Below are positions 1 to 64,000 of a stretch of 64,000 nt of DNA, in pieces. Made by a program: the position numbers and the translations under genes. Location of the stretch: contig JBAZRH010000001.1 in the NCBI GenBank assembly GCA_041663045.1, positions 1,817 through 65,816 on the forward strand, given 5' to 3'. This DNA comes from Minisyncoccota bacterium (GTDB lineage Bacteria; Patescibacteriota; Minisyncoccia; Phycocordibacterales; GWA1-40-21). The notes under the pieces were generated by a model. That model did no database searches. It saw only the letters and a program-made list of their open reading frames with translations, and was not told where the DNA came from. Numbering within the stretch: position 1 is the stretch's first letter; every line of letters starts with the position of its first letter.

Positions 1-61
1 TCTGCTCGCAATCGTCATCTTCGCAATCATAGTGATGGCAATAATGTATCACAAAAGCTGA
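1..61 (+). CDS. 3' end of an upstream CDS (hydrophobic C-terminus), partial
   Basis: Frame 2 reads ...LLAIVIFAIIVMAIMYHKS* to TGA at 59-61, followed by a small hairpin and a T-run. Confidence 0.25.
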   Translation, partial: LLAIVIFAIIVMAIMYHKS

Positions 62-138
62 CCTATGGAGGTCGGCTTTTTATTGTATTAATTCATTTTT
101 TCTGCTATATTTTCTCGTGAAAGGATGATGCCCTGCGT

Positions 139-208
139 GGGCGTATAGCTCAGGTGGTTGAGCGGACAATCCTTGCGAATCTCGGATTGTCCTAATAAGA
201 CGAGGTCC
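139..208 (+). pseudogene. partial tRNA-Ile-like copy (5' two-thirds only)
   Basis: Acceptor 5' strand and D-arm identical to the intact tRNA-Ile at 235. The anticodon region is replaced by a perfect hairpin (ggacaatcc...ggattgtcc). No T-arm or 3' acceptor strand. Confidence 0.5.
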
Positions 209-234
209 TTTAAAATTCATTTGGTATTCAAAGT

Positions 235-308
235 GGGCGTATAGCTCAGGTGGTTAGAGCGCGTCACTGATAATGACGAGGTCCCAAGTTCGAGTCTTGG
301 TACGCCCA
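235..308 (+). tRNA. tRNA-Ile (anticodon GAT)
   Basis: Cloverleaf readable by eye. Acceptor gggcgta/tacgccc, D-arm tagctcaggtggttagagc, anticodon loop ctGATaa, T-arm ccaagttcgagtcttgg. No encoded CCA. Confidence 0.9.
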
Positions 309-316
309 CATTTTTA

Positions 317-360
317 AAATTCAAAGGCGGTTTTGCGAAGCAAAACCGCCTTTGAATTTT
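317..360 (+). terminator. rho-independent terminator
   Basis: Perfect 19-bp stem (aaaattcaaaggcggttttgc / gcaaaaccgcctttgaatttt) ending in a T-run. Confidence 0.7.
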
Positions 361-388
361 ACCCATACTAATGTAATATTTACTTTAT

Positions 389-426
389 GGGCGCGTGGCG
401 AAATTGGCAGACGCATACGCGACAGG
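389..426 (+). pseudogene. 5' half of a tRNA-Leu-like gene (acceptor and D-arm only)
   Basis: gggcgcg + tggcgaaattggcagacgc. The D-arm is 19/19 identical to the intact tRNA-Leu at 553. No matching 3' anticodon stem follows. Its acceptor strand is exactly complementary to the 3' fragment at 662-668. Confidence 0.5.
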
Positions 427-552
427 TTTGTTAGCTTATTAAAAAGCTAACAAAAGACGGAATAAAATTATTAGCAAATAATTTTATGAGTCGGGGTCGC
501 GACCGAATTTTGCGACGGCAAAATGAGAGTTGTGACCGTGATGATTTTTAGT

Positions 553-636
553 GCCGCGGTGGCGAAATTGGCAGACGCGCTACGTTCAGGTCGTAGTTCT
601 CGCAAGAGAATGGGAGTTCAAGTCTCCCCCGCGGCA
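553..636 (+). tRNA. tRNA-Leu (anticodon CAG), type II with long variable arm
   Basis: Acceptor gccgcgg/ccgcggc, anticodon stem ctacg/cgtag with loop ttCAGgt, long variable arm, T-arm gggagttcaagtctccc. Confidence 0.9.
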
Positions 637-644
637 CATTATTT

Positions 645-669
645 GGAGGTTCAAGTCTCCCCGCGCCCA
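645..669 (+). pseudogene. 3' tRNA fragment (T-arm and acceptor 3' strand)
   Basis: ggaggttcaagtctccc + cgcgccc + a. The acceptor strand is the exact reverse complement of gggcgcg at 389-395. It lies 8 nt downstream of the intact tRNA-Leu. Confidence 0.5.
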
Positions 670-680
670 CAAAGTAAACT

Positions 681-2018
681 ATGAAAAATTACAAAGAATA
701 TTTTAAAGATAAAAAGGTGGTGATAATGGGTTTGGGGTTATTGGGCGGGGCGCTTAATGACGCTATCTTTTTGGCTGGCTGTGGCGCAGAGTTAACTATC
801 ACTGATTTGAAATCAAAATCAGAACTTGCACCATCGCTTAAAAAGCTTTCTAAATTCAAGAATATTAAATATGTTTTAGGTCACCATGATTTAGAAGATT
901 TTAAAAAAGCCGATTTCATACTTCAGCCTGGGAATGTGCCAGTAGATTCCCCATATCTGGCAGAGGCTAAAAAAAATAATATTCCAATTCACGAAAGTGA
1001 GTCATTATTTATGGAATATGCAGAAAATATAAAAGTCGTCGGAGTGACAGGTACTAGAGGGAAGACCACCACCACTTGCTTGATCTATGAAATATCAAAA
1101 TCTGTTTTTGGTAGGAAAGTTCATCTAGGTGGAAATGTGAAGGGTAAGTCTACTTTATCTCTACTAAAAGATATTCGGGAGGGCGACCTTGTTGTATTAG
1201 AACTAGACTCTTGGTGTTTACACGGTTTTGGCGATATCGGAAAGAGTCCGCATATTTCTGTCTTCACAAATCTGATGTCTGACCATCTGAACTATTATTT
1301 AAAAGGCAGTAAAGATGAAAAAGAAGCGGAGCAGAAATATTTTAGTGATAAGGCGCAAGTATATTTAAATCAAAAGAAAGAAGATTTTCTAATATGTGGA
1401 GAAAAAATTGCTAAGAGAATCGGCAGGGTAGAAAGTCAGAAGATTATTGTCGGCAAAGAGAATGTCTCCAAAGACTGGAAGCTGAAAATAAAAGGCGAGC
1501 ATAACCTTGAAAATATTTCTTGTGCTGTGAAGGTCGCAGAAATTCTTGATGTACCGATGAATAAAATAAAAAAAGCGGTAGAAAAGTTCTCTGGTGTAGA
1601 AGGGAGGCAAGAATTTTTGCGAGAATACAGAGGTGTGAAAATTTATAATGACACGACTGCTACAACACCCGATGCGACAATCGTTGCTCTAAAATCGCTA
1701 GGGGATTTGAAGCAGAAGAATATTATCTTAATAATGGGTGGAGCGGATAAAAATCTTGATATGTCGGGATTTATAAATGAGGTGCCAAAATACTGCAAAA
1801 AAGTGATTTTATTGGCCGGAACAGGCACGGAAAAACTGGGAGGTAAGATAGACGGGGTAGTGGTAAAAAGCCTCAAGGAAGGGCTTTTAGAGGCCTTAAA
1901 AGGGGCGAAAAAAGGGGATATTTTGCTATTCAGTCCGGCTTTTGCCTCCCTCGGTATGTTTACCAACGAATTTGATAGGGGAGAACAATTTGTACGGCTA
2001 ATTAAAGCCTTGAAATAG
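681..2018 (+). CDS. murD: UDP-N-acetylmuramoylalanine--D-glutamate ligase (Mur ligase family)
   Basis: N-terminal Rossmann motif VVIMGLGLLGG and Mur ligase P-loop GVTGTRGKTTTT. Length 445 aa. Adjacent to murC. Confidence 0.8.
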   Translation: MKNYKEYFKDKKVVIMGLGLLGGALNDAIFLAGCGAELTITDLKSKSELAPSLKKLSKFKNIKYVLGHHDLEDFKKADFILQPGNVPVDSPYLAEAKKNNIPIHESESLFMEYAENIKVVGVTGTRGKTTTTCLIYEISKSVFGRKVHLGGNVKGKSTLSLLKDIREGDLVVLELDSWCLHGFGDIGKSPHISVFTNLMSDHLNYYLKGSKDEKEAEQKYFSDKAQVYLNQKKEDFLICGEKIAKRIGRVESQKIIVGKENVSKDWKLKIKGEHNLENISCAVKVAEILDVPMNKIKKAVEKFSGVEGRQEFLREYRGVKIYNDTTATTPDATIVALKSLGDLKQKNIILIMGGADKNLDMSGFINEVPKYCKKVILLAGTGTEKLGGKIDGVVVKSLKEGLLEALKGAKKGDILLFSPAFASLGMFTNEFDRGEQFVRLIKALK

Positions 2019-2230
2019 GAAATCTGAATAGACAAAAAGGGGCTGTTTTGGGCGAATGTCAAGAATAGCCCTTTTCTAGCTATATTTTTACGACCTTGGT
2101 TATAAGTGATATTTATTACTTGACTTTATAGTTATATTGTGCTAGACTTATAATTGAATATCAATATTCGAATCATGGCATGCGCTATGGGGAATGTTGA
2201 TAGGAAATGCAGGCAAACGGAGAGTGAAAG

Positions 2231-3139
2231 ATGGAAAAGCAAGAAAAGTTCGTTGTAATGGATAGTGGTGCGTGGACATGGTACAACAATCACGTGGTTC
2301 TCGACGAAGGCAAACGGACACGTCCCCGCAATATGTTGCCCCTATCCGCACTCGCTGAAGTGACCATGGCCCTTGGCCGGCCACTGACGCAATCCGACCT
2401 GAGTGTTTTGGTCGGCAAGGATGGTTCGAAGGCCAAGTGCGGAATTTGCGGCGAGGAATTTCAGCCTGTGCGTTTTGCCATCATTGATGACGATGCGCTC
2501 ATGTTGATCTCCGAAAGCAAAGCCGTCCTCGAGGATATGTTCCTCTACGGTGGAAGCTTCATGGAACATCAGGAGCGGATTTATCCGCTTTGTGGTGGCC
2601 TCTGGCTCTTCGACCCGACCAGGAAGGATTCCCATGGCGAGTGGTATAGCCTTAACCCACAGACTTGTCTGGGTCAGAAACTCGACGAGTTCGGTAGGGA
2701 CAAGAGCGGGGCAATTCGTCCGACACTCACTCTCGCGGATGTCGAAGAAATTCGCGAAAAGGAACGTGAGGCGCGGGCGAAGAAGACCACTAAGATTGAG
2801 GGTGGCACGGTCATCGAGCTCGTCGGCGACTGCGGTGGCATGGTGAAATTCGTGCAAGGAGGTGTGGTGAAGGGAAATGAGTCCTGTACCATCTACCTCG
2901 GTACCCGTCGTCATCTCACTTTTGATCAAAATGGCATTCGTTTTGCCGAAAAGGTCAAGGAGAGACATCCCAAGGGTATATCCCGCGGGATGAATATTGT
3001 GTACGAACGCAATCGAGTCGGTGACAAAAGTGAAGCGTTCGGTTGGGCCCCGGCACACGAATACGATGAAGTCCTCAAGAAGTATCAGCAGGCCTTCTCG
3101 AAATCCGAGCCGAAGCCGCAGGTAGTTGTAGCAGCCTAA
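2231..3139 (+). CDS. hypothetical protein encoded on a high-GC island
   Basis: Intact 302-aa ORF with GGAGAG RBS. GC is markedly higher than the flanks. Own AT-rich promoter region and two downstream terminators. No recognisable motifs. Confidence 0.6.
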   Translation: MEKQEKFVVMDSGAWTWYNNHVVLDEGKRTRPRNMLPLSALAEVTMALGRPLTQSDLSVLVGKDGSKAKCGICGEEFQPVRFAIIDDDALMLISESKAVLEDMFLYGGSFMEHQERIYPLCGGLWLFDPTRKDSHGEWYSLNPQTCLGQKLDEFGRDKSGAIRPTLTLADVEEIREKEREARAKKTTKIEGGTVIELVGDCGGMVKFVQGGVVKGNESCTIYLGTRRHLTFDQNGIRFAEKVKERHPKGISRGMNIVYERNRVGDKSEAFGWAPAHEYDEVLKKYQQAFSKSEPKPQVVVAA

Positions 3140-3161
3140 TTCCGAAAAGAGTGTAGGCAAC

Positions 3162-3245
3162 CCGGTAGCAAGAAGTTTCAAAACCTTCTTTGCTACCGGT
3201 TTTTTTATTGGCGGGATTTTCGCGGAGCGAAAATCCCGCCTTTAT
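3162..3245 (+). terminator. tandem rho-independent terminators
   Basis: Hairpin ccggtagcaagaag...cttctttgctaccgg + T7, then ggcgggattttcgc...gcgaaaatcccgcc + T-run. Confidence 0.75.
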
Positions 3246-3275
3246 CTTTTTATTTATGCTAGAATATTTTTATAT

Positions 3276-4586
3276 ATGAGGAGTATTTTAAACACATCAA
3301 AAAATATCCATTTTATTGGTATCGGTGGTATCGGTATCTCTGCTATAGCAAGGATGATGCTTGCAGACGGCAAAAAAGTTAGCGGTTCGGATGCCTCTGG
3401 TTCTGAAATCATAGATTCACTAAAGAAGCTTGGTGCGGAAATTAAAATTGGACACAATACAGAAAATTTACCGAAGGATACTGACTTGGTAATCTATACA
3501 GTCGCAATTTCAAAAGAAAATCCAGAATTTATTGAAGCCGGAAAGAGAAAAATAAAAATGCTTACTTACGCCGAAGCACTTCACGAAATTTCAAAAGACA
3601 AATTTACTATCGCTGTTTCTGGTACGCACGGTAAGACGACTACGACCGCTATGATTGCGAAAGTCTTGATAGACGCAGGACTTGATCCTACCGTGATAGT
3701 CGGTTCACTTATAAAATCAGATGAGAAATCTGGTTTTGCTACGAATTTTATTGCGGGCAGAAGCAAATATTTTGTAGTAGAGGCTTGTGAATATAAGAGA
3801 TCGTTTTTAAACATAGAGCCCACTATCGTAGCTATTACAAATATAGATAACGATCATTTAGACTATTATAAAGATATAAAAGATATACAATCAGCTTTTA
3901 ATAAATTCGCAAAGAAAGCTCCAGAAAAAGGTTTTGTGATTTGTAATATTAAAGACAAAAATATAAGCGGGGCGACTGCTGGCATATCAGCAAAAATCGT
4001 AAATTGGGCGGATTTTAAGGCGGATAAATTGAGGCTGAAGGTGCCGGGTGAGCATAATAAAAAAGATGCAAGTGTCGCTCTCGCTGTGGCACATTTGCTG
4101 GGGATTGATAAAAAGAAAGCGGAGAAATCCTTGGAAGGTTTTGTCGGTACTTGGAGAAGATTTGAATATAAAGGGGAGACAAAGAGTGGTGTTATTGTTT
4201 ATGAAGATTATGCGCACCACCCCACGGAGATAAAAGCAACACTGAAAGGAGCGAGAGAGATGTTTCCTAAACAGAAAATCGTAGTTGTATTTCAACCACA
4301 TCTTTTTTCAAGGACAAAATTACTTTTGAGAGATTTCGGAAAAGCTTTTTCAGATGCGGATGAGATCTTACTTGCCCCGATATATCCTGCGCGTGAAGCT
4401 TTTGACCCGACCATATCTTCTGAAATCTTGGCTGAAGAAATAAATAAAAATAAGAAAACCGCTCAATCTTTTACCAGTTTTGAAGATATAGAAAAAGAAT
4501 TAATAAATAAGTTGAAAAAAGGCGATATTTTGATTACAATGGGAGCTGGTGAAGCTTATAAGATTGGTGAAGAAATAATAAAATGA
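3276..4586 (+). CDS. murC: UDP-N-acetylmuramate--L-alanine ligase
   Basis: HFIGIGGIGISAIA N-terminal motif and Mur ligase P-loop AVSGTHGKTTTTAMIA. Length 436 aa. Confidence 0.85.
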   Translation: MRSILNTSKNIHFIGIGGIGISAIARMMLADGKKVSGSDASGSEIIDSLKKLGAEIKIGHNTENLPKDTDLVIYTVAISKENPEFIEAGKRKIKMLTYAEALHEISKDKFTIAVSGTHGKTTTTAMIAKVLIDAGLDPTVIVGSLIKSDEKSGFATNFIAGRSKYFVVEACEYKRSFLNIEPTIVAITNIDNDHLDYYKDIKDIQSAFNKFAKKAPEKGFVICNIKDKNISGATAGISAKIVNWADFKADKLRLKVPGEHNKKDASVALAVAHLLGIDKKKAEKSLEGFVGTWRRFEYKGETKSGVIVYEDYAHHPTEIKATLKGAREMFPKQKIVVVFQPHLFSRTKLLLRDFGKAFSDADEILLAPIYPAREAFDPTISSEILAEEINKNKKTAQSFTSFEDIEKELINKLKKGDILITMGAGEAYKIGEEIIK

Positions 4587-5329
4587 AATCAAGCACGGAA
4601 AAAATAGTCTTTGAATCGCCGGAGAAAAAACATTTTGAAAGCATGGTTGATGATCATGAGGGACTTCTTCTTTCTATGGTTTTAAATCTACTCAAAGAAT
4701 CTAATCCTGAAGCGATAGAAAGCAAGCTCGGAGAAGGGAGGCTTGCAAAAGTCTTCGAGATTGGCCATATATTTAATTGTTGTGTGAAAATCTTGAAAAC
4801 AGAAAGAGACGAATCTGTGATACAAAGTCAATCTTTGACTTCAGAAGTTGAAATGCAAGACAAAATGTCTGGAATAGGTCGCTCCGGTGTAAAAGTTCCT
4901 CAACCATATGTTTGGGTTAGAATGAGACCGGAAGCAGATGATAATCTCAAAGAGAGTGTAGTTGAGTTTTTCTTTATGGAGAAAATAAAAGGCGCGAGTC
5001 TCGAAGATGTATTCAAAGGTATAAAGCCCTTACCGGATAAATTTGATTTTGAATCTTTTTTCAAAAAAATATCAGATTTTGTGACAGAGATGAACGAAAG
5101 ACATATTTTCCACAGAGACCTCCATAAGGGGAATGTAATGATAGATGAAGAAGGCAATCCTTGTGTCATTGATTTCGGTACAACGGTAAGTGTGTGGGGA
5201 GACGACGATAATGAAATCTATAGGGATCGAAAACCGGATGGCGGTGTTATTATGTATCCGAAAGATCCGGTATCTGTGAAAAAATTAAGAGCAGAGATGA
5301 GAGAGTGGTTGACAAATCATAATAAATAA
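4583..5329 (+). CDS. minimal eukaryotic-like protein kinase domain protein
   Basis: Gly-rich loop LGEGRLAKV, VKILK lysine, catalytic loop HRDLHKGN and DFG motif. Start overlaps the murC stop (ATGA). Confidence 0.6.
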   Translation: MKSSTEKIVFESPEKKHFESMVDDHEGLLLSMVLNLLKESNPEAIESKLGEGRLAKVFEIGHIFNCCVKILKTERDESVIQSQSLTSEVEMQDKMSGIGRSGVKVPQPYVWVRMRPEADDNLKESVVEFFFMEKIKGASLEDVFKGIKPLPDKFDFESFFKKISDFVTEMNERHIFHRDLHKGNVMIDEEGNPCVIDFGTTVSVWGDDDNEIYRDRKPDGGVIMYPKDPVSVKKLRAEMREWLTNHNK

Positions 5330-5375
5330 TATAGTATACGATATGGAAAATATGAATAAACAACAGGAGGGGACA

Positions 5376-5600
5376 ATGAAAGTGGAAAGGGGTTTTGCAC
5401 GGAGTTTTGAGGCCCAGATAGACCTTTCTTTGCAGGAAATGCTTGTTGCAGGTCTTAATGAGATTCAGATCCCCGGAAAAACAGGAATGTTTATCATGAC
5501 AAAAGAAAATCGTGATATGGCTGTTGCCAAAGGTGCAACCGTCCTTTCTCCGATCAAAAGTCATGAAAAGACTTTCTGGGTCGTTCAGCTTGTTCGATAA
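5376..5600 (+). CDS. hypothetical small protein (74 aa)
   Basis: GGAGG RBS 5 nt upstream of the ATG at 5376. Followed by a hairpin terminator. The 6-frame ORF begins at 5343 but has no RBS there. Confidence 0.45.
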   Translation: MKVERGFARSFEAQIDLSLQEMLVAGLNEIQIPGKTGMFIMTKENRDMAVAKGATVLSPIKSHEKTFWVVQLVR

Positions 5601-5637
5601 GAGGCTTCTCGCATCTGCGTTTAGCCTCTTTTATTTT
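5599..5637 (+). terminator. rho-independent terminator
   Basis: aagaggcttctcgcatctgcgtttagcctctt followed by ttattttat. Confidence 0.6.
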
Positions 5638-5645
5638 ATCTCTTT

Positions 5646-6338
5646 ATGAATAAATTTTATGTAATCGGAACGCCAATAGGAAATCTAGAGGACATCTCAT
5701 ACAGAGCGGTGAGGATTTTGAATGAAGTCGATTTAGTGCTTTGTGAAGATACTAGAGTGACAATAAATCTTTTGAATAAATACAGTATAAATAAGCCGAC
5801 AATGAGTTATCATTCTCAAAGTAAGCTCTCAAAGGTGGATAAGATTTTGGAAATGATAGCTGAGGGCAAAACACTTGCTCTTGTCTCTGATGCCGGAACA
5901 CCGACCATTTCTGACCCTGGCTCAATGCTTATTTCAAAGATTCGCGCAGCGTTTTCCGAAATAGAAATAATTGCTATACCAGGTCCCTCGGCGCTTGTAT
6001 CCGCACTTTCGATTTCCGGTCTTCCTGCTTCTGAATTTGCTTTTCTTGGATTTCTGCCACATAAAAAAGGTAGAGAAACTCTTTTTAAAGAAATAGCCTC
6101 TGCAGAGAGGACCGTCGTCTTTTATGAATCTCCCCATAGGATTCTGAAAGCACTTGAATCGCTTAAAGATCACTTGGCTCTGCCAGAGCCAAGTAGTAGG
6201 AAGATTGTCGTCGCTCGGGAGCTTACAAAAGTTTTTGAACAAATCGTATCAGGCACAGCCGAAGAAATTCTTAAATATTTTGCCGATAATCCCGACAAAG
6301 TGAGGGGAGAATTTGTAGTAATGGTTTCAGCTAAATAA
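5646..6338 (+). CDS. rsmI: 16S rRNA 2'-O-methyltransferase RsmI (tetrapyrrole methylase fold)
   Basis: YVIGTPIGNLEDISYRAVRILNEVDLVLCEDTR matches the RsmI N-terminal signature. Confidence 0.8.
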   Translation: MNKFYVIGTPIGNLEDISYRAVRILNEVDLVLCEDTRVTINLLNKYSINKPTMSYHSQSKLSKVDKILEMIAEGKTLALVSDAGTPTISDPGSMLISKIRAAFSEIEIIAIPGPSALVSALSISGLPASEFAFLGFLPHKKGRETLFKEIASAERTVVFYESPHRILKALESLKDHLALPEPSSRKIVVARELTKVFEQIVSGTAEEILKYFADNPDKVRGEFVVMVSAK

Positions 6339-6390
6339 CAGGGTTGATTTTTGCCAGGATCCCGAGAAAATCAACCCTGTTATTATTTTG
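6337..6390 (+). terminator. rho-independent terminator
   Basis: aacagggttgattt...aaatcaaccctgtt (14-bp stem) followed by attattttg. Confidence 0.65.
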
Positions 6391-6437
6391 CTATCTAGCT
6401 GGTCTATGTTATATTACTAGTAATTAATCACAAAGAT

Positions 6438-6686
6438 ATGATAAAAATTTCATCAATATTTATTCTTGGTATCATTATTGCGATCGTTCCGTTTACTGGC
6501 TTCCCTAAGACAGTAAAGGATTTCACTTATATATTCGGTGGCCTTATTGTCACAGGACTCTCTTTACTTATCAGAAGAGAATTACATGAGGTTTTGAGGT
6601 CTCTTCACAATGATCATATAAAGACTGATACATTTTCTCAGAATTCTCCAGATCAAAAATCTAGTGAAGATAAAATAAATGGCTAA
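6438..6686 (+). CDS. small membrane protein (2 predicted TM helices)
   Basis: Hydrophobic N-terminal half. Stop overlaps the start of the next gene. Confidence 0.4.
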   Translation: MIKISSIFILGIIIAIVPFTGFPKTVKDFTYIFGGLIVTGLSLLIRRELHEVLRSLHNDHIKTDTFSQNSPDQKSSEDKING

Positions 6687-7881
6687 AGTAGCAAAGAGCA
6701 AAAGATTTATATTTTTTCTTTTTACTATTTTGGTCGTTGTTGTTTTTTATTTTCTTCTTCCAACACTATTTCCAATAATATCTGAAAATAGAGAATTGAC
6801 TACAAATACCTCTACATCGACAGATATTGTAATTCACATGAACACTCCCAAACCCCTAAAGGCTATTTACATGACGGCTTGTGTCGCCGGTACTCCAAGC
6901 TTTCGTGAAAAACTGAAAATAATTGCTGAAACTACAGAGATAAATGCAATAGTTATAGATATAAAAGATTATACCGGTACTATTACTTTTAAATCTGATA
7001 ATCCGCTCTTTAAAGAAAATAGTCCTAAAGACAACAAAGGCCAAGGCTGCCAAGTAGATGATCTGAAGATTTTTATATCAGAGCTTCATAGAAGCGGTGT
7101 TTATGTAATAGCGAGAATTTCTACATTTCAAGATAAATATCTTGTAAGTAAAAGGCCAGACCTTGCTGTAAAAAGAAAGACAGACGGTGCAATATGGAAA
7201 GACCACAAGGGTGTAAGCTGGCTTGATGCAGGATCAAAAGAAGTTTGGAGTTATATTTCAACACTTGGTAGGGAAGCCTATAGTATTGGTTTTGATGAAT
7301 TGAACTTTGATTATATAAGATTTCCTTCGGATGGGGATATGAAAAATATTGCTTACACTTTTAGTGATGGAAGACCGAAAGCAGAAGTGATGAAAGACTT
7401 CTTTGTTTATATTTCTTCTGTATTTAAGCCACTCAATGTCCCGATTTCTGCAGACTTATTTGGTATGACGACGACGAACAAAGATGATTTAAATATTGGG
7501 CAACTTCTTGAGGATGCTTTATTGTATTTTGACTATGTTGCGCCTATGGTTTATCCGTCGCATTATCCCCCGACATTTTTGAATTTTACAAATCCGGCCG
7601 AGCATCCTTATGAAGTTGTCAGTTATTCTATGAAATCTGCTGTTGAAAGAGCAAATTTAGCAAGCACCACTCCTTATAAGCTTCGCCCGTGGCTTCAGGA
7701 TTTCGATCTCGGTGCTACTTATACGCCGGGAATGATCCGTGCACAGATAAAAGCTACATATGATGTAGGTTTGGATTCATGGATGCTTTGGGACGCTGGC
7801 AATACCTACACAGTGAAGGCTCTCTGGCCGAAAGGATTCTCTGAAAAAGATGCCATGGCCTCAAGTACAATTTCAATATAG
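6679..7881 (+). CDS. membrane-anchored putative glycoside-hydrolase-like TIM-barrel protein (DUF4015-like)
   Basis: N-terminal TM helix. Motif ELNFDYIRFPSDGD resembles the GH-like DUF4015 family. Assignment by motif only. Confidence 0.45.
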   Translation: MAKVAKSKRFIFFLFTILVVVVFYFLLPTLFPIISENRELTTNTSTSTDIVIHMNTPKPLKAIYMTACVAGTPSFREKLKIIAETTEINAIVIDIKDYTGTITFKSDNPLFKENSPKDNKGQGCQVDDLKIFISELHRSGVYVIARISTFQDKYLVSKRPDLAVKRKTDGAIWKDHKGVSWLDAGSKEVWSYISTLGREAYSIGFDELNFDYIRFPSDGDMKNIAYTFSDGRPKAEVMKDFFVYISSVFKPLNVPISADLFGMTTTNKDDLNIGQLLEDALLYFDYVAPMVYPSHYPPTFLNFTNPAEHPYEVVSYSMKSAVERANLASTTPYKLRPWLQDFDLGATYTPGMIRAQIKATYDVGLDSWMLWDAGNTYTVKALWPKGFSEKDAMASSTISI

Positions 7882-7914
7882 TTTTGTTTTTAAAAAATGG
7901 TATAATTTTATCAA

Positions 7915-9837
7915 ATGGATCCTGAAAGAATCACATATTTTGGAGAGACAGATTCTAGAAGCAAACGTGTTAAATTTGGCATTAAAGCGAAAGACAGAAC
8001 TCGTCATGTTTATGTTATAGGTAAAACAGGTATGGGTAAGTCTACTTTACTTGAAAATATGGCAATTCAGGATTTGAAAAACGGCGAGGGTATGGCTTTT
8101 ATGGATCCGCATGGTAAAACAGCTGAGCTTCTGCTTGATTATATTCCTCCAGAGAGAATAAAAGATATTGTTTACTTTGCTCCCTTTGATACTAATTATC
8201 CGATATCTTTCAATGTGCTTGAAGATGTCGGTTATGATAAACGACACTTGGTAGTTTCTGGGCTGATGAGTACATTCAAGAAGATTTGGGTGGACGCTTG
8301 GTCTGCTAGGATGGAGTATATTCTTACAAACACCCTTCTTGCACTTATTGAATATCCAGACGCAACACTTCTTGGTGTAAACAGAATGCTTGCAGATAAA
8401 GAATATAGAAAGAAAGTGGTGGATAATGTAAAAGATCCCTCGGTCAAATCTTTTTGGGTTGATGAGTTTGCAAAGTATACAGATAAATTTGCTGCTGAAG
8501 CCACTCCCGCTATTCAGAATAAGGTTGGTCAATTTACTTCAAACCCATTGATAAGAAATATCGTCGGTCAACCTAAATCCACCATCGATATTCGAAAGAT
8601 GATGGATGAGAAGAAGATTTTAATTATAAACCTTTCCAAAGGAAAAGTGGGGGAGGCGAATGCGAATCTTCTCGGCTCGATGCTTATTACGAAGATCTAT
8701 CTTGCAGCCATGTCTCGTGCAGATGTGCCGGAGAAAAAACTTAAACTATTACCAAATTTTTATCTTTATGTAGATGAATTTCAGTCTTTTGCTAACGAAT
8801 CTTTTGCAGACATTCTTTCAGAGGCAAGGAAATATAAACTCAATCTTACTATTGCTCATCAATACATTGAACAAATGTCAGATGAAGTACGGGCCGCCGT
8901 CTTTGGAAACGTCGGAACATTTATAACCTTTAGAGTGGGTGCTATAGATGCAGAAGTCCTTGAAAAAGAATTTGCTCCTCAGTTTACAGCAGAAGATCTT
9001 GTAAACCTTGGTATCTTTCAGATGTATTTAAAACTCATGATAGACGGGGTAAGCTCTGTGCCATTTTCGGCATCTTCATTACCACCAATTCCCGAACCCG
9101 TTATCTCATACAAGTCAGAGATTGTAGAAAGCTCCAGAAGACAATTTGCACAACCAAGAGCTGGTGTGGAGCAGGCTATCAATAATTGGCATGAGGAAGG
9201 AAAGGGTCCAACAGAATGGCAAAAGAAACAGGAAAAAGTTGGGAAGATACCTCAACAACCAAGATCTTTTAATGCACCCCCTAACCCTTTTGGATTTAAT
9301 GGTGGGGCGAATACTAGTAGAGAAAAAAGTTACTCAAATGATAATTATAAACAGCGACCGACTCAAGCTCGACCCGTTGTGATGCCAGTAGTGAATCCTG
9401 AAGTCGTTGAGCAACCCAAAGACGAAGTTATAAGACGAGATACGCAAACGAAGAAGTCAGAAACAAAGCCTACTAGAGTAGAGATTTTTGATAAAGATAT
9501 AAGTGACGACTTTGTTCCACTCAAAGCTGTGGCTCCCCAAATAATTGCACAGGAGAAAAAGGTTGAGCAGGCTATGAATAGGAATCCGGTAGTGGAGAAT
9601 AATAAAAATATTGTCAAAAAAGACGGGAAGATAATGAGTAGAGAAAATCTATCGGCTTTGCAGTTGGCGCTTCAGCAAGCTCTGAAAAGTAATACTTTAC
9701 ATACGGATAAGAAAGCAGAAAAGGGCGTGTCGGAGAGAGAAAAAAGTTCTGGCGTACCCACTACTCCATCTCCAAAATCAGAATCCATCCACAAACCATC
9801 CGCCGAAGAGCTTAAGAAAGTTCTCGGAGTAGAATAA
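7915..9837 (+). CDS. VirD4/TraG/TraD-like P-loop ATPase with ~230-aa low-complexity K/E/P/Q-rich C-terminal tail
   Basis: Walker A VIGKTGMGKST, MAFMDPHG, Walker B YLYVDEF, SEARKYKLNLTIAHQ (TraG-D_C-like). No TM segments. Confidence 0.5.
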   Translation: MDPERITYFGETDSRSKRVKFGIKAKDRTRHVYVIGKTGMGKSTLLENMAIQDLKNGEGMAFMDPHGKTAELLLDYIPPERIKDIVYFAPFDTNYPISFNVLEDVGYDKRHLVVSGLMSTFKKIWVDAWSARMEYILTNTLLALIEYPDATLLGVNRMLADKEYRKKVVDNVKDPSVKSFWVDEFAKYTDKFAAEATPAIQNKVGQFTSNPLIRNIVGQPKSTIDIRKMMDEKKILIINLSKGKVGEANANLLGSMLITKIYLAAMSRADVPEKKLKLLPNFYLYVDEFQSFANESFADILSEARKYKLNLTIAHQYIEQMSDEVRAAVFGNVGTFITFRVGAIDAEVLEKEFAPQFTAEDLVNLGIFQMYLKLMIDGVSSVPFSASSLPPIPEPVISYKSEIVESSRRQFAQPRAGVEQAINNWHEEGKGPTEWQKKQEKVGKIPQQPRSFNAPPNPFGFNGGANTSREKSYSNDNYKQRPTQARPVVMPVVNPEVVEQPKDEVIRRDTQTKKSETKPTRVEIFDKDISDDFVPLKAVAPQIIAQEKKVEQAMNRNPVVENNKNIVKKDGKIMSRENLSALQLALQQALKSNTLHTDKKAEKGVSEREKSSGVPTTPSPKSESIHKPSAEELKKVLGVE

Positions 9838-9841
9838 TCTA

Positions 9842-9985
9842 ATGATAGATAAATGGATTTTAATCTTATTTTTATTTATAGTACTCTGCTCTGTATCAGC
9901 AATTCTTGCCCGCAGGCAAGGTATGAAAAAAAACGAACAGTCTGACACGAATCTTTCCGCAGATGATTTTAAGATCTTAGAGTAA
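9842..9985 (+). CDS. possible small membrane peptide (47 aa)
   Basis: ATG ORF MIDKWILILFLFIVLCSVSAILARRQG... in the intergenic gap. Below the ORF-track size cutoff. Overlaps the next gene's end by 9 nt. Confidence 0.2.
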   Translation: MIDKWILILFLFIVLCSVSAILARRQGMKKNEQSDTNLSADDFKILE

Positions 9986-10735
9986 ACTCTTTAGAAGTCT
10001 CAATTTTGCCCAAAACATAGCAGTAAACCAATTTGGATATTTCCCAAAATTCTTTAATACTATTGTTAAGTGATTCCATGCCATATCTATTTTTCTTTCT
10101 TGAGAGAAACTTTGAGAGTGTTTGGTGTAAGAAGTGGTAATATCTTTTAGATTTTTCATTTTACCAAATCGTCCCAATCTTAAAAATAAATCCAAATCTT
10201 CATCACAAGATAACCTCTCATTATAACCATTAATCTTTTCTACAGTATCTTTTTTATACATCACACTAGAGTGGGGGATTTGATTAGATTTTAATATTTT
10301 TTTTCTTATTTCAACATCTTCTGTTTCAAAATCAGTATTTTTTATAAAATTTTCTTTTTCGTCTATTATTTTTATATTTGAACCAATTAAAATATAATCT
10401 AGATTATTTTCTAGAAAATCAACTTGTTTTCGTAGTTTGTTATTATCAATCCAAAAATCATCACTATCTAGTATGGCTATATATTTACCTTGGGCTGTAT
10501 TAAGAGCTTTATTTCTATTTTTTGATATTCCGAGATTTGTGTCGTTTTTGAAATATTTTATCTTTGCATTGTCTTGTATCAAATCCCTTACTATTTTTTC
10601 TGTATTGTCCGAAGACGCATCATCCATGACAATGATCTCAAAGTCAGAAAAACTCTGTGCGAGAGCGCTTCTTATTGCTCTCTCTATAAATTTCTCTCTG
10701 TTATATGTGCAAATTATTACTGATATTCTGGGCAT
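9977..10735 (-). CDS. glycosyltransferase family 2
   Basis: ISVIICTYNREKFIERAIRSALAQSF..IIVMDDASSDNT (GT-A DxD region). Confidence 0.8.
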   Translation of the reverse strand: MPRISVIICTYNREKFIERAIRSALAQSFSDFEIIVMDDASSDNTEKIVRDLIQDNAKIKYFKNDTNLGISKNRNKALNTAQGKYIAILDSDDFWIDNNKLRKQVDFLENNLDYILIGSNIKIIDEKENFIKNTDFETEDVEIRKKILKSNQIPHSSVMYKKDTVEKINGYNERLSCDEDLDLFLRLGRFGKMKNLKDITTSYTKHSQSFSQERKIDMAWNHLTIVLKNFGKYPNWFTAMFWAKLRLLKSLL

Positions 10736-10737
10736 AA

Positions 10738-11595
10738 TTATATTTTTATCCAGTCTGGTGGAAGTAAATCCTTATATTCTTTTTGATATCTATTATTCCA
10801 TTTCTTTGGTGCAATGACAATTTTTCCCGGATTTTGATTCAGCCATGCGCCCCACCAAGAAAAAGAAGAGTTGGCGATGATGTTGTGTTTGCAGAGGCTC
10901 ATAAGGATTATCTCCTCTTCGTCTTTTTCTACGATAGTTGGTTTGATAATAAAAGTGGTAGTGGAGTTTGTCTTTATATTTTCTTTGGCCCACTCTATAT
11001 CGTCGGAAAATACAAAAAAGATTGGATCTTGTATCTTTTCTTTAATTATTTGTATTGCCTTTTCATAATATTCTAAGCCAAAGGTAAAGTGAGCAGATTT
11101 TGTTCTTTGGTCGTTTACATAATCGCCACGGCGAATATGTATTGATACGGAATTTGTATTGCGGATCTGTGTCAGTAGGGCAGAATATTTAGCCTCTATC
11201 GTTTGTTTAAGTGTAATCTCTTTAAGCAGTTCATTTTTTATAGGCTCCAAATATTTGTAACTTTGCCAAAAACCATCAAAATATTTTTCACTGGCATTTA
11301 AGATATTTGGTATATATCCAATATTATGAATCCTTAATATCTTGGATTTAAATATTCTGATGAATTTTGAGAATATACCCAAAGGATATTTAACCTTTAG
11401 TATTTCACTAGGAGTAGCAATCTCGGCATTTATATTAAAATTATTTAGGGTAAATTCTCTGACCGTATCTTTGCCGGAGGTCTCGCTATCAGTATCCAGT
11501 TTCAAGATATCTTTTTGATTGATGGAAATATACCTCCCAAAAGCATATTGGAATAATTGATTACCCAGGCCACCTTTTATCTTAGTTATTATCAT
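10738..11595 (-). CDS. glycosyltransferase family 11 (alpha-1,2-fucosyltransferase-like)
   Basis: N-terminal GGLGNQLFQYAFG signature of GT11. C-terminal SSFSWWGAWLN. Confidence 0.75.
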   Translation of the reverse strand: MIITKIKGGLGNQLFQYAFGRYISINQKDILKLDTDSETSGKDTVREFTLNNFNINAEIATPSEILKVKYPLGIFSKFIRIFKSKILRIHNIGYIPNILNASEKYFDGFWQSYKYLEPIKNELLKEITLKQTIEAKYSALLTQIRNTNSVSIHIRRGDYVNDQRTKSAHFTFGLEYYEKAIQIIKEKIQDPIFFVFSDDIEWAKENIKTNSTTTFIIKPTIVEKDEEEIILMSLCKHNIIANSSFSWWGAWLNQNPGKIVIAPKKWNNRYQKEYKDLLPPDWIKI

Positions 11596-12355
11596 CTCTC
11601 TTAAAGAAAAAGATTAGACTTTCATTGTCCCTTAAAAGTTTTTCCTGTTTATTGTTGTCTCTGCACATATAATAATCACCGCTTCCTTTAGTAAGAAGCC
11701 TATTCAAACCGCATCTATTGGCAATTAAATTTATTTCCCAATACGGGATTGGGTTAATATGATAATCAAAACAGTCAGGAGTGAACCATTTAAAATATCC
11801 TCTAAAGAAGAACATGAGTCTGCTTTGCAAGGAGACAATGTTGGGTGTTGTAATAATTAAAATACCATCATCTTTTAAGAGTTTTTTTGCCTCGCGAACC
11901 ATTTTCCATGGATTTTCAACATGCTCGATAATTTCTTGGCAAATAACTACGTCAAACGTTTTATTCGGAAATGGAATAGGTATTGTCTGATTTAAATCAA
12001 ATTTAATATTTTTACTATCCGATGTAGGCAGATCAATATCAAGATTATATACATCAAATCCTAGACTTTTATAAATAGATGAAACTTGGCCTGTTCCGCC
12101 ACCCATATTTAGAATTTTATTACCGCTTGTTTTTTTTGCCCTAAGAATGTCTGATAATTCTATTGAAATCGTTTCAATTACTCCAGGGGAGGCATGACAA
12201 TACAAGCAATCGACTAGACGTTTAATTCCAGAATAGACAAAACTTCTCTCATTGTGTGTAAAAGTCTCTTTCAACTTCTCAATTAATTCCGAATCATTTG
12301 GTTTAATGACTATTATATTAAGAAAACGTAAAATATTTTTTAATATCTTTTTCAT
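11582..12355 (-). CDS. class I SAM-dependent methyltransferase
   Basis: ILNMGGGTGQ motif I, acidic residue after beta2 (YNLDID), ITTPN. Confidence 0.65.
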   Translation of the reverse strand: MKKILKNILRFLNIIVIKPNDSELIEKLKETFTHNERSFVYSGIKRLVDCLYCHASPGVIETISIELSDILRAKKTSGNKILNMGGGTGQVSSIYKSLGFDVYNLDIDLPTSDSKNIKFDLNQTIPIPFPNKTFDVVICQEIIEHVENPWKMVREAKKLLKDDGILIITTPNIVSLQSRLMFFFRGYFKWFTPDCFDYHINPIPYWEINLIANRCGLNRLLTKGSGDYYMCRDNNKQEKLLRDNESLIFFFKRDDNN

Positions 12356-12382
12356 GATATGTAATATCTATTTTAGCACAAA

Positions 12383-13315
12383 TTATATGCTATTTCGTAA
12401 TTCTCTGATTATTTCAAGATATCTTTTAGTAGAGGCCTCGTCTGATAAGCTTTTTTGGCAATATCCTCTTGGGGAATAGGAGCCAAGGTTCTTCATCATT
12501 TCTTCTATTTTAATCTTAAAATCATTAAAATCCTTGAAGAATTGGCCACTTTCATTTGTAAGATATGGTGCAGATATTTGTCCGTAAGCGATTTTTCCAT
12601 CAGGGTAAGTATAGGATTTCCTCTCCAATACTAAGGTTGGGACGTTCTTGGCCCAGGCTTCCTGTAGTGCTATGCCCTGACTTTCAACTATTTGCAGATA
12701 GATCATTAGTTTACTCTTATTTAGTAATGAAAAATACTCTGCTTGTTTATAATTACTATACCTGATTATTTCAAACTTATATTTTTTTGTTTGTAGATAA
12801 TTCTGAACCGCATTCGCAAGTTCTAAATCTACATTTTTTATAAAAAGTAAGATATTATCTCTTATTATAGGCGTATCTTGCGATATTGGAATATCGGTTC
12901 CGGCCGGCCATATTGATATTTTTGCTGACTGTTCTTTTGTCATATTTTGGCTATAGAAGTCAGCAACCCATTGTGAGGGGACTAGTATAGTGTCAATATT
13001 TTTGTCTAGAAGTATCCCATCCTGGTCATTTGGGCTTATTATCAGGTTCGGTCCAGCAATAATTCTTTTGATCACTCCGTTGCTTTTAAGTTTTATTGTA
13101 TCTTTAAGGGCTTTTACACCACTAAGCACGTGAACTGACTCGAATTTAGGAATCTTCGGGTTTATCTCATAATCTATTTGTGATTTATTTAAACCTCGAA
13201 TGAGGCTTTCAAGAACAGCTTCAGGACCGCTTTTTTTATTGATTATCTTTCTAACGAGCCACTTAAGATACTCCTTAGAAAATATGTTATTAGTTCTAGT
13301 ATAAATAGAAATCAT
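12383..13315 (-). CDS. hypothetical protein in glycan locus (possibly GT-B-like)
   Basis: Intact 310-aa ORF inside the glycosylation cluster. No motif recognised. Confidence 0.4.
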   Translation of the reverse strand: MISIYTRTNNIFSKEYLKWLVRKIINKKSGPEAVLESLIRGLNKSQIDYEINPKIPKFESVHVLSGVKALKDTIKLKSNGVIKRIIAGPNLIISPNDQDGILLDKNIDTILVPSQWVADFYSQNMTKEQSAKISIWPAGTDIPISQDTPIIRDNILLFIKNVDLELANAVQNYLQTKKYKFEIIRYSNYKQAEYFSLLNKSKLMIYLQIVESQGIALQEAWAKNVPTLVLERKSYTYPDGKIAYGQISAPYLTNESGQFFKDFNDFKIKIEEMMKNLGSYSPRGYCQKSLSDEASTKRYLEIIRELRNSI

Positions 13316-13992
13316 TAGATTCTTATTAATTTATCATTAAATGAATCGTGCCATATTACATTTAAATATGGAACTTCTTTATACGAAAGTCTATTATTTA
13401 TAATAAACTTATATAAATCTCTCTCAATGCTGATTTTCATCATCAACATCCATTTTATAGATACATTATCAACATATTTTTTTAATTCAAGACTTTCTAT
13501 TGCTACTAACCCAGTCATAATTTGAACTAATCTAAAAGTAAATATTTTGTATTTTCTTACTAGGACTCTTTCAACTCTAAAGTAATTATTAGGGTCGCTA
13601 AGGAATCTTTCGAAAAAAATGAAATTCTCCAATTTCTGCCTTGGCTCAAAACTAATTATGTATTTATATCTTTCACCAATTACTGATAATATTTTTTGCC
13701 ACTGTATTATCAGTCCTGCACCTTTATTTTTTCTTCCCGCCTCATTATTTAGAAAAAAACAAGTCTTTAAATTTGGTATTTTGGATAAAACATTTTTGAT
13801 TTTATCATCGATTACGGAAGGATCTGCCAGTGTGCTATCTACCAAATAAAAATCAAAATCCATTGGGTGTTTCCTAGCTAAGACAATCATTTGCTCTAAG
13901 CCCCCAGCATATTGATCAATACGGTTTTTACTATCAGTGTTGCTGTTTGTTGTTGTAATAAACGCGGTTGGTAGAATTATAGCTGTTTTCAT
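13315..13992 (-). CDS. hypothetical protein in glycan locus
   Basis: Intact 225-aa ORF, 1-nt overlap with the upstream gene. Confidence 0.4.
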   Translation of the reverse strand: MKTAIILPTAFITTTNSNTDSKNRIDQYAGGLEQMIVLARKHPMDFDFYLVDSTLADPSVIDDKIKNVLSKIPNLKTCFFLNNEAGRKNKGAGLIIQWQKILSVIGERYKYIISFEPRQKLENFIFFERFLSDPNNYFRVERVLVRKYKIFTFRLVQIMTGLVAIESLELKKYVDNVSIKWMLMMKISIERDLYKFIINNRLSYKEVPYLNVIWHDSFNDKLIRI

Positions 13993-14955
13993 ATGATTCT
14001 TGTTAAGAAGATTATTTTGGTATATAATGAAAAAATGATTAAGAATAACCCTAAAATTTTAATAACTGGTGGTCTTGGCTTTATATTTTCGCATGTTACT
14101 GAGTACTTTGTCAATAAAGACTGGAACGTTGTTGTGATTGACAATGAGTCAGACGGTTCGCATCCAGAAATAATAAATGGGACATTTAAGTATTATAAAA
14201 TGGATGTCTCTGATCATAACATCATAAATATTATTTTAAAAGAAAGTCCCGAGTATGTTTTACATGCTGCAGCGATATCAGATGTAGATTTCTCTATTAA
14301 AAACTCTTTTAAAACCATGAGCAGTAATATATTGGGTAATTTACATGTGTTTGAAGCTAGTAAAAAACTCCCCAATTTAGTTAGGTTGTTGTATGTGTCT
14401 ACCGATGAGATATATGGAGAGTGTGGGCATAAAAAGAAAGAAACAGAAATAATCTTTCCGAAGAATCCGTATTCTTGTTCAAAGGCAGTTGGATCATTGT
14501 TAAGGATCGCCTATGACAACTCTTTTAAAGAACTTTTTGATAAAACCTCTGAAACCAGGTTTTGTAACGTTTTTGGGCCAAGACAGGATAAAAGAAAAAT
14601 ATTACCAGCAATAAAGGAAAGTTTAGATGGAAAATATTCTATACCATTGCATGATGGAGGGACAGGGTACAGAGAATATATTTATGTAAAAAATATACCA
14701 CCTGTAATTGATTTGATACTGAATTCAGATAAGGGAAACAGAGTATTCAATGTGACATTGAATAATGGTTATACCGTGCAAGAGTTGATAGAAAAAGCCG
14801 AGGAAATTACTGGTAAGAAATGCTTAACCCATCCAAGTCATAGGGAAGGCATGGACTTAAAATATCAAATGAATGCGACGAGGTTGAAGAGATTAGGTTG
14901 GAAACCACTTTATACATTTAAGCAAGGTTTAAAGGAATATTTATTAGATAAGTAA
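13993..14955 (+). CDS. NAD-dependent sugar epimerase/dehydratase (extended SDR)
   Basis: ILITGGLGFIFSH Rossmann motif, YVSTDEIYGE, YxxxK region. The true start may be the ATG at 14035. Confidence 0.75.
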   Translation: MILVKKIILVYNEKMIKNNPKILITGGLGFIFSHVTEYFVNKDWNVVVIDNESDGSHPEIINGTFKYYKMDVSDHNIINIILKESPEYVLHAAAISDVDFSIKNSFKTMSSNILGNLHVFEASKKLPNLVRLLYVSTDEIYGECGHKKKETEIIFPKNPYSCSKAVGSLLRIAYDNSFKELFDKTSETRFCNVFGPRQDKRKILPAIKESLDGKYSIPLHDGGTGYREYIYVKNIPPVIDLILNSDKGNRVFNVTLNNGYTVQELIEKAEEITGKKCLTHPSHREGMDLKYQMNATRLKRLGWKPLYTFKQGLKEYLLDK

Positions 14956-14968
14956 TAAATCATTAATT

Positions 14969-15991
14969 ATGAAAAAAGTAAAACTTTTTAAGCCGTTTGT
15001 TTCATGGAGAGCTATTGTAAACGTGGTGCGTGTTTTGCTCTCTGATCAGCTAGCGGAGGGTCCACAAGTAAAGAGATTCGAAAAGGAATTTTCCGAAAAA
15101 TTCGGACTTAAGAATGTTGTAGCTGTTAACTCCGGTACTACAGCGTTAGAGCTTGCTTACGAATTAGCTAAGATTGAGAAAGGGGACGAAGTAATTACAA
15201 CAGTATTTACATGCACAGCAACCAATATACCTCTCATTCGTCGCGGAGCGAAAATTGTCTTTGCTGATATAGACAAAGATTTAAACATTAATATTGAAGA
15301 CGTGAAAAATAAAGTTACTCCGAATACCAAAGCTATCGTATTTGTTCATTTCGGCGGGAACAATAGGGGACTTAAAGAATTAATAGAATTTTGTCGGGCT
15401 CGCTCAATAAAGTTAATCGAAGATGCAGCTCAAGCCGTTGGGAGTGATTTTTGGGGTAAAGCAGATTTCGCTTGTGTTTCTCTGCAGGCGATTAAAACAC
15501 TTTCTAGTGGTGATGGAGGGTTTCTTATTTGTAAGAGTGATGAAGATTATAAAAAAGCTCGCAGACTTAGATGGTTTGGTTATGATAGAGACGAGAAACA
15601 GAAAAAAGGTGATATAGATCTTACTGAAGCGGGATATAAATATCATATGAATGATATCACAGCAGCAATCGGTCTTGGGAACCTATCTGTTATTGATAAA
15701 GTTATTAATCACAGAAAAAAGCTTATGAATATTTATTCAGAAGCTGGGCTGAACAGTCATATCTGGATGACTGCTGTGCTTGGTCGTGATTACGCTTCTT
15801 TATCAAAGAGGCTTAAGGAACACGGTTTTGAGACGGGTCAACATCATTATCGTAATGATAAGTATACTCTTTTCGGAGGCAGACAAAAACTTCCAGTTAT
15901 GGATTCTATAGAAGATAATTATTTTTTTATTCCTATGCACCACGCTGTTTCAGTTAAGCAAGCGAAAAAGATAGTTTCTTTACTTCAATAA
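14969..15991 (+). CDS. DegT/DnrJ/EryC1/StrS-family PLP-dependent sugar aminotransferase
   Basis: VNSGTTALELA, GDEVITTVFTCTAT and lysine-region context typical of the family. Confidence 0.7.
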   Translation: MKKVKLFKPFVSWRAIVNVVRVLLSDQLAEGPQVKRFEKEFSEKFGLKNVVAVNSGTTALELAYELAKIEKGDEVITTVFTCTATNIPLIRRGAKIVFADIDKDLNINIEDVKNKVTPNTKAIVFVHFGGNNRGLKELIEFCRARSIKLIEDAAQAVGSDFWGKADFACVSLQAIKTLSSGDGGFLICKSDEDYKKARRLRWFGYDRDEKQKKGDIDLTEAGYKYHMNDITAAIGLGNLSVIDKVINHRKKLMNIYSEAGLNSHIWMTAVLGRDYASLSKRLKEHGFETGQHHYRNDKYTLFGGRQKLPVMDSIEDNYFFIPMHHAVSVKQAKKIVSLLQ

Positions 15992-16017
15992 TCTCTTAAT
16001 TATATATTATCTAAAAG

Positions 16018-17715
16018 ATGAAGACGGAAATCGAAAAAGAATATGGGGAACAAGAATATGTTCGCCATACAGCGCCATACAAAGCATATCTTCAAGCATT
16101 AGAAGCGGTATTTGATTGGACGATCGTCGATAGTTTTATAGACCTTGGTTGTAATAATGGCTGTTTGATCGAAGTTTTGCATAGAAAGTATCCACATATC
16201 GATATTTTAGGATTAGATTATTTTGAATGGGCGAAAAAGCACGCAGACGAATCCATTCGCGAAAATATTAAAAAGGCCGATTTGGGCTTACCATACAGTT
16301 TTGGAAAACAATATAGTATTGTTAATTGTTCAGAAGTTGGTGAGCACCTTCCGCCGAAGGTGGAGGACGTATTGATAGAAAATATAACCAAAGCGTCTAA
16401 AGATATAATTATATTGACATGGTCTAATGTTAAGATCAACTCTACCAGTAATAATCAACATGTTAATCCGCATTCCAGAAAATATGTAATATCGAAGCTT
16501 AAGCTTAAAGGATTTGGATATTGGGAGGAAGCTACAGATAAGATTATAAATATTTTAAGATTATCACTCGATGGAATTGGACATATGTGGTGGGCAGACA
16601 ATATTATGGTATTTAAGAAGATTGTCTTTTTCCCTATTAAGTCGCGATACTTTATTCAGGGTATTAATACAAATAATGAATCCCATAAGAAAGACTTGTC
16701 ACCAAACAGATTCTCTTCTTATGGAAGTAAGACATTGCAATTCGAATTAAAAGAGCTTACCGACAAGATCAGATATTGTGTTGCAAATAGAATAAAACTT
16801 AGTATTTTACGTGCAAGTGATGGTGATTATTTTTTCTTAAAAAAAATACCTATAGGAAGTGCTAGTCCTGGAAGAAGGGCGCTTACTATTGCTTATGAAG
16901 ATATAAATATAGACTTGTTTAGGTCTTCATTTTGGCATAATGATGTCATTACCTTTAATCTTGGACCAGGAACGATTACCTCATGGAGGAGTTTTATAAT
17001 GACAGAGTTACCCGTAAAGATTCTTGGTAAGATTTTTAAGAGGGGATTTCATTTATTAAATAATAAGAAGATAAGATACGGTTTAAATCTAATATCAAGA
17101 TATCTTACTTTTCTTAATATTCTACCTATAATCTCTGTCTGGCTGTATTCTTTCAAGAGGGGTTATGACTATTTTAGAAAAGCCTTCAGGCTTACCCTAG
17201 GCGATACTCCATCCTGCGAATCTGTCTATGCTCTCGTCACGACGAAATGGCTTTTTAATAATTTCAAAGATGAAATAGGTATAATTGCTGGTGACGAGAA
17301 ATTGGAGCTTATAAAAGAACTAGCTAGTAGAAAAGCGTATTGCGAATATATAGGAATAGAATCCTTTTGTGATTATATTCCTGTCCCGCAAAAAGGCGCG
17401 GCTAATAATGTAGAGGCATTGGCTAAGTCGATGTCTGAAAAGGTTAGTAAGAGTAAAGCAAAGATATTTTTAGTCGGAGCGGGAAGTAGTAAAGTCGCTC
17501 TTATCCCTCTTTTACAGACTTATAGTGATGCCGTCTTTATAGATGTCGGAGCCGGCATAGATGCTTTAGCCGGAATTGTGTGCCAAGATCGTCCTTATTT
17601 TGCAGATTGGATAAATTACCGCATAAAAGACAGAGATTATTCAAAGATCGATTTTATGGATAAGGGCAATCCAGCATGGAATAATCCTGTTTACAAAGTG
17701 GTGACCATATCTTGA
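16018..17715 (+). CDS. two-domain protein: N-terminal SAM-methyltransferase-like domain plus unknown C-terminal Rossmann-like domain
   Basis: FIDLGCNNGCLIEVL (motif I-like) at the N-terminus. C-terminal IFLVGAGSSK..DVGAG. Length 565 aa. Confidence 0.45.
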   Translation: MKTEIEKEYGEQEYVRHTAPYKAYLQALEAVFDWTIVDSFIDLGCNNGCLIEVLHRKYPHIDILGLDYFEWAKKHADESIRENIKKADLGLPYSFGKQYSIVNCSEVGEHLPPKVEDVLIENITKASKDIIILTWSNVKINSTSNNQHVNPHSRKYVISKLKLKGFGYWEEATDKIINILRLSLDGIGHMWWADNIMVFKKIVFFPIKSRYFIQGINTNNESHKKDLSPNRFSSYGSKTLQFELKELTDKIRYCVANRIKLSILRASDGDYFFLKKIPIGSASPGRRALTIAYEDINIDLFRSSFWHNDVITFNLGPGTITSWRSFIMTELPVKILGKIFKRGFHLLNNKKIRYGLNLISRYLTFLNILPIISVWLYSFKRGYDYFRKAFRLTLGDTPSCESVYALVTTKWLFNNFKDEIGIIAGDEKLELIKELASRKAYCEYIGIESFCDYIPVPQKGAANNVEALAKSMSEKVSKSKAKIFLVGAGSSKVALIPLLQTYSDAVFIDVGAGIDALAGIVCQDRPYFADWINYRIKDRDYSKIDFMDKGNPAWNNPVYKVVTIS

Positions 17716-17734
17716 TTTTATTGATAGATCTTTT

Positions 17735-18658
17735 TTAGTTTATTTTCTTTAGTATACAGATATGTAAATCTCCAACGAACCACCCCTTCTCAATTAAGAA
17801 ATCATCCATCTTTTGAACCACGTCTTTTATTATTCTTGGCGACTTACTCCAACTGTTTTGCAATCCCGGTAATGCAGCAAAGTTTCTGAAGTATAATATC
17901 TCTAAATCTTTTCTGTCATACAACTCTTTATAATCGTCTGCAGAAGATATAGATTCAAACGGGGAGGTATTGTGAGAATGAGCAACTGATTCTGCGAATT
18001 TCATACTGAATAAAATACATGGAATTCTATAGAATAGTATTTTTAATAATTCTTTGATATTTAATTTAAATATTGCATGAGGTAGTCTGTTTAGGATTGA
18101 ATATAGGAAGGCGTTTGTTTTTAATTGTATAGCTTGATGAACCCAGGTGTCATTGATTATAATAACCCCCTTTTCTTTTAGTAGATTATCAATACAGTAT
18201 CTTAAGGTATTAAGCGGATCTACCAAGTGGTGTAAGGTGCCTTGAGTGATTATACAATCAAATTTTTGATAGAATTTGATTCTGTCTATTTTATTCAAAT
18301 CTCCCCGTAATACTATGCTTTTATGGTTGTATCTTTTCTCTAAATTATCATTTAATGATATATCTATTGAGGTTATGTCTTTTACTCCACTTAGATTTAT
18401 AATTTCATTGGTTAACCAGCCATCAGCGCTTCCTAATTCCAAAACACTTATATTATTTCCACATTTCCTAATATATTCCAACATGAGTTCAGTCGTGCCT
18501 CTTCTATAAGTTTGGTAAGGGGCCGACTCTTTTCTCTCTTTAAAACCGCTTCCATCTTCTGAACCTTTATACCTACTCCAGATTTCTATCTCTTTTTTAA
18601 GTAAGTCATCATACTCCTTGGAGTTTACCGTCATCTTGTCTTTATTATATCTTTCCAT
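17735..18658 (-). CDS. class I SAM-dependent methyltransferase
   Basis: VLELGSADGWLT motif I, DCIITQGTLHHL, GVIIINDT. Confidence 0.65.
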   Translation of the reverse strand: MERYNKDKMTVNSKEYDDLLKKEIEIWSRYKGSEDGSGFKERKESAPYQTYRRGTTELMLEYIRKCGNNISVLELGSADGWLTNEIINLSGVKDITSIDISLNDNLEKRYNHKSIVLRGDLNKIDRIKFYQKFDCIITQGTLHHLVDPLNTLRYCIDNLLKEKGVIIINDTWVHQAIQLKTNAFLYSILNRLPHAIFKLNIKELLKILFYRIPCILFSMKFAESVAHSHNTSPFESISSADDYKELYDRKDLEILYFRNFAALPGLQNSWSKSPRIIKDVVQKMDDFLIEKGWFVGDLHICILKKIN

Positions 18659-19541
18659 ATTTTCTATTACTTAAAAATCCAGATTCTATTTTAATCCAAT
18701 CTACAGGAGTAATATCTGCTTCCTTGTGTTTATTATGCCAAACCTTCGGACAGACAACAGTCTTCCCTTGATTTTGATTAAGCCAAGCACCCCACCAACT
18801 AAATGAACTATTGGCAATAATGTTATTTCTGCTTTTCGACATTAATAACAAATCTATAAATGGTTTATTAATATTTGAATGAATCACAGTATATTTAAGG
18901 TCTTTTGGTAGTATTTTTTTTGCATAGTCTTCATCTTCACAAAATACAAAAAAGTTTGGACTCATTATTTTTTCTTTGATTATAGACACCGCTTTCGAGT
19001 AGTATTCACCATTACAGATATCTCTGACTTCAGGTATTTTTAAATAATCACCAGCTCTTACGTGAATTGAAACAGACTCCCCTAGAGACATCTTTTGCTC
19101 AATGGATAGGGAATAGTCATCAAGCGTTTCTTTTGGCTGGAATTCCTTTAAAAGTATATCTCTGATATCATCAAAATAATTGAGGTTTTGCCAGTAGCCG
19201 TCAAAATATAAACTTCTATTGATCTCGAAGACATTTTTCTCAAAAGCGAAAGATTTTACCTCTTGGATATAGTTATTAGAAAACCTCCAAACACCTTTAA
19301 AAATAGAAGCTATTTTCTTCAGTAATATATTTCTGGGAAATAGCGTATTAATGATCTCATCTTTTGTAGCAGTATCTATATTAGTCAGATAATTTATTAT
19401 CTCCAATTTTCTGTGATTTTGTTTATCGAAAAAACTTATATCAAACTTTAATTTTCGTCCAGTTTTAATGGAGACACTTTTACCGAAAGCATATTGGAAC
19501 ATTTGATTTCCCAAACCTCCAGAAAGTCTAACAATAATCAT
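18645..19541 (-). CDS. glycosyltransferase family 11 (alpha-1,2-fucosyltransferase-like), second copy
   Basis: SGGLGNQMFQYAFG signature. Paralogous to 10738-11595 (shared SSFSWWGAWLNQN). Confidence 0.75.
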   Translation of the reverse strand: MIIVRLSGGLGNQMFQYAFGKSVSIKTGRKLKFDISFFDKQNHRKLEIINYLTNIDTATKDEIINTLFPRNILLKKIASIFKGVWRFSNNYIQEVKSFAFEKNVFEINRSLYFDGYWQNLNYFDDIRDILLKEFQPKETLDDYSLSIEQKMSLGESVSIHVRAGDYLKIPEVRDICNGEYYSKAVSIIKEKIMSPNFFVFCEDEDYAKKILPKDLKYTVIHSNINKPFIDLLLMSKSRNNIIANSSFSWWGAWLNQNQGKTVVCPKVWHNKHKEADITPVDWIKIESGFLSNRKYGKI

Positions 19542-20421
19542 CTTTATATTTTCTTATCTGTTCTACCCAGTAATCCATCCGTAGCGCAGGACAGGCTGTC
19601 TTAGAAGATAGTTCAACGAAGATTTGTTCGAATTCCTTTTCTGTCACATCTTTTAATTTATCCCATTTTTCAATCACCATAAGCGGTATTCCGATACTTT
19701 TCCAATATTCAGTTGGTATAGAGGCTTCAACTATCGGTATAGATTTAAGATATATGGTTTCCCATGTTCTATGACAATCGAGCCCATTTCCTGGGGGTGA
19801 TATGATGAATTTATATTTTGATATCTTTTTTAAATAGTCTTCTTTTGAAATAGTCTCTTTTTCGATTTCTGATAAGGTATCAGCAAGATTTATTTTTTTT
19901 ACTTCCTCTAATATAGGTATTCTTTTTTTAAAGTTTGTCCTAACCCAGAAACTGTAAAACAGTCTGGTGATTTTGTTTTTTTCATCAGAATATTTTTTAA
20001 TAGAATTTATAATTATGTTTTTCTTATCGCCAATACGGCTATCGATTCCTATTGGTATCGGAGTTATCTTTTTGTGCTCAAACAATAAGTTTTCTGCAAA
20101 CCAGTGTATTACCTTGTTATCATCTGCCAGTGATTTCATCTCTTCACTTACACCCATATCTTCATTGTGGGAGATAAGTATGTACGGATTATCAATCAGG
20201 GGATTAATCTTTGATGAAAATTCTTTTAGGAAGTTTGTCCTTACAAAAATAATGTCACCCCTGCTTACATCTTTAGGGTCAAAGTCCATCGATTCATCGA
20301 AAATATGTTGCGCTAGATTACGAAAAGAATCTCCGGATATATATGGATAACTGGTTGGTCTTTGTGTTTTTAACGCTTTGTTTAAATATCTCCTTACTTT
20401 TGTTTTTAATTCTAATAGCAT
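19528..20421 (-). CDS. hypothetical protein in glycan locus (possible glycosyltransferase)
   Basis: Intact 297-aa ORF overlapping the neighbouring genes on both sides. Confidence 0.4.
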   Translation of the reverse strand: MLLELKTKVRRYLNKALKTQRPTSYPYISGDSFRNLAQHIFDESMDFDPKDVSRGDIIFVRTNFLKEFSSKINPLIDNPYILISHNEDMGVSEEMKSLADDNKVIHWFAENLLFEHKKITPIPIGIDSRIGDKKNIIINSIKKYSDEKNKITRLFYSFWVRTNFKKRIPILEEVKKINLADTLSEIEKETISKEDYLKKISKYKFIISPPGNGLDCHRTWETIYLKSIPIVEASIPTEYWKSIGIPLMVIEKWDKLKDVTEKEFEQIFVELSSKTACPALRMDYWVEQIRKYKDDYC

Positions 20422-21692
20422 AAGATTTTTTTAATTTTAGAAGTCGTAAAGATAAAAGCAAAAGGGATTGAATATGATATAAAAGTAGCGAATGCTGCTC
20501 CTGCCATACCATATTTTGGTATGAGGAATATATTTAGTATGACATTTATTGACATACCAAGAAAGGATGAGAAAAATAGAGTCTTTTTGTAATTTTCTGC
20601 CACAAGATAATAGTTGGCAAGCATATTTAAAGATGTGGAAATATTACTCCAAATATATATTTGAAGTATCAATACTGCTCCGATAAATGCCGGACCGAAG
20701 ATTATCTTTATTATTAATTCAGCTAGTAGTGTAGTCGGTATGGCAATTATTATAGAAAGAATTAATAATATCAGACCCAGCTTTTTAATTCTCCTATAAT
20801 AAATTTCTTCAGATATTTTCTTGGCATTTATAATCGCCGGAAACATCGAAGAGACTATTATATTTGGCACGAGATACCAGACTTCAGATAGTCTAACTGC
20901 GGCATCATATAGACCGACGGATTTTGCATCCATCATATTTTTTATCATAATCTGGTCAATTCTAGAATATATTAAAGCAAAGGCAGATGAAAAGATGAGT
21001 GGCCAAGAATCATGAAGTATTTTCTTTGCCACTTCTTTACTAAAGGACCACTCTGAAATCATTTTATAGAGTTTTGTTCGATAGTATAGAAGCCCGACAG
21101 CATAAAAGATTGATTCTAAAAGTAGAACAAATGCCAGATATATAACTCCTTTTCCAAAGACCAAAACTAATATCTTTAATATGTTCAGAATTATTGTTAC
21201 ATATAAAGATAGGAGTGAAGGATATTTTGATTGAACGTTTGCTTGAAATTCATTACTAATTATATTAAAAGAATTGAAAATGAAACTAATACTTAGTAAA
21301 AATATTAGAAATAAGGAGACATCTTTAGGAGAAAACCACAGAGCAAATGTCGAGCAGAGGATTATAGCTAGGATAGATGCTCCCAACCTAAGCCCCAAAG
21401 CTGAACCCATGTATAAATTCCTTTTTTCTGGATATTGAATTAAATCTCTGTATAGTACCTGATCGATTCCAAGGACGGCGATAAAAGAGAATATGGACAC
21501 AAAACTAACTGCATAGCTTAACTCTCCATAGTTTGTTGGACCCAAATGTCTTGCGATATAGATAGTGGCTAAAAGGGAGACAGCCATACTTCCTATTTTT
21601 GCTAGAAACATCCAGCTCATATTTTTGAAATATTTCTGAAATCCAACGTGTTTCCATTTCTCTACTATGTAATTCCAAGAAAGAGTCTGCAT
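20412..21692 (-). CDS. polysaccharide biosynthesis protein, Wzx-like flippase (MOP superfamily)
   Basis: ~12 predicted TM helices. N-terminal FLAKIGSMAVSLLATIYIARHLGPTNYGELS typical of Wzx/RfbX. Confidence 0.65.
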   Translation of the reverse strand: MQTLSWNYIVEKWKHVGFQKYFKNMSWMFLAKIGSMAVSLLATIYIARHLGPTNYGELSYAVSFVSIFSFIAVLGIDQVLYRDLIQYPEKRNLYMGSALGLRLGASILAIILCSTFALWFSPKDVSLFLIFLLSISFIFNSFNIISNEFQANVQSKYPSLLSLYVTIILNILKILVLVFGKGVIYLAFVLLLESIFYAVGLLYYRTKLYKMISEWSFSKEVAKKILHDSWPLIFSSAFALIYSRIDQIMIKNMMDAKSVGLYDAAVRLSEVWYLVPNIIVSSMFPAIINAKKISEEIYYRRIKKLGLILLILSIIIAIPTTLLAELIIKIIFGPAFIGAVLILQIYIWSNISTSLNMLANYYLVAENYKKTLFFSSFLGMSINVILNIFLIPKYGMAGAAFATFISYSIPFAFIFTTSKIKKILCY

Positions 21693-21887
21693 AAATTTGA
21701 TTAGGTAAATATTACCATTTTTGTGCTATAATGCCACTTGCGAAAATTTATTTTTTATTAATAATAAAAATACTTGTCCTGTTATAAAATACGGACAAAC
21801 GTTGGTAAGCTTAATGTGGCAGGTAATTTATTATAGTGTATCATTAGAATAGTAAAATAATTAATAGCTTTAAATTTTATAACTGGG

Positions 21888-24023
21888 ATGACAAATACGA
21901 ATATAAATAATATTGTTAAGTATGCGATTTTCACGGGCCTCTGGGCTGTGCTTTTGATACCATTTTATGTGGCGAATACAATGTTTTTTCCTTATATCGT
22001 TGGAAAAAACTTTGCTTTCAGAATAATCATTGAAATAATTTTCGCTCTCTGGGTATATCTTGCCTTTATTGACGTGAAATACAGACCGAAATGTTCAATA
22101 GTTTTGAGGACGACAATAATCTTTACAGCGATAATGTTTCTAGCAGATATTCTTGCCGTCGCGCCGGTAAAAGCTTTCTGGAGCAACTTTGAGAGAATGG
22201 ACGGATGGATTACTTTGATACATTTACTTATGTATCTATTAGTCTTTGGTTCTGTAATGAAAACAGAAAAGCTTTGGTTGTGGTTCTTCAGATCGTCTTT
22301 GGCTATGAGTGTTGTTATGATTTTGTTTGTTACAAAAGAATGGCTTTCAACTGGAGCAACTAGAGTCTCCGTAACTCTCGGCAATCCAATCTATGTTGCT
22401 ATTTTATTTCTCTTCAATTTTTTCTTTGCACTGATTCTGCTTTATAAAGACGTAATCATTTTAAAGACAAATAGTTTAAGACCATGGTTAGAGATTTTTA
22501 AATCCTGGCTGACATATGTATATCTTATAATTGCATTTCTCTGTGTTTTCGGTATCTGGAGAACAAGCACTAGGGGTGTAATACTCGGTCTCCTTGGGGG
22601 ACTCTTTGTTTCGGCTTTGATGATTGCGATCTTTGAGAAAAAAGACAAAATAATGAGGAAAGTTGCAATCGGAGGGGTTGTTGCCATTGTCGTCATTATT
22701 GTTGGATTCTTTGCTATTAAGAATACTGAATTTGTTAAAAATAATGCAACACTAAGTAGGCTTGCAGCGATTTCTTGGCAAAATGTAAACGGGCAAGGAC
22801 AAGCAAGACAATATGTCTGGCCAATGGCATTCCAGGGTGTAAAAGAAAAGCCCATTTTAGGTTGGGGACAAGACGGGTTTAATTATGTTTTTAACAAATA
22901 TTATGATCCTAGAATGTATGCCCAAGAACAATGGTTTGATAGGGCTCATAATATGCCGATTGACATACTCGTGGCTGGTGGAATACTTGGTCTTATCTCT
23001 TATCTCAGCATTTTTGTCGCAGCACTTTGGTTGATTTGGAAGAGGAGAGAAAGGCTTGGTATTACAGACGCAGCACTTCTGGTCGGAGTCTTGGCTGGGT
23101 ATTTTTTTCAAAATCTTTTCGTCTTTGATAATTTAATTAGTTATATCTTGTTTTTTGTAGTACTAGCGTATTTACATTCAAGTGATACAGAAAATGATAC
23201 AGAGAAAGATAATGGAAAAAACTACCATATTAATCAGGAATTAATAAACTATATTGTTGCTCCTTTGTTGGTGGTCATCCTCGGTGTTTCATTTTGGTAT
23301 CTAAATTATAAACCGATTTCTGCAAACTTAAATTTGATACGAGCATTACAACCTTTAGAAGGAGGGCTTTCTGTAAATCTAGATCTTTTTAAGAAAATCT
23401 TGTCCTCCGAATCAGTCGGTACACCTGAGATCAGAGAGCAACTCCTAAGTGTCGTTCCGAGAATTGTCTCCATAAACGTGGATCAGAAGATTAAGCAAGA
23501 TTTTGTTGAATTAGCATACAATGAAATACAAAAACAAGTGGCCGAAACTCCAAACGATGCAAGGTATCAATTCTTTGCAGGACAGTTTTTGGCGAATCTA
23601 GGACAGTATCAAGAATCTTTACAATATTTTCAAAAAGCAGTTGAACTTTCACCCACAAAGCTAACCATGTTATCTGATTTATCCAAGACATTGGCTTACG
23701 TTGGAGATAAAAAGCAAGCGCTAGAAGTAGCAAAGAGGGCTTATGATCTGATGCCAGAATATGTTGATGTGAAAATAGGTTATATTTTTGCTCTTATAAT
23801 AAATGGGGATGAAAAGGCGGCAAAAGATTTGTTGGGTGCTACAACCACAACAGATGAGAGGATAGTCAGGGCATATCTTATAAATGCCTCGGATTACCTA
23901 AGAAAAGGAGATAAATGGAGTGCTGTGGCGGAAGTAGAGAAGGCGATTAAGATATCCCCCAATTTTGAAGCACAGGGAAGGGGTGTGATAGATGGCATTT
24001 GGAAAGGGGAGATCAAGGAATAA
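21888..24023 (+). CDS. O-antigen ligase (Wzy_C)-like membrane protein with C-terminal TPR repeats
   Basis: Multi-TM N-terminal part with WFDRAHNMPIDILVAGGILGL (Wzy_C motif). TPR-like repeats after residue ~520. Confidence 0.65.
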   Translation: MTNTNINNIVKYAIFTGLWAVLLIPFYVANTMFFPYIVGKNFAFRIIIEIIFALWVYLAFIDVKYRPKCSIVLRTTIIFTAIMFLADILAVAPVKAFWSNFERMDGWITLIHLLMYLLVFGSVMKTEKLWLWFFRSSLAMSVVMILFVTKEWLSTGATRVSVTLGNPIYVAILFLFNFFFALILLYKDVIILKTNSLRPWLEIFKSWLTYVYLIIAFLCVFGIWRTSTRGVILGLLGGLFVSALMIAIFEKKDKIMRKVAIGGVVAIVVIIVGFFAIKNTEFVKNNATLSRLAAISWQNVNGQGQARQYVWPMAFQGVKEKPILGWGQDGFNYVFNKYYDPRMYAQEQWFDRAHNMPIDILVAGGILGLISYLSIFVAALWLIWKRRERLGITDAALLVGVLAGYFFQNLFVFDNLISYILFFVVLAYLHSSDTENDTEKDNGKNYHINQELINYIVAPLLVVILGVSFWYLNYKPISANLNLIRALQPLEGGLSVNLDLFKKILSSESVGTPEIREQLLSVVPRIVSINVDQKIKQDFVELAYNEIQKQVAETPNDARYQFFAGQFLANLGQYQESLQYFQKAVELSPTKLTMLSDLSKTLAYVGDKKQALEVAKRAYDLMPEYVDVKIGYIFALIINGDEKAAKDLLGATTTTDERIVRAYLINASDYLRKGDKWSAVAEVEKAIKISPNFEAQGRGVIDGIWKGEIKE

Positions 24024-24044
24024 AGTATAGGAGAAAGATTTTTA

Positions 24045-24086
24045 AAAAGCGGAACGGTGGCTATTTCTAGCCGTAGTTCCGCTTTT
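24045..24086 (+). terminator. rho-independent terminator
   Basis: aaaagcggaac...gttccgctttt (11-bp stem) with a T-run. Confidence 0.65.
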
Positions 24087-24220
24087 CCTTTTAAATTTGC
24101 TTTATTTCTTATAATATGCTATACTTCCCACTGTGAGTGCTAGCATCAGCGATGGCGCTGGCTCGAACGAATGTCTGCGTATGACCCCACTTTGTGGGGT
24201 TTTACGTTGTCCCAAAAAGC

Positions 24221-24340
24221 TCGCTCGGGCGTGCCTTTATGAGGGTACGGATTTTTTGAAGCTTAAAAAATCCTGAAGTTTTCGCGCCAGTCGCGCTCAA
24301 AACCCCCTCATAAAGGCACGCCCTCGCTCACCCACGAACG
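24221..24340. repeat. imperfect palindromic intergenic element R1 (family with 32563-32705 and 41186-41332)
   Basis: Outer arms gggcgtgcctttatgaggg / ccctcataaaggcacgccc (19/19). Central mini-palindrome ggattttttgaagcttaaaaaatcc. Shares the cgcgcc[ag]tcgcgctc core with R3. Confidence 0.6.
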
Positions 24341-24481
24341 AAATCAAGCTGGAATGAAAGGTGTGAGTTTGATATAATAACAGAGGATTGTTCCCAGTCA
24401 CGACCGGCGGTTGCACTCATATAAGACATTAGTTTTGGAGTTAGCCCCCGCCGGTCTTGAGTCGGAGCAATCTTTTTCCCC

Positions 24482-25492
24482 ATGGAAATTAAAAAGTTTG
24501 TAAATCTTTCAAAATATTCTACTTTCAAGATCGGCGGAGACGCGCGGTTTTTTTGTGAAGTTTCAAATGAAGCTGAGCTTAAAGAAGCTTTGGCTTTTGC
24601 AGAAAAAGAAAATCTACGTTTTTTTATTCTAGGCAATGGTTCCAATCTTTTGATATCAGATTTAGGTTTTGATGGATTTATTATAAAAAATAATATTAAA
24701 AGTTTGAATATTGAATCGGAGAATTCCGATGAAGTGGTTATTTCCGCCGGTGCAGGGGAGGACTGGGCCGACTTTGTAAAATACTCTATAAATGAAAATC
24801 TTTCGGGCGTAGAAAATCTTTCGGGAATACCAAGTTCTGTCGGAGCTTCGGCGGTGCAGAATATTGGTGCCTACGGTGTGGAAGCAAAAGATATTATAGC
24901 TTGTGTGGAGGGTTTAGATGCAAATAACGGAGAGAGCTTTTTATTGAAAAATAGAGAATGCAATTTTAACTATCGCGATAGTATTTTTAAGAAAAACAAG
25001 AATTTGATAATTACAAAAGTCTATTTCAATCTAGGAAGAAAGTTTATGCCGAAAATAGAATATCCGGATTTAAAAAAGGTTTTTGAAGGAGAGAAAAAAC
25101 TTACACCCAAAATGATTGGCGAAGCTATAATCAAAATCCGCAAAGAAAAACTTCCAGATTTGGAAAAATACGGCACAGCCGGCTCGTATTTCAAAAATCC
25201 AGTAATTACTGAAGAAAAATATTTAGAAATTGCAAAAAAATATCCGGAATTACCCAAATTTCCATCAGGAGAAGGCTTTGCAAAAATTCCACTTGGATAT
25301 GTGCTCGATAAAATCTGCGGTCTCAAAGGTTTTCGACAAGGCAACGCCGGATTTTATGAAAAACAGGCTCTGATTCTTGTGAATTTTGATGGAGCAAAGA
25401 GCATCGATATTATTGCTCTTGAAAATCTTGCAAAAAAGATGGTAAAAGCAAAACTCGGTATTGATATAGAAGCAGAGGTGGAGAAAATCTAA
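24482..25492 (+). CDS. murB: UDP-N-acetylenolpyruvoylglucosamine reductase
   Basis: LSKYSTFKIGGDARFF and GNGSNLLISD FAD-binding motifs. Length 336 aa. Confidence 0.8.
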   Translation: MEIKKFVNLSKYSTFKIGGDARFFCEVSNEAELKEALAFAEKENLRFFILGNGSNLLISDLGFDGFIIKNNIKSLNIESENSDEVVISAGAGEDWADFVKYSINENLSGVENLSGIPSSVGASAVQNIGAYGVEAKDIIACVEGLDANNGESFLLKNRECNFNYRDSIFKKNKNLIITKVYFNLGRKFMPKIEYPDLKKVFEGEKKLTPKMIGEAIIKIRKEKLPDLEKYGTAGSYFKNPVITEEKYLEIAKKYPELPKFPSGEGFAKIPLGYVLDKICGLKGFRQGNAGFYEKQALILVNFDGAKSIDIIALENLAKKMVKAKLGIDIEAEVEKI

Positions 25493-25506
25493 AGTAAATT
25501 GTTCTA

Positions 25507-25534
25507 TTGACAGATATTTATTTTCGTGTATAAA
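25507..25534 (+). promoter_or_regulatory. sigma70-like promoter (TTGACA-16-TGtATAAA)
   Basis: -35 TTGACA at 25507, extended -10 TGTATAAA at 25527-34. Confidence 0.5.
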
Positions 25535-25612
25535 GATATACAGAAGTGAGGTCAAAAAGAGCTCATAAAAACCGTGGCAAAAGCCACACTGTTCTTAGAC
25601 AAGGAGAAAATA

Positions 25613-27022
25613 ATGCAAACGAATAATGCAGTTGAGAACGTTCGATGTATGAAAATTATCTTCAATGAAGGCAAGCCAGAAATCGACGGTGCCACACTGA
25701 AGGTTCAGTGGCTTTTCGGCAAAGAAACTGCCGAAAAAGTGCCGACGCATATTTTGGCAATGGATCTTAAGCCCTATGCCATCTTAAACATCAAGTCCGA
25801 TGGTTATGCATGGGATTCATATTCACCGAGAAAGGTCTTTAAGATCGCTGACACGATGGGCTTCTGGCAATTCAACCGTCCTGGAAAACACAAGATTTTA
25901 TTTGTGGCCTTGAGGGTGGAAGATTGCCAAAAAGAAGACTTCTCTTTGAAAGTCTTGTCATGCTCGGACGGCGGAAATTATGGTAACCCGCTGTTTGTGG
26001 ATGAGAAGAATGGCGAAATCGCAATTCGGCGAGTTCAAGAAAATCTCCCGGCAACAGTGATTTGTTGCCTTAATATGGAGATAGATATTCCAGAAGTGTT
26101 TTTTGCCAAGAAGCCGACATCGGCTATCGGTAAAGCTTTTTGGAATTATTCTGTTCCTCGTGAACGTGGTGGTGATCCAGATGATGAATGCGAATATAGG
26201 GGTTATTGGTTTAAGCGTCTTATACCCAAACTCGTATTCCATGTACCGACACGCATACTGATTGGGCTTTTCATCACAAGTCTTCTCACCTTGGTAAGGT
26301 TTAGTGCTTTCTTTTTTGGCTGGCGCCCATGTCTTTTGAGTGGACTCGGAGAACTCTGGAACTTCAATAGCAGAATCCTTGGCATAAAATTTGGTAAGGA
26401 TGACTTCAGGATTTTATTTCTGGAGGAGTGCGACCATGACAGACCTAGATGCAAGAGGTATATGGATTTACTTGAACGATACCGTGTCTGGAGTGTGAAG
26501 GAAAATCCAAAAGACGAAAGTGAAGTGGTCCTTGTAAAGATGCCTTTTGCCCCATGGCATTTGGCCGTCTTTGGTCTTATCGTGTGGGCATTTTGGGGTA
26601 GTAGCGATAAGATCGGGATTACAAATCTGTTGAAGATCAGTGTCTTTTGGAGTTCTCTGCTTGTTGGGTGGATACTGTTGATGGTTTTCTTTGCCCGTTT
26701 GGTCCCAGCACTTCTCGGCAAAGAGAGCAAGATCTATCCAAAATTATCCGAAAGGATGAAAGGGTATTGGTCTCGTCGGCGAGCTGAAAGGCAGAAAGCC
26801 CGCGCAGAAGCAGGACAAAAGCGGAAGGAAGCTGAAGCTATTGTTTCCATGAACAGGCATAAGCAGTATGCGTTGTGGTTGAAGAATAATCTATTGGTAG
26901 GTAAAACCTCGCCAGTGGGGAATTCTACATCAACGCCGTTCTCGAATAAGGGTGTTGTGAAGTTGAAAGCAAGCTTCTGGGCACTCAAGGCTCGTGTTTG
27001 CAAGCCGTATCCGAAGGGGTAA
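25613..27022 (+). CDS. hypothetical membrane protein on a moderately high-GC island
   Basis: AAGGAG RBS before the ATG at 25613 (the ORF track starts at a GTG at 25574). Soluble N-terminal half, ~5 TM segments, basic/coiled C-terminal tail. GC above the flanks. Confidence 0.55.
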   Translation: MQTNNAVENVRCMKIIFNEGKPEIDGATLKVQWLFGKETAEKVPTHILAMDLKPYAILNIKSDGYAWDSYSPRKVFKIADTMGFWQFNRPGKHKILFVALRVEDCQKEDFSLKVLSCSDGGNYGNPLFVDEKNGEIAIRRVQENLPATVICCLNMEIDIPEVFFAKKPTSAIGKAFWNYSVPRERGGDPDDECEYRGYWFKRLIPKLVFHVPTRILIGLFITSLLTLVRFSAFFFGWRPCLLSGLGELWNFNSRILGIKFGKDDFRILFLEECDHDRPRCKRYMDLLERYRVWSVKENPKDESEVVLVKMPFAPWHLAVFGLIVWAFWGSSDKIGITNLLKISVFWSSLLVGWILLMVFFARLVPALLGKESKIYPKLSERMKGYWSRRRAERQKARAEAGQKRKEAEAIVSMNRHKQYALWLKNNLLVGKTSPVGNSTSTPFSNKGVVKLKASFWALKARVCKPYPKG

Positions 27023-27035
27023 GGTTGTCGGTTCA

Positions 27036-27078
27036 GGGCTCCGCAGAGCGACATGTGTCGCCCGCGGAGCCCTTTTTC
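27036..27078 (+). terminator. rho-independent terminator
   Basis: gggctccgc...gcggagccc + TTTTT. Confidence 0.75.
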
Positions 27079-27113
27079 TTAGTTTTTTTTCTAAATTATG
27101 CTATTATGCATTC

Positions 27114-29585
27114 ATGTTTCTATCAAAGATTTTTGGTGACAGACATACACGATATATAAAGACACTTCAGCCGATTGTTGAGAAAATCGGTTCTTTTGAG
27201 CTATCACTGAAAGCTCTTTCGGATGAGGCTCTGAAAGCCAAGACTTTAGAATTCAGATCAAGAATTGAGAAAGGCGAGACGCTCGATGATATTTTGCCGG
27301 AAGCTTTTGCCTGCGTACGAGAAGCGGCGGTAAGAACTCTCAAACAAAGACATTTTGATGTTCAGCTTGTCGGAGGAATTATCTTACATAGAGGAAATAT
27401 AGCCGAAATGAAGACAGGAGAAGGTAAAACTCTCGTGGCGACTTTACCAGTTTATCTGAATGCACTTTCGGGAAAAGGCGTGCATGTTGTGACTGTAAAC
27501 GACTATCTTTCAAGAAGAGATGCTGTTTGGATGGGACAGATTTACAATGCACTCGGACTTTCTGTCGGTGTTATAAATCACGAGGCATCGTATCTTTATG
27601 ATCCGGCTCACAAAGAGCTTGATGAAAAAAGAGATGAGCTCGGCGCATTCAAAGTTATGCACGAATTCTTGAGACCTTGCACGAGAAAAGAATCATACAA
27701 TGCGGATATTACTTATGGTACGAACAATGAATTTGGTTTTGATTATTTACGAGACAATATTGAATATAATTTGGCGGATTTAAGGCAAAGAGATTACAAT
27801 TTTGCGATTGTAGACGAGGTAGACTCTATTTTAATAGATGAGGCGAGAACCCCTCTTATTATTTCCGCACCAACAGCGGAATCGGGGGACTTTTATGGTC
27901 TGTTTGCGAGAATTGTTCGTGATTTTGTAAAAGACGTGGATTTTACTGTAGAAGAAAAACATAAGGCAATACAACTTACAGATGCGGGTATTAACAAAGC
28001 AGAGAAAGCACTCAATGTAGATAATATTTATACAGACGGAGGTATAAAATATGTGCATCACCTTGAAACTGCCGTGAGAGCTAAGGCACTCTTTGAATTA
28101 AATAAAGACTATGTCATTCGGGAAGAGGAGGTAGTAATAGTGGATGAATTCACAGGAAGACTTCAACCAGGTAGAAGATGGTCAGAAGGTTTGCATCAGG
28201 CGATTGAAGCAAAAGAAAATGTAAAAGTACAGAAAGAATCGCGTACATTTGCGTCTATTACATTCCAAAATTATTTCAGAATGTATAAGAAACTTTCCGG
28301 TATGACAGGCACCGCCATCACTTCTTCCGAAGAATTTTTCAAGGTATATCACATGGATACTATTCCCGTACCGACAAATAAATTAGTTGATAGAAAAGAT
28401 TTGAATGACTTTATCTTTCAAACAGAGAATGGAAAATTTAAGGCTCTTGCAAGAAAAGTAAAAGAGCTGAATAGACTTGGTCAGCCAGTGCTTATCGGAA
28501 CTGTTTCAATAGAAAAAAATGAAGTCCTTTCGGAATATTTGAAGAAAGAAGGGGTTCCACACAATGTATTGAATGCCAAAAATCACGAAAAGGAAGGTGA
28601 AATAGTGGCACAAGCAGGAAAACTCGGTGCGGTAACTGTCGCTACTAATATGGCAGGAAGAGGTGTGGACATAAAGCTCGGTGGTGTGCCGTTTGATCAA
28701 TCTACTTATGAGAAAGTAAAATCTCTCGGTGGGCTTTACGTAATAGGTACGGAAAGACATGAAGCGAGGAGAATAGATAATCAACTTCGAGGGAGATCTG
28801 GAAGGCAGGGCGATCCCGGTACAACCCAATTTTTCGTATCGATGGAGGATTCTTTGATGAGAATTTTTGCTTCGGATACCGTGAAGAAAATGATGGGAAG
28901 ATTTGGAATACCCGAAGACGAACCGATTGAGAATTATCTCATCACAAAATCGCTTGAAAATGCACAAGAAAAAATCGAAGGTTTTAACTTTGATTCTAGA
29001 AAGCATGTCTTGGAATATGACGATGTTTTGAATTTCCAGAGAAAGACTGTCTATGAAAGAAGAAGGAAAATTCTTGTGGGAGGTATTGATGCTGTGAAAG
29101 AAAAGCTGGCAGAGATTGCAACTGATGAAGAATCAGAGAAGATTATCAATGAAAAGATAAAACAATTCGGCGAAGCGGAATTCTACAGAGTGATGAGAGT
29201 GATAATGCTTCAGGCCATAGATATGTTTTGGGTGGATCATTTGGAAATGATGGACTATTTGCGTGGAAGCGTGAATCTTCGCGCTTATGGTCAGAGAGAT
29301 CCTCTCGTAGAATATAAGAAAGACGGCTTGCGACTTTTCAAAGAAATGCAAATAGCTATAAATGAGCAAGTATTGAAACTTCTACCACATGTCGGAGCAG
29401 GAGCATTCCAAGCTGAAGAAGAAAAACTGAAAGAAACTCAAAAGCATATGAAGGTCGCGGGTGCGGAAGGTAAGACAGATAGTATAGCTGCGCCAGTTCG
29501 TTCCGGAGATAAAGTCGGAAGAAATGATCCATGTCCTTGTGGAAGTGGGAAGAAATATAAACATTGTCATGGAAAAGATAAATAA
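27114..29585 (+). CDS. secA: preprotein translocase ATPase SecA
   Basis: MFLSKIFGD..RYIK start. DEAD motor motifs (KTGEGKTLVATLP, VDEVDSILIDEARTPLIIS). C-terminal zinc motif CPCGSGKKYKHCHG. The ORF-track start at 26994 overlaps the upstream terminator and is rejected. Confidence 0.9.
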   Translation: MFLSKIFGDRHTRYIKTLQPIVEKIGSFELSLKALSDEALKAKTLEFRSRIEKGETLDDILPEAFACVREAAVRTLKQRHFDVQLVGGIILHRGNIAEMKTGEGKTLVATLPVYLNALSGKGVHVVTVNDYLSRRDAVWMGQIYNALGLSVGVINHEASYLYDPAHKELDEKRDELGAFKVMHEFLRPCTRKESYNADITYGTNNEFGFDYLRDNIEYNLADLRQRDYNFAIVDEVDSILIDEARTPLIISAPTAESGDFYGLFARIVRDFVKDVDFTVEEKHKAIQLTDAGINKAEKALNVDNIYTDGGIKYVHHLETAVRAKALFELNKDYVIREEEVVIVDEFTGRLQPGRRWSEGLHQAIEAKENVKVQKESRTFASITFQNYFRMYKKLSGMTGTAITSSEEFFKVYHMDTIPVPTNKLVDRKDLNDFIFQTENGKFKALARKVKELNRLGQPVLIGTVSIEKNEVLSEYLKKEGVPHNVLNAKNHEKEGEIVAQAGKLGAVTVATNMAGRGVDIKLGGVPFDQSTYEKVKSLGGLYVIGTERHEARRIDNQLRGRSGRQGDPGTTQFFVSMEDSLMRIFASDTVKKMMGRFGIPEDEPIENYLITKSLENAQEKIEGFNFDSRKHVLEYDDVLNFQRKTVYERRRKILVGGIDAVKEKLAEIATDEESEKIINEKIKQFGEAEFYRVMRVIMLQAIDMFWVDHLEMMDYLRGSVNLRAYGQRDPLVEYKKDGLRLFKEMQIAINEQVLKLLPHVGAGAFQAEEEKLKETQKHMKVAGAEGKTDSIAAPVRSGDKVGRNDPCPCGSGKKYKHCHGKDK

Positions 29586-29627
29586 AAAAGGGTATAATCA
29601 TTATATTAAAAGCGAAGATTAAATTTT

Positions 29628-30041
29628 ATGATAAGAATAGTAGTTAGATTTTTTGATAGGTTAGAAGACAGGGTGAGAGGTAGACTCAGCCACAGGTCTA
29701 TTATTTATGGCTTTATCGGTGGTATGTCTCTTGTGCTTTTCTGGCGCGGGGTTTGGCACACTGGAGATATTCTTATGGAAAAGGGAGGTATTTTGGGTTG
29801 GCTTTTCTATGAGCCACACACTATTGTCTGGACATCTATCATTCTCCTTATGACCGGGCTTTTTGTTTCCCTTACTATCGGAGATAGGATTATTCTTTCC
29901 GGTATAAAGCACGAGAAGAAAGTCGAAGAGAAAACAGAATCAGAGATAAAGGGCGAGGAAAGTGAAATACAACAACTCAATAAAAAAGTTGAAGGTCTTT
30001 ATAGAGAGATTTCCGAAATAAAAGATTTACTCAAAAAATAA
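29628..30041 (+). CDS. hypothetical membrane protein with C-terminal coiled coil
   Basis: Two hydrophobic helices, then a charged EEKTESEIKGEESEIQQLNKKVEGL tail. Confidence 0.4.
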   Translation: MIRIVVRFFDRLEDRVRGRLSHRSIIYGFIGGMSLVLFWRGVWHTGDILMEKGGILGWLFYEPHTIVWTSIILLMTGLFVSLTIGDRIILSGIKHEKKVEEKTESEIKGEESEIQQLNKKVEGLYREISEIKDLLKK

Positions 30042-30940
30042 TGTTTTGGAATAAAAAAGTAACAATAGCTACTCATAGTGGTAATTTTCACCCTGACGAT
30101 GTCTTTTCTGTCGCGGTCCTTTCGATGATTTACAAGGGGAGAATAAAAGTTATAAGATCGAGAGATCCTGAAGTGTATTCAAAAGCAGATTTTGTTATAG
30201 ATATTGGTTTTGAGCACAATCCTGATACAAATAGATTTGATCACCACCAAGAAGGTGGCCCGGGAGCCAGACCAAACGGCATAAAATATTCTTCCATCGG
30301 CCTTCTATGGAAAAAATACGGTGTGCAAGTCTGCGGGAGCGAAAGAATAGCAAAAATCTTAGATGAGAGATTGATACAGCTTATAGATGCTGAAGATGAG
30401 AAAGTTGATTTATATGATTTCAAAATAAAAGGTGTAAAACCATTCCCCCTTATCAATTTTATTTATGATCTTACGCCGACATGGAAAGACAAAATCTCTC
30501 TAGATGAGGCCTTTATGAAAGCTGTTGATTTTGCAAAGGAGGTCTTAGAAAGGGAGATAAAATTACAGAAAGACGAAGAAGAGGCGAGATGTATAGTAGA
30601 AAAAGCTTACTTAAATTCCTCGGATAAAAGGATAATAATATTGGAAAACCCATATATGCCGAAAAGTATATTGATGGAGTATCCTGAACCCCTTTTTGTT
30701 ATAAGACCGGAAAAGGATGGTCCATATTGGAGAGTGGGGACACTGGATATCGAGAAAAATTCTTATGATCACGGAGTTAGGAAAAACTTTCCTCAAAACT
30801 GGTGGGGCAAAAAGAGAGAAGAGCTGGTAGAGATCACTGGTGTGGAAGATATAGTATTTTGTAGAAATGGCGGAATTTTTGCTGGAGCACAAAGCAAAGA
30901 AGGTGCTATCAAAATGGCACAGTTGGCTTTGGAAAAATAG
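30041..30940 (+). CDS. MYG1/UPF0160-family metal-dependent hydrolase
   Basis: THSGNFHPDDVFSVAVL and DHHQ motifs characteristic of UPF0160. Confidence 0.65.
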   Translation: MFWNKKVTIATHSGNFHPDDVFSVAVLSMIYKGRIKVIRSRDPEVYSKADFVIDIGFEHNPDTNRFDHHQEGGPGARPNGIKYSSIGLLWKKYGVQVCGSERIAKILDERLIQLIDAEDEKVDLYDFKIKGVKPFPLINFIYDLTPTWKDKISLDEAFMKAVDFAKEVLEREIKLQKDEEEARCIVEKAYLNSSDKRIIILENPYMPKSILMEYPEPLFVIRPEKDGPYWRVGTLDIEKNSYDHGVRKNFPQNWWGKKREELVEITGVEDIVFCRNGGIFAGAQSKEGAIKMAQLALEK

Positions 30941-30978
30941 GGGCGATTTTCGGTATTACGAATAGTCCACTTTTTGCC

Positions 30979-31006
30979 TTGACACTCTTTTTTGTGGTGG
31001 TATTAT
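30979..31006 (+). promoter_or_regulatory. sigma70-like promoter (TTGACA-16-TATTAT)
   Basis: Near-consensus hexamers. AGGAG RBS 6 nt before the ATG at 31086. Confidence 0.55.
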
Positions 31007-31085
31007 GGACGCTTCCGTTTCTTTCTGTGTAGAAAGGGCGGGATTTGTTCTTTCGTAAGTAGTGGCCAAATAACAAGGAGATAGC

Positions 31086-31466
31086 ATGGCTACAGCAGTG
31101 CAAGAGAGTGAAGTGGAAGTGTTGCCGAAGTTTATAATGGATATCGATCCAGAAAAATTTCGGGGGCGCTTGGCGTTTGTGATGGCGTCTGGTCGGATTA
31201 ATGATTTTGGGATAGCCTCCCACGATACTGGTCAGACTTTGCACGTCGTCGTCCTCGATGCTGAAAGCAACGGTGGAACGATTCATCCGTCTGTGCGCGG
31301 ATGGCAACTCAAGGACCGTAATTCGTCTGCGGTGTGGGTGTTTAAACACCGACTCCGCCCTCTCACCACGAGGGAGAAAGTGGCTCTGAAAAACGTCCAT
31401 GAAAAACTGGAGCAAGGAATTGTCCCAGAAATTCATGAATTGCCCTCATGGCTACTCTCTCAATAA
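31086..31466 (+). CDS. hypothetical protein on a small high-GC island
   Basis: Intact 126-aa ORF with consensus promoter, strong RBS and downstream terminator. GC above the flanks. Confidence 0.55.
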   Translation: MATAVQESEVEVLPKFIMDIDPEKFRGRLAFVMASGRINDFGIASHDTGQTLHVVVLDAESNGGTIHPSVRGWQLKDRNSSAVWVFKHRLRPLTTREKVALKNVHEKLEQGIVPEIHELPSWLLSQ

Positions 31467-31500
31467 ACGTACACGAGAAATCATGTACAAACGCCCTGAC

Positions 31501-31537
31501 CATTTTCGTACGGTCAGGGCGTGTTTTAATATATTTT
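31501..31537 (+). terminator. rho-independent terminator
   Basis: cgccctgacc...ggtcagggcg + GTTTT. Confidence 0.7.
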
Positions 31538-31587
31538 TCTGTATTTTTCTCCCTTTTTATGTTAAAGTCATTAAATAATTTAAGCGT

Positions 31588-32562
31588 ATGGCATTTGTAG
31601 ACGAATTAAAACTTCATATTAAAGCAGGTCATGGGGGAGATGGCGTGGTGCGTTGGCGACATGAAAAGGGTCGCGAATTTGCTGGTGCTTCCGGTGGCAA
31701 TGGTGGAAAGGGCGGAGATATCTATATTAGAGCTGTCCGTGATATTGGCATACTTGCAAGATATAAAAACTCAAAAGAATTTTTGGCGCAAAACGGTGCT
31801 TCTGGGCAAAGAGATAGTATGCACGGCAGAGATGGCGATGATCTTACTATAAACTTACCGATTGGCTCTGTAATTACAAACTTGGAAACAAGAGAGAAAT
31901 TTAATCTTGATACTGATGAGCAGATTATAAAAATTTTGAATGGTGGAAAGGGCGGGCTTGGCAATGAATATTTCAAATCTTCCACAAATGTTTCTCCAGA
32001 ACAGCAGACGGATGGCAAAAGGGGAGAAGAAGCGGATTTTGAAATAGAAGTAGAGCTTGTTGCAGACGCTGGCTTTATCGGCCTTCCAAATGCAGGGAAA
32101 TCAAGCTTACTCAATGAGCTTACAAATGCACATTCCAAAGTCGGAGCGTATCAATTTACAACACTTGAACCGGCACTTGGCGCAATGCGTGGTTTTGTGC
32201 TTGCCGATATTCCTGGGCTTATAGAGGGTGCTTCAGAGGGTAGGGGTTTGGGTCATAAATTTCTTAGACATATAAAAAGGACAAAGATTTTGCTTCACTG
32301 CCTTTCGCTTGAAGATGAAGTTCTGGTGAAGAATTATAAAGTTATAAGAAAGGAGCTCAAAGATTATAGTGAGGAGCTTGCGGAGAAGAAAGAGATTGTG
32401 ATTTTGACAAAGACTGATTTGGTAGATGCCAAAAAGCTTTCTGCAGCAAAAAAGAAAATAGAAAAATTAAATAAAAATATTTTGACCGTTACCGTTTACG
32501 ATAATGATTCTATAAAAGAGTTGGGGGATAAATTGATTAAGATTCTTAGGGCAGAGAAATAG
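31588..32562 (+). CDS. obg: GTPase Obg (short form, no C-terminal extension)
   Basis: Gly-rich Obg fold (GGDGVVRW.., GGNGGKGGDIY) and GTPase G1 GLPNAGKSS. Length 324 aa. Confidence 0.85.
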   Translation: MAFVDELKLHIKAGHGGDGVVRWRHEKGREFAGASGGNGGKGGDIYIRAVRDIGILARYKNSKEFLAQNGASGQRDSMHGRDGDDLTINLPIGSVITNLETREKFNLDTDEQIIKILNGGKGGLGNEYFKSSTNVSPEQQTDGKRGEEADFEIEVELVADAGFIGLPNAGKSSLLNELTNAHSKVGAYQFTTLEPALGAMRGFVLADIPGLIEGASEGRGLGHKFLRHIKRTKILLHCLSLEDEVLVKNYKVIRKELKDYSEELAEKKEIVILTKTDLVDAKKLSAAKKKIEKLNKNILTVTVYDNDSIKELGDKLIKILRAEK

Positions 32563-32705
32563 GGCGGTTTTGCACGGGGTCCTGGTACCTTATACTTTTT
32601 GAAAACCGCGCATAAAATCCTGCTGGCTTTTTGCTATGCTCGGCTCGCCAGCCTGTGCAATGATTTTCAAAAAGCATAAGGTGCCACCCCTAACACAAAA
32701 CCGCT
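32563..32705. repeat. imperfect palindromic intergenic element R2 (same family as R1 and R3)
   Basis: Outer arms ggcggttttg / caaaaccgc. Inner arms ggtaccttatactttttgaaaa / ttttcaaaaagcataaggtgcc. Shares cacggggtcctg and gccacccctaaca with R3. Confidence 0.6.
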
Positions 32706-32724
32706 TTTGTGATATATTATAGAT

Positions 32725-33237
32725 ATGGAAATATATGTGATAAGACACGGACAGACAAAGCTCAATAAAGAAAATAAATTTAATGGAAGAATTGATGAAC
32801 CGCTTACAGATGAGGGGTTTGTTCAAGCTCGAAAAGTTTCTCTAAATTTACCAGACGATATAAATCATATCTGCTCTTCCTCGATGATTCGTGCAAAACA
32901 GACAGCAGAGACTATAAACAAAAAGTTTAATATTCCGATTACTCTCTACAAAGAAATAATCGAAGTAGACGCAGGTATCAATAACGGCACTGTCTGGGAC
33001 ACTGCATTAAAAGAGAAATACAGACTGATGGACTACGATTTTAAACCGAAAGGGGAATCTTTTTTAGAAGTCAAGGATAGAGTTAGTAGATTTCTGAAAG
33101 ATATAAAAGACAACTATGCTGACAGAAAAGTCTTAATTGTAACTCACGGCGGTATTATCCGTATGATAAATTATCTTGCAAAGGGTTCACCTTTAGGTGA
33201 CATTAAGAATGTATCGTTTTATACTTTTAATATATAA
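32725..33237 (+). CDS. histidine phosphatase family protein (phosphoglycerate-mutase-like)
   Basis: RHGQT catalytic motif at the N-terminus, THGG near the C-terminus. Confidence 0.65.
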   Translation: MEIYVIRHGQTKLNKENKFNGRIDEPLTDEGFVQARKVSLNLPDDINHICSSSMIRAKQTAETINKKFNIPITLYKEIIEVDAGINNGTVWDTALKEKYRLMDYDFKPKGESFLEVKDRVSRFLKDIKDNYADRKVLIVTHGGIIRMINYLAKGSPLGDIKNVSFYTFNI

Positions 33238-33246
33238 TACTTAAGT

Positions 33247-34665
33247 ATGGAAAAGAAATGCGAATATAGAACAACAGTTGGGCTTGAAATTCACGCCGAA
33301 CTCAAGACAAAGACAAAGATGTTTTGTCAGTGTAAAAACGACCCCGATGAAGAAAAACCAAATGTAAATGTTTGTCCGGTGTGTATGGGACACCCTGGTA
33401 CTTTGCCGGTTTTGAATAAAGAAGCGATAAGGAAAGTCTTACAGGTAGGGCTTGCTTGTGGTTCAGAAATCGCCGACTTTACCGAATGGGACAGGAAAAA
33501 TTATTTCTATCCCGATATTCCGAAGGGCTATCAGATAAGCCAATACAAATATCCGCTTGTTATCGGTGGCTATTTAAAAGGTGTACGACTCACAAGAATT
33601 CATTTGGAAGAAGATACTGCGAAGTCTTCGCACGACCAAGGTGATTTTTCTCTTGTAGATTTCAATCGTGGAGGAGTGCCACTTATGGAGCTTGTGACAG
33701 AGCCGGTGATTCACTCTGGCAAAGAAGCATCGGATTTTGCCAAAGAGCTTCAATTGCTTTTACAATATCTAGGTGCCGGCGATGCAAATATGGAAAAAGG
33801 TGAGATGAGAGTGGAAGCGAATATTTCTGTCAGTGATTGCGAGGACAAGCTCGGTACAAAAGTGGAGGTGAAAAATCTCAACTCATTCCGTGCAGTGGAG
33901 AGGGCTATCGCTTATGAGACGGAAAGGCATATTTCAGCACTAGAAAGAGGTGAAAAAATAGTGCAGGAAACACGCGGTTGGGATGATGCAAAACAGCAAA
34001 CATATTCACAGAGAATAAAAGAAGATTCGCACGACTATCGTTATTTCCCAGATCCAGATTTACCAAAACTCATGGTTTCTGAAGTCTTTGATTTGAAAAA
34101 GATGAAAGGAGAATTGCCGGAGCTTCCGTGGCAGAGGAGAGAAAGATATCTGAAAGTCTTTGGAATAAAAGAACAGGATGCGGAAGCTTATGTAAACAAC
34201 TTTGCACTCGGAGAATTTTTTGAGAAAGTCATAAAGGATTTTGGAGAAAATAAAGATTTGGTTAAACTTGCTTCAAATTATATTTCATCCGACCTTGTCG
34301 GGCTTCTTGCAAAAGATGAAAGTTTGAAATACCCGGACGATAAAAGTCTTGCAAAAATTATTCAGATGGTTTCTGAAGGTGCATTGTCTTCAAGGAGCGC
34401 AAAGGATTTGCTTCTTAAAATAGTAAAAGATGGCGGAAATCCAGAAGAAATCGCTAAAAAAGAGGGAATGCTACAGTCAAACGACGAAGGCCCTATAAAA
34501 GCAATTATCGAAAAGCTTATTACGGAAAATCCCAAAGTTGTAGCAGATTATAAAGCCGGAAAGGAAGCATCTTTGCAATTCTTCATCGGGCAAACCATAA
34601 AAGCCACAAAGGGTTCGGCAAATCCACAAATTATAAAAAAGGTTCTTTTATCTGCTTTAAAATAG
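33247..34665 (+). CDS. gatB: Asp-tRNA(Asn)/Glu-tRNA(Gln) amidotransferase subunit B
   Basis: TTVGLEIHAELKTKTKMFC, zinc-site cysteines, GatB/YqeY C-terminal region. Length 472 aa. Confidence 0.85.
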   Translation: MEKKCEYRTTVGLEIHAELKTKTKMFCQCKNDPDEEKPNVNVCPVCMGHPGTLPVLNKEAIRKVLQVGLACGSEIADFTEWDRKNYFYPDIPKGYQISQYKYPLVIGGYLKGVRLTRIHLEEDTAKSSHDQGDFSLVDFNRGGVPLMELVTEPVIHSGKEASDFAKELQLLLQYLGAGDANMEKGEMRVEANISVSDCEDKLGTKVEVKNLNSFRAVERAIAYETERHISALERGEKIVQETRGWDDAKQQTYSQRIKEDSHDYRYFPDPDLPKLMVSEVFDLKKMKGELPELPWQRRERYLKVFGIKEQDAEAYVNNFALGEFFEKVIKDFGENKDLVKLASNYISSDLVGLLAKDESLKYPDDKSLAKIIQMVSEGALSSRSAKDLLLKIVKDGGNPEEIAKKEGMLQSNDEGPIKAIIEKLITENPKVVADYKAGKEASLQFFIGQTIKATKGSANPQIIKKVLLSALK

Positions 34666-34680
34666 TAGTATAATACCGCT

Positions 34681-35193
34681 ATGGCAGAACCTATAATAAA
34701 GAAAGTCTATATTGGTACAGATCATGCCGGTTTTGTGATGAAAGAAAAATTAAAACCTTTTATAGAAAAACTCGGATACAAGGTGGTTGATTGTGGAGCC
34801 TTCAGATATGATGACCTAGATGATTATCCCGATTTTATCGCTCCTGTGGCTAAAGCCGTTTCTCTTAATCCAGAACATATACGCGGAATAATTCTCGGCG
34901 GTTCTGGGCAGGGTGAGGCAATTGTAGCAAACAGATTTCCAAATGTTCGGGCAATAGTTTTCTATGGTAGAGGTGGAATTTTGAAAGATGCAATGGCAGC
35001 GATTGAGCTTGGTCGTGGACACAACGATTCAAATGTTCTTTCTCTGGGTGCGAGGATGATACGCTTATCGGCCGCTAAAAAGGCAGTTACTCTTTGGCTC
35101 AAGATGAATTTTTCAAATAAAGAAAGGCATATTCGAAGAATAAAAAAAATAGAGACTATCACTAAGATGATAAGAAATAGTTTGGAATATTAA
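34681..35193 (+). CDS. rpiB: ribose-5-phosphate isomerase B
   Basis: KVYIGTDHAGFVMKEKL, GILGGSGQGEAIVANR. Confidence 0.75.
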   Translation: MAEPIIKKVYIGTDHAGFVMKEKLKPFIEKLGYKVVDCGAFRYDDLDDYPDFIAPVAKAVSLNPEHIRGIILGGSGQGEAIVANRFPNVRAIVFYGRGGILKDAMAAIELGRGHNDSNVLSLGARMIRLSAAKKAVTLWLKMNFSNKERHIRRIKKIETITKMIRNSLEY

Positions 35194-35194
35194 A

Positions 35195-35914
35195 ATGGTA
35201 GATGTAATACCAGCAATAATACCGGAATCTTTTGAAGATCTTCAGGATAAGATGTCTCTTGTAAATGGTCTCACTAAAATGGTACAGATAGATGTTTGTG
35301 ATGGCAAATTTGTTCCGTCAAAATGTTGGCCGTATACAAATGATCACGATGGAGATTTTAGAAATATTACCGAAGAGGAGGCGGGCTTTCCATTTTGGGA
35401 TTCTCTTGATTTTGAGGTAGATCTTATGGTGGCTCATCCAGAAAATGTCGTTGAAGACTGGATTCGCGCTGGAGCGAAAAGAATCGTCTTACATATTGAA
35501 TCTGCACCACATATCAAAGATCTGATAAAAGATTTGCGTGTAAAGTATGGTTGGTATGGAGAATCACTACTTACCATTGAAATAGGTATTGCTCTAAATT
35601 CAAACACCTCAAATGAAAAGATTTTTGAATATCTTGATCCAAATACCGAAGGTAGATCTCTTATAGATTTTGTACAGTTTATGGGTATTAGAGAGATCGG
35701 ATATCAGGGTCAACTTTTTGATGAGAGAGTCTTTGGTAAAATACGCACCTTGAGGCAGTCCTACCCTGACACTATTATTAGCGTAGATGGAGGTGTTACA
35801 ATGGAAAATGCTCATGACCTCGTAGAGGCCGGTGTAAACAGGCTCGTCTCCGGCTCGGCGATTTATGGGAGTGGAGATATAAAAGAAGCGATAGAGGAAT
35901 TAAGGAAATTATAA
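35195..35914 (+). CDS. rpe: ribulose-phosphate 3-epimerase family protein (divergent)
   Basis: IPAIIPESF...QIDVCDGKFVPS matches the Rpe hlDvMDGhFVPN region. Pentose-phosphate context (rpiB upstream, fba downstream). Confidence 0.55.
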   Translation: MVDVIPAIIPESFEDLQDKMSLVNGLTKMVQIDVCDGKFVPSKCWPYTNDHDGDFRNITEEEAGFPFWDSLDFEVDLMVAHPENVVEDWIRAGAKRIVLHIESAPHIKDLIKDLRVKYGWYGESLLTIEIGIALNSNTSNEKIFEYLDPNTEGRSLIDFVQFMGIREIGYQGQLFDERVFGKIRTLRQSYPDTIISVDGGVTMENAHDLVEAGVNRLVSGSAIYGSGDIKEAIEELRKL

Positions 35915-35916
35915 AT

Positions 35917-36783
35917 ATGAAAACACTTAGAGAATATGTAAAAGAGGCACAGGAAAATGGAGTGGCAATCGGTCATTTTAATATCTCAAACCTTGAAACT
36001 TTGCGAGGGATTTTTAATTCAGCGAGAAAATTAAATCTGCCGGTGATTATTGGCACTGCGGAAGGGGAGAGGAAATTCATCGGCACGAAGCAAGCGGTGG
36101 CTTTGGTAAAGAGCTTGCGCGAAGAATACAATTATCCGATTTTCCTAAATGCTGATCATACTTATACAGTAGAGGGGGTAAAAGAATGCATAGATGCTGG
36201 ATATGATGCCGTTATTTTTGATGCGGCAAATGTGAGCTATGAAGAAAATGTAAAGCTTACAAAAGAATGTGTGGAGTATGCCAAAAAATGCGGGCGAGAT
36301 GTGCTTGTGGAAGCAGAACTTGGCTTTATAGGGCAGGCCTCACAGATTTTGGACAAGATTCCGGAAGGGGTGAGAATAAGCGAAGAATTTTTGACCACGC
36401 CGGAGCTCGCACAAAAATTTGTAAAAGATACCGGCATAGATATGCTCGCTCCTGCGGTGGGAAATATTCACGGCATGCTAAAGGGTGGTAAAGATCCAGC
36501 ATTGAATATAAAAAGAGTAGGGGAGATAAATACTGTTGCGGGTGTTCCGCTGGTGCTTCATGGCGCGTCTGGAAATTCTGCCGAAGAAATAAAAGAAGCG
36601 ATAAAATCCGGAATGGCGATAGTGCACATAAATACAGAAATCCGCTCGGCTTTCAGAAAAACCCTCGAAAAAGAGCTAGCCGAAAAGCCAAACGAAGTGG
36701 CGCCTTATAAATATATGGATGGTGCAGTTTCTGCTGTGGAAGAAATTGTGACGGAGAAATTGAAGATTTTTAATAATTTTTAA
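35917..36783 (+). CDS. fba: class II fructose/tagatose-bisphosphate aldolase
   Basis: GHFNISNLE, DHTY, LHGASG metal- and substrate-site motifs. Confidence 0.7.
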   Translation: MKTLREYVKEAQENGVAIGHFNISNLETLRGIFNSARKLNLPVIIGTAEGERKFIGTKQAVALVKSLREEYNYPIFLNADHTYTVEGVKECIDAGYDAVIFDAANVSYEENVKLTKECVEYAKKCGRDVLVEAELGFIGQASQILDKIPEGVRISEEFLTTPELAQKFVKDTGIDMLAPAVGNIHGMLKGGKDPALNIKRVGEINTVAGVPLVLHGASGNSAEEIKEAIKSGMAIVHINTEIRSAFRKTLEKELAEKPNEVAPYKYMDGAVSAVEEIVTEKLKIFNNF

Positions 36784-36802
36784 ACTGACAAGAATTTATA
36801 CC

Positions 36803-37603
36803 ATGCTTCATCCTGTGATACAGTCGATACTTAATAGACGTGGTCTAAGTGTTCCGATAAATGATGGCAAAAAGATTACTCTGGTTTTGTATGGTGGAGT
36901 AATGGCTGGAGTGGCTGGAGGAGCATCTGTTATTGCACTTGAAGAACTCGGTTTATCCGGAGTCTTTGATAATATCTTTGTAGTGTCTGCCGGTTTACCC
37001 AATGCTTCATATTTTTTATCTAAACAGACGAAGCTTGGTACAAGTATTTACTACGAGGATTTAAATGATAGGAAATTTATTAACTTTTGGAGATTCTGGA
37101 ATCCGATTAATACAGATAAAGTAGTAAATGCTATTCGCTATCTTAAACCTTTAGATGTTAAGAATGTCCTTTCGTCAAAGACTAAGATTTTTGTACGTTT
37201 ATTCAATATTGGTACCGACAAAGCTGAGTATTTAAGACTAAATGAATATTGCAAGACTAATGACGATTATTTTTCGGTTTTAAAGACAGCGATAACATTT
37301 TCTACTATTTATAATTCCTATAAAATTGACGGGAGAAGATATGTCGATGGAGCTATGCGGAACAAGGGATATATTCTTGATCACTTTAAATGTGCATGCA
37401 AAGAAGAGTTTACAGATATGTTGATAATATATAATAAAGGCACGTATAATTTGAATATTAGTTCTGATAAAATATGCGAAATAGTTTTACCAACAGAGAT
37501 GTCTAATTTTGAGACTAAAGATGTGATTCTTAGGCAAGAGAGTATAAAAGCTGGTTTGTATGTCAAACAAGCCTTTGGTGTTAATGAACAGATAACTCTG
37601 TAG
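36803..37603 (+). CDS. patatin-like phospholipase family protein (tentative)
   Basis: Gly-rich LVLYGGVMAGVAGG, GxSxG-like VVSAG, DGA in YVDGAMRN. Confidence 0.4.
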   Translation: MLHPVIQSILNRRGLSVPINDGKKITLVLYGGVMAGVAGGASVIALEELGLSGVFDNIFVVSAGLPNASYFLSKQTKLGTSIYYEDLNDRKFINFWRFWNPINTDKVVNAIRYLKPLDVKNVLSSKTKIFVRLFNIGTDKAEYLRLNEYCKTNDDYFSVLKTAITFSTIYNSYKIDGRRYVDGAMRNKGYILDHFKCACKEEFTDMLIIYNKGTYNLNISSDKICEIVLPTEMSNFETKDVILRQESIKAGLYVKQAFGVNEQITL

Positions 37604-37624
37604 TTATAGACCCTAAAAACTGTC

Positions 37625-37652
37625 TTGCTAAAAAGACTTTTTCATGTATAAT
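37625..37652 (+). promoter_or_regulatory. sigma70-like promoter with extended -10 (TTGCTA-16-TGtATAAT)
   Basis: Hexamers at 37625-30 and 37647-52. rplY starts at 37662. Confidence 0.5.
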
Positions 37653-37661
37653 GTCTGAACT

Positions 37662-38348
37662 ATGTTAACATTGAATGTTGAAAAGAGAGATGAGAAGGCT
37701 AGTTTGGCTTCTATAAGAAAGGCAGGCAAAATGCCGGCTATTTTCTATGGAAAAAAGGAGAAATCCACTTCCATCATGCTTCCTTATGCTATTTTTGAAA
37801 AAACTCTAAAAGATGCTGGTGAATCTACGATTCTCCACCTTTCTGGAGAGGGAATAGATGTAGATGTTTTGATAAAAGATGTAGATTTGGATCCTGTTAC
37901 CGACAATCCAAGACATGCTGATTTTTATGTTATTGAAAAGGGCAAGAAACTTGAGATTAAAGTACCGATAGAATTCGTGGGTGTCGCTCCAGCAGTCAAG
38001 GATTTGGCGGGTGTGCTTGTCAAAGTTATGCATGAAATAGAGATTGAAGCTTTGCCAAAAGATTTACCACATAAGATTGAGATTGATATTTCATCACTCG
38101 TCGCTTTTGACAGTGTTGTTACAGTTAAGGATATTAAAATCCCAGCAGGTGTAGAGATCAAGGCTAAGCTTGAAGATGTTGTCGCCTCTGTCTATGAACC
38201 AAAAGAAGAAGTTGTGGAAGTGGCTCCAGTAGATCTTTCTACAATAGAAGTTGAAAAGAAAGGTAAGGAAGCCAAAGAAGGCGAAGCTCCTGCCGAAGGT
38301 GCCGAAGCTCCGAAGAAAGAAGAAAAGAAAGAGGAGAAGAAAAAATAA
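37662..38348 (+). CDS. rplY: 50S ribosomal protein L25/general stress protein Ctc
   Basis: L25 beta-barrel N-terminal domain (KAGKMPAIFYGKK), Ctc C-terminal domain, K/E-rich tail. Confidence 0.8.
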   Translation: MLTLNVEKRDEKASLASIRKAGKMPAIFYGKKEKSTSIMLPYAIFEKTLKDAGESTILHLSGEGIDVDVLIKDVDLDPVTDNPRHADFYVIEKGKKLEIKVPIEFVGVAPAVKDLAGVLVKVMHEIEIEALPKDLPHKIEIDISSLVAFDSVVTVKDIKIPAGVEIKAKLEDVVASVYEPKEEVVEVAPVDLSTIEVEKKGKEAKEGEAPAEGAEAPKKEEKKEEKKK

Positions 38349-38357
38349 CTTAAGCAT

Positions 38358-38396
38358 AAAAGAAGAGCGGCGCCCGGAGGGCGCCGCTCTTCTTTT
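38358..38396 (+). terminator. rho-independent terminator
   Basis: aaaagaagagcggcgccc...gggcgccgctcttctttt. Confidence 0.8.
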
Positions 38397-38451
38397 ATGT
38401 CTTTAATATGATAAAATTAATAGATGGGAGGCATTTGTCGCCTTTTGATTT

Positions 38452-39813
38452 ATGATTAAAAAATCGTTCATTTATTTTTTGATAATAGTCTTTTTTACTT
38501 TTGGGGGAACTACCAAGACTATTTTTGCACAGAGTGCTGTTGCTATCACAGAAAATGCAGCAAGAAAAGCTGAACTTCAAGCCCAACTTAATCAGATAGA
38601 AGCCGATATAGCAGCTCAACAAAAGATATTAGATGACCAGAAAAACCGTTCAGACTCTTTGGCTAAAGAGATCGCTATCTTGGATGCAACTATAAAAAAA
38701 TACAAACTTGATATAAAAGCTAGAGAAATTGCCATAAAGGAACTCACTGAAAATATCGGAGATAAGCAGACCACTATCGATAAACTTTCAGATAAGATGC
38801 AGAGGGAAAGAGATTCACTGGCGGAGATAATCAGGAGGACCTCAGAAATCGATTCTATTTCAATTATAGGGGCGTTACTTTCAAAAGAAAGCATCTCCGG
38901 AGTTTTTGAGGATTTAGATTTATTTGATTCTATAAAAGCTGAAATGCAGAAATCTTTTACCGAGATTACAGATACAAAGGAAAAGACAGCCAACGAAAAA
39001 GCAGATCTTGAAAGTAAACGAGATGATGAAATGGAGCTAAAAGCTCTTCAAGAGCTTCAGCAAAAGAGAATTCAAGAGCAGGAGAAACAGAAGAGTGATA
39101 TATTAAAAGCGTCCAAGGGTCTTGAGGCTGGATATCAAAAGGTCATAAAAGATAAAGTTTTAACAGCAGGAGAGATTAGAAATCAACTTTTTTCTTTACA
39201 AGGTTCAGCACAAATCTCTTTTCCAAAAGCTGTTGAGTACGCGACTTTCGTCGGTGCAAAAACAAATATCAGGCCAGCTTTTATTCTCGGTATAATTGCT
39301 GAAGAATCAAACCTTGGTCAAAATGTCGGTACGGGCAATTGGCTTGTGGATATGAAAGCGCCGAGAGATACCGAGCCGTTTCTGGCTATATGTAGAAATC
39401 TTGGAATAGATCCAAATAAGGCCCCTGTTTCAAAGAAAGCATGGTATGGATACGGTGGAGCTATGGGTCCAGCGCAGTTTATCCCTTCCACATGGGTGCT
39501 TTACGGAGGATTTAAAAAAGATGGAAACGGTAATTGGCATTATGATGCAGGTTTGGATAAAATAAGAAAAGCACTTGGCACCGCGCGACCTTCTGACCCA
39601 TGGAACCCACTTGATGCGTTTATGGCTTCAGCTATTTTATCCAAAGAAAATGGCGCTAAAAATGGAGACTTCGCTTCAGAAAGGTTGGCAGCTTTGAGAT
39701 ATTTGGCAGGCTGGACCAATGCCACAAAGAAAGCCTATGCCTTCTATGGAGATGATGTTATGAACTTAGCTGCGAAATACCAGGCACAAATAGATGTGTT
39801 GAATGGAAAATAA
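38452..39813 (+). CDS. secreted coiled-coil protein with C-terminal lytic transglycosylase (SLT/lysozyme-like) domain
   Basis: Signal/TM at the N-terminus, ~230 aa coiled coil, then IIAEESNLGQN...GAMGPAQFIPSTW (SLT catalytic Glu and GxMQ-like region). Confidence 0.6.
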   Translation: MIKKSFIYFLIIVFFTFGGTTKTIFAQSAVAITENAARKAELQAQLNQIEADIAAQQKILDDQKNRSDSLAKEIAILDATIKKYKLDIKAREIAIKELTENIGDKQTTIDKLSDKMQRERDSLAEIIRRTSEIDSISIIGALLSKESISGVFEDLDLFDSIKAEMQKSFTEITDTKEKTANEKADLESKRDDEMELKALQELQQKRIQEQEKQKSDILKASKGLEAGYQKVIKDKVLTAGEIRNQLFSLQGSAQISFPKAVEYATFVGAKTNIRPAFILGIIAEESNLGQNVGTGNWLVDMKAPRDTEPFLAICRNLGIDPNKAPVSKKAWYGYGGAMGPAQFIPSTWVLYGGFKKDGNGNWHYDAGLDKIRKALGTARPSDPWNPLDAFMASAILSKENGAKNGDFASERLAALRYLAGWTNATKKAYAFYGDDVMNLAAKYQAQIDVLNGK

Positions 39814-39874
39814 AAGCTTGCTCGCTGTAGACGGGGAGTTGCATTTTTTGTGAAATCTGATACTATACACAGCT

Positions 39875-40114
39875 ATGAAAAAGGATATACATCCAAAATA
39901 CAATGATAAAGCCAAGACAACCTGCGCATGCGGAGGTACTTATGATTTTGGTTCCACAAAAGAGGAAATACATGTAGAAATCTGTGCCAATTGCCACCCA
40001 TTTTATACTGGCAATGAAAAGGTACTAGATACTGCCGGAAGAGTTGAAAAATTCAAGGCAAGAAAAGCTGCAGGAACTGCAAAATCTTCAGCGAAGAAAT
40101 CTACAAAAAAATAA
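39875..40114 (+). CDS. rpmE: 50S ribosomal protein L31
   Basis: MKKDIHPKY..Cx[11 protein letters not shown] zinc ribbon. Confidence 0.85.
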
Positions 40115-40126
40115 CAAAGTCAAAGA

Positions 40127-40160
40127 AAAATCCGTGCTCTTTCCGAGTTCGGATTTTTTC
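40127..40160 (+). terminator. rho-independent terminator
   Basis: aaaaatccg...cggattttt with a T-run. Confidence 0.65.
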
Positions 40161-40188
40161 TTTTCCCGATAAGTGTTAAAATAAAACC

Positions 40189-41181
40189 ATGCCAGATTTA
40201 ATAGAAGAATTCAGAAAAAATAAAAAGACCACATTTCTCGCCGAAGAATACACTCGGCTTGAAAATGAAGAAGAGTCTATAAAGAAAATGGCCGAGAAAG
40301 ACCAAGCACTTTTTGCTTTGGCTGAGGAAGAATTGAAGAATCTGAAATCTCAAAAAGATAATCTTCTCGAACAGATGAAAAATATTATAGCAGGGGATGA
40401 AGAGGAAGAAAAGTTTCCCAATGAAGCGATTATGGAAATCCGTGCTGGAGTGGGTGGGGAAGAGGCGGCGATTTTTGCCGAAGATTTGGCAAAGATGTAT
40501 AAAAGAGTAGCTACTTTGAAAAACTGGGCATTTAGCGTAGTAAGTGAGTCAAAAAGTGCGCTCGGAGGCTATAAAGAAGTTGTATTTGAGCTTCGTGGCA
40601 AAGATGTCTATAAAGGTTTGAGATTTGAAACGGGAGTTCATAGGGTTCAGAGAGTTCCAGATACGGAAAAGTCCGGAAGGGTTCATACCTCTACCGCATC
40701 GGTAGCCGTTTTGCCGATTAGGAAGAAGTCGAAGATAGAGATTAAGTCTTCAGATCTTCAAGTTGAATTTTCAAGGTCTGGTGGGGCTGGAGGTCAAAAT
40801 GTAAACAAGGTTGAGACAGCCGTGAGGATAGTCCATATACCGACAGGTATAGATGTCCGCTCTACTGCAGAGAGAAGCCAGTTGAAAAATAGAGAAAAAG
40901 CTATGGGCATTCTTACTGCCAAGCTTGAAATACTGAAAGAGGAAGAGGAGGCTAAAAAGTTTGCAAGCGACAGGAAAGAACAGATTGGTACGGCAGATAG
41001 ATCAGAGAAAATTCGCACTTACAATATTTTGCAGGATAGAGTTACGGACCATAGAGTCAAACACTCTTGGTTCAATATTGAAAATATCTTTGCCGGCGAC
41101 GGGCTTGTCGATGTTGTAGATTATATTGTGAAAAACGATTGTAAACCGCAGGCAGGGGATTCAGAAGCTGACGCGGAATAA
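40189..41181 (+). CDS. prfA: peptide chain release factor 1
   Basis: GGQ motif (SGGAGGQNVNKVETAVRIVHIPTG) and RF1-type PxT motif (RVQRVPDTE). Confidence 0.85.
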   Translation: MPDLIEEFRKNKKTTFLAEEYTRLENEEESIKKMAEKDQALFALAEEELKNLKSQKDNLLEQMKNIIAGDEEEEKFPNEAIMEIRAGVGGEEAAIFAEDLAKMYKRVATLKNWAFSVVSESKSALGGYKEVVFELRGKDVYKGLRFETGVHRVQRVPDTEKSGRVHTSTASVAVLPIRKKSKIEIKSSDLQVEFSRSGGAGGQNVNKVETAVRIVHIPTGIDVRSTAERSQLKNREKAMGILTAKLEILKEEEEAKKFASDRKEQIGTADRSEKIRTYNILQDRVTDHRVKHSWFNIENIFAGDGLVDVVDYIVKNDCKPQAGDSEADAE

Positions 41182-41185
41182 TATT

Positions 41186-41332
41186 GCCTGAAATTTTCAC
41201 GGGGTCCTGTCGACCTGCCCCTTTTGAAATGCACGGATATTTTCTTGCTAGAAAATTCCTCGTGCTCGCGCCGTCGCGCTCCCAAGGCATTTCAAAAGGG
41301 GCAGGCTCGCCACCCCTAACAAAATTTCAGGC
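41186..41332. repeat. imperfect palindromic intergenic element R3 (same family as R1 and R2)
   Basis: Outer arms gcctgaaatttt / aaaatttcaggc. Inner arms cctgccccttttgaaatgc / gcatttcaaaaggggcagg. Core gtgctcgcgccgtcgcgctccc. Confidence 0.6.
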
Positions 41333-41334
41333 AG

Positions 41335-42084
41335 TTGCATTTTAGCCATATTCTGATATACTTTCTGCCACTTATGATAGAACAAAAGAAAACAGCAAAT
41401 AACGAGAAAATCGAGGCGATGTTTAAGGCAGGCGCCCATTTTGGCTATGCCAAATCAAAGAGAAATGCTTCCACAGCACCTTTTATATTTGGTACCAAGA
41501 ATAAAACTGAAATAATTGACTTAGAAAAAACCAATGAAATGCTTGATAAGGCTATTGAGTTTGTTACTTCACTTGCGAAGGCAGGTAAGATAATCCTTTT
41601 TGCTTCAAGCAAGAGTGAAGCCAAGGGTGCTATCAAAGAAGGAGCAATGTCTATCGATATGCCATATGTTTCGGGAAGATGGATTGGTGGAACTATTACA
41701 AATTTTGTTGAAATAAAAAAGAGACTTGCTAAATATGAAGATCTCACAAAACAAAAAGAAAAAGGAGAACTTTCAAAATATACAAAGAAAGAAAGAGCAC
41801 TTATAGACAAAGAGATATCGAATCTCGAGAAAATGTTCTCAGGAATTGTCGGTTTGAAGGACAATCCAAAAGCGCTTTTTGTTGTTGATCCTAAAGAAGA
41901 GATAAACGCCGTTATGGAAGCGAAGAGGGCAGGAATACCTGTGATAGCAATAGCAAATACAGATTGTGATATTAAAATAGTTGATCACCCGATAGTTGCA
42001 AACGATTCTTCGGTTTCAAGCATCGCTTTTATAGTTTCAGAAATCATAAAAGCTTATAAGGATGGTAAGGTCGCGAAAGCTTAA
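41335..42084 (+). CDS. rpsB: 30S ribosomal protein S2
   Basis: EAMFKAGAHFGY.., GIPVIAIANTDCD. The true start may be the internal ATG at 41374. Confidence 0.8.
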   Translation: MHFSHILIYFLPLMIEQKKTANNEKIEAMFKAGAHFGYAKSKRNASTAPFIFGTKNKTEIIDLEKTNEMLDKAIEFVTSLAKAGKIILFASSKSEAKGAIKEGAMSIDMPYVSGRWIGGTITNFVEIKKRLAKYEDLTKQKEKGELSKYTKKERALIDKEISNLEKMFSGIVGLKDNPKALFVVDPKEEINAVMEAKRAGIPVIAIANTDCDIKIVDHPIVANDSSVSSIAFIVSEIIKAYKDGKVAKA

Positions 42085-42160
42085 AAGATTCTTCCATTCA
42101 GTTCCACTTTTAAAGCGAAGCTTGTTTTTTCGTTTAATAAAATTTATAATATAAATATAT

Positions 42161-42748
42161 ATGGCAATAACAACAGAACAAATTAAAGAATTAAGAGAAA
42201 AGACAGGCATATCTGTGATGCAATGTAGGAAAGTGCTTGAAGAAGCAGGCGGAGATATGGGGAAGGCCGTTATTCTTTTAAAGAAGAGAGGGGCCGAAGC
42301 TGCTGCCAAGAAATCCGAAAGGACGCTCAAGGCCGGAAGAATCGCTGCTTATATACACGGTGTCGGCTCTGTGGGTGCTATGGTAGAACTCTGTAGTGAA
42401 ACAGACTTCGTATCTAAAAATGAAGAATTTCAGAAACTTGCTTATGAGATAGCTATGCAAATAGCTGCCACAAATCCTGTGTATTTGAGAAAGGAAGATA
42501 TTTCCGAGGAGGAAAAACAGAAAGTCCTTAGTGCTTTTCTCGATGAAGTGAAAGGTAAGCCAGAAAACATGAAAGAGAAAATCTTGCAAGGCAAACTGGA
42601 TGCATTTTTCAAAGAGAGGATTTTACTTGAACAGGATTACATAAAAGATCCAAGCGTTACTATTACAAGTCTTATTCAGAATGCCATTCAAAAATTTGGT
42701 GAGAAAATAGAAATAGCTAGGTTCGTGAGGTTCAATGTCAGTAAATAA
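42161..42748 (+). CDS. tsf: elongation factor Ts (short form)
   Basis: ITTEQIKELREKTGISVMQCRKVLEEAGGDMGKAVILL (UBA-like N-terminus) and dimerisation domain. Confidence 0.8.
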   Translation: MAITTEQIKELREKTGISVMQCRKVLEEAGGDMGKAVILLKKRGAEAAAKKSERTLKAGRIAAYIHGVGSVGAMVELCSETDFVSKNEEFQKLAYEIAMQIAATNPVYLRKEDISEEEKQKVLSAFLDEVKGKPENMKEKILQGKLDAFFKERILLEQDYIKDPSVTITSLIQNAIQKFGEKIEIARFVRFNVSK

Positions 42749-42750
42749 TT

Positions 42751-43131
42751 ATGGCAATTGCTTTATTTTATATCTCCCTGATACTTTTAGTCGGATTTAT
42801 AACGATTAAGTCGCTTGAGATTTATTATGATAGAAAACATGTACTCTCACAAGTTATCTGCAGGGGGGATGATTACTGTCATGAATTAGTTGGAAAGACG
42901 CGACATGTTATTTCAAAGATAAAATTCAAGAATTTTCACAGGCTCGTAGTGTTAATAGCGGAATTTATAAAAAGAGAGACTATTATATTAAAGAGAAAAT
43001 TTGATAGTAAACAACCAAAATTTTTCTTGAAGACCGTATCTTACAAGCCCGATTCTAGTAAAAAAGGCTCAGTATCTTTTTTCTTGAAAAATGTTTCAGA
43101 TTACAAGAATTCACTGAAGAGTAAGGAGTAG
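42751..43131 (+). CDS. hypothetical small membrane protein
   Basis: 126-aa ORF with an N-terminal TM helix, immediately after tsf. Confidence 0.35.
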   Translation: MAIALFYISLILLVGFITIKSLEIYYDRKHVLSQVICRGDDYCHELVGKTRHVISKIKFKNFHRLVVLIAEFIKRETIILKRKFDSKQPKFFLKTVSYKPDSSKKGSVSFFLKNVSDYKNSLKSKE

Positions 43132-43238
43132 TTTGTAATTTTCTTTATTTTTTGCTATATTTCTCGGTAGGTCATAAGCCTAAAACATTTTATTCTGATA
43201 AAATGTTCGGCCGATCAATTTTGAATAAATTGATATAG

Positions 43239-43311
43239 GCCACCTTAGCTCAGTTGGTAGAGCAGCGCTTTTGTAAAGCGAAGGTCCCCAGTTCAAATCT
43301 GGGAGGTGGCT
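43239..43311 (+). tRNA. tRNA-Thr (anticodon TGT, tentative isotype)
   Basis: Acceptor gccacct/aggtggc (7/7), D-arm tagctcagttggtagagc, anticodon loop ttTGTaa, T-arm cccagttcaaatctggg, discriminator T. Confidence 0.8.
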
Positions 43312-43427
43312 CAATAAATAAACCCGAGAGGGCTTTTTTATGTTTCTTTTGCTGTAAGCGGGCGAGTATCACTATTTTTCATCACTGCTGAGAACCCCAA
43401 GTAAAACCAGAACACTTCTCGGTATCT

Positions 43428-43610
43428 GCAAGTCTACGACCGAGTATCACCACTTTTCTGTGTCCGCAGGCGAGTTTGCCGGTACGGTGTGGTGTAATTT
43501 TGCGGAGTGTATTCACGGAGCAAAAGTATACCACGACGGAAACCGCCGAGGATTAGGAGAATTTCCGCTGGGAAATTCTCCGCACAGAAAAATGGTGATG
43601 CGAGGGAGTC
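43428..43610 (+). mobile_element. MITE-like element copy A (~180 bp with ~19-bp terminal inverted repeats)
   Basis: Ends gagtatcaccacttttctgtg ... cacagaaaaatggtgatgcg are inverted repeats. Aligns near-identically over ~150 bp with the reverse complement of 51402-51597. Confidence 0.6.
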
Positions 43611-43611
43611 T

Positions 43612-44283
43612 TTATTTCTTAGTCGTAGTCGCTGTGCTTGTCGCTGTCTCTTTAAGTTCCGGTATGAGCTTCTCCAAAGCATCTTTCTCTTGAAAACCAG
43701 TAAATGCCTTACCTTTAACTATAATAACAGGGAAGTCTGATTTTACTTTATATATTGAGGCAAGGGTTTTCACTGCTGGGCTGTCGAGATCATAGTCAAA
43801 AGAATACACCCTGAGCTTAGGATAATTCTCTCGAAGATATGTAAGTACATAGCCTTGTTTCCTGCAATCCGAACAGTCATTTGTATAAAAATATATCAAA
43901 GAAACCGGTTTGATATCGCATTTGTCGGCGATTTTTTCCATAAGTAGATAATCTTTGATTTCAAGTAGGGAGTAGTACTTTTTTAAATATAATAATTCCG
44001 GATCGTTCTGGCTCATCTGGTCTTCCATATAAGAGAGCTTTTCGGCAATACTGTTCATCTCTTTTGAGAATTCAGAATCAGCGACATTTTTGCAGGCAGC
44101 TCCTTCAAGGAGGGCGAATTGAGTTTCAGAAGACAAGACATCGAGAGATATCTTTTCTCCCATAGATTTGATCTGCGCGGTTTTTTTATTATCAATATAG
44201 TTACTTAAAGATATGGCGGTAATGAATATCGCAAGTGTGATAATAAATGCATATAGATATATTTTCCAGTCAGTTTTCTTCAT
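43612..44283 (-). CDS. membrane-anchored thioredoxin-fold protein (CxxC)
   Basis: N-terminal TM helix, CSDC active-site-like motif in a thioredoxin-like region, T-rich C-terminal tail. Confidence 0.5.
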   Translation of the reverse strand: MKKTDWKIYLYAFIITLAIFITAISLSNYIDNKKTAQIKSMGEKISLDVLSSETQFALLEGAACKNVADSEFSKEMNSIAEKLSYMEDQMSQNDPELLYLKKYYSLLEIKDYLLMEKIADKCDIKPVSLIYFYTNDCSDCRKQGYVLTYLRENYPKLRVYSFDYDLDSPAVKTLASIYKVKSDFPVIIVKGKAFTGFQEKDALEKLIPELKETATSTATTTKK

Positions 44284-44398
44284 CCCAATTATAAATTTTA
44301 AGCTAATAAATTTTTATCTGCTTCTACTAAATATCTTTTAACTAAAATATTATTTATCATATTATATTTGTTCGTATTTATAATGGGACAAGTATTTT

Positions 44399-45673
44399 TT
44401 ACCTCCACTTAACCTGTCTTGATAAAGCGGCCTTGTAGATTGCGGATGTCATCCAAATAGGCGATATAAAACCGTATAAGAATACAAAATAAAATATTTC
44501 TTTTTTAAATCGCAATTTTCCTGTGGCTATTTTTACGGCAACCAAGATGAGTATAAGTGATATTAAGAGCAATGAAATGACCATCAAGACAGATGTACTT
44601 GTCTTTATCGAAAAAGGATCAAAAGCCGTTGCGGTGAAATCAAGACCCAAACCACTTATTCTCAAGAAGGTATCATGTGCTCCGGAGAATACAGATTTGC
44701 CTATATTGAATACCGCGATAAGCACTGAGTAAGCAATTATAAATGAGAAAGGCAAGACAAACATGCCATAATTGCCGTATTTTTTATTGAAGAACATTTC
44801 TTTGTAATCCACAGCATTTTTGATAAAGCCGAAATTCCACCTTAATCTTTGTTTGTACAAAGTCTTAATGGTTTTGGGTGCTGTGGTATAGACTATAGAT
44901 TTATGGGAATTCCTGATTTTTAGATTTCTCCTATGCAACCTCAAAGTGATTTCCATATCTTCCGTCTGATGTGCTTTTTTATAATTGCCGACCATTTTAA
45001 ATACATTTTTCCTAAACATAGAAAATGGTCCCGGCATGACAAGCACGGCATCTGCATAAGAAAAGAGCTTCGCTATCAAAATGCCGAGGGTGTATTCAGA
45101 CCACTGCATTCTCTGAAGCAAATTTCTTGGATTGAAGACCCTTACGGATGGGGTGACTGCCATAGTTTTCTTATCTTTGAAATAAGCCATCATATTCATA
45201 AGTGCGGACTTTTCCACAAAAGAATCTGCATCAAGACAGCCGATTATCTCACCTTTCGTTTTTGTAATACCAAAATTCAGAGCTGTATGTTTACCACCGT
45301 TTATTTTTTTATAAATTCTAATTTGCGGATTCTTTTTGTACTTCTGTATATGTTTCCATGTGCCGTCTGTACTGCCGTCATCTATTATTAAAATCTCAAG
45401 TTTATCTTTTGGATAATCTAGAGCAAGTAAGGAATCTATTGTGCCGTCTACAGTTTCTTCCTCATTGAAGCAAGGGACAATTACACTTGTATACAAGGTT
45501 TCGCTACCGAGTGCTTGTGACGGCGAAGTCTCTGATTTTATTTCTCTTCTATGTCTGATATACAGAATGAGCAAAAAGACCTCAAAATAAAGAGATATAA
45601 ACAGAAATACAAGGTTGATTACCTCTATCGTTTTCATCAATATTATAATATCAGAAAAAGTGGCAGATTTCAA
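44399..45673 (-). CDS. membrane-integrated processive family-2 glycosyltransferase (cellulose/chitin-synthase-like)
   Basis: VIVPCFNEEETV..DDGSTDGT, DAD, QRLRWNFG (QxxRW) and flanking TM helices. Confidence 0.75.
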   Translation of the reverse strand: MKSATFSDIIILMKTIEVINLVFLFISLYFEVFLLILYIRHRREIKSETSPSQALGSETLYTSVIVPCFNEEETVDGTIDSLLALDYPKDKLEILIIDDGSTDGTWKHIQKYKKNPQIRIYKKINGGKHTALNFGITKTKGEIIGCLDADSFVEKSALMNMMAYFKDKKTMAVTPSVRVFNPRNLLQRMQWSEYTLGILIAKLFSYADAVLVMPGPFSMFRKNVFKMVGNYKKAHQTEDMEITLRLHRRNLKIRNSHKSIVYTTAPKTIKTLYKQRLRWNFGFIKNAVDYKEMFFNKKYGNYGMFVLPFSFIIAYSVLIAVFNIGKSVFSGAHDTFLRISGLGLDFTATAFDPFSIKTSTSVLMVISLLLISLILILVAVKIATGKLRFKKEIFYFVFLYGFISPIWMTSAIYKAALSRQVKWR

Positions 45674-45720
45674 TCATTTTTGTGTTGAAATATGTGCCTT
45701 TTACTGTATAATTTATCAAT

Positions 45721-46479
45721 ATGCAAAAACCAGAGGAAAATAGAGGACATCTACATCCGATAACCTTAGTATTTAATGATATGGTTAAGATTTTTTCCGA
45801 TATGGGTTTTGTATTAACCGATGGTCCAGAACTTGAAACAGAATATTATAACTTTGATGCCTTGAATTTTCCCAAAGATCATCCAGCTCGCGATATGCAG
45901 GATACTTTTTGGCTTAAACCAAATAAAAATATACCTGGTGTTGAAAACAAGCTTTTGAGACCTCAGACGAGTGCAATGCAGATTCACTATATGGAAGACA
46001 ATAAACCGCCACTTGCTATTATTTGTCCGGGTAAAGTTTATAGAAATGAAGCGACAGATGCGGGTCATGAAGCACAATTTCATCAGATAGAAGGATTACT
46101 GGTAGATAAAAAGATTTCTCTTGCTGATCTCAAGTCAACTCTGAATATCTTTTTTGATAAATTCTTTAAGAAAGATGTTGAGGTGAGATTTCGTCCAAGT
46201 TTTTTCCCTTTTGTTGAACCGGGTGTAGAAATAGACGTCTCTTGTTTCAAATGTAAAGGTGAAGGAAGTTGTCCAGTTTGCAAAGGCACCGGTTGGATAG
46301 AGATAATGGGAGCCGGGGCTGTTCATCCAAAAGTGTTGAATATTATCGGAATAAATCCAAATGAATTTACCGGTTTTGCCTTCGGTATGGGTGTGGATAG
46401 AATAGCGATGCTCAAATACGGCATTGATGATATTAGGTTGCTTTATTCCGGAGATTTGAGATTAGTTAATCAATTTTAA
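45721..46479 (+). CDS. pheS: phenylalanine--tRNA ligase alpha subunit (N-terminally short, 252 aa)
   Basis: Class II motifs: [46 protein letters not shown]. Lacks the usual ~90-aa N-terminal helical arm. Confidence 0.85.
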
Positions 46480-46480
46480 A

Positions 46481-48853
46481 ATGAAAGTATCATATAAATG
46501 GTTAAATGAATTCTTGGGAGGCAAAGCGCTAAAGGTTGGAAAATTTGCAGAGCTTTTGACTATGAATTCGGTGGAGATAGAGAGTATTGAAAAAGCTGGA
46601 GGTGATTTTGTACTTGATGCAAAAACTACGCCAAATTTGAATCATCATTTGCTTTGCCATAGAGGAATCGCTAGAGAAGCCGGCGTTCTTGCCGATATAA
46701 AAGTATCTCAATATTCAAGGGAATTTGCTAACTTGGAAGCCAGGCTTCCAAGTGAGAGAAAGCTTAAGGTAAATATTGTAGACGGGAAATTGTGTAGAAG
46801 ATATACCGGAAGAATTGTGGAAAATGTCAAAGTCGGTCCATCGCCGAAGTGGCTTGCGGAAAAACTTGAAATTCTCGGTCAAAGGTCAATAAATAATATT
46901 GTCGATGCCACAAACTTTCTTATGCTTGAGCTCGGCCAGCCGATGCATGCTTTTGATGCTGATAAATTGGCGAAAAGCGGGGAAGTCATTATATCCGTGC
47001 AAAATGCAAAAAAGGGCGACAAGATAGTCACTTTAGACAAAAAAGATATTGAATTGGACGAAAGTGTTCTTCTTATCACCGATGGTAAAAATCCTCTTGC
47101 TATTGCCGGAGTAAAAGGAGGAACATTTGCAGAGCTTGATGAAAATACGACAAATGTTGTATTGGAATCTGCCAATTTTGCACCAACTCTTATAAGAAAG
47201 ACATCCCAAAAATTTAAAATTCAAACTGACGCCTCAAAGAGATATGAAAATGATTTGACCCCTGAATTATGCGGAGAAGCTATGGATATTCTTACAAAAT
47301 TGATTGTTGAAATTGCCGGCACAAAAGATACAAAAGTCGGCGAAGTCGTGGACAATTATCCGCGACCTGCCGGAAAATACAAGCTCGGAATTTCTGCTGA
47401 AGAAGCAAGTGATATTATCGGTGTAAAAATAAGTGACAAAGAAATCGCAAAGATTTTTGACAGATTTGGATTTGAATATAAAAAAGTGAAGCCGATAGAT
47501 GAGGTGTTGAAGATGGCACCGACTTTTGTGGGAATACCGTACAAATACGGAGCAAGTGTTTCCTATGATGCGCCGAGGACTTTTGATTGTTCAGGGTTCA
47601 TTTGCTACCTTTTCCGAGAAACTGGCGTGGGGATACCAAGGACATCTATAGATCAATATGTTTTCGGTAAGCCGATTTCAGAAAAAGATTTGAGACTGGG
47701 GGATGAAGTATTTTCTAACACAAAAGAGGGCAAAATACATTATGAGACAAAAGAATTTTTGCCAGGTACAAAAGTGCCAGAAGGCGTGGATCATTGCGGT
47801 TTATATCTTGGAGATGGGAAGATAATCCATGCTACAGGCCTATTTGGCAAAGTAGTTATTGAAGATTTGAATAAATCGGATAGATTCAAAAATATTGTCG
47901 GCTATAGAAGAATGGCGGAAAACACAGAGAGATTTGTCATTACTGTGCCGGATGAGAGGTTAGACTTGAGAATCAAAGAAGATCTGGCAGAAGAAATCGG
48001 TAGAATTTATGGATATGACAAAATAAAAGATGTAAAAATATCAAATAATTCTGGGAAGACGATTTCAGATAAAGCGTATTTCTATAAAACAGAAGTCAGA
48101 AAAGTTCTTGTCTCTCTTGGTTTTTCCGAAATCATAAATTATACATTTAGAGAAAAAGGCGAGGTTGAATTGGCGAATACTATGTCTCCGGAAAAAAGAT
48201 TCTTGAGGACCAATCTTTCGGATGGATTAAAAGAAGCTTTAGAATTCAACGCCAGATATTCTGACTTTATCGATATGTCGCAGATAAAGATTTTTGAATT
48301 CGGACATATCTTTACAAAGAAAGGGGAGTTTGACCATTTTGCTATAGGTGCGAAGAATTCTTCTGGAGTGAAAAAGCCAAAAGAAATTGAAACTTTGGAT
48401 ATTGCGATAAAATCTATAGAAGAAAAGACCGGTCTTGTATTGAATAGAGGAAAAGAAGAAGTGGTGATAGAAGTAGATTTTTCTGATGCGATAAGAGATT
48501 TACCAGAAGCAAAAGAATATGATTTTACCGGTATTGAAAGTAAAGATATGAGATTCAGTAAAATATCGCAGTATCCATTTATGGTGCGAGATGTCGCCGT
48601 GTTTACTCCTGAAGGCACAAAACCGAAGGAGGTCTTTGAAATTATAGAAAAATGGGCAGGTATATTGATGGTCAAAAATAAACTCTTTGATGTATTTACC
48701 AAGAAGTTTCCGGACGGCACGAGCAAGATATCCTATGCTTATAGATTAGTATTTCAGTCTTATGAAAGGACACTTACGGATGACGAAGTAAATAAGATAA
48801 TGGAGAAAATCACTTCAGAATTAAATTCTCAAAAAGGCTGGCAGGTGAGATAA
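46481..48853 (+). CDS. pheT: phenylalanine--tRNA ligase beta subunit with inserted NlpC/P60 domain
   Basis: B3/4 (TPNLNHHLLCHRGIAREA..), B5 (DNYPRPAGKYKLGISAEE..FGFEY), core (VPDERLDLRIKEDLAEEIGRIYGYD) and FDX-ACB C-terminus. Residues ~345-470 are an NlpC/P60 domain (DCSGF, HCGLYLGDGKIIHA). Confidence 0.85.
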   Translation: MKVSYKWLNEFLGGKALKVGKFAELLTMNSVEIESIEKAGGDFVLDAKTTPNLNHHLLCHRGIAREAGVLADIKVSQYSREFANLEARLPSERKLKVNIVDGKLCRRYTGRIVENVKVGPSPKWLAEKLEILGQRSINNIVDATNFLMLELGQPMHAFDADKLAKSGEVIISVQNAKKGDKIVTLDKKDIELDESVLLITDGKNPLAIAGVKGGTFAELDENTTNVVLESANFAPTLIRKTSQKFKIQTDASKRYENDLTPELCGEAMDILTKLIVEIAGTKDTKVGEVVDNYPRPAGKYKLGISAEEASDIIGVKISDKEIAKIFDRFGFEYKKVKPIDEVLKMAPTFVGIPYKYGASVSYDAPRTFDCSGFICYLFRETGVGIPRTSIDQYVFGKPISEKDLRLGDEVFSNTKEGKIHYETKEFLPGTKVPEGVDHCGLYLGDGKIIHATGLFGKVVIEDLNKSDRFKNIVGYRRMAENTERFVITVPDERLDLRIKEDLAEEIGRIYGYDKIKDVKISNNSGKTISDKAYFYKTEVRKVLVSLGFSEIINYTFREKGEVELANTMSPEKRFLRTNLSDGLKEALEFNARYSDFIDMSQIKIFEFGHIFTKKGEFDHFAIGAKNSSGVKKPKEIETLDIAIKSIEEKTGLVLNRGKEEVVIEVDFSDAIRDLPEAKEYDFTGIESKDMRFSKISQYPFMVRDVAVFTPEGTKPKEVFEIIEKWAGILMVKNKLFDVFTKKFPDGTSKISYAYRLVFQSYERTLTDDEVNKIMEKITSELNSQKGWQVR

Positions 48854-48903
48854 GTCTAGAGTTTTAAAGATACGACTTCAACGAGTTTTTAAAACAAAAA
48901 AAT

Positions 48904-48928
48904 ACCGCCGAACACTTGGTTCGGCGGT
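48904..48928 (-). terminator. terminator hairpin (T-run on the minus strand; serves 48947-49150)
   Basis: accgccgaacacttggttcggcggt with A8 on the plus side (T-run on minus). Confidence 0.55.
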
Positions 48929-48946
48929 GGACAATATTCACACAAA

Positions 48947-49150
48947 TTAGGTAGGAGACGCGTTCTGATACCACATACGATACAGTATCGTGTTGGCGGT
49001 AAAGGCATCAATGTCGCATCTTTGTGCGAGGTCGGCTAACACTAAACTGTTGACTGCCCATGCACTCTTACCCCCATTTTTCTTGGTTATCATAACCATT
49101 TGATATACACCCTCAATGAACTCGTTCGTCTTATCATCAGTCGCAACCAT
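48947..49150 (-). CDS. hypothetical small protein (67 aa)
   Basis: AAAGGAG RBS 7 nt before the ATG at 49150 (minus). Terminator downstream on the minus strand. GC slightly elevated. The ORF track extends it to a TTG at 49189. Confidence 0.4.
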   Translation of the reverse strand: MVATDDKTNEFIEGVYQMVMITKKNGGKSAWAVNSLVLADLAQRCDIDAFTANTILYRMWYQNASPT

Positions 49151-49329
49151 GATGGACTCCTTTCTTCTGTTGTTTAGTCCAGTGTGCAATACTACTATAT
49201 CAGTGCCTGTGTGTCAACATGACAAAATATCCACATTTTTATGCCTATTTTGTGGTAGTTTTTCCTTTCATTTTTGCTTCAAAATATGCTATAATTGAGA
49301 GGTAAAAAGCCTATAGCTGTTTTAATTTT

Positions 49330-51405
49330 ATGTCAAAAAACAAAGACGAGAAAGTCAAAAAAGAAGGTCATTATGATGCAAGTTCTATACAGGTTCTTGA
49401 GGGTTTGGAGCCGGTCAGAAAGCGCCCCGGAATGTATATCGGTACCACTGGCCCCGATGGGCTTCATCACCTTATAACAGAGATCTTTGACAACTCTCGT
49501 GACGAAGCGATGGGCGGCTTTTCTGATCACATTGAAGTTGCACTTCTACCAAACAATAGAGTGAGAATTACAGACAATGGCCGAGGTATTCCCGTAGATA
49601 TTCACAAACAGACAAAAGTTTCTGCACTTGAAACTATCATGACAGTCCTTCATGCCGGAGGAAAATTCGGTGGAGAAGATACAGGATACAAAGTTTCCGG
49701 TGGGCTTCATGGAGTCGGAGCATCTGTTGTAAACGCCCTCTCTGTTTATATGAAAGTAATCGTGCACAAAGACGGTTATGCCTACATGCAAGAATATTCA
49801 AAAGGAAAAGTAAAAGCTCCTGTCAAAAAAATCGGCAAATCGGACAATCACGGAACGGTAGTCAATTTTGAGCCAGATCCTGAGATTTTCAAAGAAGGGA
49901 TAGTATTTGATTTTAGCAGAGTTGTTTCTCATATGCGCCAGCAAGCATATCTTGTAAAAGGTTTGAGAATCACTGCCATAGATGCAAGAGGACTCACTGA
50001 GAAGATTGAGAGCAATAAAGAAATGTTTTATTTTGCCGAGCTTGGTTTAGAAGCTCCATCTCAATCATTTTGCTTTGAAGGCGGGCTTTTATCGCTTGTC
50101 AAATTTTACAATCAATTTCAAAAGCCGATTCACAAAAATGTTTTTTATATTGAGAAAAAATCCGAGGGTGTGGAATCGGTAGAAGTTTCTTTGCAATATG
50201 TAGACGACATCTCTGCGAGAATAATGGCTTTTGCCAACAACATTTACAATCCGGAGGGCGGAACACATATCACAGGTTTCAAAGCCGCACTTACAAGAGC
50301 GTTGAATGCCTATGCCAAGAAGAATAATCTGGTAAAAGATAGCGAAGACAATTTTACCGGAGACGACGCGCTTGAGGGGCTTACGGCTGTCATTTCTGTA
50401 AAGATACGCAATATTCAGTTTGAGGGTCAGACAAAGGCCAAACTCGGCTCTGTGGAGGCTAGGGGGGCTGTGGAGGAGGTCTTTGGCGACGCATTTAACA
50501 TGTTTCTTGAGGAAAACCCAGATGATGCGAGATCCATCATTTCCAAGGTTATTCTTGCCCTAAAAGCCAGAAAAGCTGCCAAAGCCGCCAAGGATTCTAT
50601 ATTGAGAAAAGGTGCTCTTGAGGGTATGACTTTGCCAGGGAAGCTCGCAGACTGTCAGAGTAAGGAAGCTTCCGAATCTGAAATATTTATTGTTGAGGGA
50701 GATTCTGCAGGAGGCACGGCCAAAATGGGACGCGACAGACGCACCCAAGCCATCTTGCCTTTGCGAGGAAAGATTTTGAATATTGAAAGAGCAAGACTTG
50801 ATAGAATGCTCGGATCAGAGCAGATTAAAAACCTTGTCGTTGCACTCGGTACGGCTATCGGTGATACTTTTGATATTGAAAAGTTGAGATATCACAAGAT
50901 AATCATCGCCACAGATGCCGATGTAGACGGAGCGCATATTCGCACCTTGCTTCTCACACTCTTTTACAGATATTTTAAACCGCTTATAGACGGAGGATAT
51001 ATTTGCATTGCCCAGCCACCGCTTTATAAAGTGAAAGTTGGAAAAGAAGTGCATTATTTTTACACAGAAGAGGAAAAAACATTTTTCTTCAAGAAATCAA
51101 AAATCTCTGATACGGAAGTTGAGGAAGTTGAAAGCGCGGAAGAAGCTCCCGCGGAAGCGGAGGTTGAAACAGAAGGGAAGAAAAGTGCAAAAGTCCATGT
51201 CCAAAGATATAAGGGTCTTGGAGAAATGAATGCCGAAGAGCTCTGGGAGACGACCATGGATCCGACAAAACGTATGATGAAAAGAGTTTCTGTAAATGAT
51301 GCCGCCGAAGCCGACAAAATCTTTGATATGCTTATGGGCACCGATGTCCCCGCTAGAAAGGCGTTTATACAGTCAAATGCGAAGTTGGCTAACATAGATA
51401 TTTAG
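49330..51405 (+). CDS. gyrB: DNA gyrase subunit B (or topoisomerase IV ParE; single type IIA B subunit in window)
   Basis: GHKL ATPase (LEGLEPVRKRPGMYIGTT, GLHGVGASVVNALS), Toprim EGDSAGG, PLRGKILN, C-terminal tail. Extended-10 promoter TGCTATAAT at ~49285. Confidence 0.85.
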   Translation: MSKNKDEKVKKEGHYDASSIQVLEGLEPVRKRPGMYIGTTGPDGLHHLITEIFDNSRDEAMGGFSDHIEVALLPNNRVRITDNGRGIPVDIHKQTKVSALETIMTVLHAGGKFGGEDTGYKVSGGLHGVGASVVNALSVYMKVIVHKDGYAYMQEYSKGKVKAPVKKIGKSDNHGTVVNFEPDPEIFKEGIVFDFSRVVSHMRQQAYLVKGLRITAIDARGLTEKIESNKEMFYFAELGLEAPSQSFCFEGGLLSLVKFYNQFQKPIHKNVFYIEKKSEGVESVEVSLQYVDDISARIMAFANNIYNPEGGTHITGFKAALTRALNAYAKKNNLVKDSEDNFTGDDALEGLTAVISVKIRNIQFEGQTKAKLGSVEARGAVEEVFGDAFNMFLEENPDDARSIISKVILALKARKAAKAAKDSILRKGALEGMTLPGKLADCQSKEASESEIFIVEGDSAGGTAKMGRDRRTQAILPLRGKILNIERARLDRMLGSEQIKNLVVALGTAIGDTFDIEKLRYHKIIIATDADVDGAHIRTLLLTLFYRYFKPLIDGGYICIAQPPLYKVKVGKEVHYFYTEEEKTFFFKKSKISDTEVEEVESAEEAPAEAEVETEGKKSAKVHVQRYKGLGEMNAEELWETTMDPTKRMMKRVSVNDAAEADKIFDMLMGTDVPARKAFIQSNAKLANIDI

Positions 51406-51597
51406 TCCACTCATACCAGTATTTTTCTGTGCGGAAATTTTCCCCAGCCGGAAAATTTCCTAATCCTCGGCGGCTTGCGCTGTGGTATACTTTTGCTCCG
51501 TGAATACACTCCGCAAAATTACACCACATCGCACCATGCAAGCTTGCCTGCGGACACAGAAAAATACTGGTATTCGTTCGTTGACTACTTAGACTTC
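51402..51597 (-). mobile_element. MITE-like element copy B (inverted relative to copy A)
   Basis: TIRs ataccagtatttttctgtg (51411-51429) and its inverse at 51556-51574. Internal core gtgtaattttgcggagtgtattcacggagcaaaagtataccac is identical to copy A in reverse complement. Confidence 0.6.
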
Positions 51598-51624
51598 TTA
51601 TTTTTTATTTGATATCATCTTGTT

Positions 51625-52218
51625 ATGGAGTTACTTATTGAGGCTTTTCTTTTAGGTTTAGTTGGCGGAGCAGTTCCTGGTCCAATACTGACCGGTACTT
51701 TTACCGAAATTCTTAGTGACGGCTTTATTAAAGGATGTAGGGTGATTATCTGGGCACTAATTGCAGAGACCATAGGAGCCATTATAGCCCTTTATGTCTT
51801 ATACACTTTGGGTCTTTCAAAAATAGTCATTCAAATTATTTCAATTGGTGGTGCCTTAGTACTTTTCTGGCTTGCCTCTAGTGTTTGGAGAATAAGGGAG
51901 ATTAATATTGAAGCCAAACAGATTTTATCTTTTCCAAAGATTATACTTTTGACAGCTCTTAACAGTGGTTACTGGATATTCTGGATAACTGTCGGTATTC
52001 CCAAGGCACTTTCGTTGGATCAAATATTAACCGATGGTAAGTTTTTGTTTCTATTTTTCTTTGAGCTAGCTTGGCTGATAATAACTTTTGTCTTAGCCTT
52101 TATATTCTTCAAATTTCGCCCTCTTTTACAAAGAAAGAATCTGGTAGGCGTGACTTTTAAGGTCTTAGCTTCCGTATTAATCTTGTTAGGTATTAAGACT
52201 TTAATTGGCGTTTTTTAA
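51625..52218 (+). CDS. LysE/RhtB-family amino-acid exporter-like membrane protein
   Basis: ~6 TM helices, N-terminal GLVGGAVPGPILT motif typical of the LysE superfamily. Confidence 0.55.
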   Translation: MELLIEAFLLGLVGGAVPGPILTGTFTEILSDGFIKGCRVIIWALIAETIGAIIALYVLYTLGLSKIVIQIISIGGALVLFWLASSVWRIREINIEAKQILSFPKIILLTALNSGYWIFWITVGIPKALSLDQILTDGKFLFLFFFELAWLIITFVLAFIFFKFRPLLQRKNLVGVTFKVLASVLILLGIKTLIGVF

Positions 52219-52259
52219 ATACAAAAGGCGGGGCGCGAAGCGCCCCGCCTTTTGTATTT
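52218..52259. terminator. bidirectional rho-independent terminator
   Basis: aaatacaaaaggcggggcgc...gcgccccgccttttgtattt between convergent genes. Confidence 0.8.
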
Positions 52260-52266
52260 AATTTAA

Positions 52267-53808
52267 TTAGTAAACCTGTATCGTCGCACTTACAGAATTG
52301 TTAGCACTATTTGTATCGTTTGTATTTGGTGTTATTTGAACACTAAATGAATTTGTGCCGGTAATCTGCGGATTGCCAAATATTATTGTATAGTCTGCGC
52401 TTGCACCAGAGGTCAAAGATGACTGATTGTCTTGTCTGTATGTGTAGCCGGCAAGGGAAGGAGACATACTGCCTGTTATGCTCCAAGTGCCTGAATATGA
52501 AGCGCCGATATTTGTCACTCTCACTTTTATCGCTGCATTTCCACCTCTTCCAACCTGGCTAGCAGAAACAAACTGTCCGTATGAGTCTATTGTCCCTACT
52601 CCGATAAGACTGATTGACAAGTCTGCGCCGGAAACATTGTTGTACGAACAACTTTCTTCCCAAGTTCTCAAGCATTTATTTCTTATTTCACACCAAGAAT
52701 ATCCAGCGCTTCCAAGACATCCGTGGATATCGGTATTTCCGCCGATAATATTTACATTATCGATTATATTTACGCTACCACATTGTTTTGTAATATTTGT
52801 GCCATTTGAAGTAATAGTGACAGAAGCTGTCTTTGTACCAGCAGTAGAGTATGTTTTTGTTGGACTTTTATCTGTACTAAACAAGGCATCAGTTCCATTC
52901 CAAGAATATGAATAGTATCCATTACCGCCATTTGCACTAGCAGTCCAGACTACTGCTTGGCCCGTGTATGCTGTCGCAGGGCTTGCTTGGCAACTCCCCG
53001 AAAGAGATGTCCAAGTATATGTTGTTCCGCCATTGTAGTTATAAGTGTTTGCACCATTATTGTATCCGTAGTTGTATGTATAACCATTACCAGGCACTAT
53101 CCCATAAGGGTAATTAGTGTTTGTATAATTATAATTTGTCGAACCAATTACCGATATTGGTATAGTCAAAAAGTTATTACTTGTGTTTGAATCAGTCGAA
53201 TAGTTAAGTGGATTTATTGTTATATATACACTGTTTGCTCCTGTATTTGTTGGGTTATCGAAACCTAGAACATATTGTACTCGATCCCCAGGATTTAGAG
53301 AAACTTGATTATCGGATTGATAATTTGGAGTTGTCATGGAAGGAAGGGTAGCCTTGAAAGACCATACTCCAGAAGCACTATCTCCAATATTTACGATTTC
53401 GAATTTAATGCCGATTTCATCTGTGGTATTTGTGTATTGGGTTTGGCTAAATTGTTTTGTATATCTGTCTATTACTCCGACAGCAATAAGCTTTACCGCG
53501 AGATCCGGTTTGCCACTTATATTTACTATGGATTTGTTTGCTGAAGCAGAAGACGTCGCATAGTTGTAACTGTTGTATGTATTGTAGACATTTGTTGTAC
53601 CACTCTGTTTTGTTTCAGTGCTTGTCGCTTGATTTGGTATAAAAGTTGATGTAAGGGAGGTGGCTATATAATTTGAGCCACTTGAAAAGAGTTTTGGTAT
53701 AAGTTTAAGAGGTACCCACACCAACAAGACGATAACAAGAATAAGCACTATCGCTGTAAATGCAGTGTAAAAAGACTCTTTCATTTTTGTCCAGATTGTA
53801 TTTATCAT
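52267..53808 (-). CDS. N-terminally anchored S/T/N/Y-rich surface protein with two CARDB-like domains and a Cys-bracketed Ig-like domain
   Basis: N-terminal TM helix, low-complexity linker, CARDB-like segments (DLAVKLIAVGVID.., DLSISLIGVGTID..). Domain C..P..G..VVWTASANGGNGYYSYSWNGTD is shared with the 54746 protein. Confidence 0.6.
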   Translation of the reverse strand: MINTIWTKMKESFYTAFTAIVLILVIVLLVWVPLKLIPKLFSSGSNYIATSLTSTFIPNQATSTETKQSGTTNVYNTYNSYNYATSSASANKSIVNISGKPDLAVKLIAVGVIDRYTKQFSQTQYTNTTDEIGIKFEIVNIGDSASGVWSFKATLPSMTTPNYQSDNQVSLNPGDRVQYVLGFDNPTNTGANSVYITINPLNYSTDSNTSNNFLTIPISVIGSTNYNYTNTNYPYGIVPGNGYTYNYGYNNGANTYNYNGGTTYTWTSLSGSCQASPATAYTGQAVVWTASANGGNGYYSYSWNGTDALFSTDKSPTKTYSTAGTKTASVTITSNGTNITKQCGSVNIIDNVNIIGGNTDIHGCLGSAGYSWCEIRNKCLRTWEESCSYNNVSGADLSISLIGVGTIDSYGQFVSASQVGRGGNAAIKVRVTNIGASYSGTWSITGSMSPSLAGYTYRQDNQSSLTSGASADYTIIFGNPQITGTNSFSVQITPNTNDTNSANNSVSATIQVY

Positions 53809-53923
53809 AATAATGTTATAATTAACCTATTAAAGTTTGGGAGAGAGAACTGCTAAACTTATTCCAGTGCATTATACCCCTATTGACTTTTTTTGTCAAG
53901 CGAGTAAAATAGGATCAAATATT

Positions 53924-54562
53924 ATGATAATTGAAACATTAAAAAAGGAAAACCCTATAAATTTCATAAAGCATAGAAAATGGCCATTTTTACTAGACTT
54001 TTTTATTGTTTGTTTTATTACTTTTGGCTTCTTATATATGTTTGGTTGGGTTCCAGATGAACTCAAGATGACGTTTGGAAGATACCCTGCGAAAGAAATT
54101 CTTAATAGGGAAAATGCAGAAGTCCCACTTTCTATAAGAATTCCCGTAATTGATGTCGATGCTCAAGTTTATAATCCGCAAAGTACAAGTACAGAAGTCC
54201 TGGATAGTTTTTTGGCAAGAGGAGCGGTAAGATACCCAGGGTCTGGACTTCTAGGTTATGGAAATATTTTTATCTTTGGACATAATTCACGCCTTGCGGT
54301 AGTGAATAATCAAGCGTATAAGACATTTAATAATCTTAGAGATCTAAAAACGGGTGATCTGATTTATATTGACTCAGACAAAAATGAATTTATTTTTAAA
54401 GTTTCTTCATTAAAGATGGAAGGGGCAGATAAAGCGTTGGTGACATTTGATACAAAGGTTCACAGACTTACTCTCGTAACTTGTAATACTTTTGGTGCAA
54501 AATCTGATAGATATGTCTTAGAAGCTGAGTTTGTAAGTAAACATCCACTTTCAGCCAAATAG
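53924..54562 (+). CDS. sortase (transpeptidase)
   Basis: N-terminal TM anchor, catalytic His in FIFGHNS, TLVTC cysteine motif. A TTGACT promoter at 53884 favours the ATG at 53924 over the ORF-track start at 53837. Confidence 0.75.
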   Translation: MIIETLKKENPINFIKHRKWPFLLDFFIVCFITFGFLYMFGWVPDELKMTFGRYPAKEILNRENAEVPLSIRIPVIDVDAQVYNPQSTSTEVLDSFLARGAVRYPGSGLLGYGNIFIFGHNSRLAVVNNQAYKTFNNLRDLKTGDLIYIDSDKNEFIFKVSSLKMEGADKALVTFDTKVHRLTLVTCNTFGAKSDRYVLEAEFVSKHPLSAK

Positions 54563-54687
54563 TAGGTTTGTTATTAAAAATCCGTCGATGTTCTTTATAT
54601 CTTTTGTAGGTATTTTTTCTCTTAAACCTTTTTACGCCTTATTTACTAGGTTTTTATAGGAATATATCAATGAAATTCATTATGAGC

Positions 54688-54716
54688 TTGACTTTTATAT
54701 TCATATACTATATAAT
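54688..54716 (+). promoter_or_regulatory. consensus sigma70-like promoter (TTGACT-17-TATAAT)
   Basis: Hexamers at 54688-93 and 54711-16 upstream of the 54746 gene. Confidence 0.55.
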
Positions 54717-54745
54717 TATGGGGAAATCATAAATAATAGAAATCT

Positions 54746-56632
54746 ATGGAAAATTTTATAAATACAAATAAACACGCTTTGTTCTTGGGAATTGTCTCCA
54801 TCTTTGCGTCTTTTGTGTTTCTCACTCCTTCATATGCTCATGCAGGGAACTTTTTTGGTGATCTTTGGGGCGATATAACAAATGGTGCCGGAGATGTAGC
54901 ACAAGGTGTTGCTGATGTTGCAGGCGATGTTTGGAAAGGTGGCGGACAAGTACTTACGCAAGTCGGCCAGACGACTGGTGATGTCTGGAATGCTGGCAGT
55001 AATATTGCTGGCGATGTCTGGAAGGGTTCTGGTCAGGCCATCACTCAAGTCGGCTCATGGGGAGGCGATGTTTGGAATGGTGCTGGGCAGGTAGCAACCC
55101 AAGTTGGTAACTGGGGAGGCGATGTCTGGAAGGGTTCTGGTCAGGCCATCACTCAAGTCGGCTCATGGGGAGGCGATGTTTGGAATGGTGCTGGGCAAGT
55201 AGTCACCCAAGTCGGGTCTTTTGGTGGTGATGTATGGAATGCTGGCAGTAATTTTTTCGGTGACTTAACCAATTGGGGCGGAGGAAGTTCTCAAGTAGCC
55301 ACAGCCGGTTGGACAAATACAAATACAAGTTCATATTCTAATTCAAACTCTAACGGTTCAAATTATCAAAATAATTCAAATGGCACTTGTGCCAACGGTA
55401 CTTTGTCTGCAGATGAGGCAGTCAGCGCTTTTCAGAGTGGCACTATTACCGTATCTTTCAATAAAATAAATAGTTCACAAGCAGAGACGACTATTACAAA
55501 CAATACCGGATGTCAGTTGCCTGCGGTTGTCTGGTCTTTCAAAGTTTACGACAATGTAACCTTTGATACTCAAAGACAATTTAATAATAGCGGTACAATA
55601 ATAGTTGCACCGCACTCTTCTCGTACTGTCGTGACTCCTCTTGCTCCTTGTCTTACTCAAGTAGACGCCCTTTATGATTCCGGAAATGTCGGTACAAGTA
55701 GGTTATTTAAAGGAATTATATTTGGTACCGACGGTAGATCCTTCAATTCAATACCTTCAGCTCAAGGACAGTTTTGTACGGATGTACCTCCTCCACCACC
55801 AACTCCAAATCCTCTATACATTTCTTGTTCTGCAAACCCAAGCAGTGTTCAAATTGGTAATACTATAAATTGGTCCGCAAATGCTTCGGGCGGAAGTGGT
55901 AATTATACATACTCATGGTCAGGTACTGATGGACTTTCTGGTAGTTCACAGGCTATTTCAAAAAACTATTCGAATGTCGGTAGTAAAAATGCTAGCGTGA
56001 CGGTGACTTCTGGTACACAATCTGCTACTGCAAATTGTTACGGAAATGTATATCAAGTTCAAGATTATAATTATTACTATGGCGGTGGTTATAATACTTA
56101 CTACTATCCTTACAATTATAATTATAACTATTCATACAACGAAGCCCTCTCCGGTTCTTGTTCTGCTGGGGTATCAAATACTTCTATAGGAAGTACAGTT
56201 ACCTGGACAGCAACTGCTATGGGTGGAAATGGATTTTTTACCTATTATTGGTATGGAGATGAAAATCTTTCAAGTAATAGCCAGTATGTACCCAAGGTCT
56301 ATTCTTATGGTGGAACAAAAAACGCTACATTAACAATAACTTCAAATGGACAGAGTATTACAAGAACATGTTCTGTAAATGTTGGTCAGGTACTTGCATA
56401 TTCCGAGACTAATCCTCTAGTATCATCTGTTTACTTGAGCCAGATCCCTTATACGGGCGCTGGAGATATCTTGAAAGTCTTGTTGTTTATCACAGCTTTG
56501 ACTCTTTGGAGTGGATTGATTGCATATTCTTCCTTGAAGAGGAGAGAAAAACACCATCAGATGTATCCTACAGGAGACACTAAACATGAAGATAATAGTA
56601 AAATCATAACCGACATAGAGATGAAGGATTAG
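54746..56632 (+). CDS. sortase-substrate surface protein with N-terminal GDVW tandem repeats and C-terminal IPYTG sorting signal
   Basis: Signal peptide, ~8 repeats of GDVWxGxGQxxTQVGxxG, two Cys-bracketed Ig-like domains (..W.A.A.GG.G.Y.YSW.GTD..), IPYTGAG + TM + KRREKHH tail. Confidence 0.7.
   Translation: MENFINTNKHALFLGIVSIFASFVFLTPSYAHAGNFFGDLWGDITNGAGDVAQGVADVAGDVWKGGGQVLTQVGQTTGDVWNAGSNIAGDVWKGSGQAITQVGSWGGDVWNGAGQVATQVGNWGGDVWKGSGQAITQVGSWGGDVWNGAGQVVTQVGSFGGDVWNAGSNFFGDLTNWGGGSSQVATAGWTNTNTSSYSNSNSNGSNYQNNSNGTCANGTLSADEAVSAFQSGTITVSFNKINSSQAETTITNNTGCQLPAVVWSFKVYDNVTFDTQRQFNNSGTIIVAPHSSRTVVTPLAPCLTQVDALYDSGNVGTSRLFKGIIFGTDGRSFNSIPSAQGQFCTDVPPPPPTPNPLYISCSANPSSVQIGNTINWSANASGGSGNYTYSWSGTDGLSGSSQAISKNYSNVGSKNASVTVTSGTQSATANCYGNVYQVQDYNYYYGGGYNTYYYPYNYNYNYSYNEALSGSCSAGVSNTSIGSTVTWTATAMGGNGFFTYYWYGDENLSSNSQYVPKVYSYGGTKNATLTITSNGQSITRTCSVNVGQVLAYSETNPLVSSVYLSQIPYTGAGDILKVLLFITALTLWSGLIAYSSLKRREKHHQMYPTGDTKHEDNSKIITDIEMKD
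54890..55270 (+). repeat. in-frame coding tandem repeat (18-aa units; two identical 79-bp blocks at 108-bp period)
   Basis: 55011-55089 and 55119-55197 are identical nucleotide-for-nucleotide. The surrounding units are diverged. Confidence 0.8.
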
Positions 56633-56717
56633 ACGGGGATGTATTTACCGAGTTTTGTCTTTTCTCTTGACTCGATTTTATATTAGTAGTACTATTTAAT
56701 ACAGAAAGGAGGTGCCT

Positions 56718-56933
56718 ATGAAAGCATCTCAAGAAGGAAAAGCTCCGGATCTCTCCGAATATGATCAAGTCTGCCATTGCGCATGCCACAGTGGTGAAGT
56801 GCGACGGGAAGATCTACATCCCTCACCATGTTGCATTCAATGTCCGTATTGTAGTTTGATGATTGTCAGTATTCTCTACAATATGCACATGACATCTTGT
56901 GGCAAACCGAATCAACATTCGGAACAAAAATAA
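56718..56933 (+). CDS. small cysteine-rich protein (71 aa; 9 Cys, CHCACH...CCIQCPYC)
   Basis: Strong RBS AAGGAGG 6 nt upstream of the ATG. Hairpin terminator immediately downstream. Confidence 0.5.
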   Translation: MKASQEGKAPDLSEYDQVCHCACHSGEVRREDLHPSPCCIQCPYCSLMIVSILYNMHMTSCGKPNQHSEQK

Positions 56934-56972
56934 AAAGCTTTGCGTGGCTCCGTGCCTCAGCAAAGCTTTTTT
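56931..56972 (+). terminator. rho-independent terminator
   Basis: aaaaagctttgc...gcaaagctttttt. Confidence 0.7.
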
Positions 56973-56980
56973 ACATAAAA

Positions 56981-57008
56981 TAAAAGCCCCGTGCAACTTT
57001 GCACGGGG
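56981..57008 (-). terminator. terminator for the minus-strand gene 57034-57843
   Basis: cccgtgcaactttgcacggg, with the T-run on the minus strand. Confidence 0.5.
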
Positions 57009-57033
57009 GTGTCTCTTCAAAGGATAACCAAAA

Positions 57034-57843
57034 CTATTTGAAGTAGTGTGAGTATCCAAGGAAGAATGTTGGGCTGGAGAATGCGATGTCTGCCTGTTCA
57101 CCCATGTCGGTTTTTGATCCAGGTTCAAACTCCAATCCAAGTGTTAGGGCGCTTGTCTTTTTCTCGCCGAACATCATTGTGGCGTATGTTCTAACTGGGA
57201 ATGTATGCATTAGGACATAATTTTTCCGTACCTCGCTGTCATTGTTGCGGTCCCAACCGGACTGTGCAACATATGCACAATAACTTCCGCTTACGCCGAG
57301 CCACAAATTATCAAACGGCCCATCGAATGGAGCGACTTCAAGTGTAACCCTGGGTGTCCAATTTAGGAAAAGATCCACGAAAGGATAACCAGTAGATGGA
57401 ATAACGCCGACCTGTCTTAAATCGACATAAGTCAACGCCGCTCCCTCGCCACGCGTATCAGACCCTGGACTGTTCATATAGTTTCTCTCGGCCTCATTCA
57501 TGCCTATCCAGGGCAATATCATCCAATCGGCGCCGATATTCAATTTGACTCTCGGCCACTCGTTTACGCACATAAACGACAAATCGATCTTGTAATTTAT
57601 GTCATATTCCTTTTGTTCGATCGGACCTTGATTTCGCTCATACCCGGTATCGTCCCTGTGGTTCGGGATATTGCGGATTTCAAGTGGCATATTGTTTACA
57701 TGAAAGCCGAGATAGGTAAGATTGATACCGATAGCGGATTCTTGTAATTCTGCCGGCGATGTATTGTCCACCGCGAAGCTTATGCCTACGATCGAAAAAC
57801 AGAATACTAACACCAAGAATAATTTTCCGAATATTGTCTTCAT
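57034..57843 (-). CDS. hypothetical secreted protein (signal peptide; aromatic-rich, possibly beta-rich)
   Basis: N-terminal MKTIFGKLFLVLVFCFSIVGISFA signal-like sequence. Intact 269-aa ORF. Confidence 0.45.
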   Translation of the reverse strand: MKTIFGKLFLVLVFCFSIVGISFAVDNTSPAELQESAIGINLTYLGFHVNNMPLEIRNIPNHRDDTGYERNQGPIEQKEYDINYKIDLSFMCVNEWPRVKLNIGADWMILPWIGMNEAERNYMNSPGSDTRGEGAALTYVDLRQVGVIPSTGYPFVDLFLNWTPRVTLEVAPFDGPFDNLWLGVSGSYCAYVAQSGWDRNNDSEVRKNYVLMHTFPVRTYATMMFGEKKTSALTLGLEFEPGSKTDMGEQADIAFSSPTFFLGYSHYFK

Positions 57844-57993
57844 TTTGCACCAAACCTTTCAAACAACTGCGTTTTATACCGGGAACGGCCCGCATATTTT
57901 GCAAGCTATAACATTCCTGATACTCTATTTTTTATACTAAAGCTTCCGATTATTTTGTCAAGTTTTTCAAAAAGCCCAGTTGTTCTTGGTTAG

Positions 57994-59739
57994 TTATACT
58001 TTTTCTTCCCTTTCTTTTTTAACTTTCTCAATAAATTCTTTCAAATCCATTTGTCCTAGTGCCCCTTTATCTCTATTCTCCACAGTGATTTTGTTGGCAG
58101 AAATATCTTTGTCACCGACGATTATTGTGTAGGGGACTTTATTATTTTTTGCATCACGAACTTTTCCTCCCATGTTTCCTTCTTTTGTATCACAATCTAC
58201 TCTAAAGCCGGCGGTTTTTAGTTCGGCAGAAATCTTTTCCGCATATTCATTATGATTTTCTCTCACTGGCACGATTTTTACTTGCACAGGCGCAAGCCAA
58301 AGAGGGAAGGCACCGGCGTAGTGTTCAATAAGAATACCCATAAATCTTTCTGGGGAACCAATGATTGCTCTGTGAATCATAACTGGTGTTTTCTCTTTCC
58401 CATCTTTATCTGAATAGGTGAGTTTGAATCTTTCTGGCATTATAAGGTCGAGTTGAATTGTAGAGATCTGCCATTCTCTACCTAGAGAATCTTTTGTCAT
58501 AATGTCCATCTTTGGACCATATATTGCGGCTTCTCCAACAGCGACAATGTGCTCGATTTTATTTTCCTCAAGAAGCTCTCGGAGCAATTTCTGTGCTCTT
58601 TCCCAAACTTTTGCATCCCCAAGATATTTTTCTGGTTTTGCCGGATCCCAAAGAGAAAGGCGGATTTTATAATCCATCTTATAAGTGACAAGGGCTTTTT
58701 TGATAATGCCCAAAACATTTATAAATTCCTCCTTTATCTGATCTTCACGACAGAAAGCGTGTGCGTCATCTTGGCAGAAACATCGGAGTCTCGCTAGCCC
58801 GTTTAGTTCACCAGGTCTTTCATCTCTATATAAATTTGCAAAGTCCGCAATCCTTATCGGCAAATCTCTATAACTTCTAGATTGTGAAGCGTAGATTTGG
58901 GTGTGTTGAGGGCAGTTCATAGGCTTCAAAAAATATTCCTCCTTTGAATAGTTGGACATAACTTTTATCATATCTTCCTTGTATTTTTCATAATGTCCGG
59001 AGACCTTGAAGAGTTCAGCCTTATTTATGTTTGGCGTGTGAACCTCTTGATACCCGATACTTTGTTGAAGTTCGTTTGAATAATTTATTATTTCTTTTCT
59101 TATTGAAGCTCCTTTGAAAGTGTACATTGGAAGACCTGGCCCAACCAAATCTGAAAATACAAAAAGACCAAGTTCTTTACCGAGTTTCTTGTGATCACGA
59201 GCCCTCGCTTCTTCTTGCTGTTTTTCATAAGCAACAAGTTCATCTTTCGATGCAAAAGCTAGACCGTAAATGCGGGTGAGCATTTTATTTTTTTCGTCGC
59301 CTTTCCAATATGCACCGGCGATTCTCTCAAGCTTGAATGCATCTTTTGGAATATCTTTTATATCATTCACGTGAGGGCCAGCGCAGAGGTCGGTGAATTC
59401 GCCGGAAGTGTATGTGGTGAGCACCTGGCCGTCTTTTGTATAGTCGCCGATGAGTTCAAGCTTGTAAGGATTGCCGGCAAAAAGTTTTTTCGCATCTTTT
59501 TCGGAAATCTCAGTTTTTTCAAAACTCTCCCATTTCTTTAGAAGCTCATGCATTTTCTGCTCAACTTTTCCGAGATCTTTGTCGCTTATCGGGGCAGGGA
59601 ATTCAAAGTCATAATAAAACCCATTGTCTATCGCAGGCCCGGTAGCTATTTTCGCCTCCGGCCAAATATTTAAAACCGCAGCACCCAAAAGATGGGCTAG
59701 GGAATGTCTGATTTTATATAGTTTGTCTTCGTTATTCAT
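57994..59739 (-). CDS. thrS: threonine--tRNA ligase (lacks N-terminal TGS domain)
   Basis: Editing/second-domain HSLAHLLGAA, class II core (PMNCPQHTQIY, RDERPGELNGLARLRCFCQDDAH), anticodon-binding domain. Length 581 aa. Confidence 0.85.
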   Translation of the reverse strand: MNNEDKLYKIRHSLAHLLGAAVLNIWPEAKIATGPAIDNGFYYDFEFPAPISDKDLGKVEQKMHELLKKWESFEKTEISEKDAKKLFAGNPYKLELIGDYTKDGQVLTTYTSGEFTDLCAGPHVNDIKDIPKDAFKLERIAGAYWKGDEKNKMLTRIYGLAFASKDELVAYEKQQEEARARDHKKLGKELGLFVFSDLVGPGLPMYTFKGASIRKEIINYSNELQQSIGYQEVHTPNINKAELFKVSGHYEKYKEDMIKVMSNYSKEEYFLKPMNCPQHTQIYASQSRSYRDLPIRIADFANLYRDERPGELNGLARLRCFCQDDAHAFCREDQIKEEFINVLGIIKKALVTYKMDYKIRLSLWDPAKPEKYLGDAKVWERAQKLLRELLEENKIEHIVAVGEAAIYGPKMDIMTKDSLGREWQISTIQLDLIMPERFKLTYSDKDGKEKTPVMIHRAIIGSPERFMGILIEHYAGAFPLWLAPVQVKIVPVRENHNEYAEKISAELKTAGFRVDCDTKEGNMGGKVRDAKNNKVPYTIIVGDKDISANKITVENRDKGALGQMDLKEFIEKVKKEREEKV

Positions 59740-59744
59740 ATTAT

Positions 59745-59960
59745 TAAATTAATTAAATAAAATCGCCCCGATAAAAAACGAAAATTCGTTTTTTATCGGG
59801 GCGACTCAAATTCGCGGTTCCACCCGACTTTCTCGCCCGAACAAATTCTTATTTGTTTTAGGGTTACTCTTTTGGACAGAAATTGTTTTTCCTTGTGGTT
59901 GGTAGCCACAACAATCTCTGCTTCTCTTATATAATAGCAACTAGCTTTTGGATGTCAAAT
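59745..59960 (-). promoter_or_regulatory. thrS leader with T-box riboswitch (promoter, T-box sequence, terminator/antiterminator)
   Basis: Minus strand: TTGACA-16-TATTAT promoter (59959-59931), then leader containing AAAGUCGGGUGGAACCGCG (T-box consensus AGGGUGGNACCGCG, plus coords 59813-59825). Terminator hairpin 59764-59803 + U-run just before the thrS ATG. Confidence 0.7.
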
Positions 59961-60003
59961 ATACTCTTTACGACCATATTTGCTACCGTCGTGTTCCGTA
60001 GCT

Positions 60004-60555
60004 CTAAATATCAAATTGTCTGACAGTGCTATTACCCGGAGTATTTATAATATTTCTTAGAAGTAATAGATTCATTATTTTCATAATACCGCCATGAGCT
60101 ATTATTAGGACTTTTTTGTCAGAATATTGACTTTTGAGTTCTTCGATAAATCTCAATACTCTCTCTTTTACGTCTTCAACAGATTCTCCGCCATATGGTC
60201 TATAATTATATTTCTGTTCCAAGTCGGTCATCTTAAAATTGACATTGACTTCTTTAATGGCGCTATCCATTTCTTCCCAACTCTTTCCTGACATACTTCC
60301 AAAATCTCTTTCTGATATTTCCTTTTTCTCTATAATAGGTATCTTTATTTTTGCTGCGATAATCTCCGCAGTCTCACGGGCTCTTTTCAGAGGGGATGTA
60401 AATATAACATCAAAGTCGTTAATGTTAATATTTTTTATTAATTCTTGTATCTGTCTAACTCCTTCTATGTTTAACGATTCATCAACAAGTTGCCCCATTA
60501 GTTTGTGAGCTTTATTTGAATCTGTCTCTCCGTGTCTAACGACAAATATTTTCAT
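60004..60555 (-). CDS. histidine phosphatase family protein (second copy)
   Basis: RHGETDSN motif at the N-terminus, AHGG near the C-terminus. Paralog of 32725-33237. Confidence 0.65.
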   Translation of the reverse strand: MKIFVVRHGETDSNKAHKLMGQLVDESLNIEGVRQIQELIKNININDFDVIFTSPLKRARETAEIIAAKIKIPIIEKKEISERDFGSMSGKSWEEMDSAIKEVNVNFKMTDLEQKYNYRPYGGESVEDVKERVLRFIEELKSQYSDKKVLIIAHGGIMKIMNLLLLRNIINTPGNSTVRQFDI

Positions 60556-60560
60556 ATATT

Positions 60561-63500
60561 TTATTGTAAGATCTTCAATCTCTCAACTATCAAACTTACT
60601 TCTCCATTTCTGTCGGAAACCTTTGCTATGAAGGCGATGCATTTTTCTGGGAGTATTGAATCTTTGAATTGTCTGTAAGTCTTTGGGAAGACTACAGCTT
60701 CTATGGTGCCTGTGAGATCGGCGATTTTTACAAATGCCATCGGCTCATTGTTTTTTGTCATTATCACACGCACCTCTTCTATTAGTCCGCCGATTGGCTT
60801 GCCTCCGTCTATGGCTTTGCGGACGGCTTCTGTTTCTTCGCGGATTTTCTTAATACTTATCTGTTGCTTTTCAAAAATATGTTTGTATTTATCGAGCGGA
60901 TGGCCGGAAATATAAAGTCCGAGCAAGTCCTTTTCCCAAGCGAGTTTTTCTGTCTGGGTTGCGGGTGGTGCCGGGTCAAGCTTAAAGGATTGGTGTACCA
61001 GCCCTACTCCGCCCAAGGCGGACTCTCCATCAAACATTCCAAACAATGAATCTTGATTCTCATCTTTTTTACTCGCTTCTTTATTATATTTCAAAAGATT
61101 TTCAATATTCGCAAGCATTTGACCTCTTTCGCCGAAGTCGTCCAGGGCGCCCGTCTTTATAAGAGCTTCGAGAGACTTTTTATTCATATTTCTGTCAACA
61201 ATTCTTTCCAAGAAATCCGCGAGTGATTTGAATTTGCCTTTTTTCTTTCTGTCGTGGACGATTATCTGTGCGATATTTTCTCCGAAGTTTTTTATGGATG
61301 TGAGACCGAAGCGAATCCTCTGTGGCTCGCCTTCGGTTTTAACAACAGTAAACGGAGCGAAACTTTCGTTCACGCTTGGCGGAAGAACGGGGATTTTCAT
61401 CTTATTACATTCAGCAATAAATTCCCCAATTTTTTCTACATCACCGGAGTCGGCCGTAAGCACAGCAGACATATAAATGGCGGGATAGTTTGCTTTTAAA
61501 TATGCCGTCTGATATGACACGCGACCATAGCTTGCGGCGTGAGCTTTGTTGAAACCGTACGCGGCAAAAGGTTCGATAAGTTTCCAAAGAGTCTCAGCTT
61601 TCTTTTCTGTAAGCCCCCCTTCAATGAAACCTTTCAAAAGCTTTTCTTTCTGTGCCTGCATTTCTCTTGGAATTTTCTTTCCCATGGCTTTTCGCAACTT
61701 ATCCGCTTCAAGCCAAGTGTATCCAGCGAGCTTTATAGCCGTGAGCATAACATCGTCTTGATAGGTGATAACTCCGTAAGATTGATCCAAAATATCTTTG
61801 AGTCTCGGGTCCAAATATTTGATGAGTTTTGGATCGTGTTTTCTCTCTATATATTGGGGAATAGATTCAATAGGGCCGGGGCGATAAAGAGCTACCATAG
61901 CATTTATATCGTGTATTGTAGTGGGCTTGAGGTCTTTAAGATATTTTGTCATTCCGGAACCATTGAGTTGAAATAGGCCCATTGTCTCACCCCTGGCGAG
62001 CATTTCAAAAGTCTTTTTGTCGTCCAGTGGGATGGCTTCGATATCTATTTTTACCCCCTCAATCTTTTCTACTCTGTCCACAGCATCAGCGAGTATAGAA
62101 AGATTCTTAATTCCGAGAAAATCGAATTTTAAAAGCCCGACACCGTCTTCTCCGACGGCGTGCATATCGTATTGAGTGATGATCTTCCCTTCTCCTTTTG
62201 GATCGTATTGGAGGGGGACATAGTTTGTGAGATTATCTGGAGCTATCACAACACCGGCGGCGTGCACGGAAATGTGGCGGGCGCAACCTTCGATTTTCTG
62301 TGCCATATCAATGATAGTTTTTGAATCCTTGTCTTCATTGTACATCTTTTTAAGTTCGGGGACTTCTTTCATCGCACGCTCGATTGTCATGGGAAAACCT
62401 TGCGCGCCCATAGGAATGAGCTTGGCGATTTTGTCGGCGAGAGGAAGTGGGAAGCCCATAGCACGGGCGACATCTCGGCAGGCGCCTCGAGCCATCATTG
62501 TCCCAAAAGTACCTATTTGTGCGACATTTTCTTTGCCGTATTTTTGACGAGTGTATTCAATAACATCATCGCGTCTATTGTCGGCATAGTCCATATCAAT
62601 ATCGGGGGCAGACGGTCTTTCCGGATTTAGAAATCTTTCAAATGGAAGTTTGTATTCGAGCGGATTTACTTTTGTAATACCTGTAACATAAGTGACGAGC
62701 GAGCCTGCGACAGAACCTCTGATATTTGTATAAATATTGTTTTCACTTGCAAAACGAAGAAGGTCGGATACAACGAGAAAATATTGCGCGTATCCTTTAT
62801 TTTTAATTACAAGAAGCTCGTATTCAAGCCTGTCAATAACCTCTTTTGTATGTTTGAGTCCTCTTTTTTCCAAGCCTTCGTACGCGATTCTTTTGAGTTC
62901 GTCGTCGTGGGAAAGACCGCTTTCAACAATATATTTTGGAAATTTCCATTTACCGAGCTCGATTTCCAGATTGCACATATCAGCAATCTTCTGTGTATTT
63001 TCGAGTGCTTCGGGTGTATCTCTGAAATATTCTTCTGCCTTTTCGGTGGAGATGAAAGAAAAATCATCCGCGCTTTCTCTTTGTTCTCTATCGCTGAAAT
63101 CCGAATGCGAATTGACGGCGACGAGAGTGTCGCGAGCTTGTTTATCTTCGGGATTTAGATAGTAAACATCATGTGCAGCGACAAGTTGTGAGTCAGTTTC
63201 TTTTGCGAGTTTTATTATTCTTTCTTTTATTTCAAGCTGACCCTCTATTTCAGGATGGTGGGTGATTTCTAAAAAGAAATTTTCTGCGCCATAAACTTTT
63301 TTGTACCAATCTGTAAGTTTTTTTGCTTTTTCTTGATCGCCATTTTTGAGCGCGTTTGTGGTCTCGCCAGAAAAGTGAGGCATAATACAGACAAGGCCTT
63401 CTTTATATTTTTCTATAAGTTCGTGATCGATTCTTGGTTTATAATAAAAGCCTTCAAAATATGAATCGGTGACAAGCTTCATAAGATTGTGATAGCCGAT

Positions 63501-63791
63501 ATCGTCTTTTGCAAGAAGTACAAGACGATATCGGCGATTGTCCACTCCGCTTTGTTTGTCATTTCTTGTGCGAGTCGCAACGTAGAAATCTACACCGATT
63601 ATCGGTTTTATTTCTTCTTTTTTACAAACTTGATAAAATTCAATTACGCCATACATATTGCCAGCATCGGTAAGTGCAAGTGCTGGCATTGCCATACTTT
63701 TCGCTGTTTTAACAAGCTCTTTGATTTTCGGCAGGGCATTTAAAAGGGAATAGTGGGAATGTGTATGAAGGTGGATAAATTTTGATGACAT
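60561..63791 (-). CDS. dnaE: DNA polymerase III alpha subunit
   Basis: N-terminal PHP domain (FIHLHTHSHYSLLNA), polymerase core (..GIKNLS.., FNKAHAASY), OB fold. Length 1076 aa. Confidence 0.9.
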   Translation of the reverse strand: MSSKFIHLHTHSHYSLLNALPKIKELVKTAKSMAMPALALTDAGNMYGVIEFYQVCKKEEIKPIIGVDFYVATRTRNDKQSGVDNRRYRLVLLAKDDIGYHNLMKLVTDSYFEGFYYKPRIDHELIEKYKEGLVCIMPHFSGETTNALKNGDQEKAKKLTDWYKKVYGAENFFLEITHHPEIEGQLEIKERIIKLAKETDSQLVAAHDVYYLNPEDKQARDTLVAVNSHSDFSDREQRESADDFSFISTEKAEEYFRDTPEALENTQKIADMCNLEIELGKWKFPKYIVESGLSHDDELKRIAYEGLEKRGLKHTKEVIDRLEYELLVIKNKGYAQYFLVVSDLLRFASENNIYTNIRGSVAGSLVTYVTGITKVNPLEYKLPFERFLNPERPSAPDIDMDYADNRRDDVIEYTRQKYGKENVAQIGTFGTMMARGACRDVARAMGFPLPLADKIAKLIPMGAQGFPMTIERAMKEVPELKKMYNEDKDSKTIIDMAQKIEGCARHISVHAAGVVIAPDNLTNYVPLQYDPKGEGKIITQYDMHAVGEDGVGLLKFDFLGIKNLSILADAVDRVEKIEGVKIDIEAIPLDDKKTFEMLARGETMGLFQLNGSGMTKYLKDLKPTTIHDINAMVALYRPGPIESIPQYIERKHDPKLIKYLDPRLKDILDQSYGVITYQDDVMLTAIKLAGYTWLEADKLRKAMGKKIPREMQAQKEKLLKGFIEGGLTEKKAETLWKLIEPFAAYGFNKAHAASYGRVSYQTAYLKANYPAIYMSAVLTADSGDVEKIGEFIAECNKMKIPVLPPSVNESFAPFTVVKTEGEPQRIRFGLTSIKNFGENIAQIIVHDRKKKGKFKSLADFLERIVDRNMNKKSLEALIKTGALDDFGERGQMLANIENLLKYNKEASKKDENQDSLFGMFDGESALGGVGLVHQSFKLDPAPPATQTEKLAWEKDLLGLYISGHPLDKYKHIFEKQQISIKKIREETEAVRKAIDGGKPIGGLIEEVRVIMTKNNEPMAFVKIADLTGTIEAVVFPKTYRQFKDSILPEKCIAFIAKVSDRNGEVSLIVERLKILQ

Positions 63792-63886
63792 ATTTGTATA
63801 TTATAGCTTTTATTTGGAAAATCAAAAAGCTGGAATTCTATCCTGTCTGGTTTGGTCATTATCTTAACAAACCGATTAAATAGATA

Positions 63887-63929
63887 AAAACGTAAATAAG
63901 AACGCGACCGCGCTCTTATTTACGTTTTT
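63887..63929. terminator. hairpin with flanking A/T runs (possible bidirectional terminator)
   Basis: aaaaacgtaaataagaacgcg...cgctcttatttacgttttt. Confidence 0.4.
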
Positions 63930-64000
63930 ATATTAGTGTAGAATTCTGTTTTTGTTATAATAAACACATGGGTGTGTTAGAGAAAGAAATAAAAATCAAG

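What the first reader, a model, noticed from the sequence alone, without database searches (positions are those of the whole stretch)
43320..43610. MITE-like element copy A next to tRNA-Thr, with an extra degenerate terminal-repeat fragment
A ~180-bp element has ~19-bp terminal inverted repeats (gagtatcaccacttttctgtg / cgcatcaccatttttctgtg in reverse complement). An internal hairpin (ggagaatttcc…ggaaattctcc) shows compensatory changes relative to copy B (ggaaattttcc…ggaaaatttcc). A further TIR-like fragment (gcgagtatcactatttttc, 43363-43381) lies between the tRNA and the element. This suggests repeated insertion or decay at this tRNA-proximal site. No transposase is encoded, so this is a non-autonomous MITE or a structured RNA gene present in two copies.
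Basis: seen in the sequence. Interest (0 to 1): 0.6.

Follow-up and report, generated by a model that had tools for sequence, protein, structure and literature searches.

The report
Structured intergenic repeat family in Paceibacterota
The ~175-base element beside tRNA-Thr is real and is one of at least five copies of a gene-less, hairpin-enclosed repeat sitting between housekeeping genes of a tiny uncultured (Paceibacterota) bacterium; its folded shape, not its sequence, has been preserved, so it is a new example of the known class of MITE-like structured intergenic repeats and not an active transposon or a known RNA gene.

Summary
Copy A (43431-43608) and inverted copy B (51408-51577) each fold into a 20-bp closing stem enclosing three hairpins. 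They differ at 30 columns. Nineteen lie in base pairs and none breaks a pair (chance expectation about 11 broken; 0 of 200,000 simulations). The extra left-arm fragment (43358-43380) is also beyond chance.

The "two-copy MITE" reading is only partly right. A and B are long forms of a larger family. The window holds three short forms: C (24212-24340), D (41183-41335) and F (32562-32706). Related Paceibacterota genomes carry short forms downstream of prfA.

Shared anatomy:
- imperfect flanking direct repeats resembling CTCGCTCG
- a 17-22-bp closing stem whose sequence covaries freely
- an AU-rich hairpin beside one arm
- a more conserved interior, which is the reverse of the MITE pattern

No window ORF has a transposase, recombinase or reverse-transcriptase domain. 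Rfam has no match. Copy A carries about 35 nt of the LysE-side flank, so it arose by segmental copying, not TIR-bounded transposition. A sister genome lacks A, has only the last 62 nt of B, and has D in another spacer.

Most likely this is an ERIC/bcr1-like structured repeat acting at RNA level between transcription units. The functional strand is unresolved.

The parts
43431..43608 (+). Copy A, a long-form element. It comprises the leader AGTCT, the left flank repeat, the closing stem, three internal hairpins and the right flank repeat. The + strand is the better-folding strand.
   Evidence: Homology with copy B. Fold -84.9 kcal/mol, z -7.8, against -73.8 on the - strand. CM R1 scores it at 192 bits.
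43444..43463 (+). It pairs with 43582-43601.
   Evidence: 20 bp, one C x U mismatch, two U.G wobbles. Five outer pairs differ from B on both sides.
43582..43601 (+).
43466..43479 (+). Hairpin H1 (GCAGGCGAGTTTGC), a weak 5-bp stem with two G.U pairs.
   Evidence: pairs 27-31 with 36-40.
43480..43545 (+). Hairpin H2, an extended 66-nt hairpin present only in the long forms A and B. It corresponds to a roughly 70-nt insertion relative to the short forms.
   Evidence: MAFFT places it as an insertion relative to C, D and the relatives' elements.
43489..43534 (+). 46-nt block identical in A and B (GTGGTGTAATTTTGCGGAGTGTATTCACGGAGCAAAAGTATACCAC). It forms the apical part of H2 and contains a symmetric GGA/GGA internal loop.
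   Evidence: The rest of the element is 57-91% identical by segment.
43556..43581 (+). Hairpin H3 (GGAGAATTTCC GCTG GGAAATTCTCC), the AU-rich hairpin next to the 3' arm. This is the feature shared by A, B, C, D and the relatives' elements; F has a different internal hairpin at that position.
   Evidence: (helix 2: 6 of 10 pairs with double-sided changes across the family).
43436..43444 (+). Left flank repeat ACGACCGAG. On the opposite strand it reads CTCGGTCGT, the CTCGCTCG-like motif.
43600..43608 (+). Right flank repeat GCGAGGGAG, 3 nt before the stop codon (43612-43614) of the convergent thioredoxin-like gene. The sister genome's empty site has a single GCGAGCGA at this position.
43405..43435 (+). 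Flank copied together with A. It is homologous to the LysE-upstream flank of relatives (TCTGCAAGTCTACGACCGAG against TCTGCCAGTC-ACGAACGAG in L045). It is absent from the sister genome's spacer.
43358..43380 (+). Solo 'flank motif plus start of left arm' fragment (GCGGGCGAG TATCACTATTTTTC).
   Evidence: 16 of 19 matches, 0.02 expected per window. (motif hit at 43358-43366).
43239..43312 (+). tRNA-Thr(UGU). Its own hairpin plus T-run terminator lies at 43320-43340. It is a neighbour, not part of the element.
51408..51577 (-). Copy B, a long-form element in inverted orientation relative to A. It begins 3 nt after the gyrB stop codon and ends about 48 nt before the LysE start codon.
   Evidence: -84.0 kcal/mol, z -10.1; 200.6 bits.
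24212..24340 (.). Copy C, a short form. It has a 19-bp perfect closing stem (24227-24245 with 24305-24323), an H3-like hairpin (GGATTTTTT...AAAAAATCC), and TCGCTC abutting both arms.
   Evidence: I12; 116.9 bits with R2.
41183..41335 (.). Copy D, a short form with extra outer stems. It fills the whole prfA-rpsB spacer and is the positional orthologue of the element downstream of prfA in relatives.
   Evidence: I13; 121.8 bits.
32562..32706 (.). Copy F, a short form between obg and a histidine-phosphatase gene. It shares the outer flanks CACGGGGTCC...CCACCCCTAAC with D.
   Evidence: I6; 47.1 bits, E 5e-12; not in the training set.
39816..39826 (.). Solo flank motif (AGCTTGCTCGC) right after the stop codon of the 453-aa gene. 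The sister genome has a full D-type element in this same spacer.

Best explanation
Copy A is a long-form member of a lineage-specific family of ORF-less intergenic repeats in a Candidatus Paceibacterota (CPR) genome. I call these stem-enclosed elements.

Each member has:
- short flanking direct repeats of a CTCGCTCG-like motif
- a 17-22-bp closing stem whose sequence is free to change as long as it pairs
- an AU-rich hairpin beside one arm
- a more conserved interior

A and B carry an extra roughly 70-nt hairpin in the interior.

Shown:
- The family exists.
- Its structure is kept by compensatory change both between paralogues and between orthologues.
- Copies come and go between sister genomes.
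- A was generated by copying an element together with about 35 nt of its LysE-side flank.
- No mobilising enzyme is nearby.

Inferred: the elements work as folded RNA between transcription units. They occupy the slot between the stop codon of one gene and the promoter of the next. At prfA, obg, gyrB and the thioredoxin gene they stand where relatives have, or where one expects, an ordinary terminator hairpin. The rod-like fold would stop, process (for example by RNase III) or protect transcripts entering the spacer.

The wobble-pair pattern says the selected fold is on the strand complementary to the neighbouring genes. So the transcript that matters is most likely one that runs against the upstream gene. 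At A that would be read-through from tRNA-Thr. Elsewhere it would be divergent transcription from the downstream gene's AT-rich promoter. The element would then insulate the 3' end of the upstream gene.

Spread is rare and probably occurs by recombination or duplication at motif sites, not by a TIR-binding transposase.
For: Structure and selection:
- A and B fold far better than shuffles.
- All 19 substitutions in paired columns keep pairing, in 0 of 200,000 random trials.
- Across six short-form sequences, 18 of 29 pairs show double-sided changes. No shuffle of 500 reaches this, and the register control peaks at 0.

Family:
- MAFFT aligns A and B collinearly with C, D and the relatives' elements: flank motif, arm, H3, CTCGGC, insertion, arm, flank motif.
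- CM R2 finds F, which was not in its training set, at E 5e-12.

Conservation pattern (interior more conserved than arms).

Turnover:
- The sister genome lacks A.
- It keeps only the last 62 nt of B, joined to a different gene.
- It has D in a neighbouring spacer, where the window has only a solo motif.
- A Logan assembly contig of the same organism ends inside A.

Segmental origin of A.

Position in place of terminators:
- No terminator-like site other than the element in the A, B, D and F spacers.
- The sister genome has a plain terminator hairpin after prfA.
- Other relatives have one after gyrB.

Strand:
- Wobble-compatible appositions favour the antisense strand by at least 10 to 1.
- Antisense MFE is lower in 8 of 8 elements.
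- Antisense promoter-like sites abut F and C.

No transposase, recombinase or RT domain in the ORFs scanned. No Rfam family.

Analogy: bcr1 and ERIC repeats are co-transcribed, keep their structure by compensatory changes and affect mRNA stability (PMC3184786).
Against: - There are no expression data. Whether the element is transcribed, from which strand, and with what ends is unknown.
- The two strand signals may conflict. All copies are co-oriented with the upstream gene, which suggests a sense (3'-UTR) role. The wobble pattern favours the complementary strand. Only copy A separates orientation relative to transcription from orientation relative to replication.
- No U-tract follows the stem on either strand, so it is not a canonical intrinsic terminator.
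- Promoter-like sites on the favoured strand are found for only 2 of 5 copies. That is close to chance.
- The sister genome has lost A and most of B, so these copies are dispensable.
- Flanking direct repeats plus single-motif 'empty' sites are what a target-specific mobile element would leave behind.
- The sample is small: 64 kb plus about 150 kb of relatives. The orthologues are not independent, and the alignments are MAFFT- or CM-derived.
- Gene conversion between A and B, not selection, could explain the 46-nt identical block.
Confidence: 0.5

Rival explanations
1. Classical MITE: a deletion derivative of an insertion sequence. A transposase encoded elsewhere in the genome binds the terminal inverted repeats, mobilises the element in trans, and duplicates the target on insertion.
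For: - Inverted terminal repeats of 17-22 bp, no ORF, size 90-180 bp.
- Several copies in intergenic DNA.
- Imperfect 7-9-bp direct repeats abut the arms.
- Presence/absence and position differ between sister genomes, and single-motif 'empty' sites exist.
- An assembly breaks at the element.
- These are the defining MITE features listed in PMC3184786.
Against: - The arms are the most variable part. C and D arms are about 42% identical (8 of 19 positions, compared by eye from the sequences), and the outer 14 columns of A and B are 57% identical. No single transposase could recognise them by sequence.
- The interior is more conserved than the ends.
- The flanking repeats have the same sequence at all four independent loci, unlike ordinary TSDs.
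- A carries about 35 nt of donor flank beyond its arm.
- Arm complementarity has been kept perfect in orthologues whose surrounding spacers are no longer alignable. Neutral MITE relics would not show this.
- No transposase domain in the window ORFs scanned or in about 150 kb of relatives' loci.
Confidence: 0.15
2. A family of independently transcribed, trans-acting small structured RNAs. They would be encoded on the strand opposite to the neighbouring genes, and A and B would be an expanded subtype whose conserved apical hairpin is the functional site.
For: - The wobble pattern and MFE favour the antisense strand in all elements.
- The interior is conserved while the closing stem covaries freely, as in many stable RNAs.
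- A is a copy of 'leader plus element' with defined ends, as expected if a transcription unit was copied.
- Promoter-like sites on the antisense strand lie next to F (TTATCA-16-TATAAT) and C.
Against: - No promoter-like site for A, B or D on that strand, and no terminator after any copy.
- No Rfam relative.
- The core 20-mer is absent from 185,579 species-representative genomes and 241 million metagenome records.
- The sister genome has lost or truncated copies.
- Five or more paralogues per 64 kb, with very different sequences, would be unusual for a trans-acting RNA in a reduced genome.
Confidence: 0.2
3. DNA-level element: a structure-specific recombination site (or cruciform/protein-binding site). 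The folded single strand would be recognised by a recombinase, and crossing-over at the flank motif would move adjacent genes.
For: - Gene-order changes coincide with element borders. LysE sits between prfA and rpsB in five relatives but behind gyrB, next to B, in the window, while an element (D) remains after prfA.
- The sister genome's breakpoint to TGT lies inside B.
- D sits in different spacers in the two sister genomes.
- The elements have a conserved short motif at both ends, a variable sequence with conserved structure, a fixed orientation relative to ORFs, a position just after stop codons, and a better fold on the strand complementary to the ORFs. These are the properties of integron attC sites (my own knowledge of that family).
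Against: - No integrase or recombinase domain in the window ORFs scanned or in the fetched loci.
- The end motifs are direct, not inverted, so they cannot form an attC-like R box.
- No GTTRRRY/RYYYAAC pair, no extrahelical bases, and perfect stems.
- The flanking genes are housekeeping genes, not cassettes.
- Rearrangements near repeats are also expected from plain homologous or illegitimate recombination.
Confidence: 0.1
4. Neutral palindromes kept perfect by a mutational mechanism, with no function. The mechanism would be hairpin-templated repair or template switching within quasi-palindromes, plus gene conversion between copies.
For: - Template switching in quasi-palindromes produces apparently compensatory double changes without selection (established mutational mechanism; my own knowledge).
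- The 46-nt identical block in A and B could be a conversion tract.
- The sister genome tolerates loss of the copies.
Against: - Templated correction makes arms perfect. It does not explain the strand-biased retention of G.U-compatible mismatches, at least 10 to 1.
- It does not explain conservation of unpaired interior sequence between genomes whose spacers are otherwise unalignable (R_D and L045 interiors are nearly identical).
- It does not explain the constant position and orientation relative to genes.
Confidence: 0.05

Closest known systems
bcr1 repeats of the Bacillus cereus group (about 155 bp; as summarised in PMC3184786)
   Same: - Similar size and no ORF.
- Dispersed in intergenic DNA with a distribution not conserved between close relatives.
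- Flanked by short direct repeats.
[quoted passage not shown]
   Different: - bcr1 copies are similar in sequence, and its 5-bp direct repeats vary by site. Here the arms differ strongly between copies and the flank repeat is the same motif everywhere.
- bcr1 transcription has been shown. Here it is untested.
ERIC / IRU sequences of Enterobacteriaceae (127-bp imperfect palindromes; PMC3184786, which cites Hulton 1991, Wilson and Sharp 2006, and De Gregorio 2005)
   Same: - Imperfect palindromes confined to intergenic regions, many at the 3' ends of genes.
- No known transposase.
- Presence or absence differs between species at the same locus.
- Size variants with internal insertions (my own recollection of Wilson and Sharp 2006, not re-read here).
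- Can change mRNA stability.
   Different: - ERIC sequence is highly conserved across genera and copies. The elements here conserve structure and interior but not arm sequence.
- ERIC-type repeats are reported with TA flanks. Here the flanks are CTCGCTCG-like.
- ERIC occurs in both orientations (my own knowledge). All copies seen here are co-oriented with the upstream gene.
Classical bacterial MITEs (Correia/NEMIS, RUP, Nezha and others; PMC3184786)
   Same: TIRs around a non-coding core, flanking direct repeats, size under 200 bp, a long stem-loop when transcribed, and location at gene 3' ends.
   Different: - The TIRs are not sequence-conserved.
- No matching IS is known.
- The flank repeats are identical between loci.
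- One copy (A) includes donor flank beyond the TIR.
REP / REPIN elements with RAYT transposases (PMC3116915)
   Same: Extragenic palindromic elements forming hairpins, non-autonomous, and under within-genome selection for hairpin integrity.
   Different: - REPs are 20-40-nt GC-rich palindromes, and REPINs are pairs of them.
- REPs are tied to a RAYT (IS200/IS605-like) gene. No such domain was found in the window ORFs scanned.
- The elements here enclose a conserved interior with its own hairpins.
Integron attC sites
   Same: Structure conserved while sequence varies, placed just after stop codons, a fixed orientation relative to ORFs, and a better fold on the strand complementary to the ORFs (my own knowledge of attC).
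   Different: No inverted R''/R' core sites, no extrahelical bases, no integrase, and no cassette array. The end motifs are direct repeats.

Membership tests
MITE (definition in PMC3184786) | Terminal inverted repeats straddling a core | tested here: met
   Arms of 17-22 bp in A, B, C, D and F.
MITE (definition in PMC3184786) | No transposase gene inside; size under about 200-400 bp | tested here: met
   Elements are 92-178 bp. The only ORFs are chance ones overlapping A, and they are not conserved in B.
MITE (definition in PMC3184786) | Flanked by target-site duplications (direct repeats created on insertion) | tested here: inconclusive
   Imperfect 7-9-bp direct repeats abut the arms of A, B, C and the prfA-locus elements. 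They are the same CTCGCTCG-like motif at every locus. Single-motif 'empty' sites exist. F lacks the repeats. This fits either strict target specificity or a motif that belongs to the element.
MITE (definition in PMC3184786) | TIRs match those of an IS whose transposase can act in trans; TIR sequence shared by copies | tested here: not met
   The arms differ strongly between copies. No transposase domain in the window ORFs scanned or in the fetched relatives' loci. The rest of the genome could not be searched.
MITE (definition in PMC3184786) | Evidence of past mobility (different locations in related genomes) | tested here: met
   A is absent from the sister genome, D lies in a different spacer there, and B is truncated there. 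However, A includes donor flank, so at least that event was not TIR-bounded.
ERIC/bcr1-like structured intergenic repeats | Secondary structure maintained by compensatory changes | tested here: met
ERIC/bcr1-like structured intergenic repeats | Transcribed (co-transcribed with neighbouring genes) and affecting transcript fate | not testable with these tools
   No expression data are available. Only position is known: between a stop codon and the next promoter.
REP/REPIN-RAYT | Short GC-rich palindromes associated with a RAYT (Y1 transposase) gene | tested here: not met
   No Y1_Tnp-type domain in the window ORFs scanned. The architecture differs. A genome-wide test was not possible.
Integron attC | Inverted core sites RYYYAAC...GTTRRRY forming the R box, extrahelical bases, and an IntI integrase nearby | tested here: not met
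   The end motifs are direct repeats and the stems are perfect. No integrase domain in the window ORFs scanned.
Retron ncRNA (msr-msd) | a1/a2 inverted repeats around msr-msd with an adjacent reverse transcriptase gene | tested here: not met
   Inverted ends are present, but no RVT domain occurs next to A or B or in any other window ORF scanned.
Any Rfam 15 family (including 6S RNA, Y RNA, riboswitches, ribozymes, HEARO/omega RNA) | Covariance-model score at or near the gathering threshold | tested here: not met
   Only three tRNAs pass the gathering threshold in the window. The best sub-threshold hits over A, D and C are 13-23 bits against thresholds of 45-110.
Intrinsic (Rho-independent) terminator | GC-rich hairpin immediately followed by a U-tract | tested here: not met
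   No terminator-like site ends at an element's closing stem on either strand; the one site flagged in the A spacer is the tRNA-Thr hairpin, and the others lie inside elements B and C or in the LysE coding region. The genome's ordinary terminators are simple 18-23-bp palindromes with 2-4-nt loops (I2-I5, I9, I16, I19).

The most novel reading that the evidence does not exclude
The elements are folded-strand recombination sites of an unrecognised site-specific system in CPR bacteria, functionally analogous to integron attC sites. A recombinase encoded elsewhere would recognise the hairpin plus the CTCGCTCG core on the strand complementary to the genes. Exchange at these sites would relocate even housekeeping genes.

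Observations this would explain:
- LysE has moved from prfA-rpsB to behind gyrB, with an element at both junctions.
- The element has swapped sides of rpmE-prfA between sister genomes.
- The sister genome's breakpoint lies inside B.

Nothing tested excludes this reading. Nothing supports it beyond position, strand bias and the coincidence of rearrangement borders.
Probability: 0.07. Interest if true: 0.85.

Novelty: new member of a known kind. Interest (0 to 1): 0.4.

Why it matters
CPR/Patescibacteria genomes are small and tightly packed. In this window the five elements account for four of the nine intergenic gaps longer than 150 nt, and share a fifth with another inverted repeat. So they are a visible investment of non-coding DNA.

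A family whose shape is conserved while its stem sequences drift, placed where terminators normally sit, gives a concrete handle on how these poorly understood bacteria end, process or insulate transcripts.

The elements also mark the points where gene order has changed between sister genomes, and where assemblies break. That matters for binning and synteny analysis of CPR MAGs.

If the strand bias is confirmed, the family would be a candidate antisense-RNA or folded-strand DNA system. That would be considerably more interesting than an ordinary repeat.

Tried and rejected
Searches for further copies by sequence:
- Core pattern TTTGCGGAGYGNNNNCRCGGAGCAAA in 185,579 species genomes gave one chance hit in a Saccharibacteria coding region.
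- The exact 20-mer GCGGAGTGTATTCACGGAGC in 241 million metagenome records gave nothing.
- A 3'-part pattern in metagenomes gave 11 chance hits. None passed CM R1.
- Four viral-contig scans gave only chance hits or nothing.
- blastn against the phage collection found no match.
- The source contig (428,695 bp) could not be fetched. Exact look-ups of gyrB failed. Only a 5.9-kb Logan contig was returned. The genome-wide copy number is therefore unknown.

Identities considered and rejected:
- Retron: no reverse transcriptase.
- 6S RNA, Y RNA, SRP, ribozymes, riboswitches: no Rfam signal, and the element is multi-copy and dispensable.
- T-box for pheS or thrS: wrong position and strand.
- omega-RNA or bridge RNA: no TnpB, IscB or IS110 gene.
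- attC: no inverted core sites and no integrase.
- Prophage or island att site at tRNA-Thr: the repeats are inverted, are not tRNA-derived, and enclose housekeeping genes.
- Inversion of the 7.8-kb A-B segment: the thioredoxin-GT2 and pheS-pheT-gyrB blocks are each conserved in the sister genome, on separate contigs.
- Small ORFs inside the element: not conserved between A and B.

Promoter scans on the favoured strand were inconclusive: hits for 2 of 5 copies.

Literature searches for CPR structured RNAs or MITEs returned nothing relevant.
Full report
**Setting**

The window comes from a Candidatus Paceibacterota (CPR) MAG. Its gyrB, thioredoxin-like and LysE proteins are 100% identical to NCBI/JGI entries on a 428,695-bp contig.

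The genome is compact. Only nine gaps between long ORFs exceed 150 nt. The region around the finding is housekeeping:
- rpmE
- prfA
- rpsB
- tsf
- a 126-aa gene
- tRNA-Thr (43239-43312, +)
- copy A
- a membrane thioredoxin-like gene (43612-44283, -)
- a GT2 glycosyltransferase gene (-)
- pheS, pheT, gyrB (+, stop at 51405)
- copy B
- LysE (51625, +)

**Check of the observation**

The inverted terminal repeats, the internal hairpin and the second copy are all present.

Copy A (43440-43606, + strand) folds at -84.9 kcal/mol (z -7.8). Copy B (51408-51577, - strand) folds at -84.0 kcal/mol (z -10.1). The two folds are the same: a 20-22-bp closing stem, a weak hairpin H1, a 66-nt hairpin H2, a 10-nt joiner and an 11-bp hairpin H3.

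The copies differ at 30 of 170 aligned columns. Nineteen of these lie in the 61 predicted pairs: 7 pairs changed on both sides and 5 on one side only (G-C or A-U to G.U). None is broken. Placing the same substitutions at random breaks 10.9 pairs on average, and never zero in 200,000 trials.

The extra fragment at 43362-43380 matches the left arm at 16 of 19 positions, against 0.02 expected per window. It is preceded by the flank motif GCGGGCGAG, so it is a solo 'motif plus arm start'.

**It is not a known RNA**

Rfam 15 finds only the three tRNAs at gathering threshold. Relaxed searches over A, D and C give only noise.

**It is not a two-copy element**

A scan for long inverted repeats with 40-170-nt spacers finds 8 in the window, against 0.4 in shuffles.

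Besides A and B, three are intergenic:
- C: 24227-24323, a 19-bp perfect stem.
- D: 41214-41305, a 19-bp perfect stem nested in a further 15-bp outer stem. It fills the whole prfA-rpsB spacer, 41183-41335.
- F: 32583-32686.

In five related genomes, reached through LysE homologues (L042-L046), the prfA-LysE spacer holds a roughly 95-nt element with a 17-18-bp stem.

These elements align with C and D over flanks, arms, an AU-rich hairpin with loop TTGCTA, and a CTCGGC-containing interior. On that alignment, 18 of 29 pairs in the closing stem and hairpin show double-sided changes. No shuffle of 500 reaches this. Sliding the 3' partner by one or more columns collapses the signal.

A covariance model built from these six sequences finds F, which was not in its training set, at 47 bits (E 5e-12). 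It also gives weak hits in two relatives.

MAFFT aligns A and B collinearly with the short forms: flank motif, arm, H3, TCCTCGGCGG/TGCTCGGCTC, a roughly 70-nt insertion (H2), arm, flank motif. So A and B are long forms of one family.

**Flanks**

In the orientation of the neighbouring genes, the arms are abutted by imperfect direct repeats of a CTCGCTCG-like motif. Examples:
- C: ...GCTCGCTC|arm...arm|TCGCTCAC
- L043: CTCGCTC|...|TCCGCTCG
- L042: TTCGCTT|...|TTCGCTC
- A: TCCCTCGC|...|ACTCGGTCGT

The motif class occurs at 8.6e-4 per nt in the window.

Two 'empty' spacers carry one motif copy right after a stop codon:
- the sister genome's thioredoxin/tRNA-Thr spacer (TAA TCGCTCGC TAATTT)
- the window's 453-aa-gene/rpmE spacer (TAA AAGCTTGCTCGC)

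**History**

A sister population, which I call R, comes from JGI metagenome 3300045700. Its identity to the window is 94% for gyrB, 87% for the thioredoxin-like protein and 75% for pheS. Three things differ in R:
1. It has no element at the A locus. The spacer is about 199 nt shorter.
2. After gyrB it keeps only the last 62 nt of B (H3 plus the right arm, 85% identical to B), joined to a TGT gene instead of LysE.
3. Its D-type element lies between the 452-aa gene and rpmE, not after prfA. There a plain terminator hairpin stands.

Other relatives have ordinary terminators after gyrB.

The ancestral gene order, seen in five genomes, is prfA-[element]-LysE-rpsB. In the window an element (D) stays with prfA, and LysE sits behind gyrB next to B. 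The LysE promoter block and the adjacent TTCGYTCGTTG flank remain alignable.

Copy A's flank on the LysE side (43405-43444) is homologous to that same LysE-upstream flank. It matches TCTGCCAGTC-ACGAACGAG of L045 at 17 of 20 positions, better than B's own flank does. So A was produced by copying an element together with about 35 nt of flank, not by excision at its inverted repeats.

In the 3' third, B is closer to R's fragment (85%) than to A (72%). Yet A and B share a 46-nt identical block and are 91% identical over columns 15-120. Either the interior is under strong constraint or gene conversion has homogenised it.

A Logan assembly of the same organism breaks inside A.

**Why not a classical MITE**

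The family has the formal MITE traits listed in PMC3184786: TIRs, flanking direct repeats, no ORF, small size, a long stem-loop, and different locations in relatives.

Four things argue against a transposase-driven MITE:
- The arms are its least conserved part, and they covary. The interior is conserved, nearly identically between R and L045, whose spacers are otherwise unalignable.
- The flank repeats are the same at all loci.
- One copy carries donor flank.
- No ORF scanned in the window, and no gene called in about 150 kb of relatives' loci, has a transposase or recombinase domain. One RVT_1 gene in L042 is unlinked.

The closest described things are the bcr1 repeats of Bacillus cereus and ERIC sequences. 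These are structured, co-transcribed intergenic repeats that keep their structure by compensatory changes and can alter mRNA stability (PMC3184786).

**How it may work**

Every copy lies between the stop codon of one gene and the promoter of the next. Promoter-like sites of the form TGnTAnnAT lie 7-10 nt before the start codons of LysE and the gene after F.

In the A, B, D and F spacers there is no other terminator-like site. Relatives without the element have a plain terminator in the same place. This points to a role in ending, processing or insulating transcripts.

All copies are co-oriented with the upstream gene. A, the only inverted copy, sits next to the only inverted gene. This would suggest a 3'-UTR role.

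The wobble pattern says otherwise. Appositions that are G.U on the strand complementary to the genes, and A.C on the sense strand, outnumber the converse by at least 10 to 1. The complementary strand folds more stably in 8 of 8 elements, by 10-11 kcal/mol in A and B.

The reading that fits both signals is that the selected fold forms in transcripts running against the upstream gene. At A these would be tRNA-Thr read-through. Elsewhere they would be divergent transcripts from the AT-rich, partly symmetric promoters downstream. Antisense promoter-like sites abut F and C.

This step is inference. There are no expression data. There is no U-tract after the stem. Promoter hits for 2 of 5 copies are near chance.

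**Rivals**

- A trans-acting antisense small-RNA family (0.2).
- A classical MITE (0.15).
- A DNA-level recombination or cruciform site (0.1).
- Neutral palindromes kept perfect by templated repair (0.05).

**Limits**

The single genome-collection scan and both metagenome scans returned no true homologue. The source contig could not be fetched. So genome-wide copy number and wider phylogenetic distribution are unknown. The relatives' elements are orthologues and are not independent. The alignments are automatic.

**Verdict**

It is a new, lineage-restricted member of the known class of MITE-like structured intergenic repeats. It is neither an active MITE tied to the tRNA nor a member of any Rfam 15 family. 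Interest is moderate (0.4). It would rise if the strand bias proves to reflect an antisense RNA or a folded-strand recombination site.

Noticed in passing
window 24386-24472: A separate 25-nt imperfect inverted repeat (84% complementary, 37-nt spacer) lies between copy C and the murB start codon (24482). The 458-nt spacer 24024-24481 therefore holds a plain terminator (24045-24086), copy C and this structure.
   Followed up: partly
L003 6933-7030 (sister genome, inside the TGT gene 6296-7654): A 20-bp perfect inverted repeat with a 46-nt spacer lies inside the queuine tRNA-ribosyltransferase ORF. CM R2 scores it weakly (23.5 bits). The Pfam TGT match spans 340 residues for 289 profile positions, which suggests an insertion of about 50 aa that does not interrupt the called reading frame. 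This is reminiscent of Rickettsia palindromic elements.
   Followed up: partly
L042 6628-7644: A 338-aa RVT_1 reverse transcriptase gene lies between a hypothetical gene and rplY in one relative only. It has about 890 nt of non-coding or small-ORF DNA upstream. It could be a retron or a DGR. It has no detectable link to the element.
   Followed up: no
window about 56000-57500: Cumulative GC skew peaks here, and gene orientation switches from + to -. This is consistent with a replication terminus, or a recent inversion breakpoint, about 5 kb from copy B.
   Followed up: no
window 9977-21692: A low-GC (30-32%) polysaccharide-biosynthesis cluster contains two paralogous GT11 plus methyltransferase gene pairs about 7.9 kb apart (repeats D3/D5).
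   Followed up: partly
window 54922-55279: 54-nt in-frame tandem repeats (GDVW-type) lie in a 628-aa PKD-domain surface protein, next to a sortase gene.
   Followed up: no
window 46481-48853, also L003, L042 and L045: PheT carries an NlpC/P60 domain inserted between the B3_4 and B5 domains. The insertion is conserved in the relatives.
   Followed up: no
window 51590-51627 and 32690-32727; L042/L045 9966-10003: Extended -10 promoter-like sites (TGnTAnnAT) end only 7-10 nt before the start codons of LysE and the gene after F. This suggests leaderless or near-leaderless mRNAs in this lineage.
   Followed up: partly
window 59740-60003: A 264-nt spacer upstream of thrS (-) contains a 20-bp perfect palindrome (59763-59804). 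No T-box or other Rfam family passes the gathering threshold there.
   Followed up: no
L025, L026 and L027 contig ends: Three independent assemblies of a gyrB-88% relative all end 66-95 nt after the gyrB stop codon, just past its terminator. This hints at a repeat or strain-variable junction downstream of gyrB in that lineage too.
   Followed up: no

What the first reader, a model, noticed from the sequence alone, without database searches (positions are those of the whole stretch)
47510..47900. NlpC/P60 papain-like domain inserted into PheT between the B5 domain and the catalytic-like core
Between the B5 domain (…IAKIFDRFGFEYKK) and the conserved core entry (FVITVPDERLDLRIKEDLAEEIGRIYGYD), which normally follow each other within ~20 residues, lie ~125 residues. 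This insert has the hallmarks of NlpC/P60 (C40) hydrolases or acyltransferases: DCSGFICYLF (catalytic Cys370), HCGLYLGDGKIIHA (His438 and His450), GxPR and a G..I..L..GD..F segment. The reading frame is continuous and the surrounding PheT domains are intact, so this is a genuine domain insertion in an essential aminoacyl-tRNA synthetase subunit. NlpC/P60 domains are normally extracytoplasmic cell-wall peptidases. The superfamily also contains cytoplasmic thiol acyl-hydrolases and acyltransferases (LRAT-like). An intact triad inside PheRS raises the possibility of an extra ester/amide hydrolysis activity, for example proofreading of mischarged or N-acylated aminoacyl-tRNA alongside the B3/4 editing site. 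Another possibility is a moonlighting cell-wall role.
Basis: partly seen in the sequence, partly recalled or inferred. Interest (0 to 1): 0.8.

Follow-up and report, generated by a model that had tools for sequence, protein, structure and literature searches.

The report
Cell-wall-type peptidase nested inside PheRS beta
In hundreds of ultra-small Patescibacteria species, the essential enzyme that loads phenylalanine onto tRNA carries an intact cell-wall-type cysteine peptidase domain nested in one of its own domains, and comparative genomics indicates this is a self-contained enzyme module riding on the synthetase, not a new proofreading site.

Summary
Window 47486-47926 (PheT residues 336-482) is an NlpC/P60 (C40) domain with Cys370, His438 and His450, in an uninterrupted 790-aa PheT. 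The placement needs correcting: it sits inside B5, in the hairpin between the two halves, not between B5 and the core.

The canonical B3/4 editing residues are intact with or without the insert, and the insert was cleanly lost at least 7 times.

B5 plus NlpC/P60 behaves as an autonomous module:
- It survives as a ~220-aa gene where PheT has disappeared and a mitochondrial-type monomeric PheRS is present.
- It is followed by a small Peptidase_C39_2 gene in 49 of 69 loci, against 0 of 7 insert-less loci.
- It is fused to that peptidase in two protein clusters.

Best reading: a cytoplasmic amidase working with the C39_2 peptidase, probably on stem-peptide or gamma-glutamyl peptides, with PheRS as carrier. 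A tRNA-linked role is not excluded. No description was found in the searched literature.

The parts
45721..46479 (+). pheS: short PheRS alpha subunit (252 aa, class II core only, no N-terminal coiled coil)
   Evidence: ORF. Pfam tRNA-synt_2d, 321 bits, covering residues 4-252.
46481..48853 (+). pheT: PheRS beta subunit, 790 aa, uninterrupted. It has B1, B3/4, B5 (split), CLM and FDX-ACB, and lacks the B2 OB-fold domain.
   Evidence: TIGR00472 scores 424.8 bits against a cutoff of 402.65 and aligns query residue 44 to profile position 160.
46793..47320 (+). B3/4 editing domain with the canonical editing residues intact (window H156, G214, E229, T249, A251)
   Evidence: Pfam B3_4, 209 bits. Alignment to E. 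coli 3pco_B. Conservation counts in 120 homologues.
47366..47485 (+). B5 domain, N-terminal half (residues 296-335: beta1, two helices, beta2, ending ...FGFEYKK)
47486..47926 (+). Nested NlpC/P60 (C40) cysteine hydrolase domain, residues 336-482
47588..47590 (+). Codon of catalytic Cys370 (motif FDCSG)
   Evidence: Invariant in 93 of 93 insert-bearing homologues and in all 21 sequences of A1, including stand-alone forms. Aligned to the catalytic Cys of 7cfl and 4xcm.
47717..47791 (+). Lineage-specific extension inside NlpC/P60 (residues 413-437, NTKEGKIHYETKEFLPGTKVPEGVD) between the GD.vF strand and the catalytic His. It is about 19 aa longer in the main stand-alone clade and in some embedded forms.
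   Evidence: Gap relative to 7cfl and 4xcm. Length variation in A1. Conserved E425, F426, G435, D437.
47792..47794 (+). Codon of catalytic His438 (motif DHCGLY)
   Evidence: Invariant in 93 of 93. Aligned to the catalytic His of 7cfl and 4xcm.
47828..47830 (+). Codon of the third triad residue, His450 (motif IIHA)
   Evidence: His in 85 of 93; Tyr in 5, Gln in 2.
47927..48028 (+). B5 domain, C-terminal half (residues 483-516: beta3 and helix). It contains R484, which co-varies with the insert, and the D495/D501/E504/E505 motif.
   Evidence: Pfam B5 profile positions 34-67. R484 is Arg in 93 of 93 insert-bearing sequences and Q/S in insert-less ones. Motif positions. That these residues bind a Mg2+ shared with the alpha subunit is from my own knowledge of UniProt/HAMAP PheT annotation.
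48068..48334 (+). Catalytic-like module (B6/B7) of PheT
   Evidence: Pfam tRNA_synthFbeta, residues 530-618.
48566..48850 (+). FDX-ACB (B8) anticodon-binding domain of PheT
   Evidence: Pfam FDX-ACB, residues 696-790, 71.7 bits.

Best explanation
The segment encodes a catalytically competent NlpC/P60 (C40) cysteine hydrolase of the peptidoglycan DL-endopeptidase type. It is nested in the beta2-beta3 hairpin of the B5 domain of PheRS beta.

B5 and NlpC/P60 together form one rigid, self-sufficient module. PheRS beta is its carrier. Aminoacylation and B3/4 editing proceed through their usual, intact sites.

The module most likely works in the cytoplasm as an amidase or peptidase together with a small, dedicated Peptidase_C39_2 cysteine peptidase. 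The likeliest substrates are peptidoglycan stem peptides or other gamma-glutamyl or isopeptide-linked small peptides, broken down in two steps for salvage in these auxotrophic bacteria.

Shown: domain identity, intact and conserved active site, nesting point, wide distribution, autonomy of the module, and linkage to C39_2. Inferred: cytoplasmic location, joint action with C39_2, and substrate class.

For: 2. Selection for catalysis. Cys370, His438, D369, S371, G382, R387, D391 and D408 are invariant in 93 of 93 homologues that fall to 47% overall identity. His450 is present in 85 of 93. In distant pairs the insert is more conserved than the rest of PheT (0.55 against 0.44 identity).

3. Independence from PheRS chemistry. 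Editing residues are intact with or without the insert. The insert was lost 7-14 times (median 11; root insert-bearing in 40 of 40 bootstraps), each time leaving a tight hairpin.

4. Autonomy. Free-standing proteins of ~200-233 aa reproduce B5 N-half, NlpC/P60 and B5 C-half with the triad intact. They sit where pheT used to be, next to a 381-382-aa PheS+FDX-ACB protein, or away from pheS. Free forms arose about 12 times on the module tree. One of them (P0121) is closest to the window's own PheT, at 73% identity.

5. Partner. A Peptidase_C39_2 gene of 163-222 aa with no signal peptide lies downstream on the same strand in 49 of 69 insert-bearing loci, and directly adjacent in 37. The figure is 0 of 7 for insert-less loci (Fisher p = 4e-4). 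It also follows the free module in L003 and L004. In two 50%-identity clusters (P0248, P0256) it is fused to the module, with both active sites kept.

6. The C39_2 model (pLDDT 96.1) resembles double-glycine C39 peptidase domains, the gamma-Glu-Cys peptidase Alr0975 and the pseudomurein endoisopeptidase PeiR.

7. The fusion gene lies beside FtsW, MurG, a Peptidase_S11 gene and MraY.
Against: - There is no biochemical evidence. The substrate class rests on fold similarity and context only.
- The window has no C39_2 gene in its 64 kb, and 20 of 69 insert-bearing loci lack one within about 5 kb.
- The explanation does not say why the domain entered PheT, nor why both B5 halves are kept in every free-standing form. 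That retention could mean B5 contributes something specific, such as RNA or PheRS binding.
- In three contexts the free module is still coupled to the PheRS gene (4-nt overlap in L001 and L005, 25-nt gap in L003). That would also fit a PheRS-related function.
- pheST often lie near cell-wall genes in these genomes anyway (L094), so the L095 context is weak.
- A cytoplasmic muropeptide-recycling pathway was not shown for these organisms.
Confidence: 0.5

Rival explanations
1. tRNA-linked chemistry. The NlpC/P60 thiol acts on the ester or amide of (mis)acylated, N-acylated or peptidyl-tRNAPhe as an additional proofreading or rescue site. Alternatively it takes Phe from Phe-tRNA or Phe-AMP as a thioester and passes it to an acceptor. 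The B5 winged-helix-like halves would provide tRNA or PheRS docking.
For: - The domain is physically embedded in PheRS in the great majority of cases: 97 full-length PheT forms among the classified representatives and all 80 fetched loci.
- Where PheT is lost and the editing-less mitochondrial-type PheRS takes over, the module is the one piece of PheT kept, and it remains coupled to the PheRS gene.
- Both B5 halves are always retained.
- Papain-like enzymes work through acyl-thioester intermediates (general enzymology, from my own knowledge).
Against: - The canonical editing site is fully intact in insert-bearing PheTs.
- The insert has been lost repeatedly with no visible substitute nearby.
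- The module occurs unlinked from pheS (L004, L095).
- It is tightly linked and even fused to a C39_2 peptidase, which has no known tRNA role.
- Its closest structural relatives are all peptidoglycan endopeptidases.
- In free forms the conserved B5 acidic motif that contacts the alpha subunit is degraded, e.g. P0130 KPELRSKENIIKIL.
Confidence: 0.15
2. The tether itself matters. The hydrolase acts on peptides, but its attachment to PheRS is functional, for example to set its dosage or activity according to the translation apparatus, or to release Phe or other amino acids next to the synthetase.
For: - The nested form has been retained across deep divergence within Paceibacteria.
- Junction residues co-vary with the insert (R484; positions 295, 298, 300), which suggests a fixed docking geometry.
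- The module model has pTM 0.88.
- Free modules are still translationally coupled to the monomeric PheRS gene.
Against: - Repeated clean loss and repeated release into a free gene show that the tether is dispensable.
- Free or C39-fused forms exist far from pheS.
- Nothing measured here bears on regulation.
Confidence: 0.15
3. A non-catalytic structural or binding domain: an exapted, dead NlpC/P60 fold, like RipD-type binding proteins, used for protein or ligand binding.
For: NCBIfam gives a weak hit to the inactive RipD family (32.8-38.5 bits). His450 is replaced by Tyr or Gln in 7 of 93 sequences.
Against: Cys370 and His438 and the surrounding catalytic motifs are invariant in 93 of 93 embedded forms and in all free and fused forms. 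The RipD hit is far below its cutoff of 215 and weaker than the hits to active enzymes.
Confidence: 0.05
4. Assembly or annotation artefact (a chimeric contig or frameshift), or a recently inserted mobile element of the intein type.
For: None beyond the unusual architecture and the patchy presence and absence among relatives.
Against: - The frame is continuous.
- The same architecture appears in 93 independent database proteins and 80 loci from different studies, including a complete genome, CP011215.1.
- Insert divergence tracks flank divergence (r = 0.62).
- There is no GC anomaly and there are no meaningful flanking repeats.
- Pfam finds no Hint or homing-endonuclease domain.
Confidence: 0.01

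Closest known systems
Peptidoglycan DL-endopeptidases of the NlpC/P60 (C40) family: C. difficile Acd24020 (7cfl), B. subtilis CwlO and LytE, E. coli MepS, M. tuberculosis RipB
   Different: Those enzymes are secreted or lipid-anchored and carry LysM, SH3b or coiled-coil targeting domains. This one has no signal peptide and is nested in a cytoplasmic aminoacyl-tRNA synthetase domain. It has a 13-30-aa extra extension before the catalytic His. Its activity is untested.
YkfC-type cytoplasmic gamma-D-Glu-L-diamino-acid endopeptidases of murein-peptide recycling (structural relative 3h41, B. cereus BCE_2878)
   Different: YkfC uses two SH3b domains and sits in a ykfABCD-type operon. Here the auxiliary domain is a split PheRS B5, and the conserved neighbour is a C39_2 peptidase. 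Orthology was not shown (27% identity).
Canonical bacterial PheRS beta subunit (T. thermophilus 1pys/1b70, E. coli 3pco, S. haemolyticus 2rhs)
   Same: B1, B3/4 with editing residues, B5 with its acidic motif, CLM and FDX-ACB are all present. TIGR00472 is above its cutoff. The gene follows pheS.
   Different: A 147-residue enzyme domain replaces the ~5-residue B5 hairpin turn. B2 is absent and PheS lacks its N-terminal coiled coil. B2 loss was already noted for CPR in PMC5370408.
E. coli glutathionylspermidine synthetase/amidase (Gss): a CHAP papain-like amidase fused to a ligase
   Different: In Gss the amidase reverses the ligase's own reaction and is attached at the N-terminus. Here the hydrolase is nested, belongs to the P60 branch rather than CHAP, and shows no evident chemical link to Phe-tRNA synthesis.
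Editing domains and trans-editing factors of aminoacyl-tRNA synthetases (PheRS B3/4 and free B3/4-like proteins, YbaK, AlaX, DTD)
   Same: An additional hydrolytic domain carried by a synthetase. Free-standing versions exist, as for trans-editing factors.
   Different: No sequence or fold relationship to any known editing domain. The resident editing site is intact. The partner is a peptidase, not a tRNA-binding protein.

Membership tests
NlpC/P60 (MEROPS C40, Pfam PF00877) | Profile match above the curated threshold | tested here: met
   63.0 bits in the whole PheT and 68.0 bits for the excised insert, against a gathering score of 23.
NlpC/P60 (MEROPS C40, Pfam PF00877) | Catalytic Cys at the start of a helix, His on a beta strand, and a third polar residue (His, Asn, Gln, Glu or Asp), in that order (non-permuted) | tested here: met
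   C370, H438 and H450 align to the catalytic residues of 7cfl and 4xcm. Cys and His are invariant in 93 of 93; the third His is present in 85 of 93.
NlpC/P60 (MEROPS C40, Pfam PF00877) | Papain-like alpha+beta fold | tested here: met
NlpC/P60 (MEROPS C40, Pfam PF00877) | Hydrolysis of gamma-D-Glu-diamino-acid (or related) amide bonds | not testable with these tools
   Requires an enzyme assay with the purified module.
Secreted cell-wall hydrolases (typical NlpC/P60 context) | Signal peptide or lipobox and a wall-targeting domain (LysM, SH3b, CW-binding) | tested here: not met
   The domain is internal to cytoplasmic PheT. Free forms start directly with the B5 strand (M..Y+VGLS) and have no hydrophobic leader. 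Pfam finds no targeting domain.
Bacterial PheRS beta subunit (TIGR00472 pheT_bact) | Equivalog profile above cutoff, with B3/4, B5, CLM and FDX-ACB domains, next to pheS | tested here: met
   424.8 bits against a cutoff of 402.65. Pfam domains. pheS ends 1 nt before pheT.
Bacterial PheRS beta subunit (TIGR00472 pheT_bact) | Intact B3/4 post-transfer editing residues (E. coli H265, G318, E334, T354, A356) | tested here: met
   All are identical in the window and conserved in insert-bearing and insert-less homologues alike.
Bacterial PheRS beta subunit (TIGR00472 pheT_bact) | N-terminal B2 (tRNA_bind, OB fold) domain | tested here: not met
   No PF01588 hit. The TIGR00472 alignment starts at profile position 160. 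B2 is known to be missing in many CPR PheRS beta subunits (PMC5370408).
LRAT / PLAAT acyltransferases (NlpC/P60 superfamily) | LRAT profile match, or closest structural similarity to H-box/NCEHF-type enzymes | tested here: not met
CHAP amidases | CHAP profile match, or closest structural similarity | tested here: not met
Known aminoacyl-tRNA editing or deacylase families | Sequence or fold relationship to B3/4, YbaK/INS, AlaX, DTD or Pth | tested here: not met
   No such Pfam, NCBIfam or PDB hits for the insert.
Inteins / mobile in-frame insertions | Hint splicing domain, homing endonuclease, or a distribution independent of host phylogeny | tested here: not met
   No Hint or endonuclease domains. 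Insert divergence tracks flank divergence, r = 0.62. No GC shift.

The most novel reading that the evidence does not exclude
The B5-NlpC/P60 module, with its C39_2 partner, is a new kind of tRNA-linked thiol enzyme. It would either be a Cys-dependent hydrolase of mis- or N-acylated Phe-tRNAPhe that can stand in for editing, which would explain why it alone survives beside the editing-less mitochondrial-type PheRS. Or it would be an aminoacyl-transferase that takes Phe from Phe-tRNA as a thioester and passes it to a peptide or cell-wall acceptor.
Probability: 0.12. Interest if true: 0.9.

Novelty: new variant of a known kind. Interest (0 to 1): 0.7.

Why it matters
Aminoacyl-tRNA synthetases are known to pick up accessory domains. 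An intact peptidoglycan-type cysteine peptidase nested inside a core PheRS domain, conserved across hundreds of Patescibacteria species, was not described in any paper of the searched library.

The comparative pattern turns a curiosity into a testable system. There is a defined ~220-residue module, a defined partner enzyme (C39_2), natural free and fused versions, and natural deletion variants of PheT to use as controls.

If the module degrades stem peptides or gamma-glutamyl peptides in the cytoplasm, it points to a salvage route in organisms that cannot make their own amino acids and live off host bacteria. If instead it acts on tRNA-bound substrates, it would be a new class of translational quality-control or transfer enzyme.

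The survey also showed that some Parcubacteria use a mitochondrial-type monomeric PheRS. That bears on how the heterotetrameric enzyme can be replaced, and on the ancestry of the mitochondrial enzyme.

Tried and rejected
- **Degenerate editing site replaced by the insert.** Rejected: all five mapped editing residues are conserved with and without the insert.
- **Chimeric assembly.** Rejected by the survey.
- **Mobile or intein-like element.** No splicing or endonuclease domain, no flanking repeats beyond chance-level 10-mers, no GC shift.
- **C39_2 or a second NlpC/P60 gene elsewhere in the window.** None found with profile HMMs.
- **Sequence search of C39_2 against the PDB.** Nothing significant. 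Only the fold search was informative, and it was not diagnostic of substrate.
- **Literature.** Five searches (NlpC + PheRS + insertion; PheRS + CPR; PheRS + monomeric + Patescibacteria; NlpC + aaRS + Parcubacteria; monomeric PheRS + bacteria) found no description of the fusion or of a bacterial mitochondrial-type PheRS. One paper notes B2 loss in CPR PheRS beta. One earlier search attempt failed on term syntax.
- **AFDB fold search.** Unavailable.
- **Insert-only homology search.** It returned only 12 free-standing proteins and none of the PheT-embedded ones, apparently a quirk of the word index. The exhaustive representative search was used for counts instead.
- **The 80-aa minus-strand ORF between pheT and gyrB (48947-49189).** It has no homologue in the other loci and is probably not a gene.
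- **Not possible here.** I could not test whether genomes with an insert-less PheT carry the module elsewhere, because only about 10 kb of flank is accessible. I also could not place the domain in the alpha2beta2-tRNA complex, because model coordinates are not returned.
Full report
**Observation**

The window encodes pheS (45721-46479) and, 1 nt later, an uninterrupted 790-aa pheT (46481-48853). Pfam finds B3_4 (residues 105-280), NLPC_P60 (from residue 351; 63 bits in context and 68 bits for the excised segment, cutoff 23), B5, the catalytic-like module and FDX-ACB. NCBIfam's pheT equivalog is above its cutoff (424.8 against 402.65), and several NlpC/P60 models hit residues ~336-476.

Against solved PheT structures, the query jumps from residue 333 to 483 while S. 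haemolyticus PheT moves from 444 to 449. The excised segment aligns to the C. difficile autolysin domain 7cfl and the T. thermophilus endopeptidase 4xcm, with Cys370, His438 and His450 on the catalytic residues.

Pfam's best B5 stretch is residues 479-512 matching profile positions 34-67 of 67. The sequence after the insert is thus the second half of B5, not the entry to the core. The domain is nested inside B5, in the turn of a hairpin. Insert-less relatives define the insert as residues 336-482, nt 47486-47926. Nothing in base composition or repeats marks it as recent or mobile.

**Distribution**

A search with the whole protein returned 120 best hits. Of these, 93 have the insert (about 145 aa) and 27 have only 1-5 residues at the site. 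Every source name is a Patescibacteria lineage: Paceibacterota, Minisyncoccia, Taylorbacteria, Yonathbacteria. NCBI calls them 'phenylalanine--tRNA ligase beta subunit-related protein', and once 'C40 family peptidase'.

A pattern scan of one genome per GTDB species found 458 confirmed matches to the module. The 80 best loci all show a short PheS followed by a ~780-830-aa PheT with the nested domain. They include the complete Campbellbacteria genome CP011215.1. An exhaustive HMMER search of 1.84 billion cluster representatives found 205 clusters at E <= 1e-30. This is not an assembly artefact.

**Selection on the insert**

Across the 93 insert-bearing proteins, which fall to 47% overall identity, Cys370, His438 and six other motif residues are invariant. 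His450 is kept in 85. Insert and flank identities are correlated (r = 0.62). The insert is somewhat less conserved than the flanks between close relatives and more conserved between distant ones. That pattern is expected of a vertically inherited domain with a constrained catalytic core.

**Relation to PheRS function**

The five editing-site residues mapped in E. coli PheT align to identical residues in the window. They are conserved equally in insert-bearing and insert-less proteins. The insert is therefore not compensating for a lost editing site.

The only positions outside the insert that co-vary with it are at the junction: R484, and 295, 298 and 300 at the start of B5. This looks like a docking surface.

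On a tree built from the flanks alone, insert-less proteins are scattered among insert-bearing ones. P0085, for example, is 87% identical to insert-bearing P0010. Parsimony gives an insert-bearing root and 11 changes. Over 40 bootstrap replicates the range is 7-14 with the same root every time. Each loss leaves a tight hairpin such as FEWKKE-GDKFVI. PheRS evidently works without the domain.

**The module is autonomous**

A search with the insert alone returned twelve proteins of 199-233 aa. They are not bare NlpC/P60 domains. They reproduce B5 N-half, NlpC/P60 and B5 C-half, with no leader peptide and with the triad intact.

- In Parcubacteria bacterium C7867-005 and a second lineage, the gene sits in the same synteny as the window (glycosyltransferase ... 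pheS - X - gyrB). There pheS is a 382-aa protein with the class II core plus FDX-ACB, and the module gene overlaps its stop by 4 nt. That PheS is far closer to human mitochondrial PheRS (205 bits) than to any bacterial PheS (at most 126 bits). It is a mitochondrial-type monomeric enzyme, which has no editing domain.
- A third case (P0121) has the same arrangement, and its module is most similar to the window's own PheT (73%).
- A fourth (P0125) is not next to pheS at all.

On a module tree, free forms arise about 12 times from embedded ancestors. Some of these may be gene fragments, but three are verified by context. When PheT is dismantled, the B5-NlpC/P60 module is what survives. The AF2 model of window residues 296-516 is confident as a single unit (pLDDT 93.2, pTM 0.88).

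**A dedicated partner**

In L003 and L004 the free module is followed by a small Peptidase_C39_2 gene. The same gene lies downstream of insert-bearing pheT, on the same strand, in 49 of 69 loci with enough sequence. In 37 it is directly adjacent, with gaps of -37 to +354 nt.

None of seven insert-less pheT loci, sampled from separate loss lineages, has it. None has a free module within the fetched flanks either. Fisher p = 4e-4.

Two representatives, P0248 and P0256, are single polypeptides joining the module to the C39_2 domain, and both active sites are preserved.

The C39_2 family (163-222 aa, no leader, invariant Gln, Cys and His) is again Paceibacterota/Minisyncoccia by source name.

Adjacency, retention after relocation, co-loss and fusion together make a strong comparative case that the two cysteine hydrolases act together. 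The window itself has no C39_2 gene in its 64 kb, like 20 of the 69 loci. Whether one lies elsewhere on its 429-kb contig could not be checked.

**What the chemistry is likely to be**

The partner's model (pLDDT 96.1) resembles double-glycine C39 peptidase domains, the gamma-Glu-Cys peptidase Alr0975 and the pseudomurein endoisopeptidase PeiR.

The module-C39_2 fusion gene lies beside FtsW, MurG, a DD-carboxypeptidase and MraY. In one insert-less locus the slot after pheT holds a Peptidase_M15 gene. These contexts are suggestive only, because pheST often lie near cell-wall genes in these genomes.

Cytoplasmic NlpC/P60 enzymes that degrade free stem peptides (YkfC) are an established precedent (from my own knowledge).

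I therefore favour a cytoplasmic two-enzyme peptide-salvage activity carried by PheRS beta (confidence about 0.5). Domain identity, autonomy and partnership are shown. Substrate and location are inferred.

**Rivals**

A tRNA-linked role is not excluded (about 0.15). The module is nearly always in or next to PheRS. It is the one part of PheT kept beside the editing-less monomeric enzyme, and it always retains both B5 halves. Against this stand the intact editing site, the repeated loss, the unlinked copies, the peptidase partner and the decay of the B5 acidic motif in free forms.

A functional tether, meaning regulation or local amino-acid supply, is possible (about 0.15). A dead structural domain is unlikely (0.05). 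An artefact is excluded.

**Novelty**

Five literature searches found no description of this architecture or of a bacterial mitochondrial-type PheRS. One paper mentions only that B2 is missing from many CPR PheRS beta subunits.

The parts are known families. The nested arrangement, its autonomy and its partner are new. I rate it a new variant of a known kind, interest 0.7.

Noticed in passing
L001 6856-8004; L005 4856-6004; L003 435-1580: Some Parcubacteria encode a 381-382-aa PheS core + FDX-ACB protein that is much closer to human mitochondrial PheRS (205 bits, E 1e-59) than to any bacterial PheS (at most 126 bits). It is a mitochondrial-type monomeric PheRS in bacteria, replacing the alpha2beta2 enzyme. 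The L001 and L003 versions are 47% identical. No paper describing this was found.
   Followed up: partly
e.g. L013 7491-7994, L011 7505-8059, L003 2350-2886, L004 6593-7159; fusions P0248 and P0256 (L095 8001-9194): A small cytoplasmic Peptidase_C39_2 protein family (163-222 aa; invariant Gln, Cys and His) confined by source name to Paceibacterota/Minisyncoccia. It is genetically linked to the B5-NlpC/P60 module and is fused to it in two clusters.
   Followed up: yes
window 45721-46479 and 46481-46790: The window's PheRS is reduced. PheS is only 252 aa with no N-terminal coiled coil, and PheT lacks the B2 OB-fold tRNA-binding domain. Both elements contact tRNA in canonical PheRS.
   Followed up: partly
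L089 11936-12595: In one insert-less lineage the slot between pheT and gyrB holds a 219-aa Peptidase_M15 gene (VanX / LD-carboxypeptidase-type peptidoglycan peptidase), 7 nt after pheT.
   Followed up: no
window 47717-47791; alignment A1 columns ~132-150: The extension inside the NlpC/P60 domain before the catalytic His comes in a short form (window) and a form about 19 aa longer (..IIHTEGSYFSKVLGREVKEEAIRTE..). The long form is found in the main free-standing clade and also in some PheT-embedded proteins (e.g. P0029).
   Followed up: partly
P0133 (1183 aa): A protein with nine tandem NlpC/P60 domains topped the representative search through summed repeat scores. It is unrelated to PheT.
   Followed up: no
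P0186, P0188, P0195, P0198, P0199 (478-543 aa): Several database proteins start within or just before B5 and run module + CLM + FDX-ACB without B1 or B3/4. They may be contig-end or gene-call fragments, or genuine PheT forms that lack the editing domain. This was not resolved.
   Followed up: no
window 48947-49189 (-): An 80-aa TTG-start ORF between pheT and gyrB, in a local GC bump. It has no homologue in any of the fetched loci and is probably not a gene.
   Followed up: yes

What the first reader, a model, noticed from the sequence alone, without database searches (positions are those of the whole stretch)
52267..56632. Sortase locus: sortase flanked by two divergently oriented surface proteins sharing a Cys-bracketed Ig-like domain, one with an IPYTG sorting signal
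The sortase (His in FIFGHNS, Cys in TLVTC) sits between a 513-aa N-terminally anchored CARDB-domain protein (minus) and a 628-aa protein (plus). The plus-strand protein ends with IPYTGAG + TM helix + KRREKHH, an LPXTG-type signal with Ile-Pro-Tyr instead of Leu-Pro-X. Both proteins contain the same ~75-aa domain (C..P….G..V.W.A.A.GG.G.Y.YSW.GTD.L………Y…G.K.A.VT.TS.G…T..C), present once in the first protein and twice in the second. This suggests a locus-specific adhesin module. It may be the organism's cell-surface attachment apparatus, which is relevant if it is an epibiont.
Basis: partly seen in the sequence, partly recalled or inferred. Interest (0 to 1): 0.5.

Follow-up and report, generated by a model that had tools for sequence, protein, structure and literature searches.

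The report
Paceibacteria sortase and its surface-protein substrate
This is a real three-gene cell-surface module of an uncultured Paceibacteria (CPR) bacterium, in which a divergent sortase sits next to the surface protein it most likely cleaves at an unusually long signal (VYLSQIPYTG); the same cassette recurs in dozens of related genomes but has never been tested experimentally.

Summary

- **Sortase.** The gene most likely starts at ATG 53924 (212 aa). It passes Pfam Sortase and has an invariant His120/Cys187/Arg196. Its AF2 fold matches solved sortases, but it reaches no NCBIfam class cut-off.
- **B (628 aa).** It has a signal peptide, two Cys-bracketed PKD-type domains, and IPYTG + TM + KRREKHH followed by 24 further residues.
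- **A (513 aa).** It is N-terminally anchored and carries one copy of the same PKD-type domain (49% identity, E 4e-17). Its CARDB assignment holds through homologues.

New here:
- The cassette gyrB–A(−)–sortase–B–thrS is conserved in more than 50 Paceibacteria species genomes.
- The signal is an extended motif, V[YF]L[SN]Q[VI]P[YA]TG, with P, T and G invariant.
- Relatives with no sortase at this locus also lack A, and their B-like protein carries a VPWG anchor without Thr (5 of 5 sampled). All 3 sampled PxTG-type proteins sit next to a sortase.
- In about half of family members the motif is internal, followed by a TM helix and a 100–370-aa cytoplasmic tail. The window's B lacks that tail.

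The most likely mechanism is sortase cleavage at T|G and covalent surface anchoring of B. This is a new variant of a known kind. The epibiont-adhesion role is untested.

The parts
52267..53808 (-). Gene A: 513-aa, N-terminally membrane-anchored surface protein. Order of parts: TM, S/T/N-rich linker, CARDB-like domain, Cys-bracketed PKD-type domain, 4-Cys mini-segment, second CARDB-like domain. It has no sorting signal.
   Evidence: ORF; hydropathy. 27 of 30 homologues hit Pfam CARDB. The family profile hits CARDB-like PDB entries 2kl6, 3idu and 2l0d. A divergent A-like gene lies upstream of the sortase in 55 of 68 assessable loci.
53707..53772 (-). A: single N-terminal transmembrane helix (residues 13-34). 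It is followed by a conserved juxtamembrane segment (IPxxFSxGxN…TSLSSxFIP).
53143..53523 (-). A: first CARDB-like domain (residues 96-222).
52765..53007 (-). A: Cys-bracketed PKD-type domain (residues 268-348; C273…C343), the domain shared with B.
   Evidence: Pfam PKD_4 at 22 bits, below the cut-off. 49% and 44% identity to the two copies in B.
52270..52635 (-). A: second CARDB-like domain (residues 392-513). It is absent from most, shorter (~330 aa) homologues.
   Evidence: BLAST matches to the CARDB region of homologues.
53871..53899 (-). Perfect sigma-70-type consensus (TTGACA-17-TATAAT) upstream of gene A, in the divergent intergenic region.
   Evidence: 12 of 12 matches. This is a consensus match only.
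53924..54562 (+). Sortase, 212 aa from ATG 53924 (the mechanical ORF starts at TTG 53837). It has an N-terminal TM helix (residues about 19-40; 53978-54043) and an extracytoplasmic catalytic domain.
   Evidence: Pfam PF04203 at 68.1 bits. 100% identical to an NCBI 212-aa 'MAG: sortase [Candidatus Paceibacterota bacterium]'. AF2 pLDDT 80.5. Foldseek match to L. monocytogenes SrtA, E 4.6e-10, target-normalised TM 0.77.
54281..54283 (+). Catalytic His120 codon (FGH).
   Evidence: Invariant in 101 homologues.
54482..54484 (+). Catalytic Cys187 codon (TLVTC).
   Evidence: Invariant in 101 homologues.
54509..54511 (+). Catalytic Arg196 codon (DRYV).
   Evidence: Invariant in 101 homologues.
54688..54716 (+). 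Promoter-like site (TTGACT-17-TATAAT, 11 of 12) upstream of gene B.
   Evidence: This is a consensus match only.
54746..56632 (+). Gene B: 628-aa secreted surface protein and predicted sortase substrate.
   Evidence: ORF. Identical NCBI protein is named 'PKD domain-containing protein'. A motif-bearing gene lies downstream of the sortase in 38 of 61 assessable species loci. All 3 sampled metagenome homologues are sortase-adjacent.
54746..54844 (+). B: signal peptide (residues 1-33, …SYAHA|G).
   Evidence: Sequence and hydropathy. The cleavage site is inferred.
54845..55321 (+). B: Gly/Trp-rich 'GDVW(K/N)G.GQ..TQVG' repeat region. It includes a 108-nt tandem repeat at 55005-55241.
55388..55777 (+). 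B: 4-Cys middle domain with no recognised family (residues 215-344), shared with the closest homologues P0123 and P0125.
55811..56053 (+). B: first Cys-bracketed PKD-type domain (residues 356-436).
   Evidence: Pfam PKD_4 at 30.7 bits against a cut-off of 27.
56144..56386 (+). B: second Cys-bracketed PKD-type domain (residues 467-547).
56429..56458 (+). B: extended sorting motif VYLSQIPYTG (residues 562-571). The predicted sortase cleavage is between T570 and G571.
   Evidence: Family consensus V[YF]L[SN]Q[VI]P[YA]TG, with L, P, T and G invariant in 35 sequences. All 80 DNA-pattern matches in metagenomes are true motif+TM members. The cleavage site is inferred from the known LPXT|G chemistry.
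56477..56557 (+). B: transmembrane helix (residues 578-597) and basic stop-transfer KRREKHH (598-604). 24 further cytoplasmic residues follow, to 56629.

Best explanation
The locus is a dedicated sortase/substrate surface-display module of a Paceibacteria (CPR/Patescibacteria) bacterium.

**Proposed pathway.**
1. B is exported through Sec by its N-terminal signal peptide.
2. Its C-terminal TM helix and basic stop-transfer residues hold it in the membrane.
3. The membrane-anchored sortase (His120/Cys187/Arg196) recognises the extended signal VYLSQ-IPYTG just outside the membrane.
4. It cleaves between Thr570 and Gly571 and forms a thioacyl intermediate.
5. It transfers B's ectodomain (GDVW repeats, a 4-Cys domain and two PKD-type domains) to an amine. 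The most likely acceptor is a peptidoglycan precursor, since the window encodes MurB, MurC and a MurD-like ligase.
6. The Gly-TM-tail stub stays in the membrane.

**Gene A.** A is an N-terminally anchored CARDB/PKD protein that is gained and lost together with the sortase. It is part of the module with an unknown role. The most plausible role is an accessory or partner surface protein.

**Shown versus inferred.** Shown: gene content, domain identities, the catalytic triad, motif conservation, genomic linkage, and co-variation of motif type with sortase presence. Inferred: cleavage at T|G, the nature of the acceptor, and any adhesive or epibiotic function.
For: **Sortase identity.**
- Pfam 68.1 bits.
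- H120, C187 and R196 are invariant in 101 homologues.
- AF2 pLDDT 80.5, with a TM helix and a beta-barrel.
- The fold matches solved sortases, with 130 hits at E<=1e-3.

**Signal.**
- [VI]PxTG is followed by D..K, a TM helix and K/R in 42 species loci.
- P, T and G are invariant.

**Linkage.**
- gyrB-A(−)-sortase-B-thrS recurs: 52 loci with gyrB, 52 with thrS, A in 55 of 68 assessable, B in 38 of 61 assessable.
- A motif-first scan of metagenomes gave 80 of 80 true members. A family sortase lies within 2.5 kb in 37 of 43 assessable loci, and immediately upstream in 26.

**Co-variation at the same syntenic site.**
- 3 of 3 PxTG-type homologues have CARDB plus sortase next to them.
- 5 of 5 B-like proteins whose anchor reads …SLxNVPWGW… (no Thr) have neither sortase nor CARDB gene (tblastn check on the first two, L084 and L085).

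**Substrate-like features.** Ectodomains in relatives are typical of sortase substrates: PKD, DUF11, SpaA-like, He_PIG.

**Peptidoglycan genes in the window.** MurD-like at 681-2018, MurC at 3276-4586, MurB at 24482-25492.
Against: - There is no biochemical evidence for cleavage or for the acceptor.
- The sortase reaches no class-specific NCBIfam cut-off (best is class C, 35.5 against 160). Its specificity therefore cannot be transferred from a characterised class.
- No NCBIfam model, including any sorting-signal model in that library, matches B.
- The signal is not strictly C-terminal. 57 residues follow it here, and more than 200 residues follow it in 34 of 72 relatives. This is not how classical cell-wall sorting signals look and leaves room for a different outcome of the reaction.
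- About 10 related loci keep A plus sortase but have no B between sortase and thrS. B is therefore not the only possible substrate. 6 of 43 motif-bearing genes are not near a sortase.
- Only 64 kb of this genome was available, so the number of substrates in this organism is unknown.
Confidence: 0.62

Rival explanations
1. The sortase acts as a protein-protein ligase or polymerase. It would join B's ectodomain to a Lys or N-terminal amine of the membrane-anchored A protein, or polymerise B into a fibre as class C pilus sortases do, rather than attaching it to peptidoglycan.
For: - A is coupled to the sortase more tightly than B is. A is present in 55 of 68 loci, including about 10 without B, and absent in 5 of 5 sortase-less loci.
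- A and B share the same PKD-type domain.
- The best class-specific HMM score is to class C, although it is far below the cut-off.
Against: - The A family has no invariant or nearly invariant Lys.
- B has no YPK-type pilin motif.
- The locus has only one signal-bearing gene, not the two or three pilins of pilus loci.
- The class C model scores 35.5 against 160.
- The fold search does not favour class C over class A.
Confidence: 0.13
2. The sortase works mainly as a site-specific maturase or sheddase. It would cut a bitopic precursor at T|G to uncouple or release the ectodomain (hydrolysis or transfer). The membrane stub, which in many relatives carries folded cytoplasmic domains, would be the functionally important product, for example as a checkpoint or signal.
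For: - 34 of 72 motif-bearing proteins have more than 200 residues after the motif, and 8 have 71-200.
- That domain is found almost only behind a [VIL]PxTG+TM module: 116 of 139 representatives, and most of the rest are fragments.
- There is a precedent that sortase-generated C-peptides are sensed in Streptococcus gordonii (PMC11326707, discussion).
Against: - The window's own B has lost that domain. Only 24 residues follow KRREKHH, and no remnant lies downstream. This cannot be the main function here.
- 30 of 72 family members have short classical tails.
- No partner or output for the cytoplasmic domain is known.
- Foldseek found no significant match.
Confidence: 0.15
3. The motif is not processed. 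B would be simply a C-terminally TM-anchored surface protein. VYLSQIPYTG would be a conserved juxtamembrane stalk, and the neighbouring sortase would act on other proteins.
For: - Relatives with a similar-looking but Thr-less segment (…SLxNVPWGW…) are evidently plain TM-anchored proteins.
- Some loci have a sortase without B.
- Some motif genes lie away from any sortase.
Against: - P, T and G are invariant, exactly the residues sortases require.
- A sortase lies within 2.5 kb in 37 of 43 assessable loci.
- In the 8 loci sampled (3 with, 5 without), presence or absence of the sortase matched presence or absence of the Thr-containing motif at one syntenic site.
Confidence: 0.08

Closest known systems
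Housekeeping (class A-type) sortase with LPXTG cell-wall sorting signals of Firmicutes (e.g. S. aureus or L. monocytogenes SrtA)
   Same: - N-terminally membrane-anchored Cys transpeptidase with a His-Cys-Arg triad and the sortase beta-barrel. The best Foldseek hit is L. monocytogenes SrtA.
- The substrate has a signal peptide and [LIV]PxTG + TM + basic residues.
   Different: - No class A model hit at all in NCBIfam.
- Sequence identity to solved sortases is only about 16-28%.
- The signal has five extra conserved upstream residues (VYLSQ) and Tyr at the X position.
- The enzyme is paired with one adjacent substrate rather than many dispersed ones, as far as can be seen.
- The signal is often internal, with long cytoplasmic tails.
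'Boutique' sortase/target pairs encoded side by side with a variant signal (own knowledge: e.g. SrtB with NPQTN, the streptococcal QVPTGV class, class E LAxTG, class D LPNTA)
   Same: A dedicated sortase gene sits next to its cognate substrate, and the pentapeptide variant co-varies with the enzyme.
   Different: - The enzyme does not reach the cut-off of any of these classes.
- The motif [VI]PYTG with the conserved VYLSQ prefix was not found in the literature searched.
- The lineage is CPR/Patescibacteria.
CPR sortase family fam000526 of Meheust et al. 2019 (PMC6744442)
   Same: That study already reported that more than half of CPR genomes encode a sortase family. The present enzyme is annotated 'sortase' in NCBI.
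   Different: In the passages read, that paper reports only the family's distribution. It describes no sorting signal, substrate, conserved gyrB-thrS cassette or CARDB partner.
Sortase-assembled pili (class C sortase with pilins)
   Same: A sortase is clustered with Ig-like-fold surface proteins that carry a PxTG signal. IPQTG- and VPDTG-type variants occur in pneumococcal pilins (own knowledge).
   Different: - One signal-bearing gene only.
- No pilin-motif Lys and no CnaA/CnaB isopeptide domains in the window's proteins.
- The class C model is far below its cut-off.

Membership tests
Sortase superfamily (Pfam PF04203) | HMM match above the curated gathering score | tested here: met
   68.1 bits against a cut-off of 26.6, covering profile positions 1-124 of 125.
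Sortase superfamily (Pfam PF04203) | Catalytic His, Cys (TLxTC) and Arg conserved | tested here: met
   H120, C187 and R196 are invariant in alignments of 20 and 101 homologues.
Sortase superfamily (Pfam PF04203) | Sortase beta-barrel fold with an N-terminal membrane anchor | tested here: met
   AF2 pLDDT 80.5, helix 19-39 followed by beta strands. Foldseek gives 130 PDB sortase-type hits at E<=1e-3, best target-normalised TM 0.77-0.81. This rests on a predicted structure only.
Sortase superfamily (Pfam PF04203) | Transpeptidase activity on a PxTG peptide | not testable with these tools
   Needs an enzyme assay.
Sortase classes A-F (NCBIfam class models) | Score above the class-specific cut-off | tested here: not met
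   Class C 35.5/160, class D 34.1/165, SrtD 33/140, class E 27.8/160, GN 21.6/158, class F 18.9/166. No class A or class B hit at E<=1.
LPXTG-type cell-wall sorting signal | [LIV]PxTG pentapeptide followed by a hydrophobic segment and a basic tail, in a protein with an N-terminal signal peptide | tested here: met
   IPYTG at 567-571, TM at 578-597, KRREKHH at 598-604, signal peptide at 1-33.
LPXTG-type cell-wall sorting signal | Signal lies at the extreme C-terminus (about 30-40 residues from motif to end) | tested here: inconclusive
   57 residues follow the motif in the window's B. Among relatives, 30 of 72 have <=70 residues and 34 of 72 have >200.
LPXTG-type cell-wall sorting signal | Recognised by a curated sorting-signal HMM | tested here: not met
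   No NCBIfam family matches B at E<=1.
LPXTG-type cell-wall sorting signal | Cleavage between T and G and linkage to peptidoglycan | not testable with these tools
   Needs biochemistry or proteomics. Peptidoglycan synthesis genes are present in the window.
PKD domain (PF18911/PF00801) | HMM match above the gathering score | tested here: met
   B scores 30.7 bits against 27, with two matched stretches. A's copy alone scores 22 bits, below the cut-off, but is 49% identical to B's.
CARDB domain (PF07705), for protein A | HMM match | tested here: inconclusive
   The window's A gives no hit at E<=0.1. 27 of 30 aligned homologues hit CARDB, best E 3.7e-16. The family profile hits CARDB-like PDB chains 2kl6, 3idu and 2l0d.
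Sortase-assembled pilus locus | Class C sortase, at least two pilin genes with a sorting signal, and a pilin-motif Lys (YPKN) | tested here: not met
   One signal-bearing gene in the locus. The class C model is below its cut-off. B has no YPK motif. The A family has no invariant Lys.

The most novel reading that the evidence does not exclude
In this Paceibacteria family the [VI]PYTG motif would be an internal sortase site in bitopic proteins. Sortase cleavage would split the precursor into two parts. One is a covalently surface-linked adhesin. The other is a membrane-anchored stub carrying family-specific cytoplasmic domains (an AAA+-lid-like domain, with or without a second ~100-aa domain). 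The stub would then act inside the cell as an assembly checkpoint, a localisation device or a signal. The co-inherited CARDB protein A would be an obligate accessory. That would be a sortase-dependent transmembrane maturation system without a described counterpart. The window's B would be a derived, tail-less form.
Probability: 0.2. Interest if true: 0.75.

Novelty: new variant of a known kind. Interest (0 to 1): 0.5.

Why it matters
CPR/Patescibacteria make up a large share of bacterial diversity. The cultivated members live attached to host cells, yet how they build their surface is largely unknown.

This locus gives a concrete, testable enzyme-substrate pair:
- a compact sortase outside the established classes;
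- a ten-residue recognition motif;
- a defined substrate;
- a co-inherited partner protein.

It is fixed at one chromosomal position in more than 50 species genomes. Natural 'knock-out' lineages, with no sortase, no partner protein and no Thr in the anchor, serve as controls.

If the enzyme is active it would also be a new specificity for sortase-based protein ligation. The frequent cytoplasmic domains behind the motif would challenge the view that sortase signals are purely C-terminal disposable tags.

Tried and rejected
- **Profile search for the signal.** A 50-residue profile of the signal (alignment A3) searched against the 5.8-billion-protein collection returned only one hit at E<=0.01. 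Short profiles cannot reach significance there, so it gave no information on distribution. The degenerate-DNA scan replaced it.
- **A second 'VPFTG + TM' near 6486 in the window.** It lies inside the N-terminal TM helix of an 82-aa ORF (6438..6686) and is a chance match.
- **A frameshifted remnant of the cytoplasmic domain downstream of B.** None was found by tblastn with tails of close homologues.
- **Pilus interpretation.** Rejected: no pilin motif, one substrate gene, class C model far below cut-off.
- **Literature.** No paper mentions VPYTG or IPYTG in a sortase context, or a sorting signal for Patescibacteria sortases.
- **The 269-aa neighbour (57034..57843).** No Pfam, NCBIfam or PDB match, and no homologue in the 80 species loci L001-L080.

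Full report
**1. The observation**

- A at 52267..53808 (−), 513 aa.
- The sortase ORF at 53837..54562 (+).
- B at 54746..56632 (+), 628 aa.

The sortase most likely starts at ATG 53924 and is 212 aa long. All homologues are about 205-215 aa, and the identical NCBI protein is 212 aa. A perfect TTGACA-17-TATAAT consensus for the divergent gene A lies inside the upstream extension.

In that numbering, His120 (FGH), Cys187 (TLVTC) and Arg196 (DRYV) form the sortase triad.

B ends with VYLSQ-IPYTG (562-571), AGDILK, a 20-residue hydrophobic helix (578-597), KRREKHH (598-604) and 24 more residues.

The shared ~80-aa domain is real. A268-348 against B467-546 is 49% identical (E 4e-17). A272-343 against B360-431 is 44% identical (E 5e-15). 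Each copy is bracketed by two Cys 70 residues apart.

**2. What the parts are**

*Sortase.* It passes Pfam Sortase (68.1 bits against 26.6). The triad is invariant in 101 homologues. An AF2 model (pLDDT 80.5) shows an N-terminal TM helix and a beta-barrel. That model matches solved sortases of classes A, C, D and E about equally; the best is L. monocytogenes SrtA (E 4.6e-10, target-normalised TM 0.77). No NCBIfam class model comes near its cut-off: class C 35.5/160, D 34/165, E 28/160, F 19/166, and no hit for A or B. PDB sequence matches are weak (best E 2.4e-8). It is a genuine sortase outside the curated classes.

*Shared domain.* It is a Cys-bracketed subtype of the PKD domain. PF18911 scores 30.7 bits in B, above the cut-off, and 22 bits in A.

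*Protein A.* Its CARDB identity cannot be shown from A alone, but 27 of 30 homologues hit PF07705, best E 3.7e-16. The family profile finds CARDB-like PDB chains.

*Organism.* It is a Candidatus Paceibacterota MAG. The window encodes a MurD-like ligase, MurC and MurB, so peptidoglycan is presumably made.

**3. Comparative evidence**

*Species genomes.* A scan of one genome per GTDB species with a sortase profile gave 80 loci, almost all labelled Patescibacteria-type MAGs.
- The order gyrB(+), A-like(−), sortase(+), B-like(+), thrS(−) recurs. gyrB was found in 52 loci and thrS in 52.
- A divergent A-like gene is present in 55 of 68 loci with enough upstream sequence.
- A motif-bearing gene is present in 38 of 61 loci with enough downstream sequence.

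*The motif.* The downstream proteins vary widely in their ectodomains (PKD, DUF11, SpaA-like, He_PIG). They share V[YF]L[SN]Q[VI]P[YA]TG-x2-D-x2-K-TM-[KR], with L, P, T and G invariant.

*Motif-first scan.* A degenerate DNA pattern for VYLSQ[VI]PYTG in metagenome contigs returned 80 loci. All encode the motif, and 78 of them are followed by a clear TM helix; two identical copies look truncated. So there were no chance matches. Of 43 assessable loci, 26 have a family sortase immediately upstream, 11 have one within 0.8-2.5 kb, and 6 have none.

**4. A natural control**

Among PKD-type relatives of B, 46 carry the PxTG signal. Another 41 end in …LFSLxNVPWGW-TM-NRxKI, a similar-looking anchor without the Thr.
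- Three PxTG-type proteins on long contigs all sit in gyrB/…-CARDB(−)-sortase-B-thrS.
- Five VPWG-type proteins all sit directly after gyrB. Four of them also lie just before thrS. None has a sortase or a CARDB gene between. tblastn confirmed the absence for the first two, L084 and L085.

Sortase, A and the Thr-containing motif therefore appear and disappear together at one syntenic site. This is the strongest available argument that B is the sortase's substrate and that A belongs to the module.

**5. An unexpected family feature**

The number of residues after the motif is bimodal: <=70 in 30 proteins, 71-200 in 8, and >200 in 34, out of 72. The closest homologues of the window's B (P0123, P0125) have 131-136 residues after the motif, including a ~65-aa domain (…IEDYAR…S..A…EW..IGE.D…).
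- This domain has no Pfam or PDB sequence match.
- It is predicted with pLDDT 80-90.
- A profile search of 1.84 billion representatives found only 229 proteins at E<=1e-3. Of 139 new representatives, 116 carry [VIL]PxTG, and most of the others are short fragments.

The domain is thus essentially exclusive to this substrate family.

The window's B lacks it and shows no remnant downstream. Instead a 269-aa gene absent from the 80 species loci L001-L080 lies between B and thrS.

**6. Mechanism**

The best-supported reading follows the established LPXTG/sortase pathway:
1. B is exported through Sec.
2. The TM helix and basic residues retain it in the membrane.
3. The sortase cleaves at Thr570|Gly571.
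4. The ectodomain is transferred to an amine, most plausibly a peptidoglycan precursor.

The cleavage and the acceptor are inferred. Three rivals remain:
- Ligation to A, or polymerisation. Against this: no invariant Lys in A, no pilin motif in B, and only one substrate gene.
- A maturase or sheddase role centred on the cytoplasmic stub. This is attractive for long-tailed relatives but not applicable to this tail-less B. A precedent for sensing of sortase-generated C-peptides exists (PMC11326707).
- No processing at all. Against this: the invariance of P, T and G, and the co-variation described above.

About 10 loci keep A plus sortase without an adjacent B, and 6 of 43 motif genes are unlinked to a sortase. 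Additional or relocated substrates are therefore likely in some genomes.

**7. Comparison with what is known, and verdict**

That sortases are common in CPR bacteria is published (PMC6744442). The two genes are already annotated 'sortase' and 'PKD domain-containing protein'. The following were not found in the literature searched:
- the extended VYLSQ[VI]PYTG signal;
- the conserved gyrB-thrS cassette with a CARDB partner;
- the motif/sortase co-variation;
- the internal position of the signal ahead of dedicated cytoplasmic domains.

I rate this a new variant of a known kind. It is of moderate interest for this window and higher for the family as a whole. The suggested role in epibiotic attachment is plausible from the adhesin-like domains but untested.

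Noticed in passing
window 57034-57843 (−): A 269-aa ORF with an N-terminal signal peptide and a C-terminus ending …FFLGYSHYFK. It has no Pfam, NCBIfam or PDB match and no homologue in the 80 species loci L001-L080. It sits exactly where close relatives of B carry their cytoplasmic tail domain, so it may mark an insertion that truncated B. A beta-rich, aromatic C-terminal end would be odd for a presumed monoderm.
   Followed up: partly
relatives: P0177-P0228; loci L084-L088: 41 PKD-type relatives of B end in a distinct, very conserved C-terminal anchor (…LFSLxNVPWGWvAiLiILVLF…YLlFNRxKI). In all five sampled cases they occupy the gyrB side of the same syntenic site without a sortase or a CARDB gene. 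The anchor looks like a Thr-less cousin of the VYLSQVPYTG signal. Which form is ancestral is open.
   Followed up: partly
relatives: P0145, P0216, P0227, P0230, P0231, P0233, P0234, P0240, P0241: Another group of PKD/CARDB proteins ends abruptly in …V.P.[FY].E[FIQ] with no TM segment. This may be a third kind of C-terminal signal in the same lineage.
   Followed up: no
relatives: L043, L050, L056-L058, L064, L065, L069, L071, L075; P0150, P0180: Long-tailed substrates carry a second conserved cytoplasmic domain of about 100 aa at the very C-terminus (…LD..YR.R…TG.KLA.A..FE..G). It has no Pfam match. P0180 has this domain without the first one.
   Followed up: no
window 55005-55241 (+): A 108-nt tandem repeat (2.2 copies, up to 96% identical; 54-nt sub-period) lies inside B's GDVW-repeat region. 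Such near-identical copies suggest recent expansion and possible length variation of the surface protein.
   Followed up: partly
window 52633-52743 (−), A residues 356-392: A 4-Cys mini-segment (HGCLGSAGYSWCEIRNKCLRTWEESC) and a second CARDB-like domain extend A beyond the ~330-aa form seen in most relatives. The segment was not identified.
   Followed up: no
window 9977-24023: A low-GC (0.31-0.35) polysaccharide island. It holds a GT2, two GT11 (fucosyltransferase-type) enzymes, methyltransferases, an epimerase/dehydratase, a DegT aminotransferase, a Wzx-type flippase and an O-antigen-ligase-like protein with TPR repeats. It points to a glycosylated surface polymer and may have been acquired horizontally.
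   Followed up: partly
window 7915-9837 (+): A 640-aa protein with weak TrwB/HerA-type (type IV coupling protein-like) ATPase matches.
   Followed up: no
window 52215-52261: A 20-bp perfect GC-rich hairpin lies between the convergent LysE-type gene (51625-52218) and gene A. It is a likely bidirectional terminator.
   Followed up: no
window 53978-54100 (sortase residues about 40-60): Between the TM helix and the catalytic domain, the sortase family has a conserved segment (LVPEEFK..GR.P, with R53 invariant and P44 nearly so). It is modelled with low confidence. Whether it is a lid-like or regulatory element is unknown.
   Followed up: no
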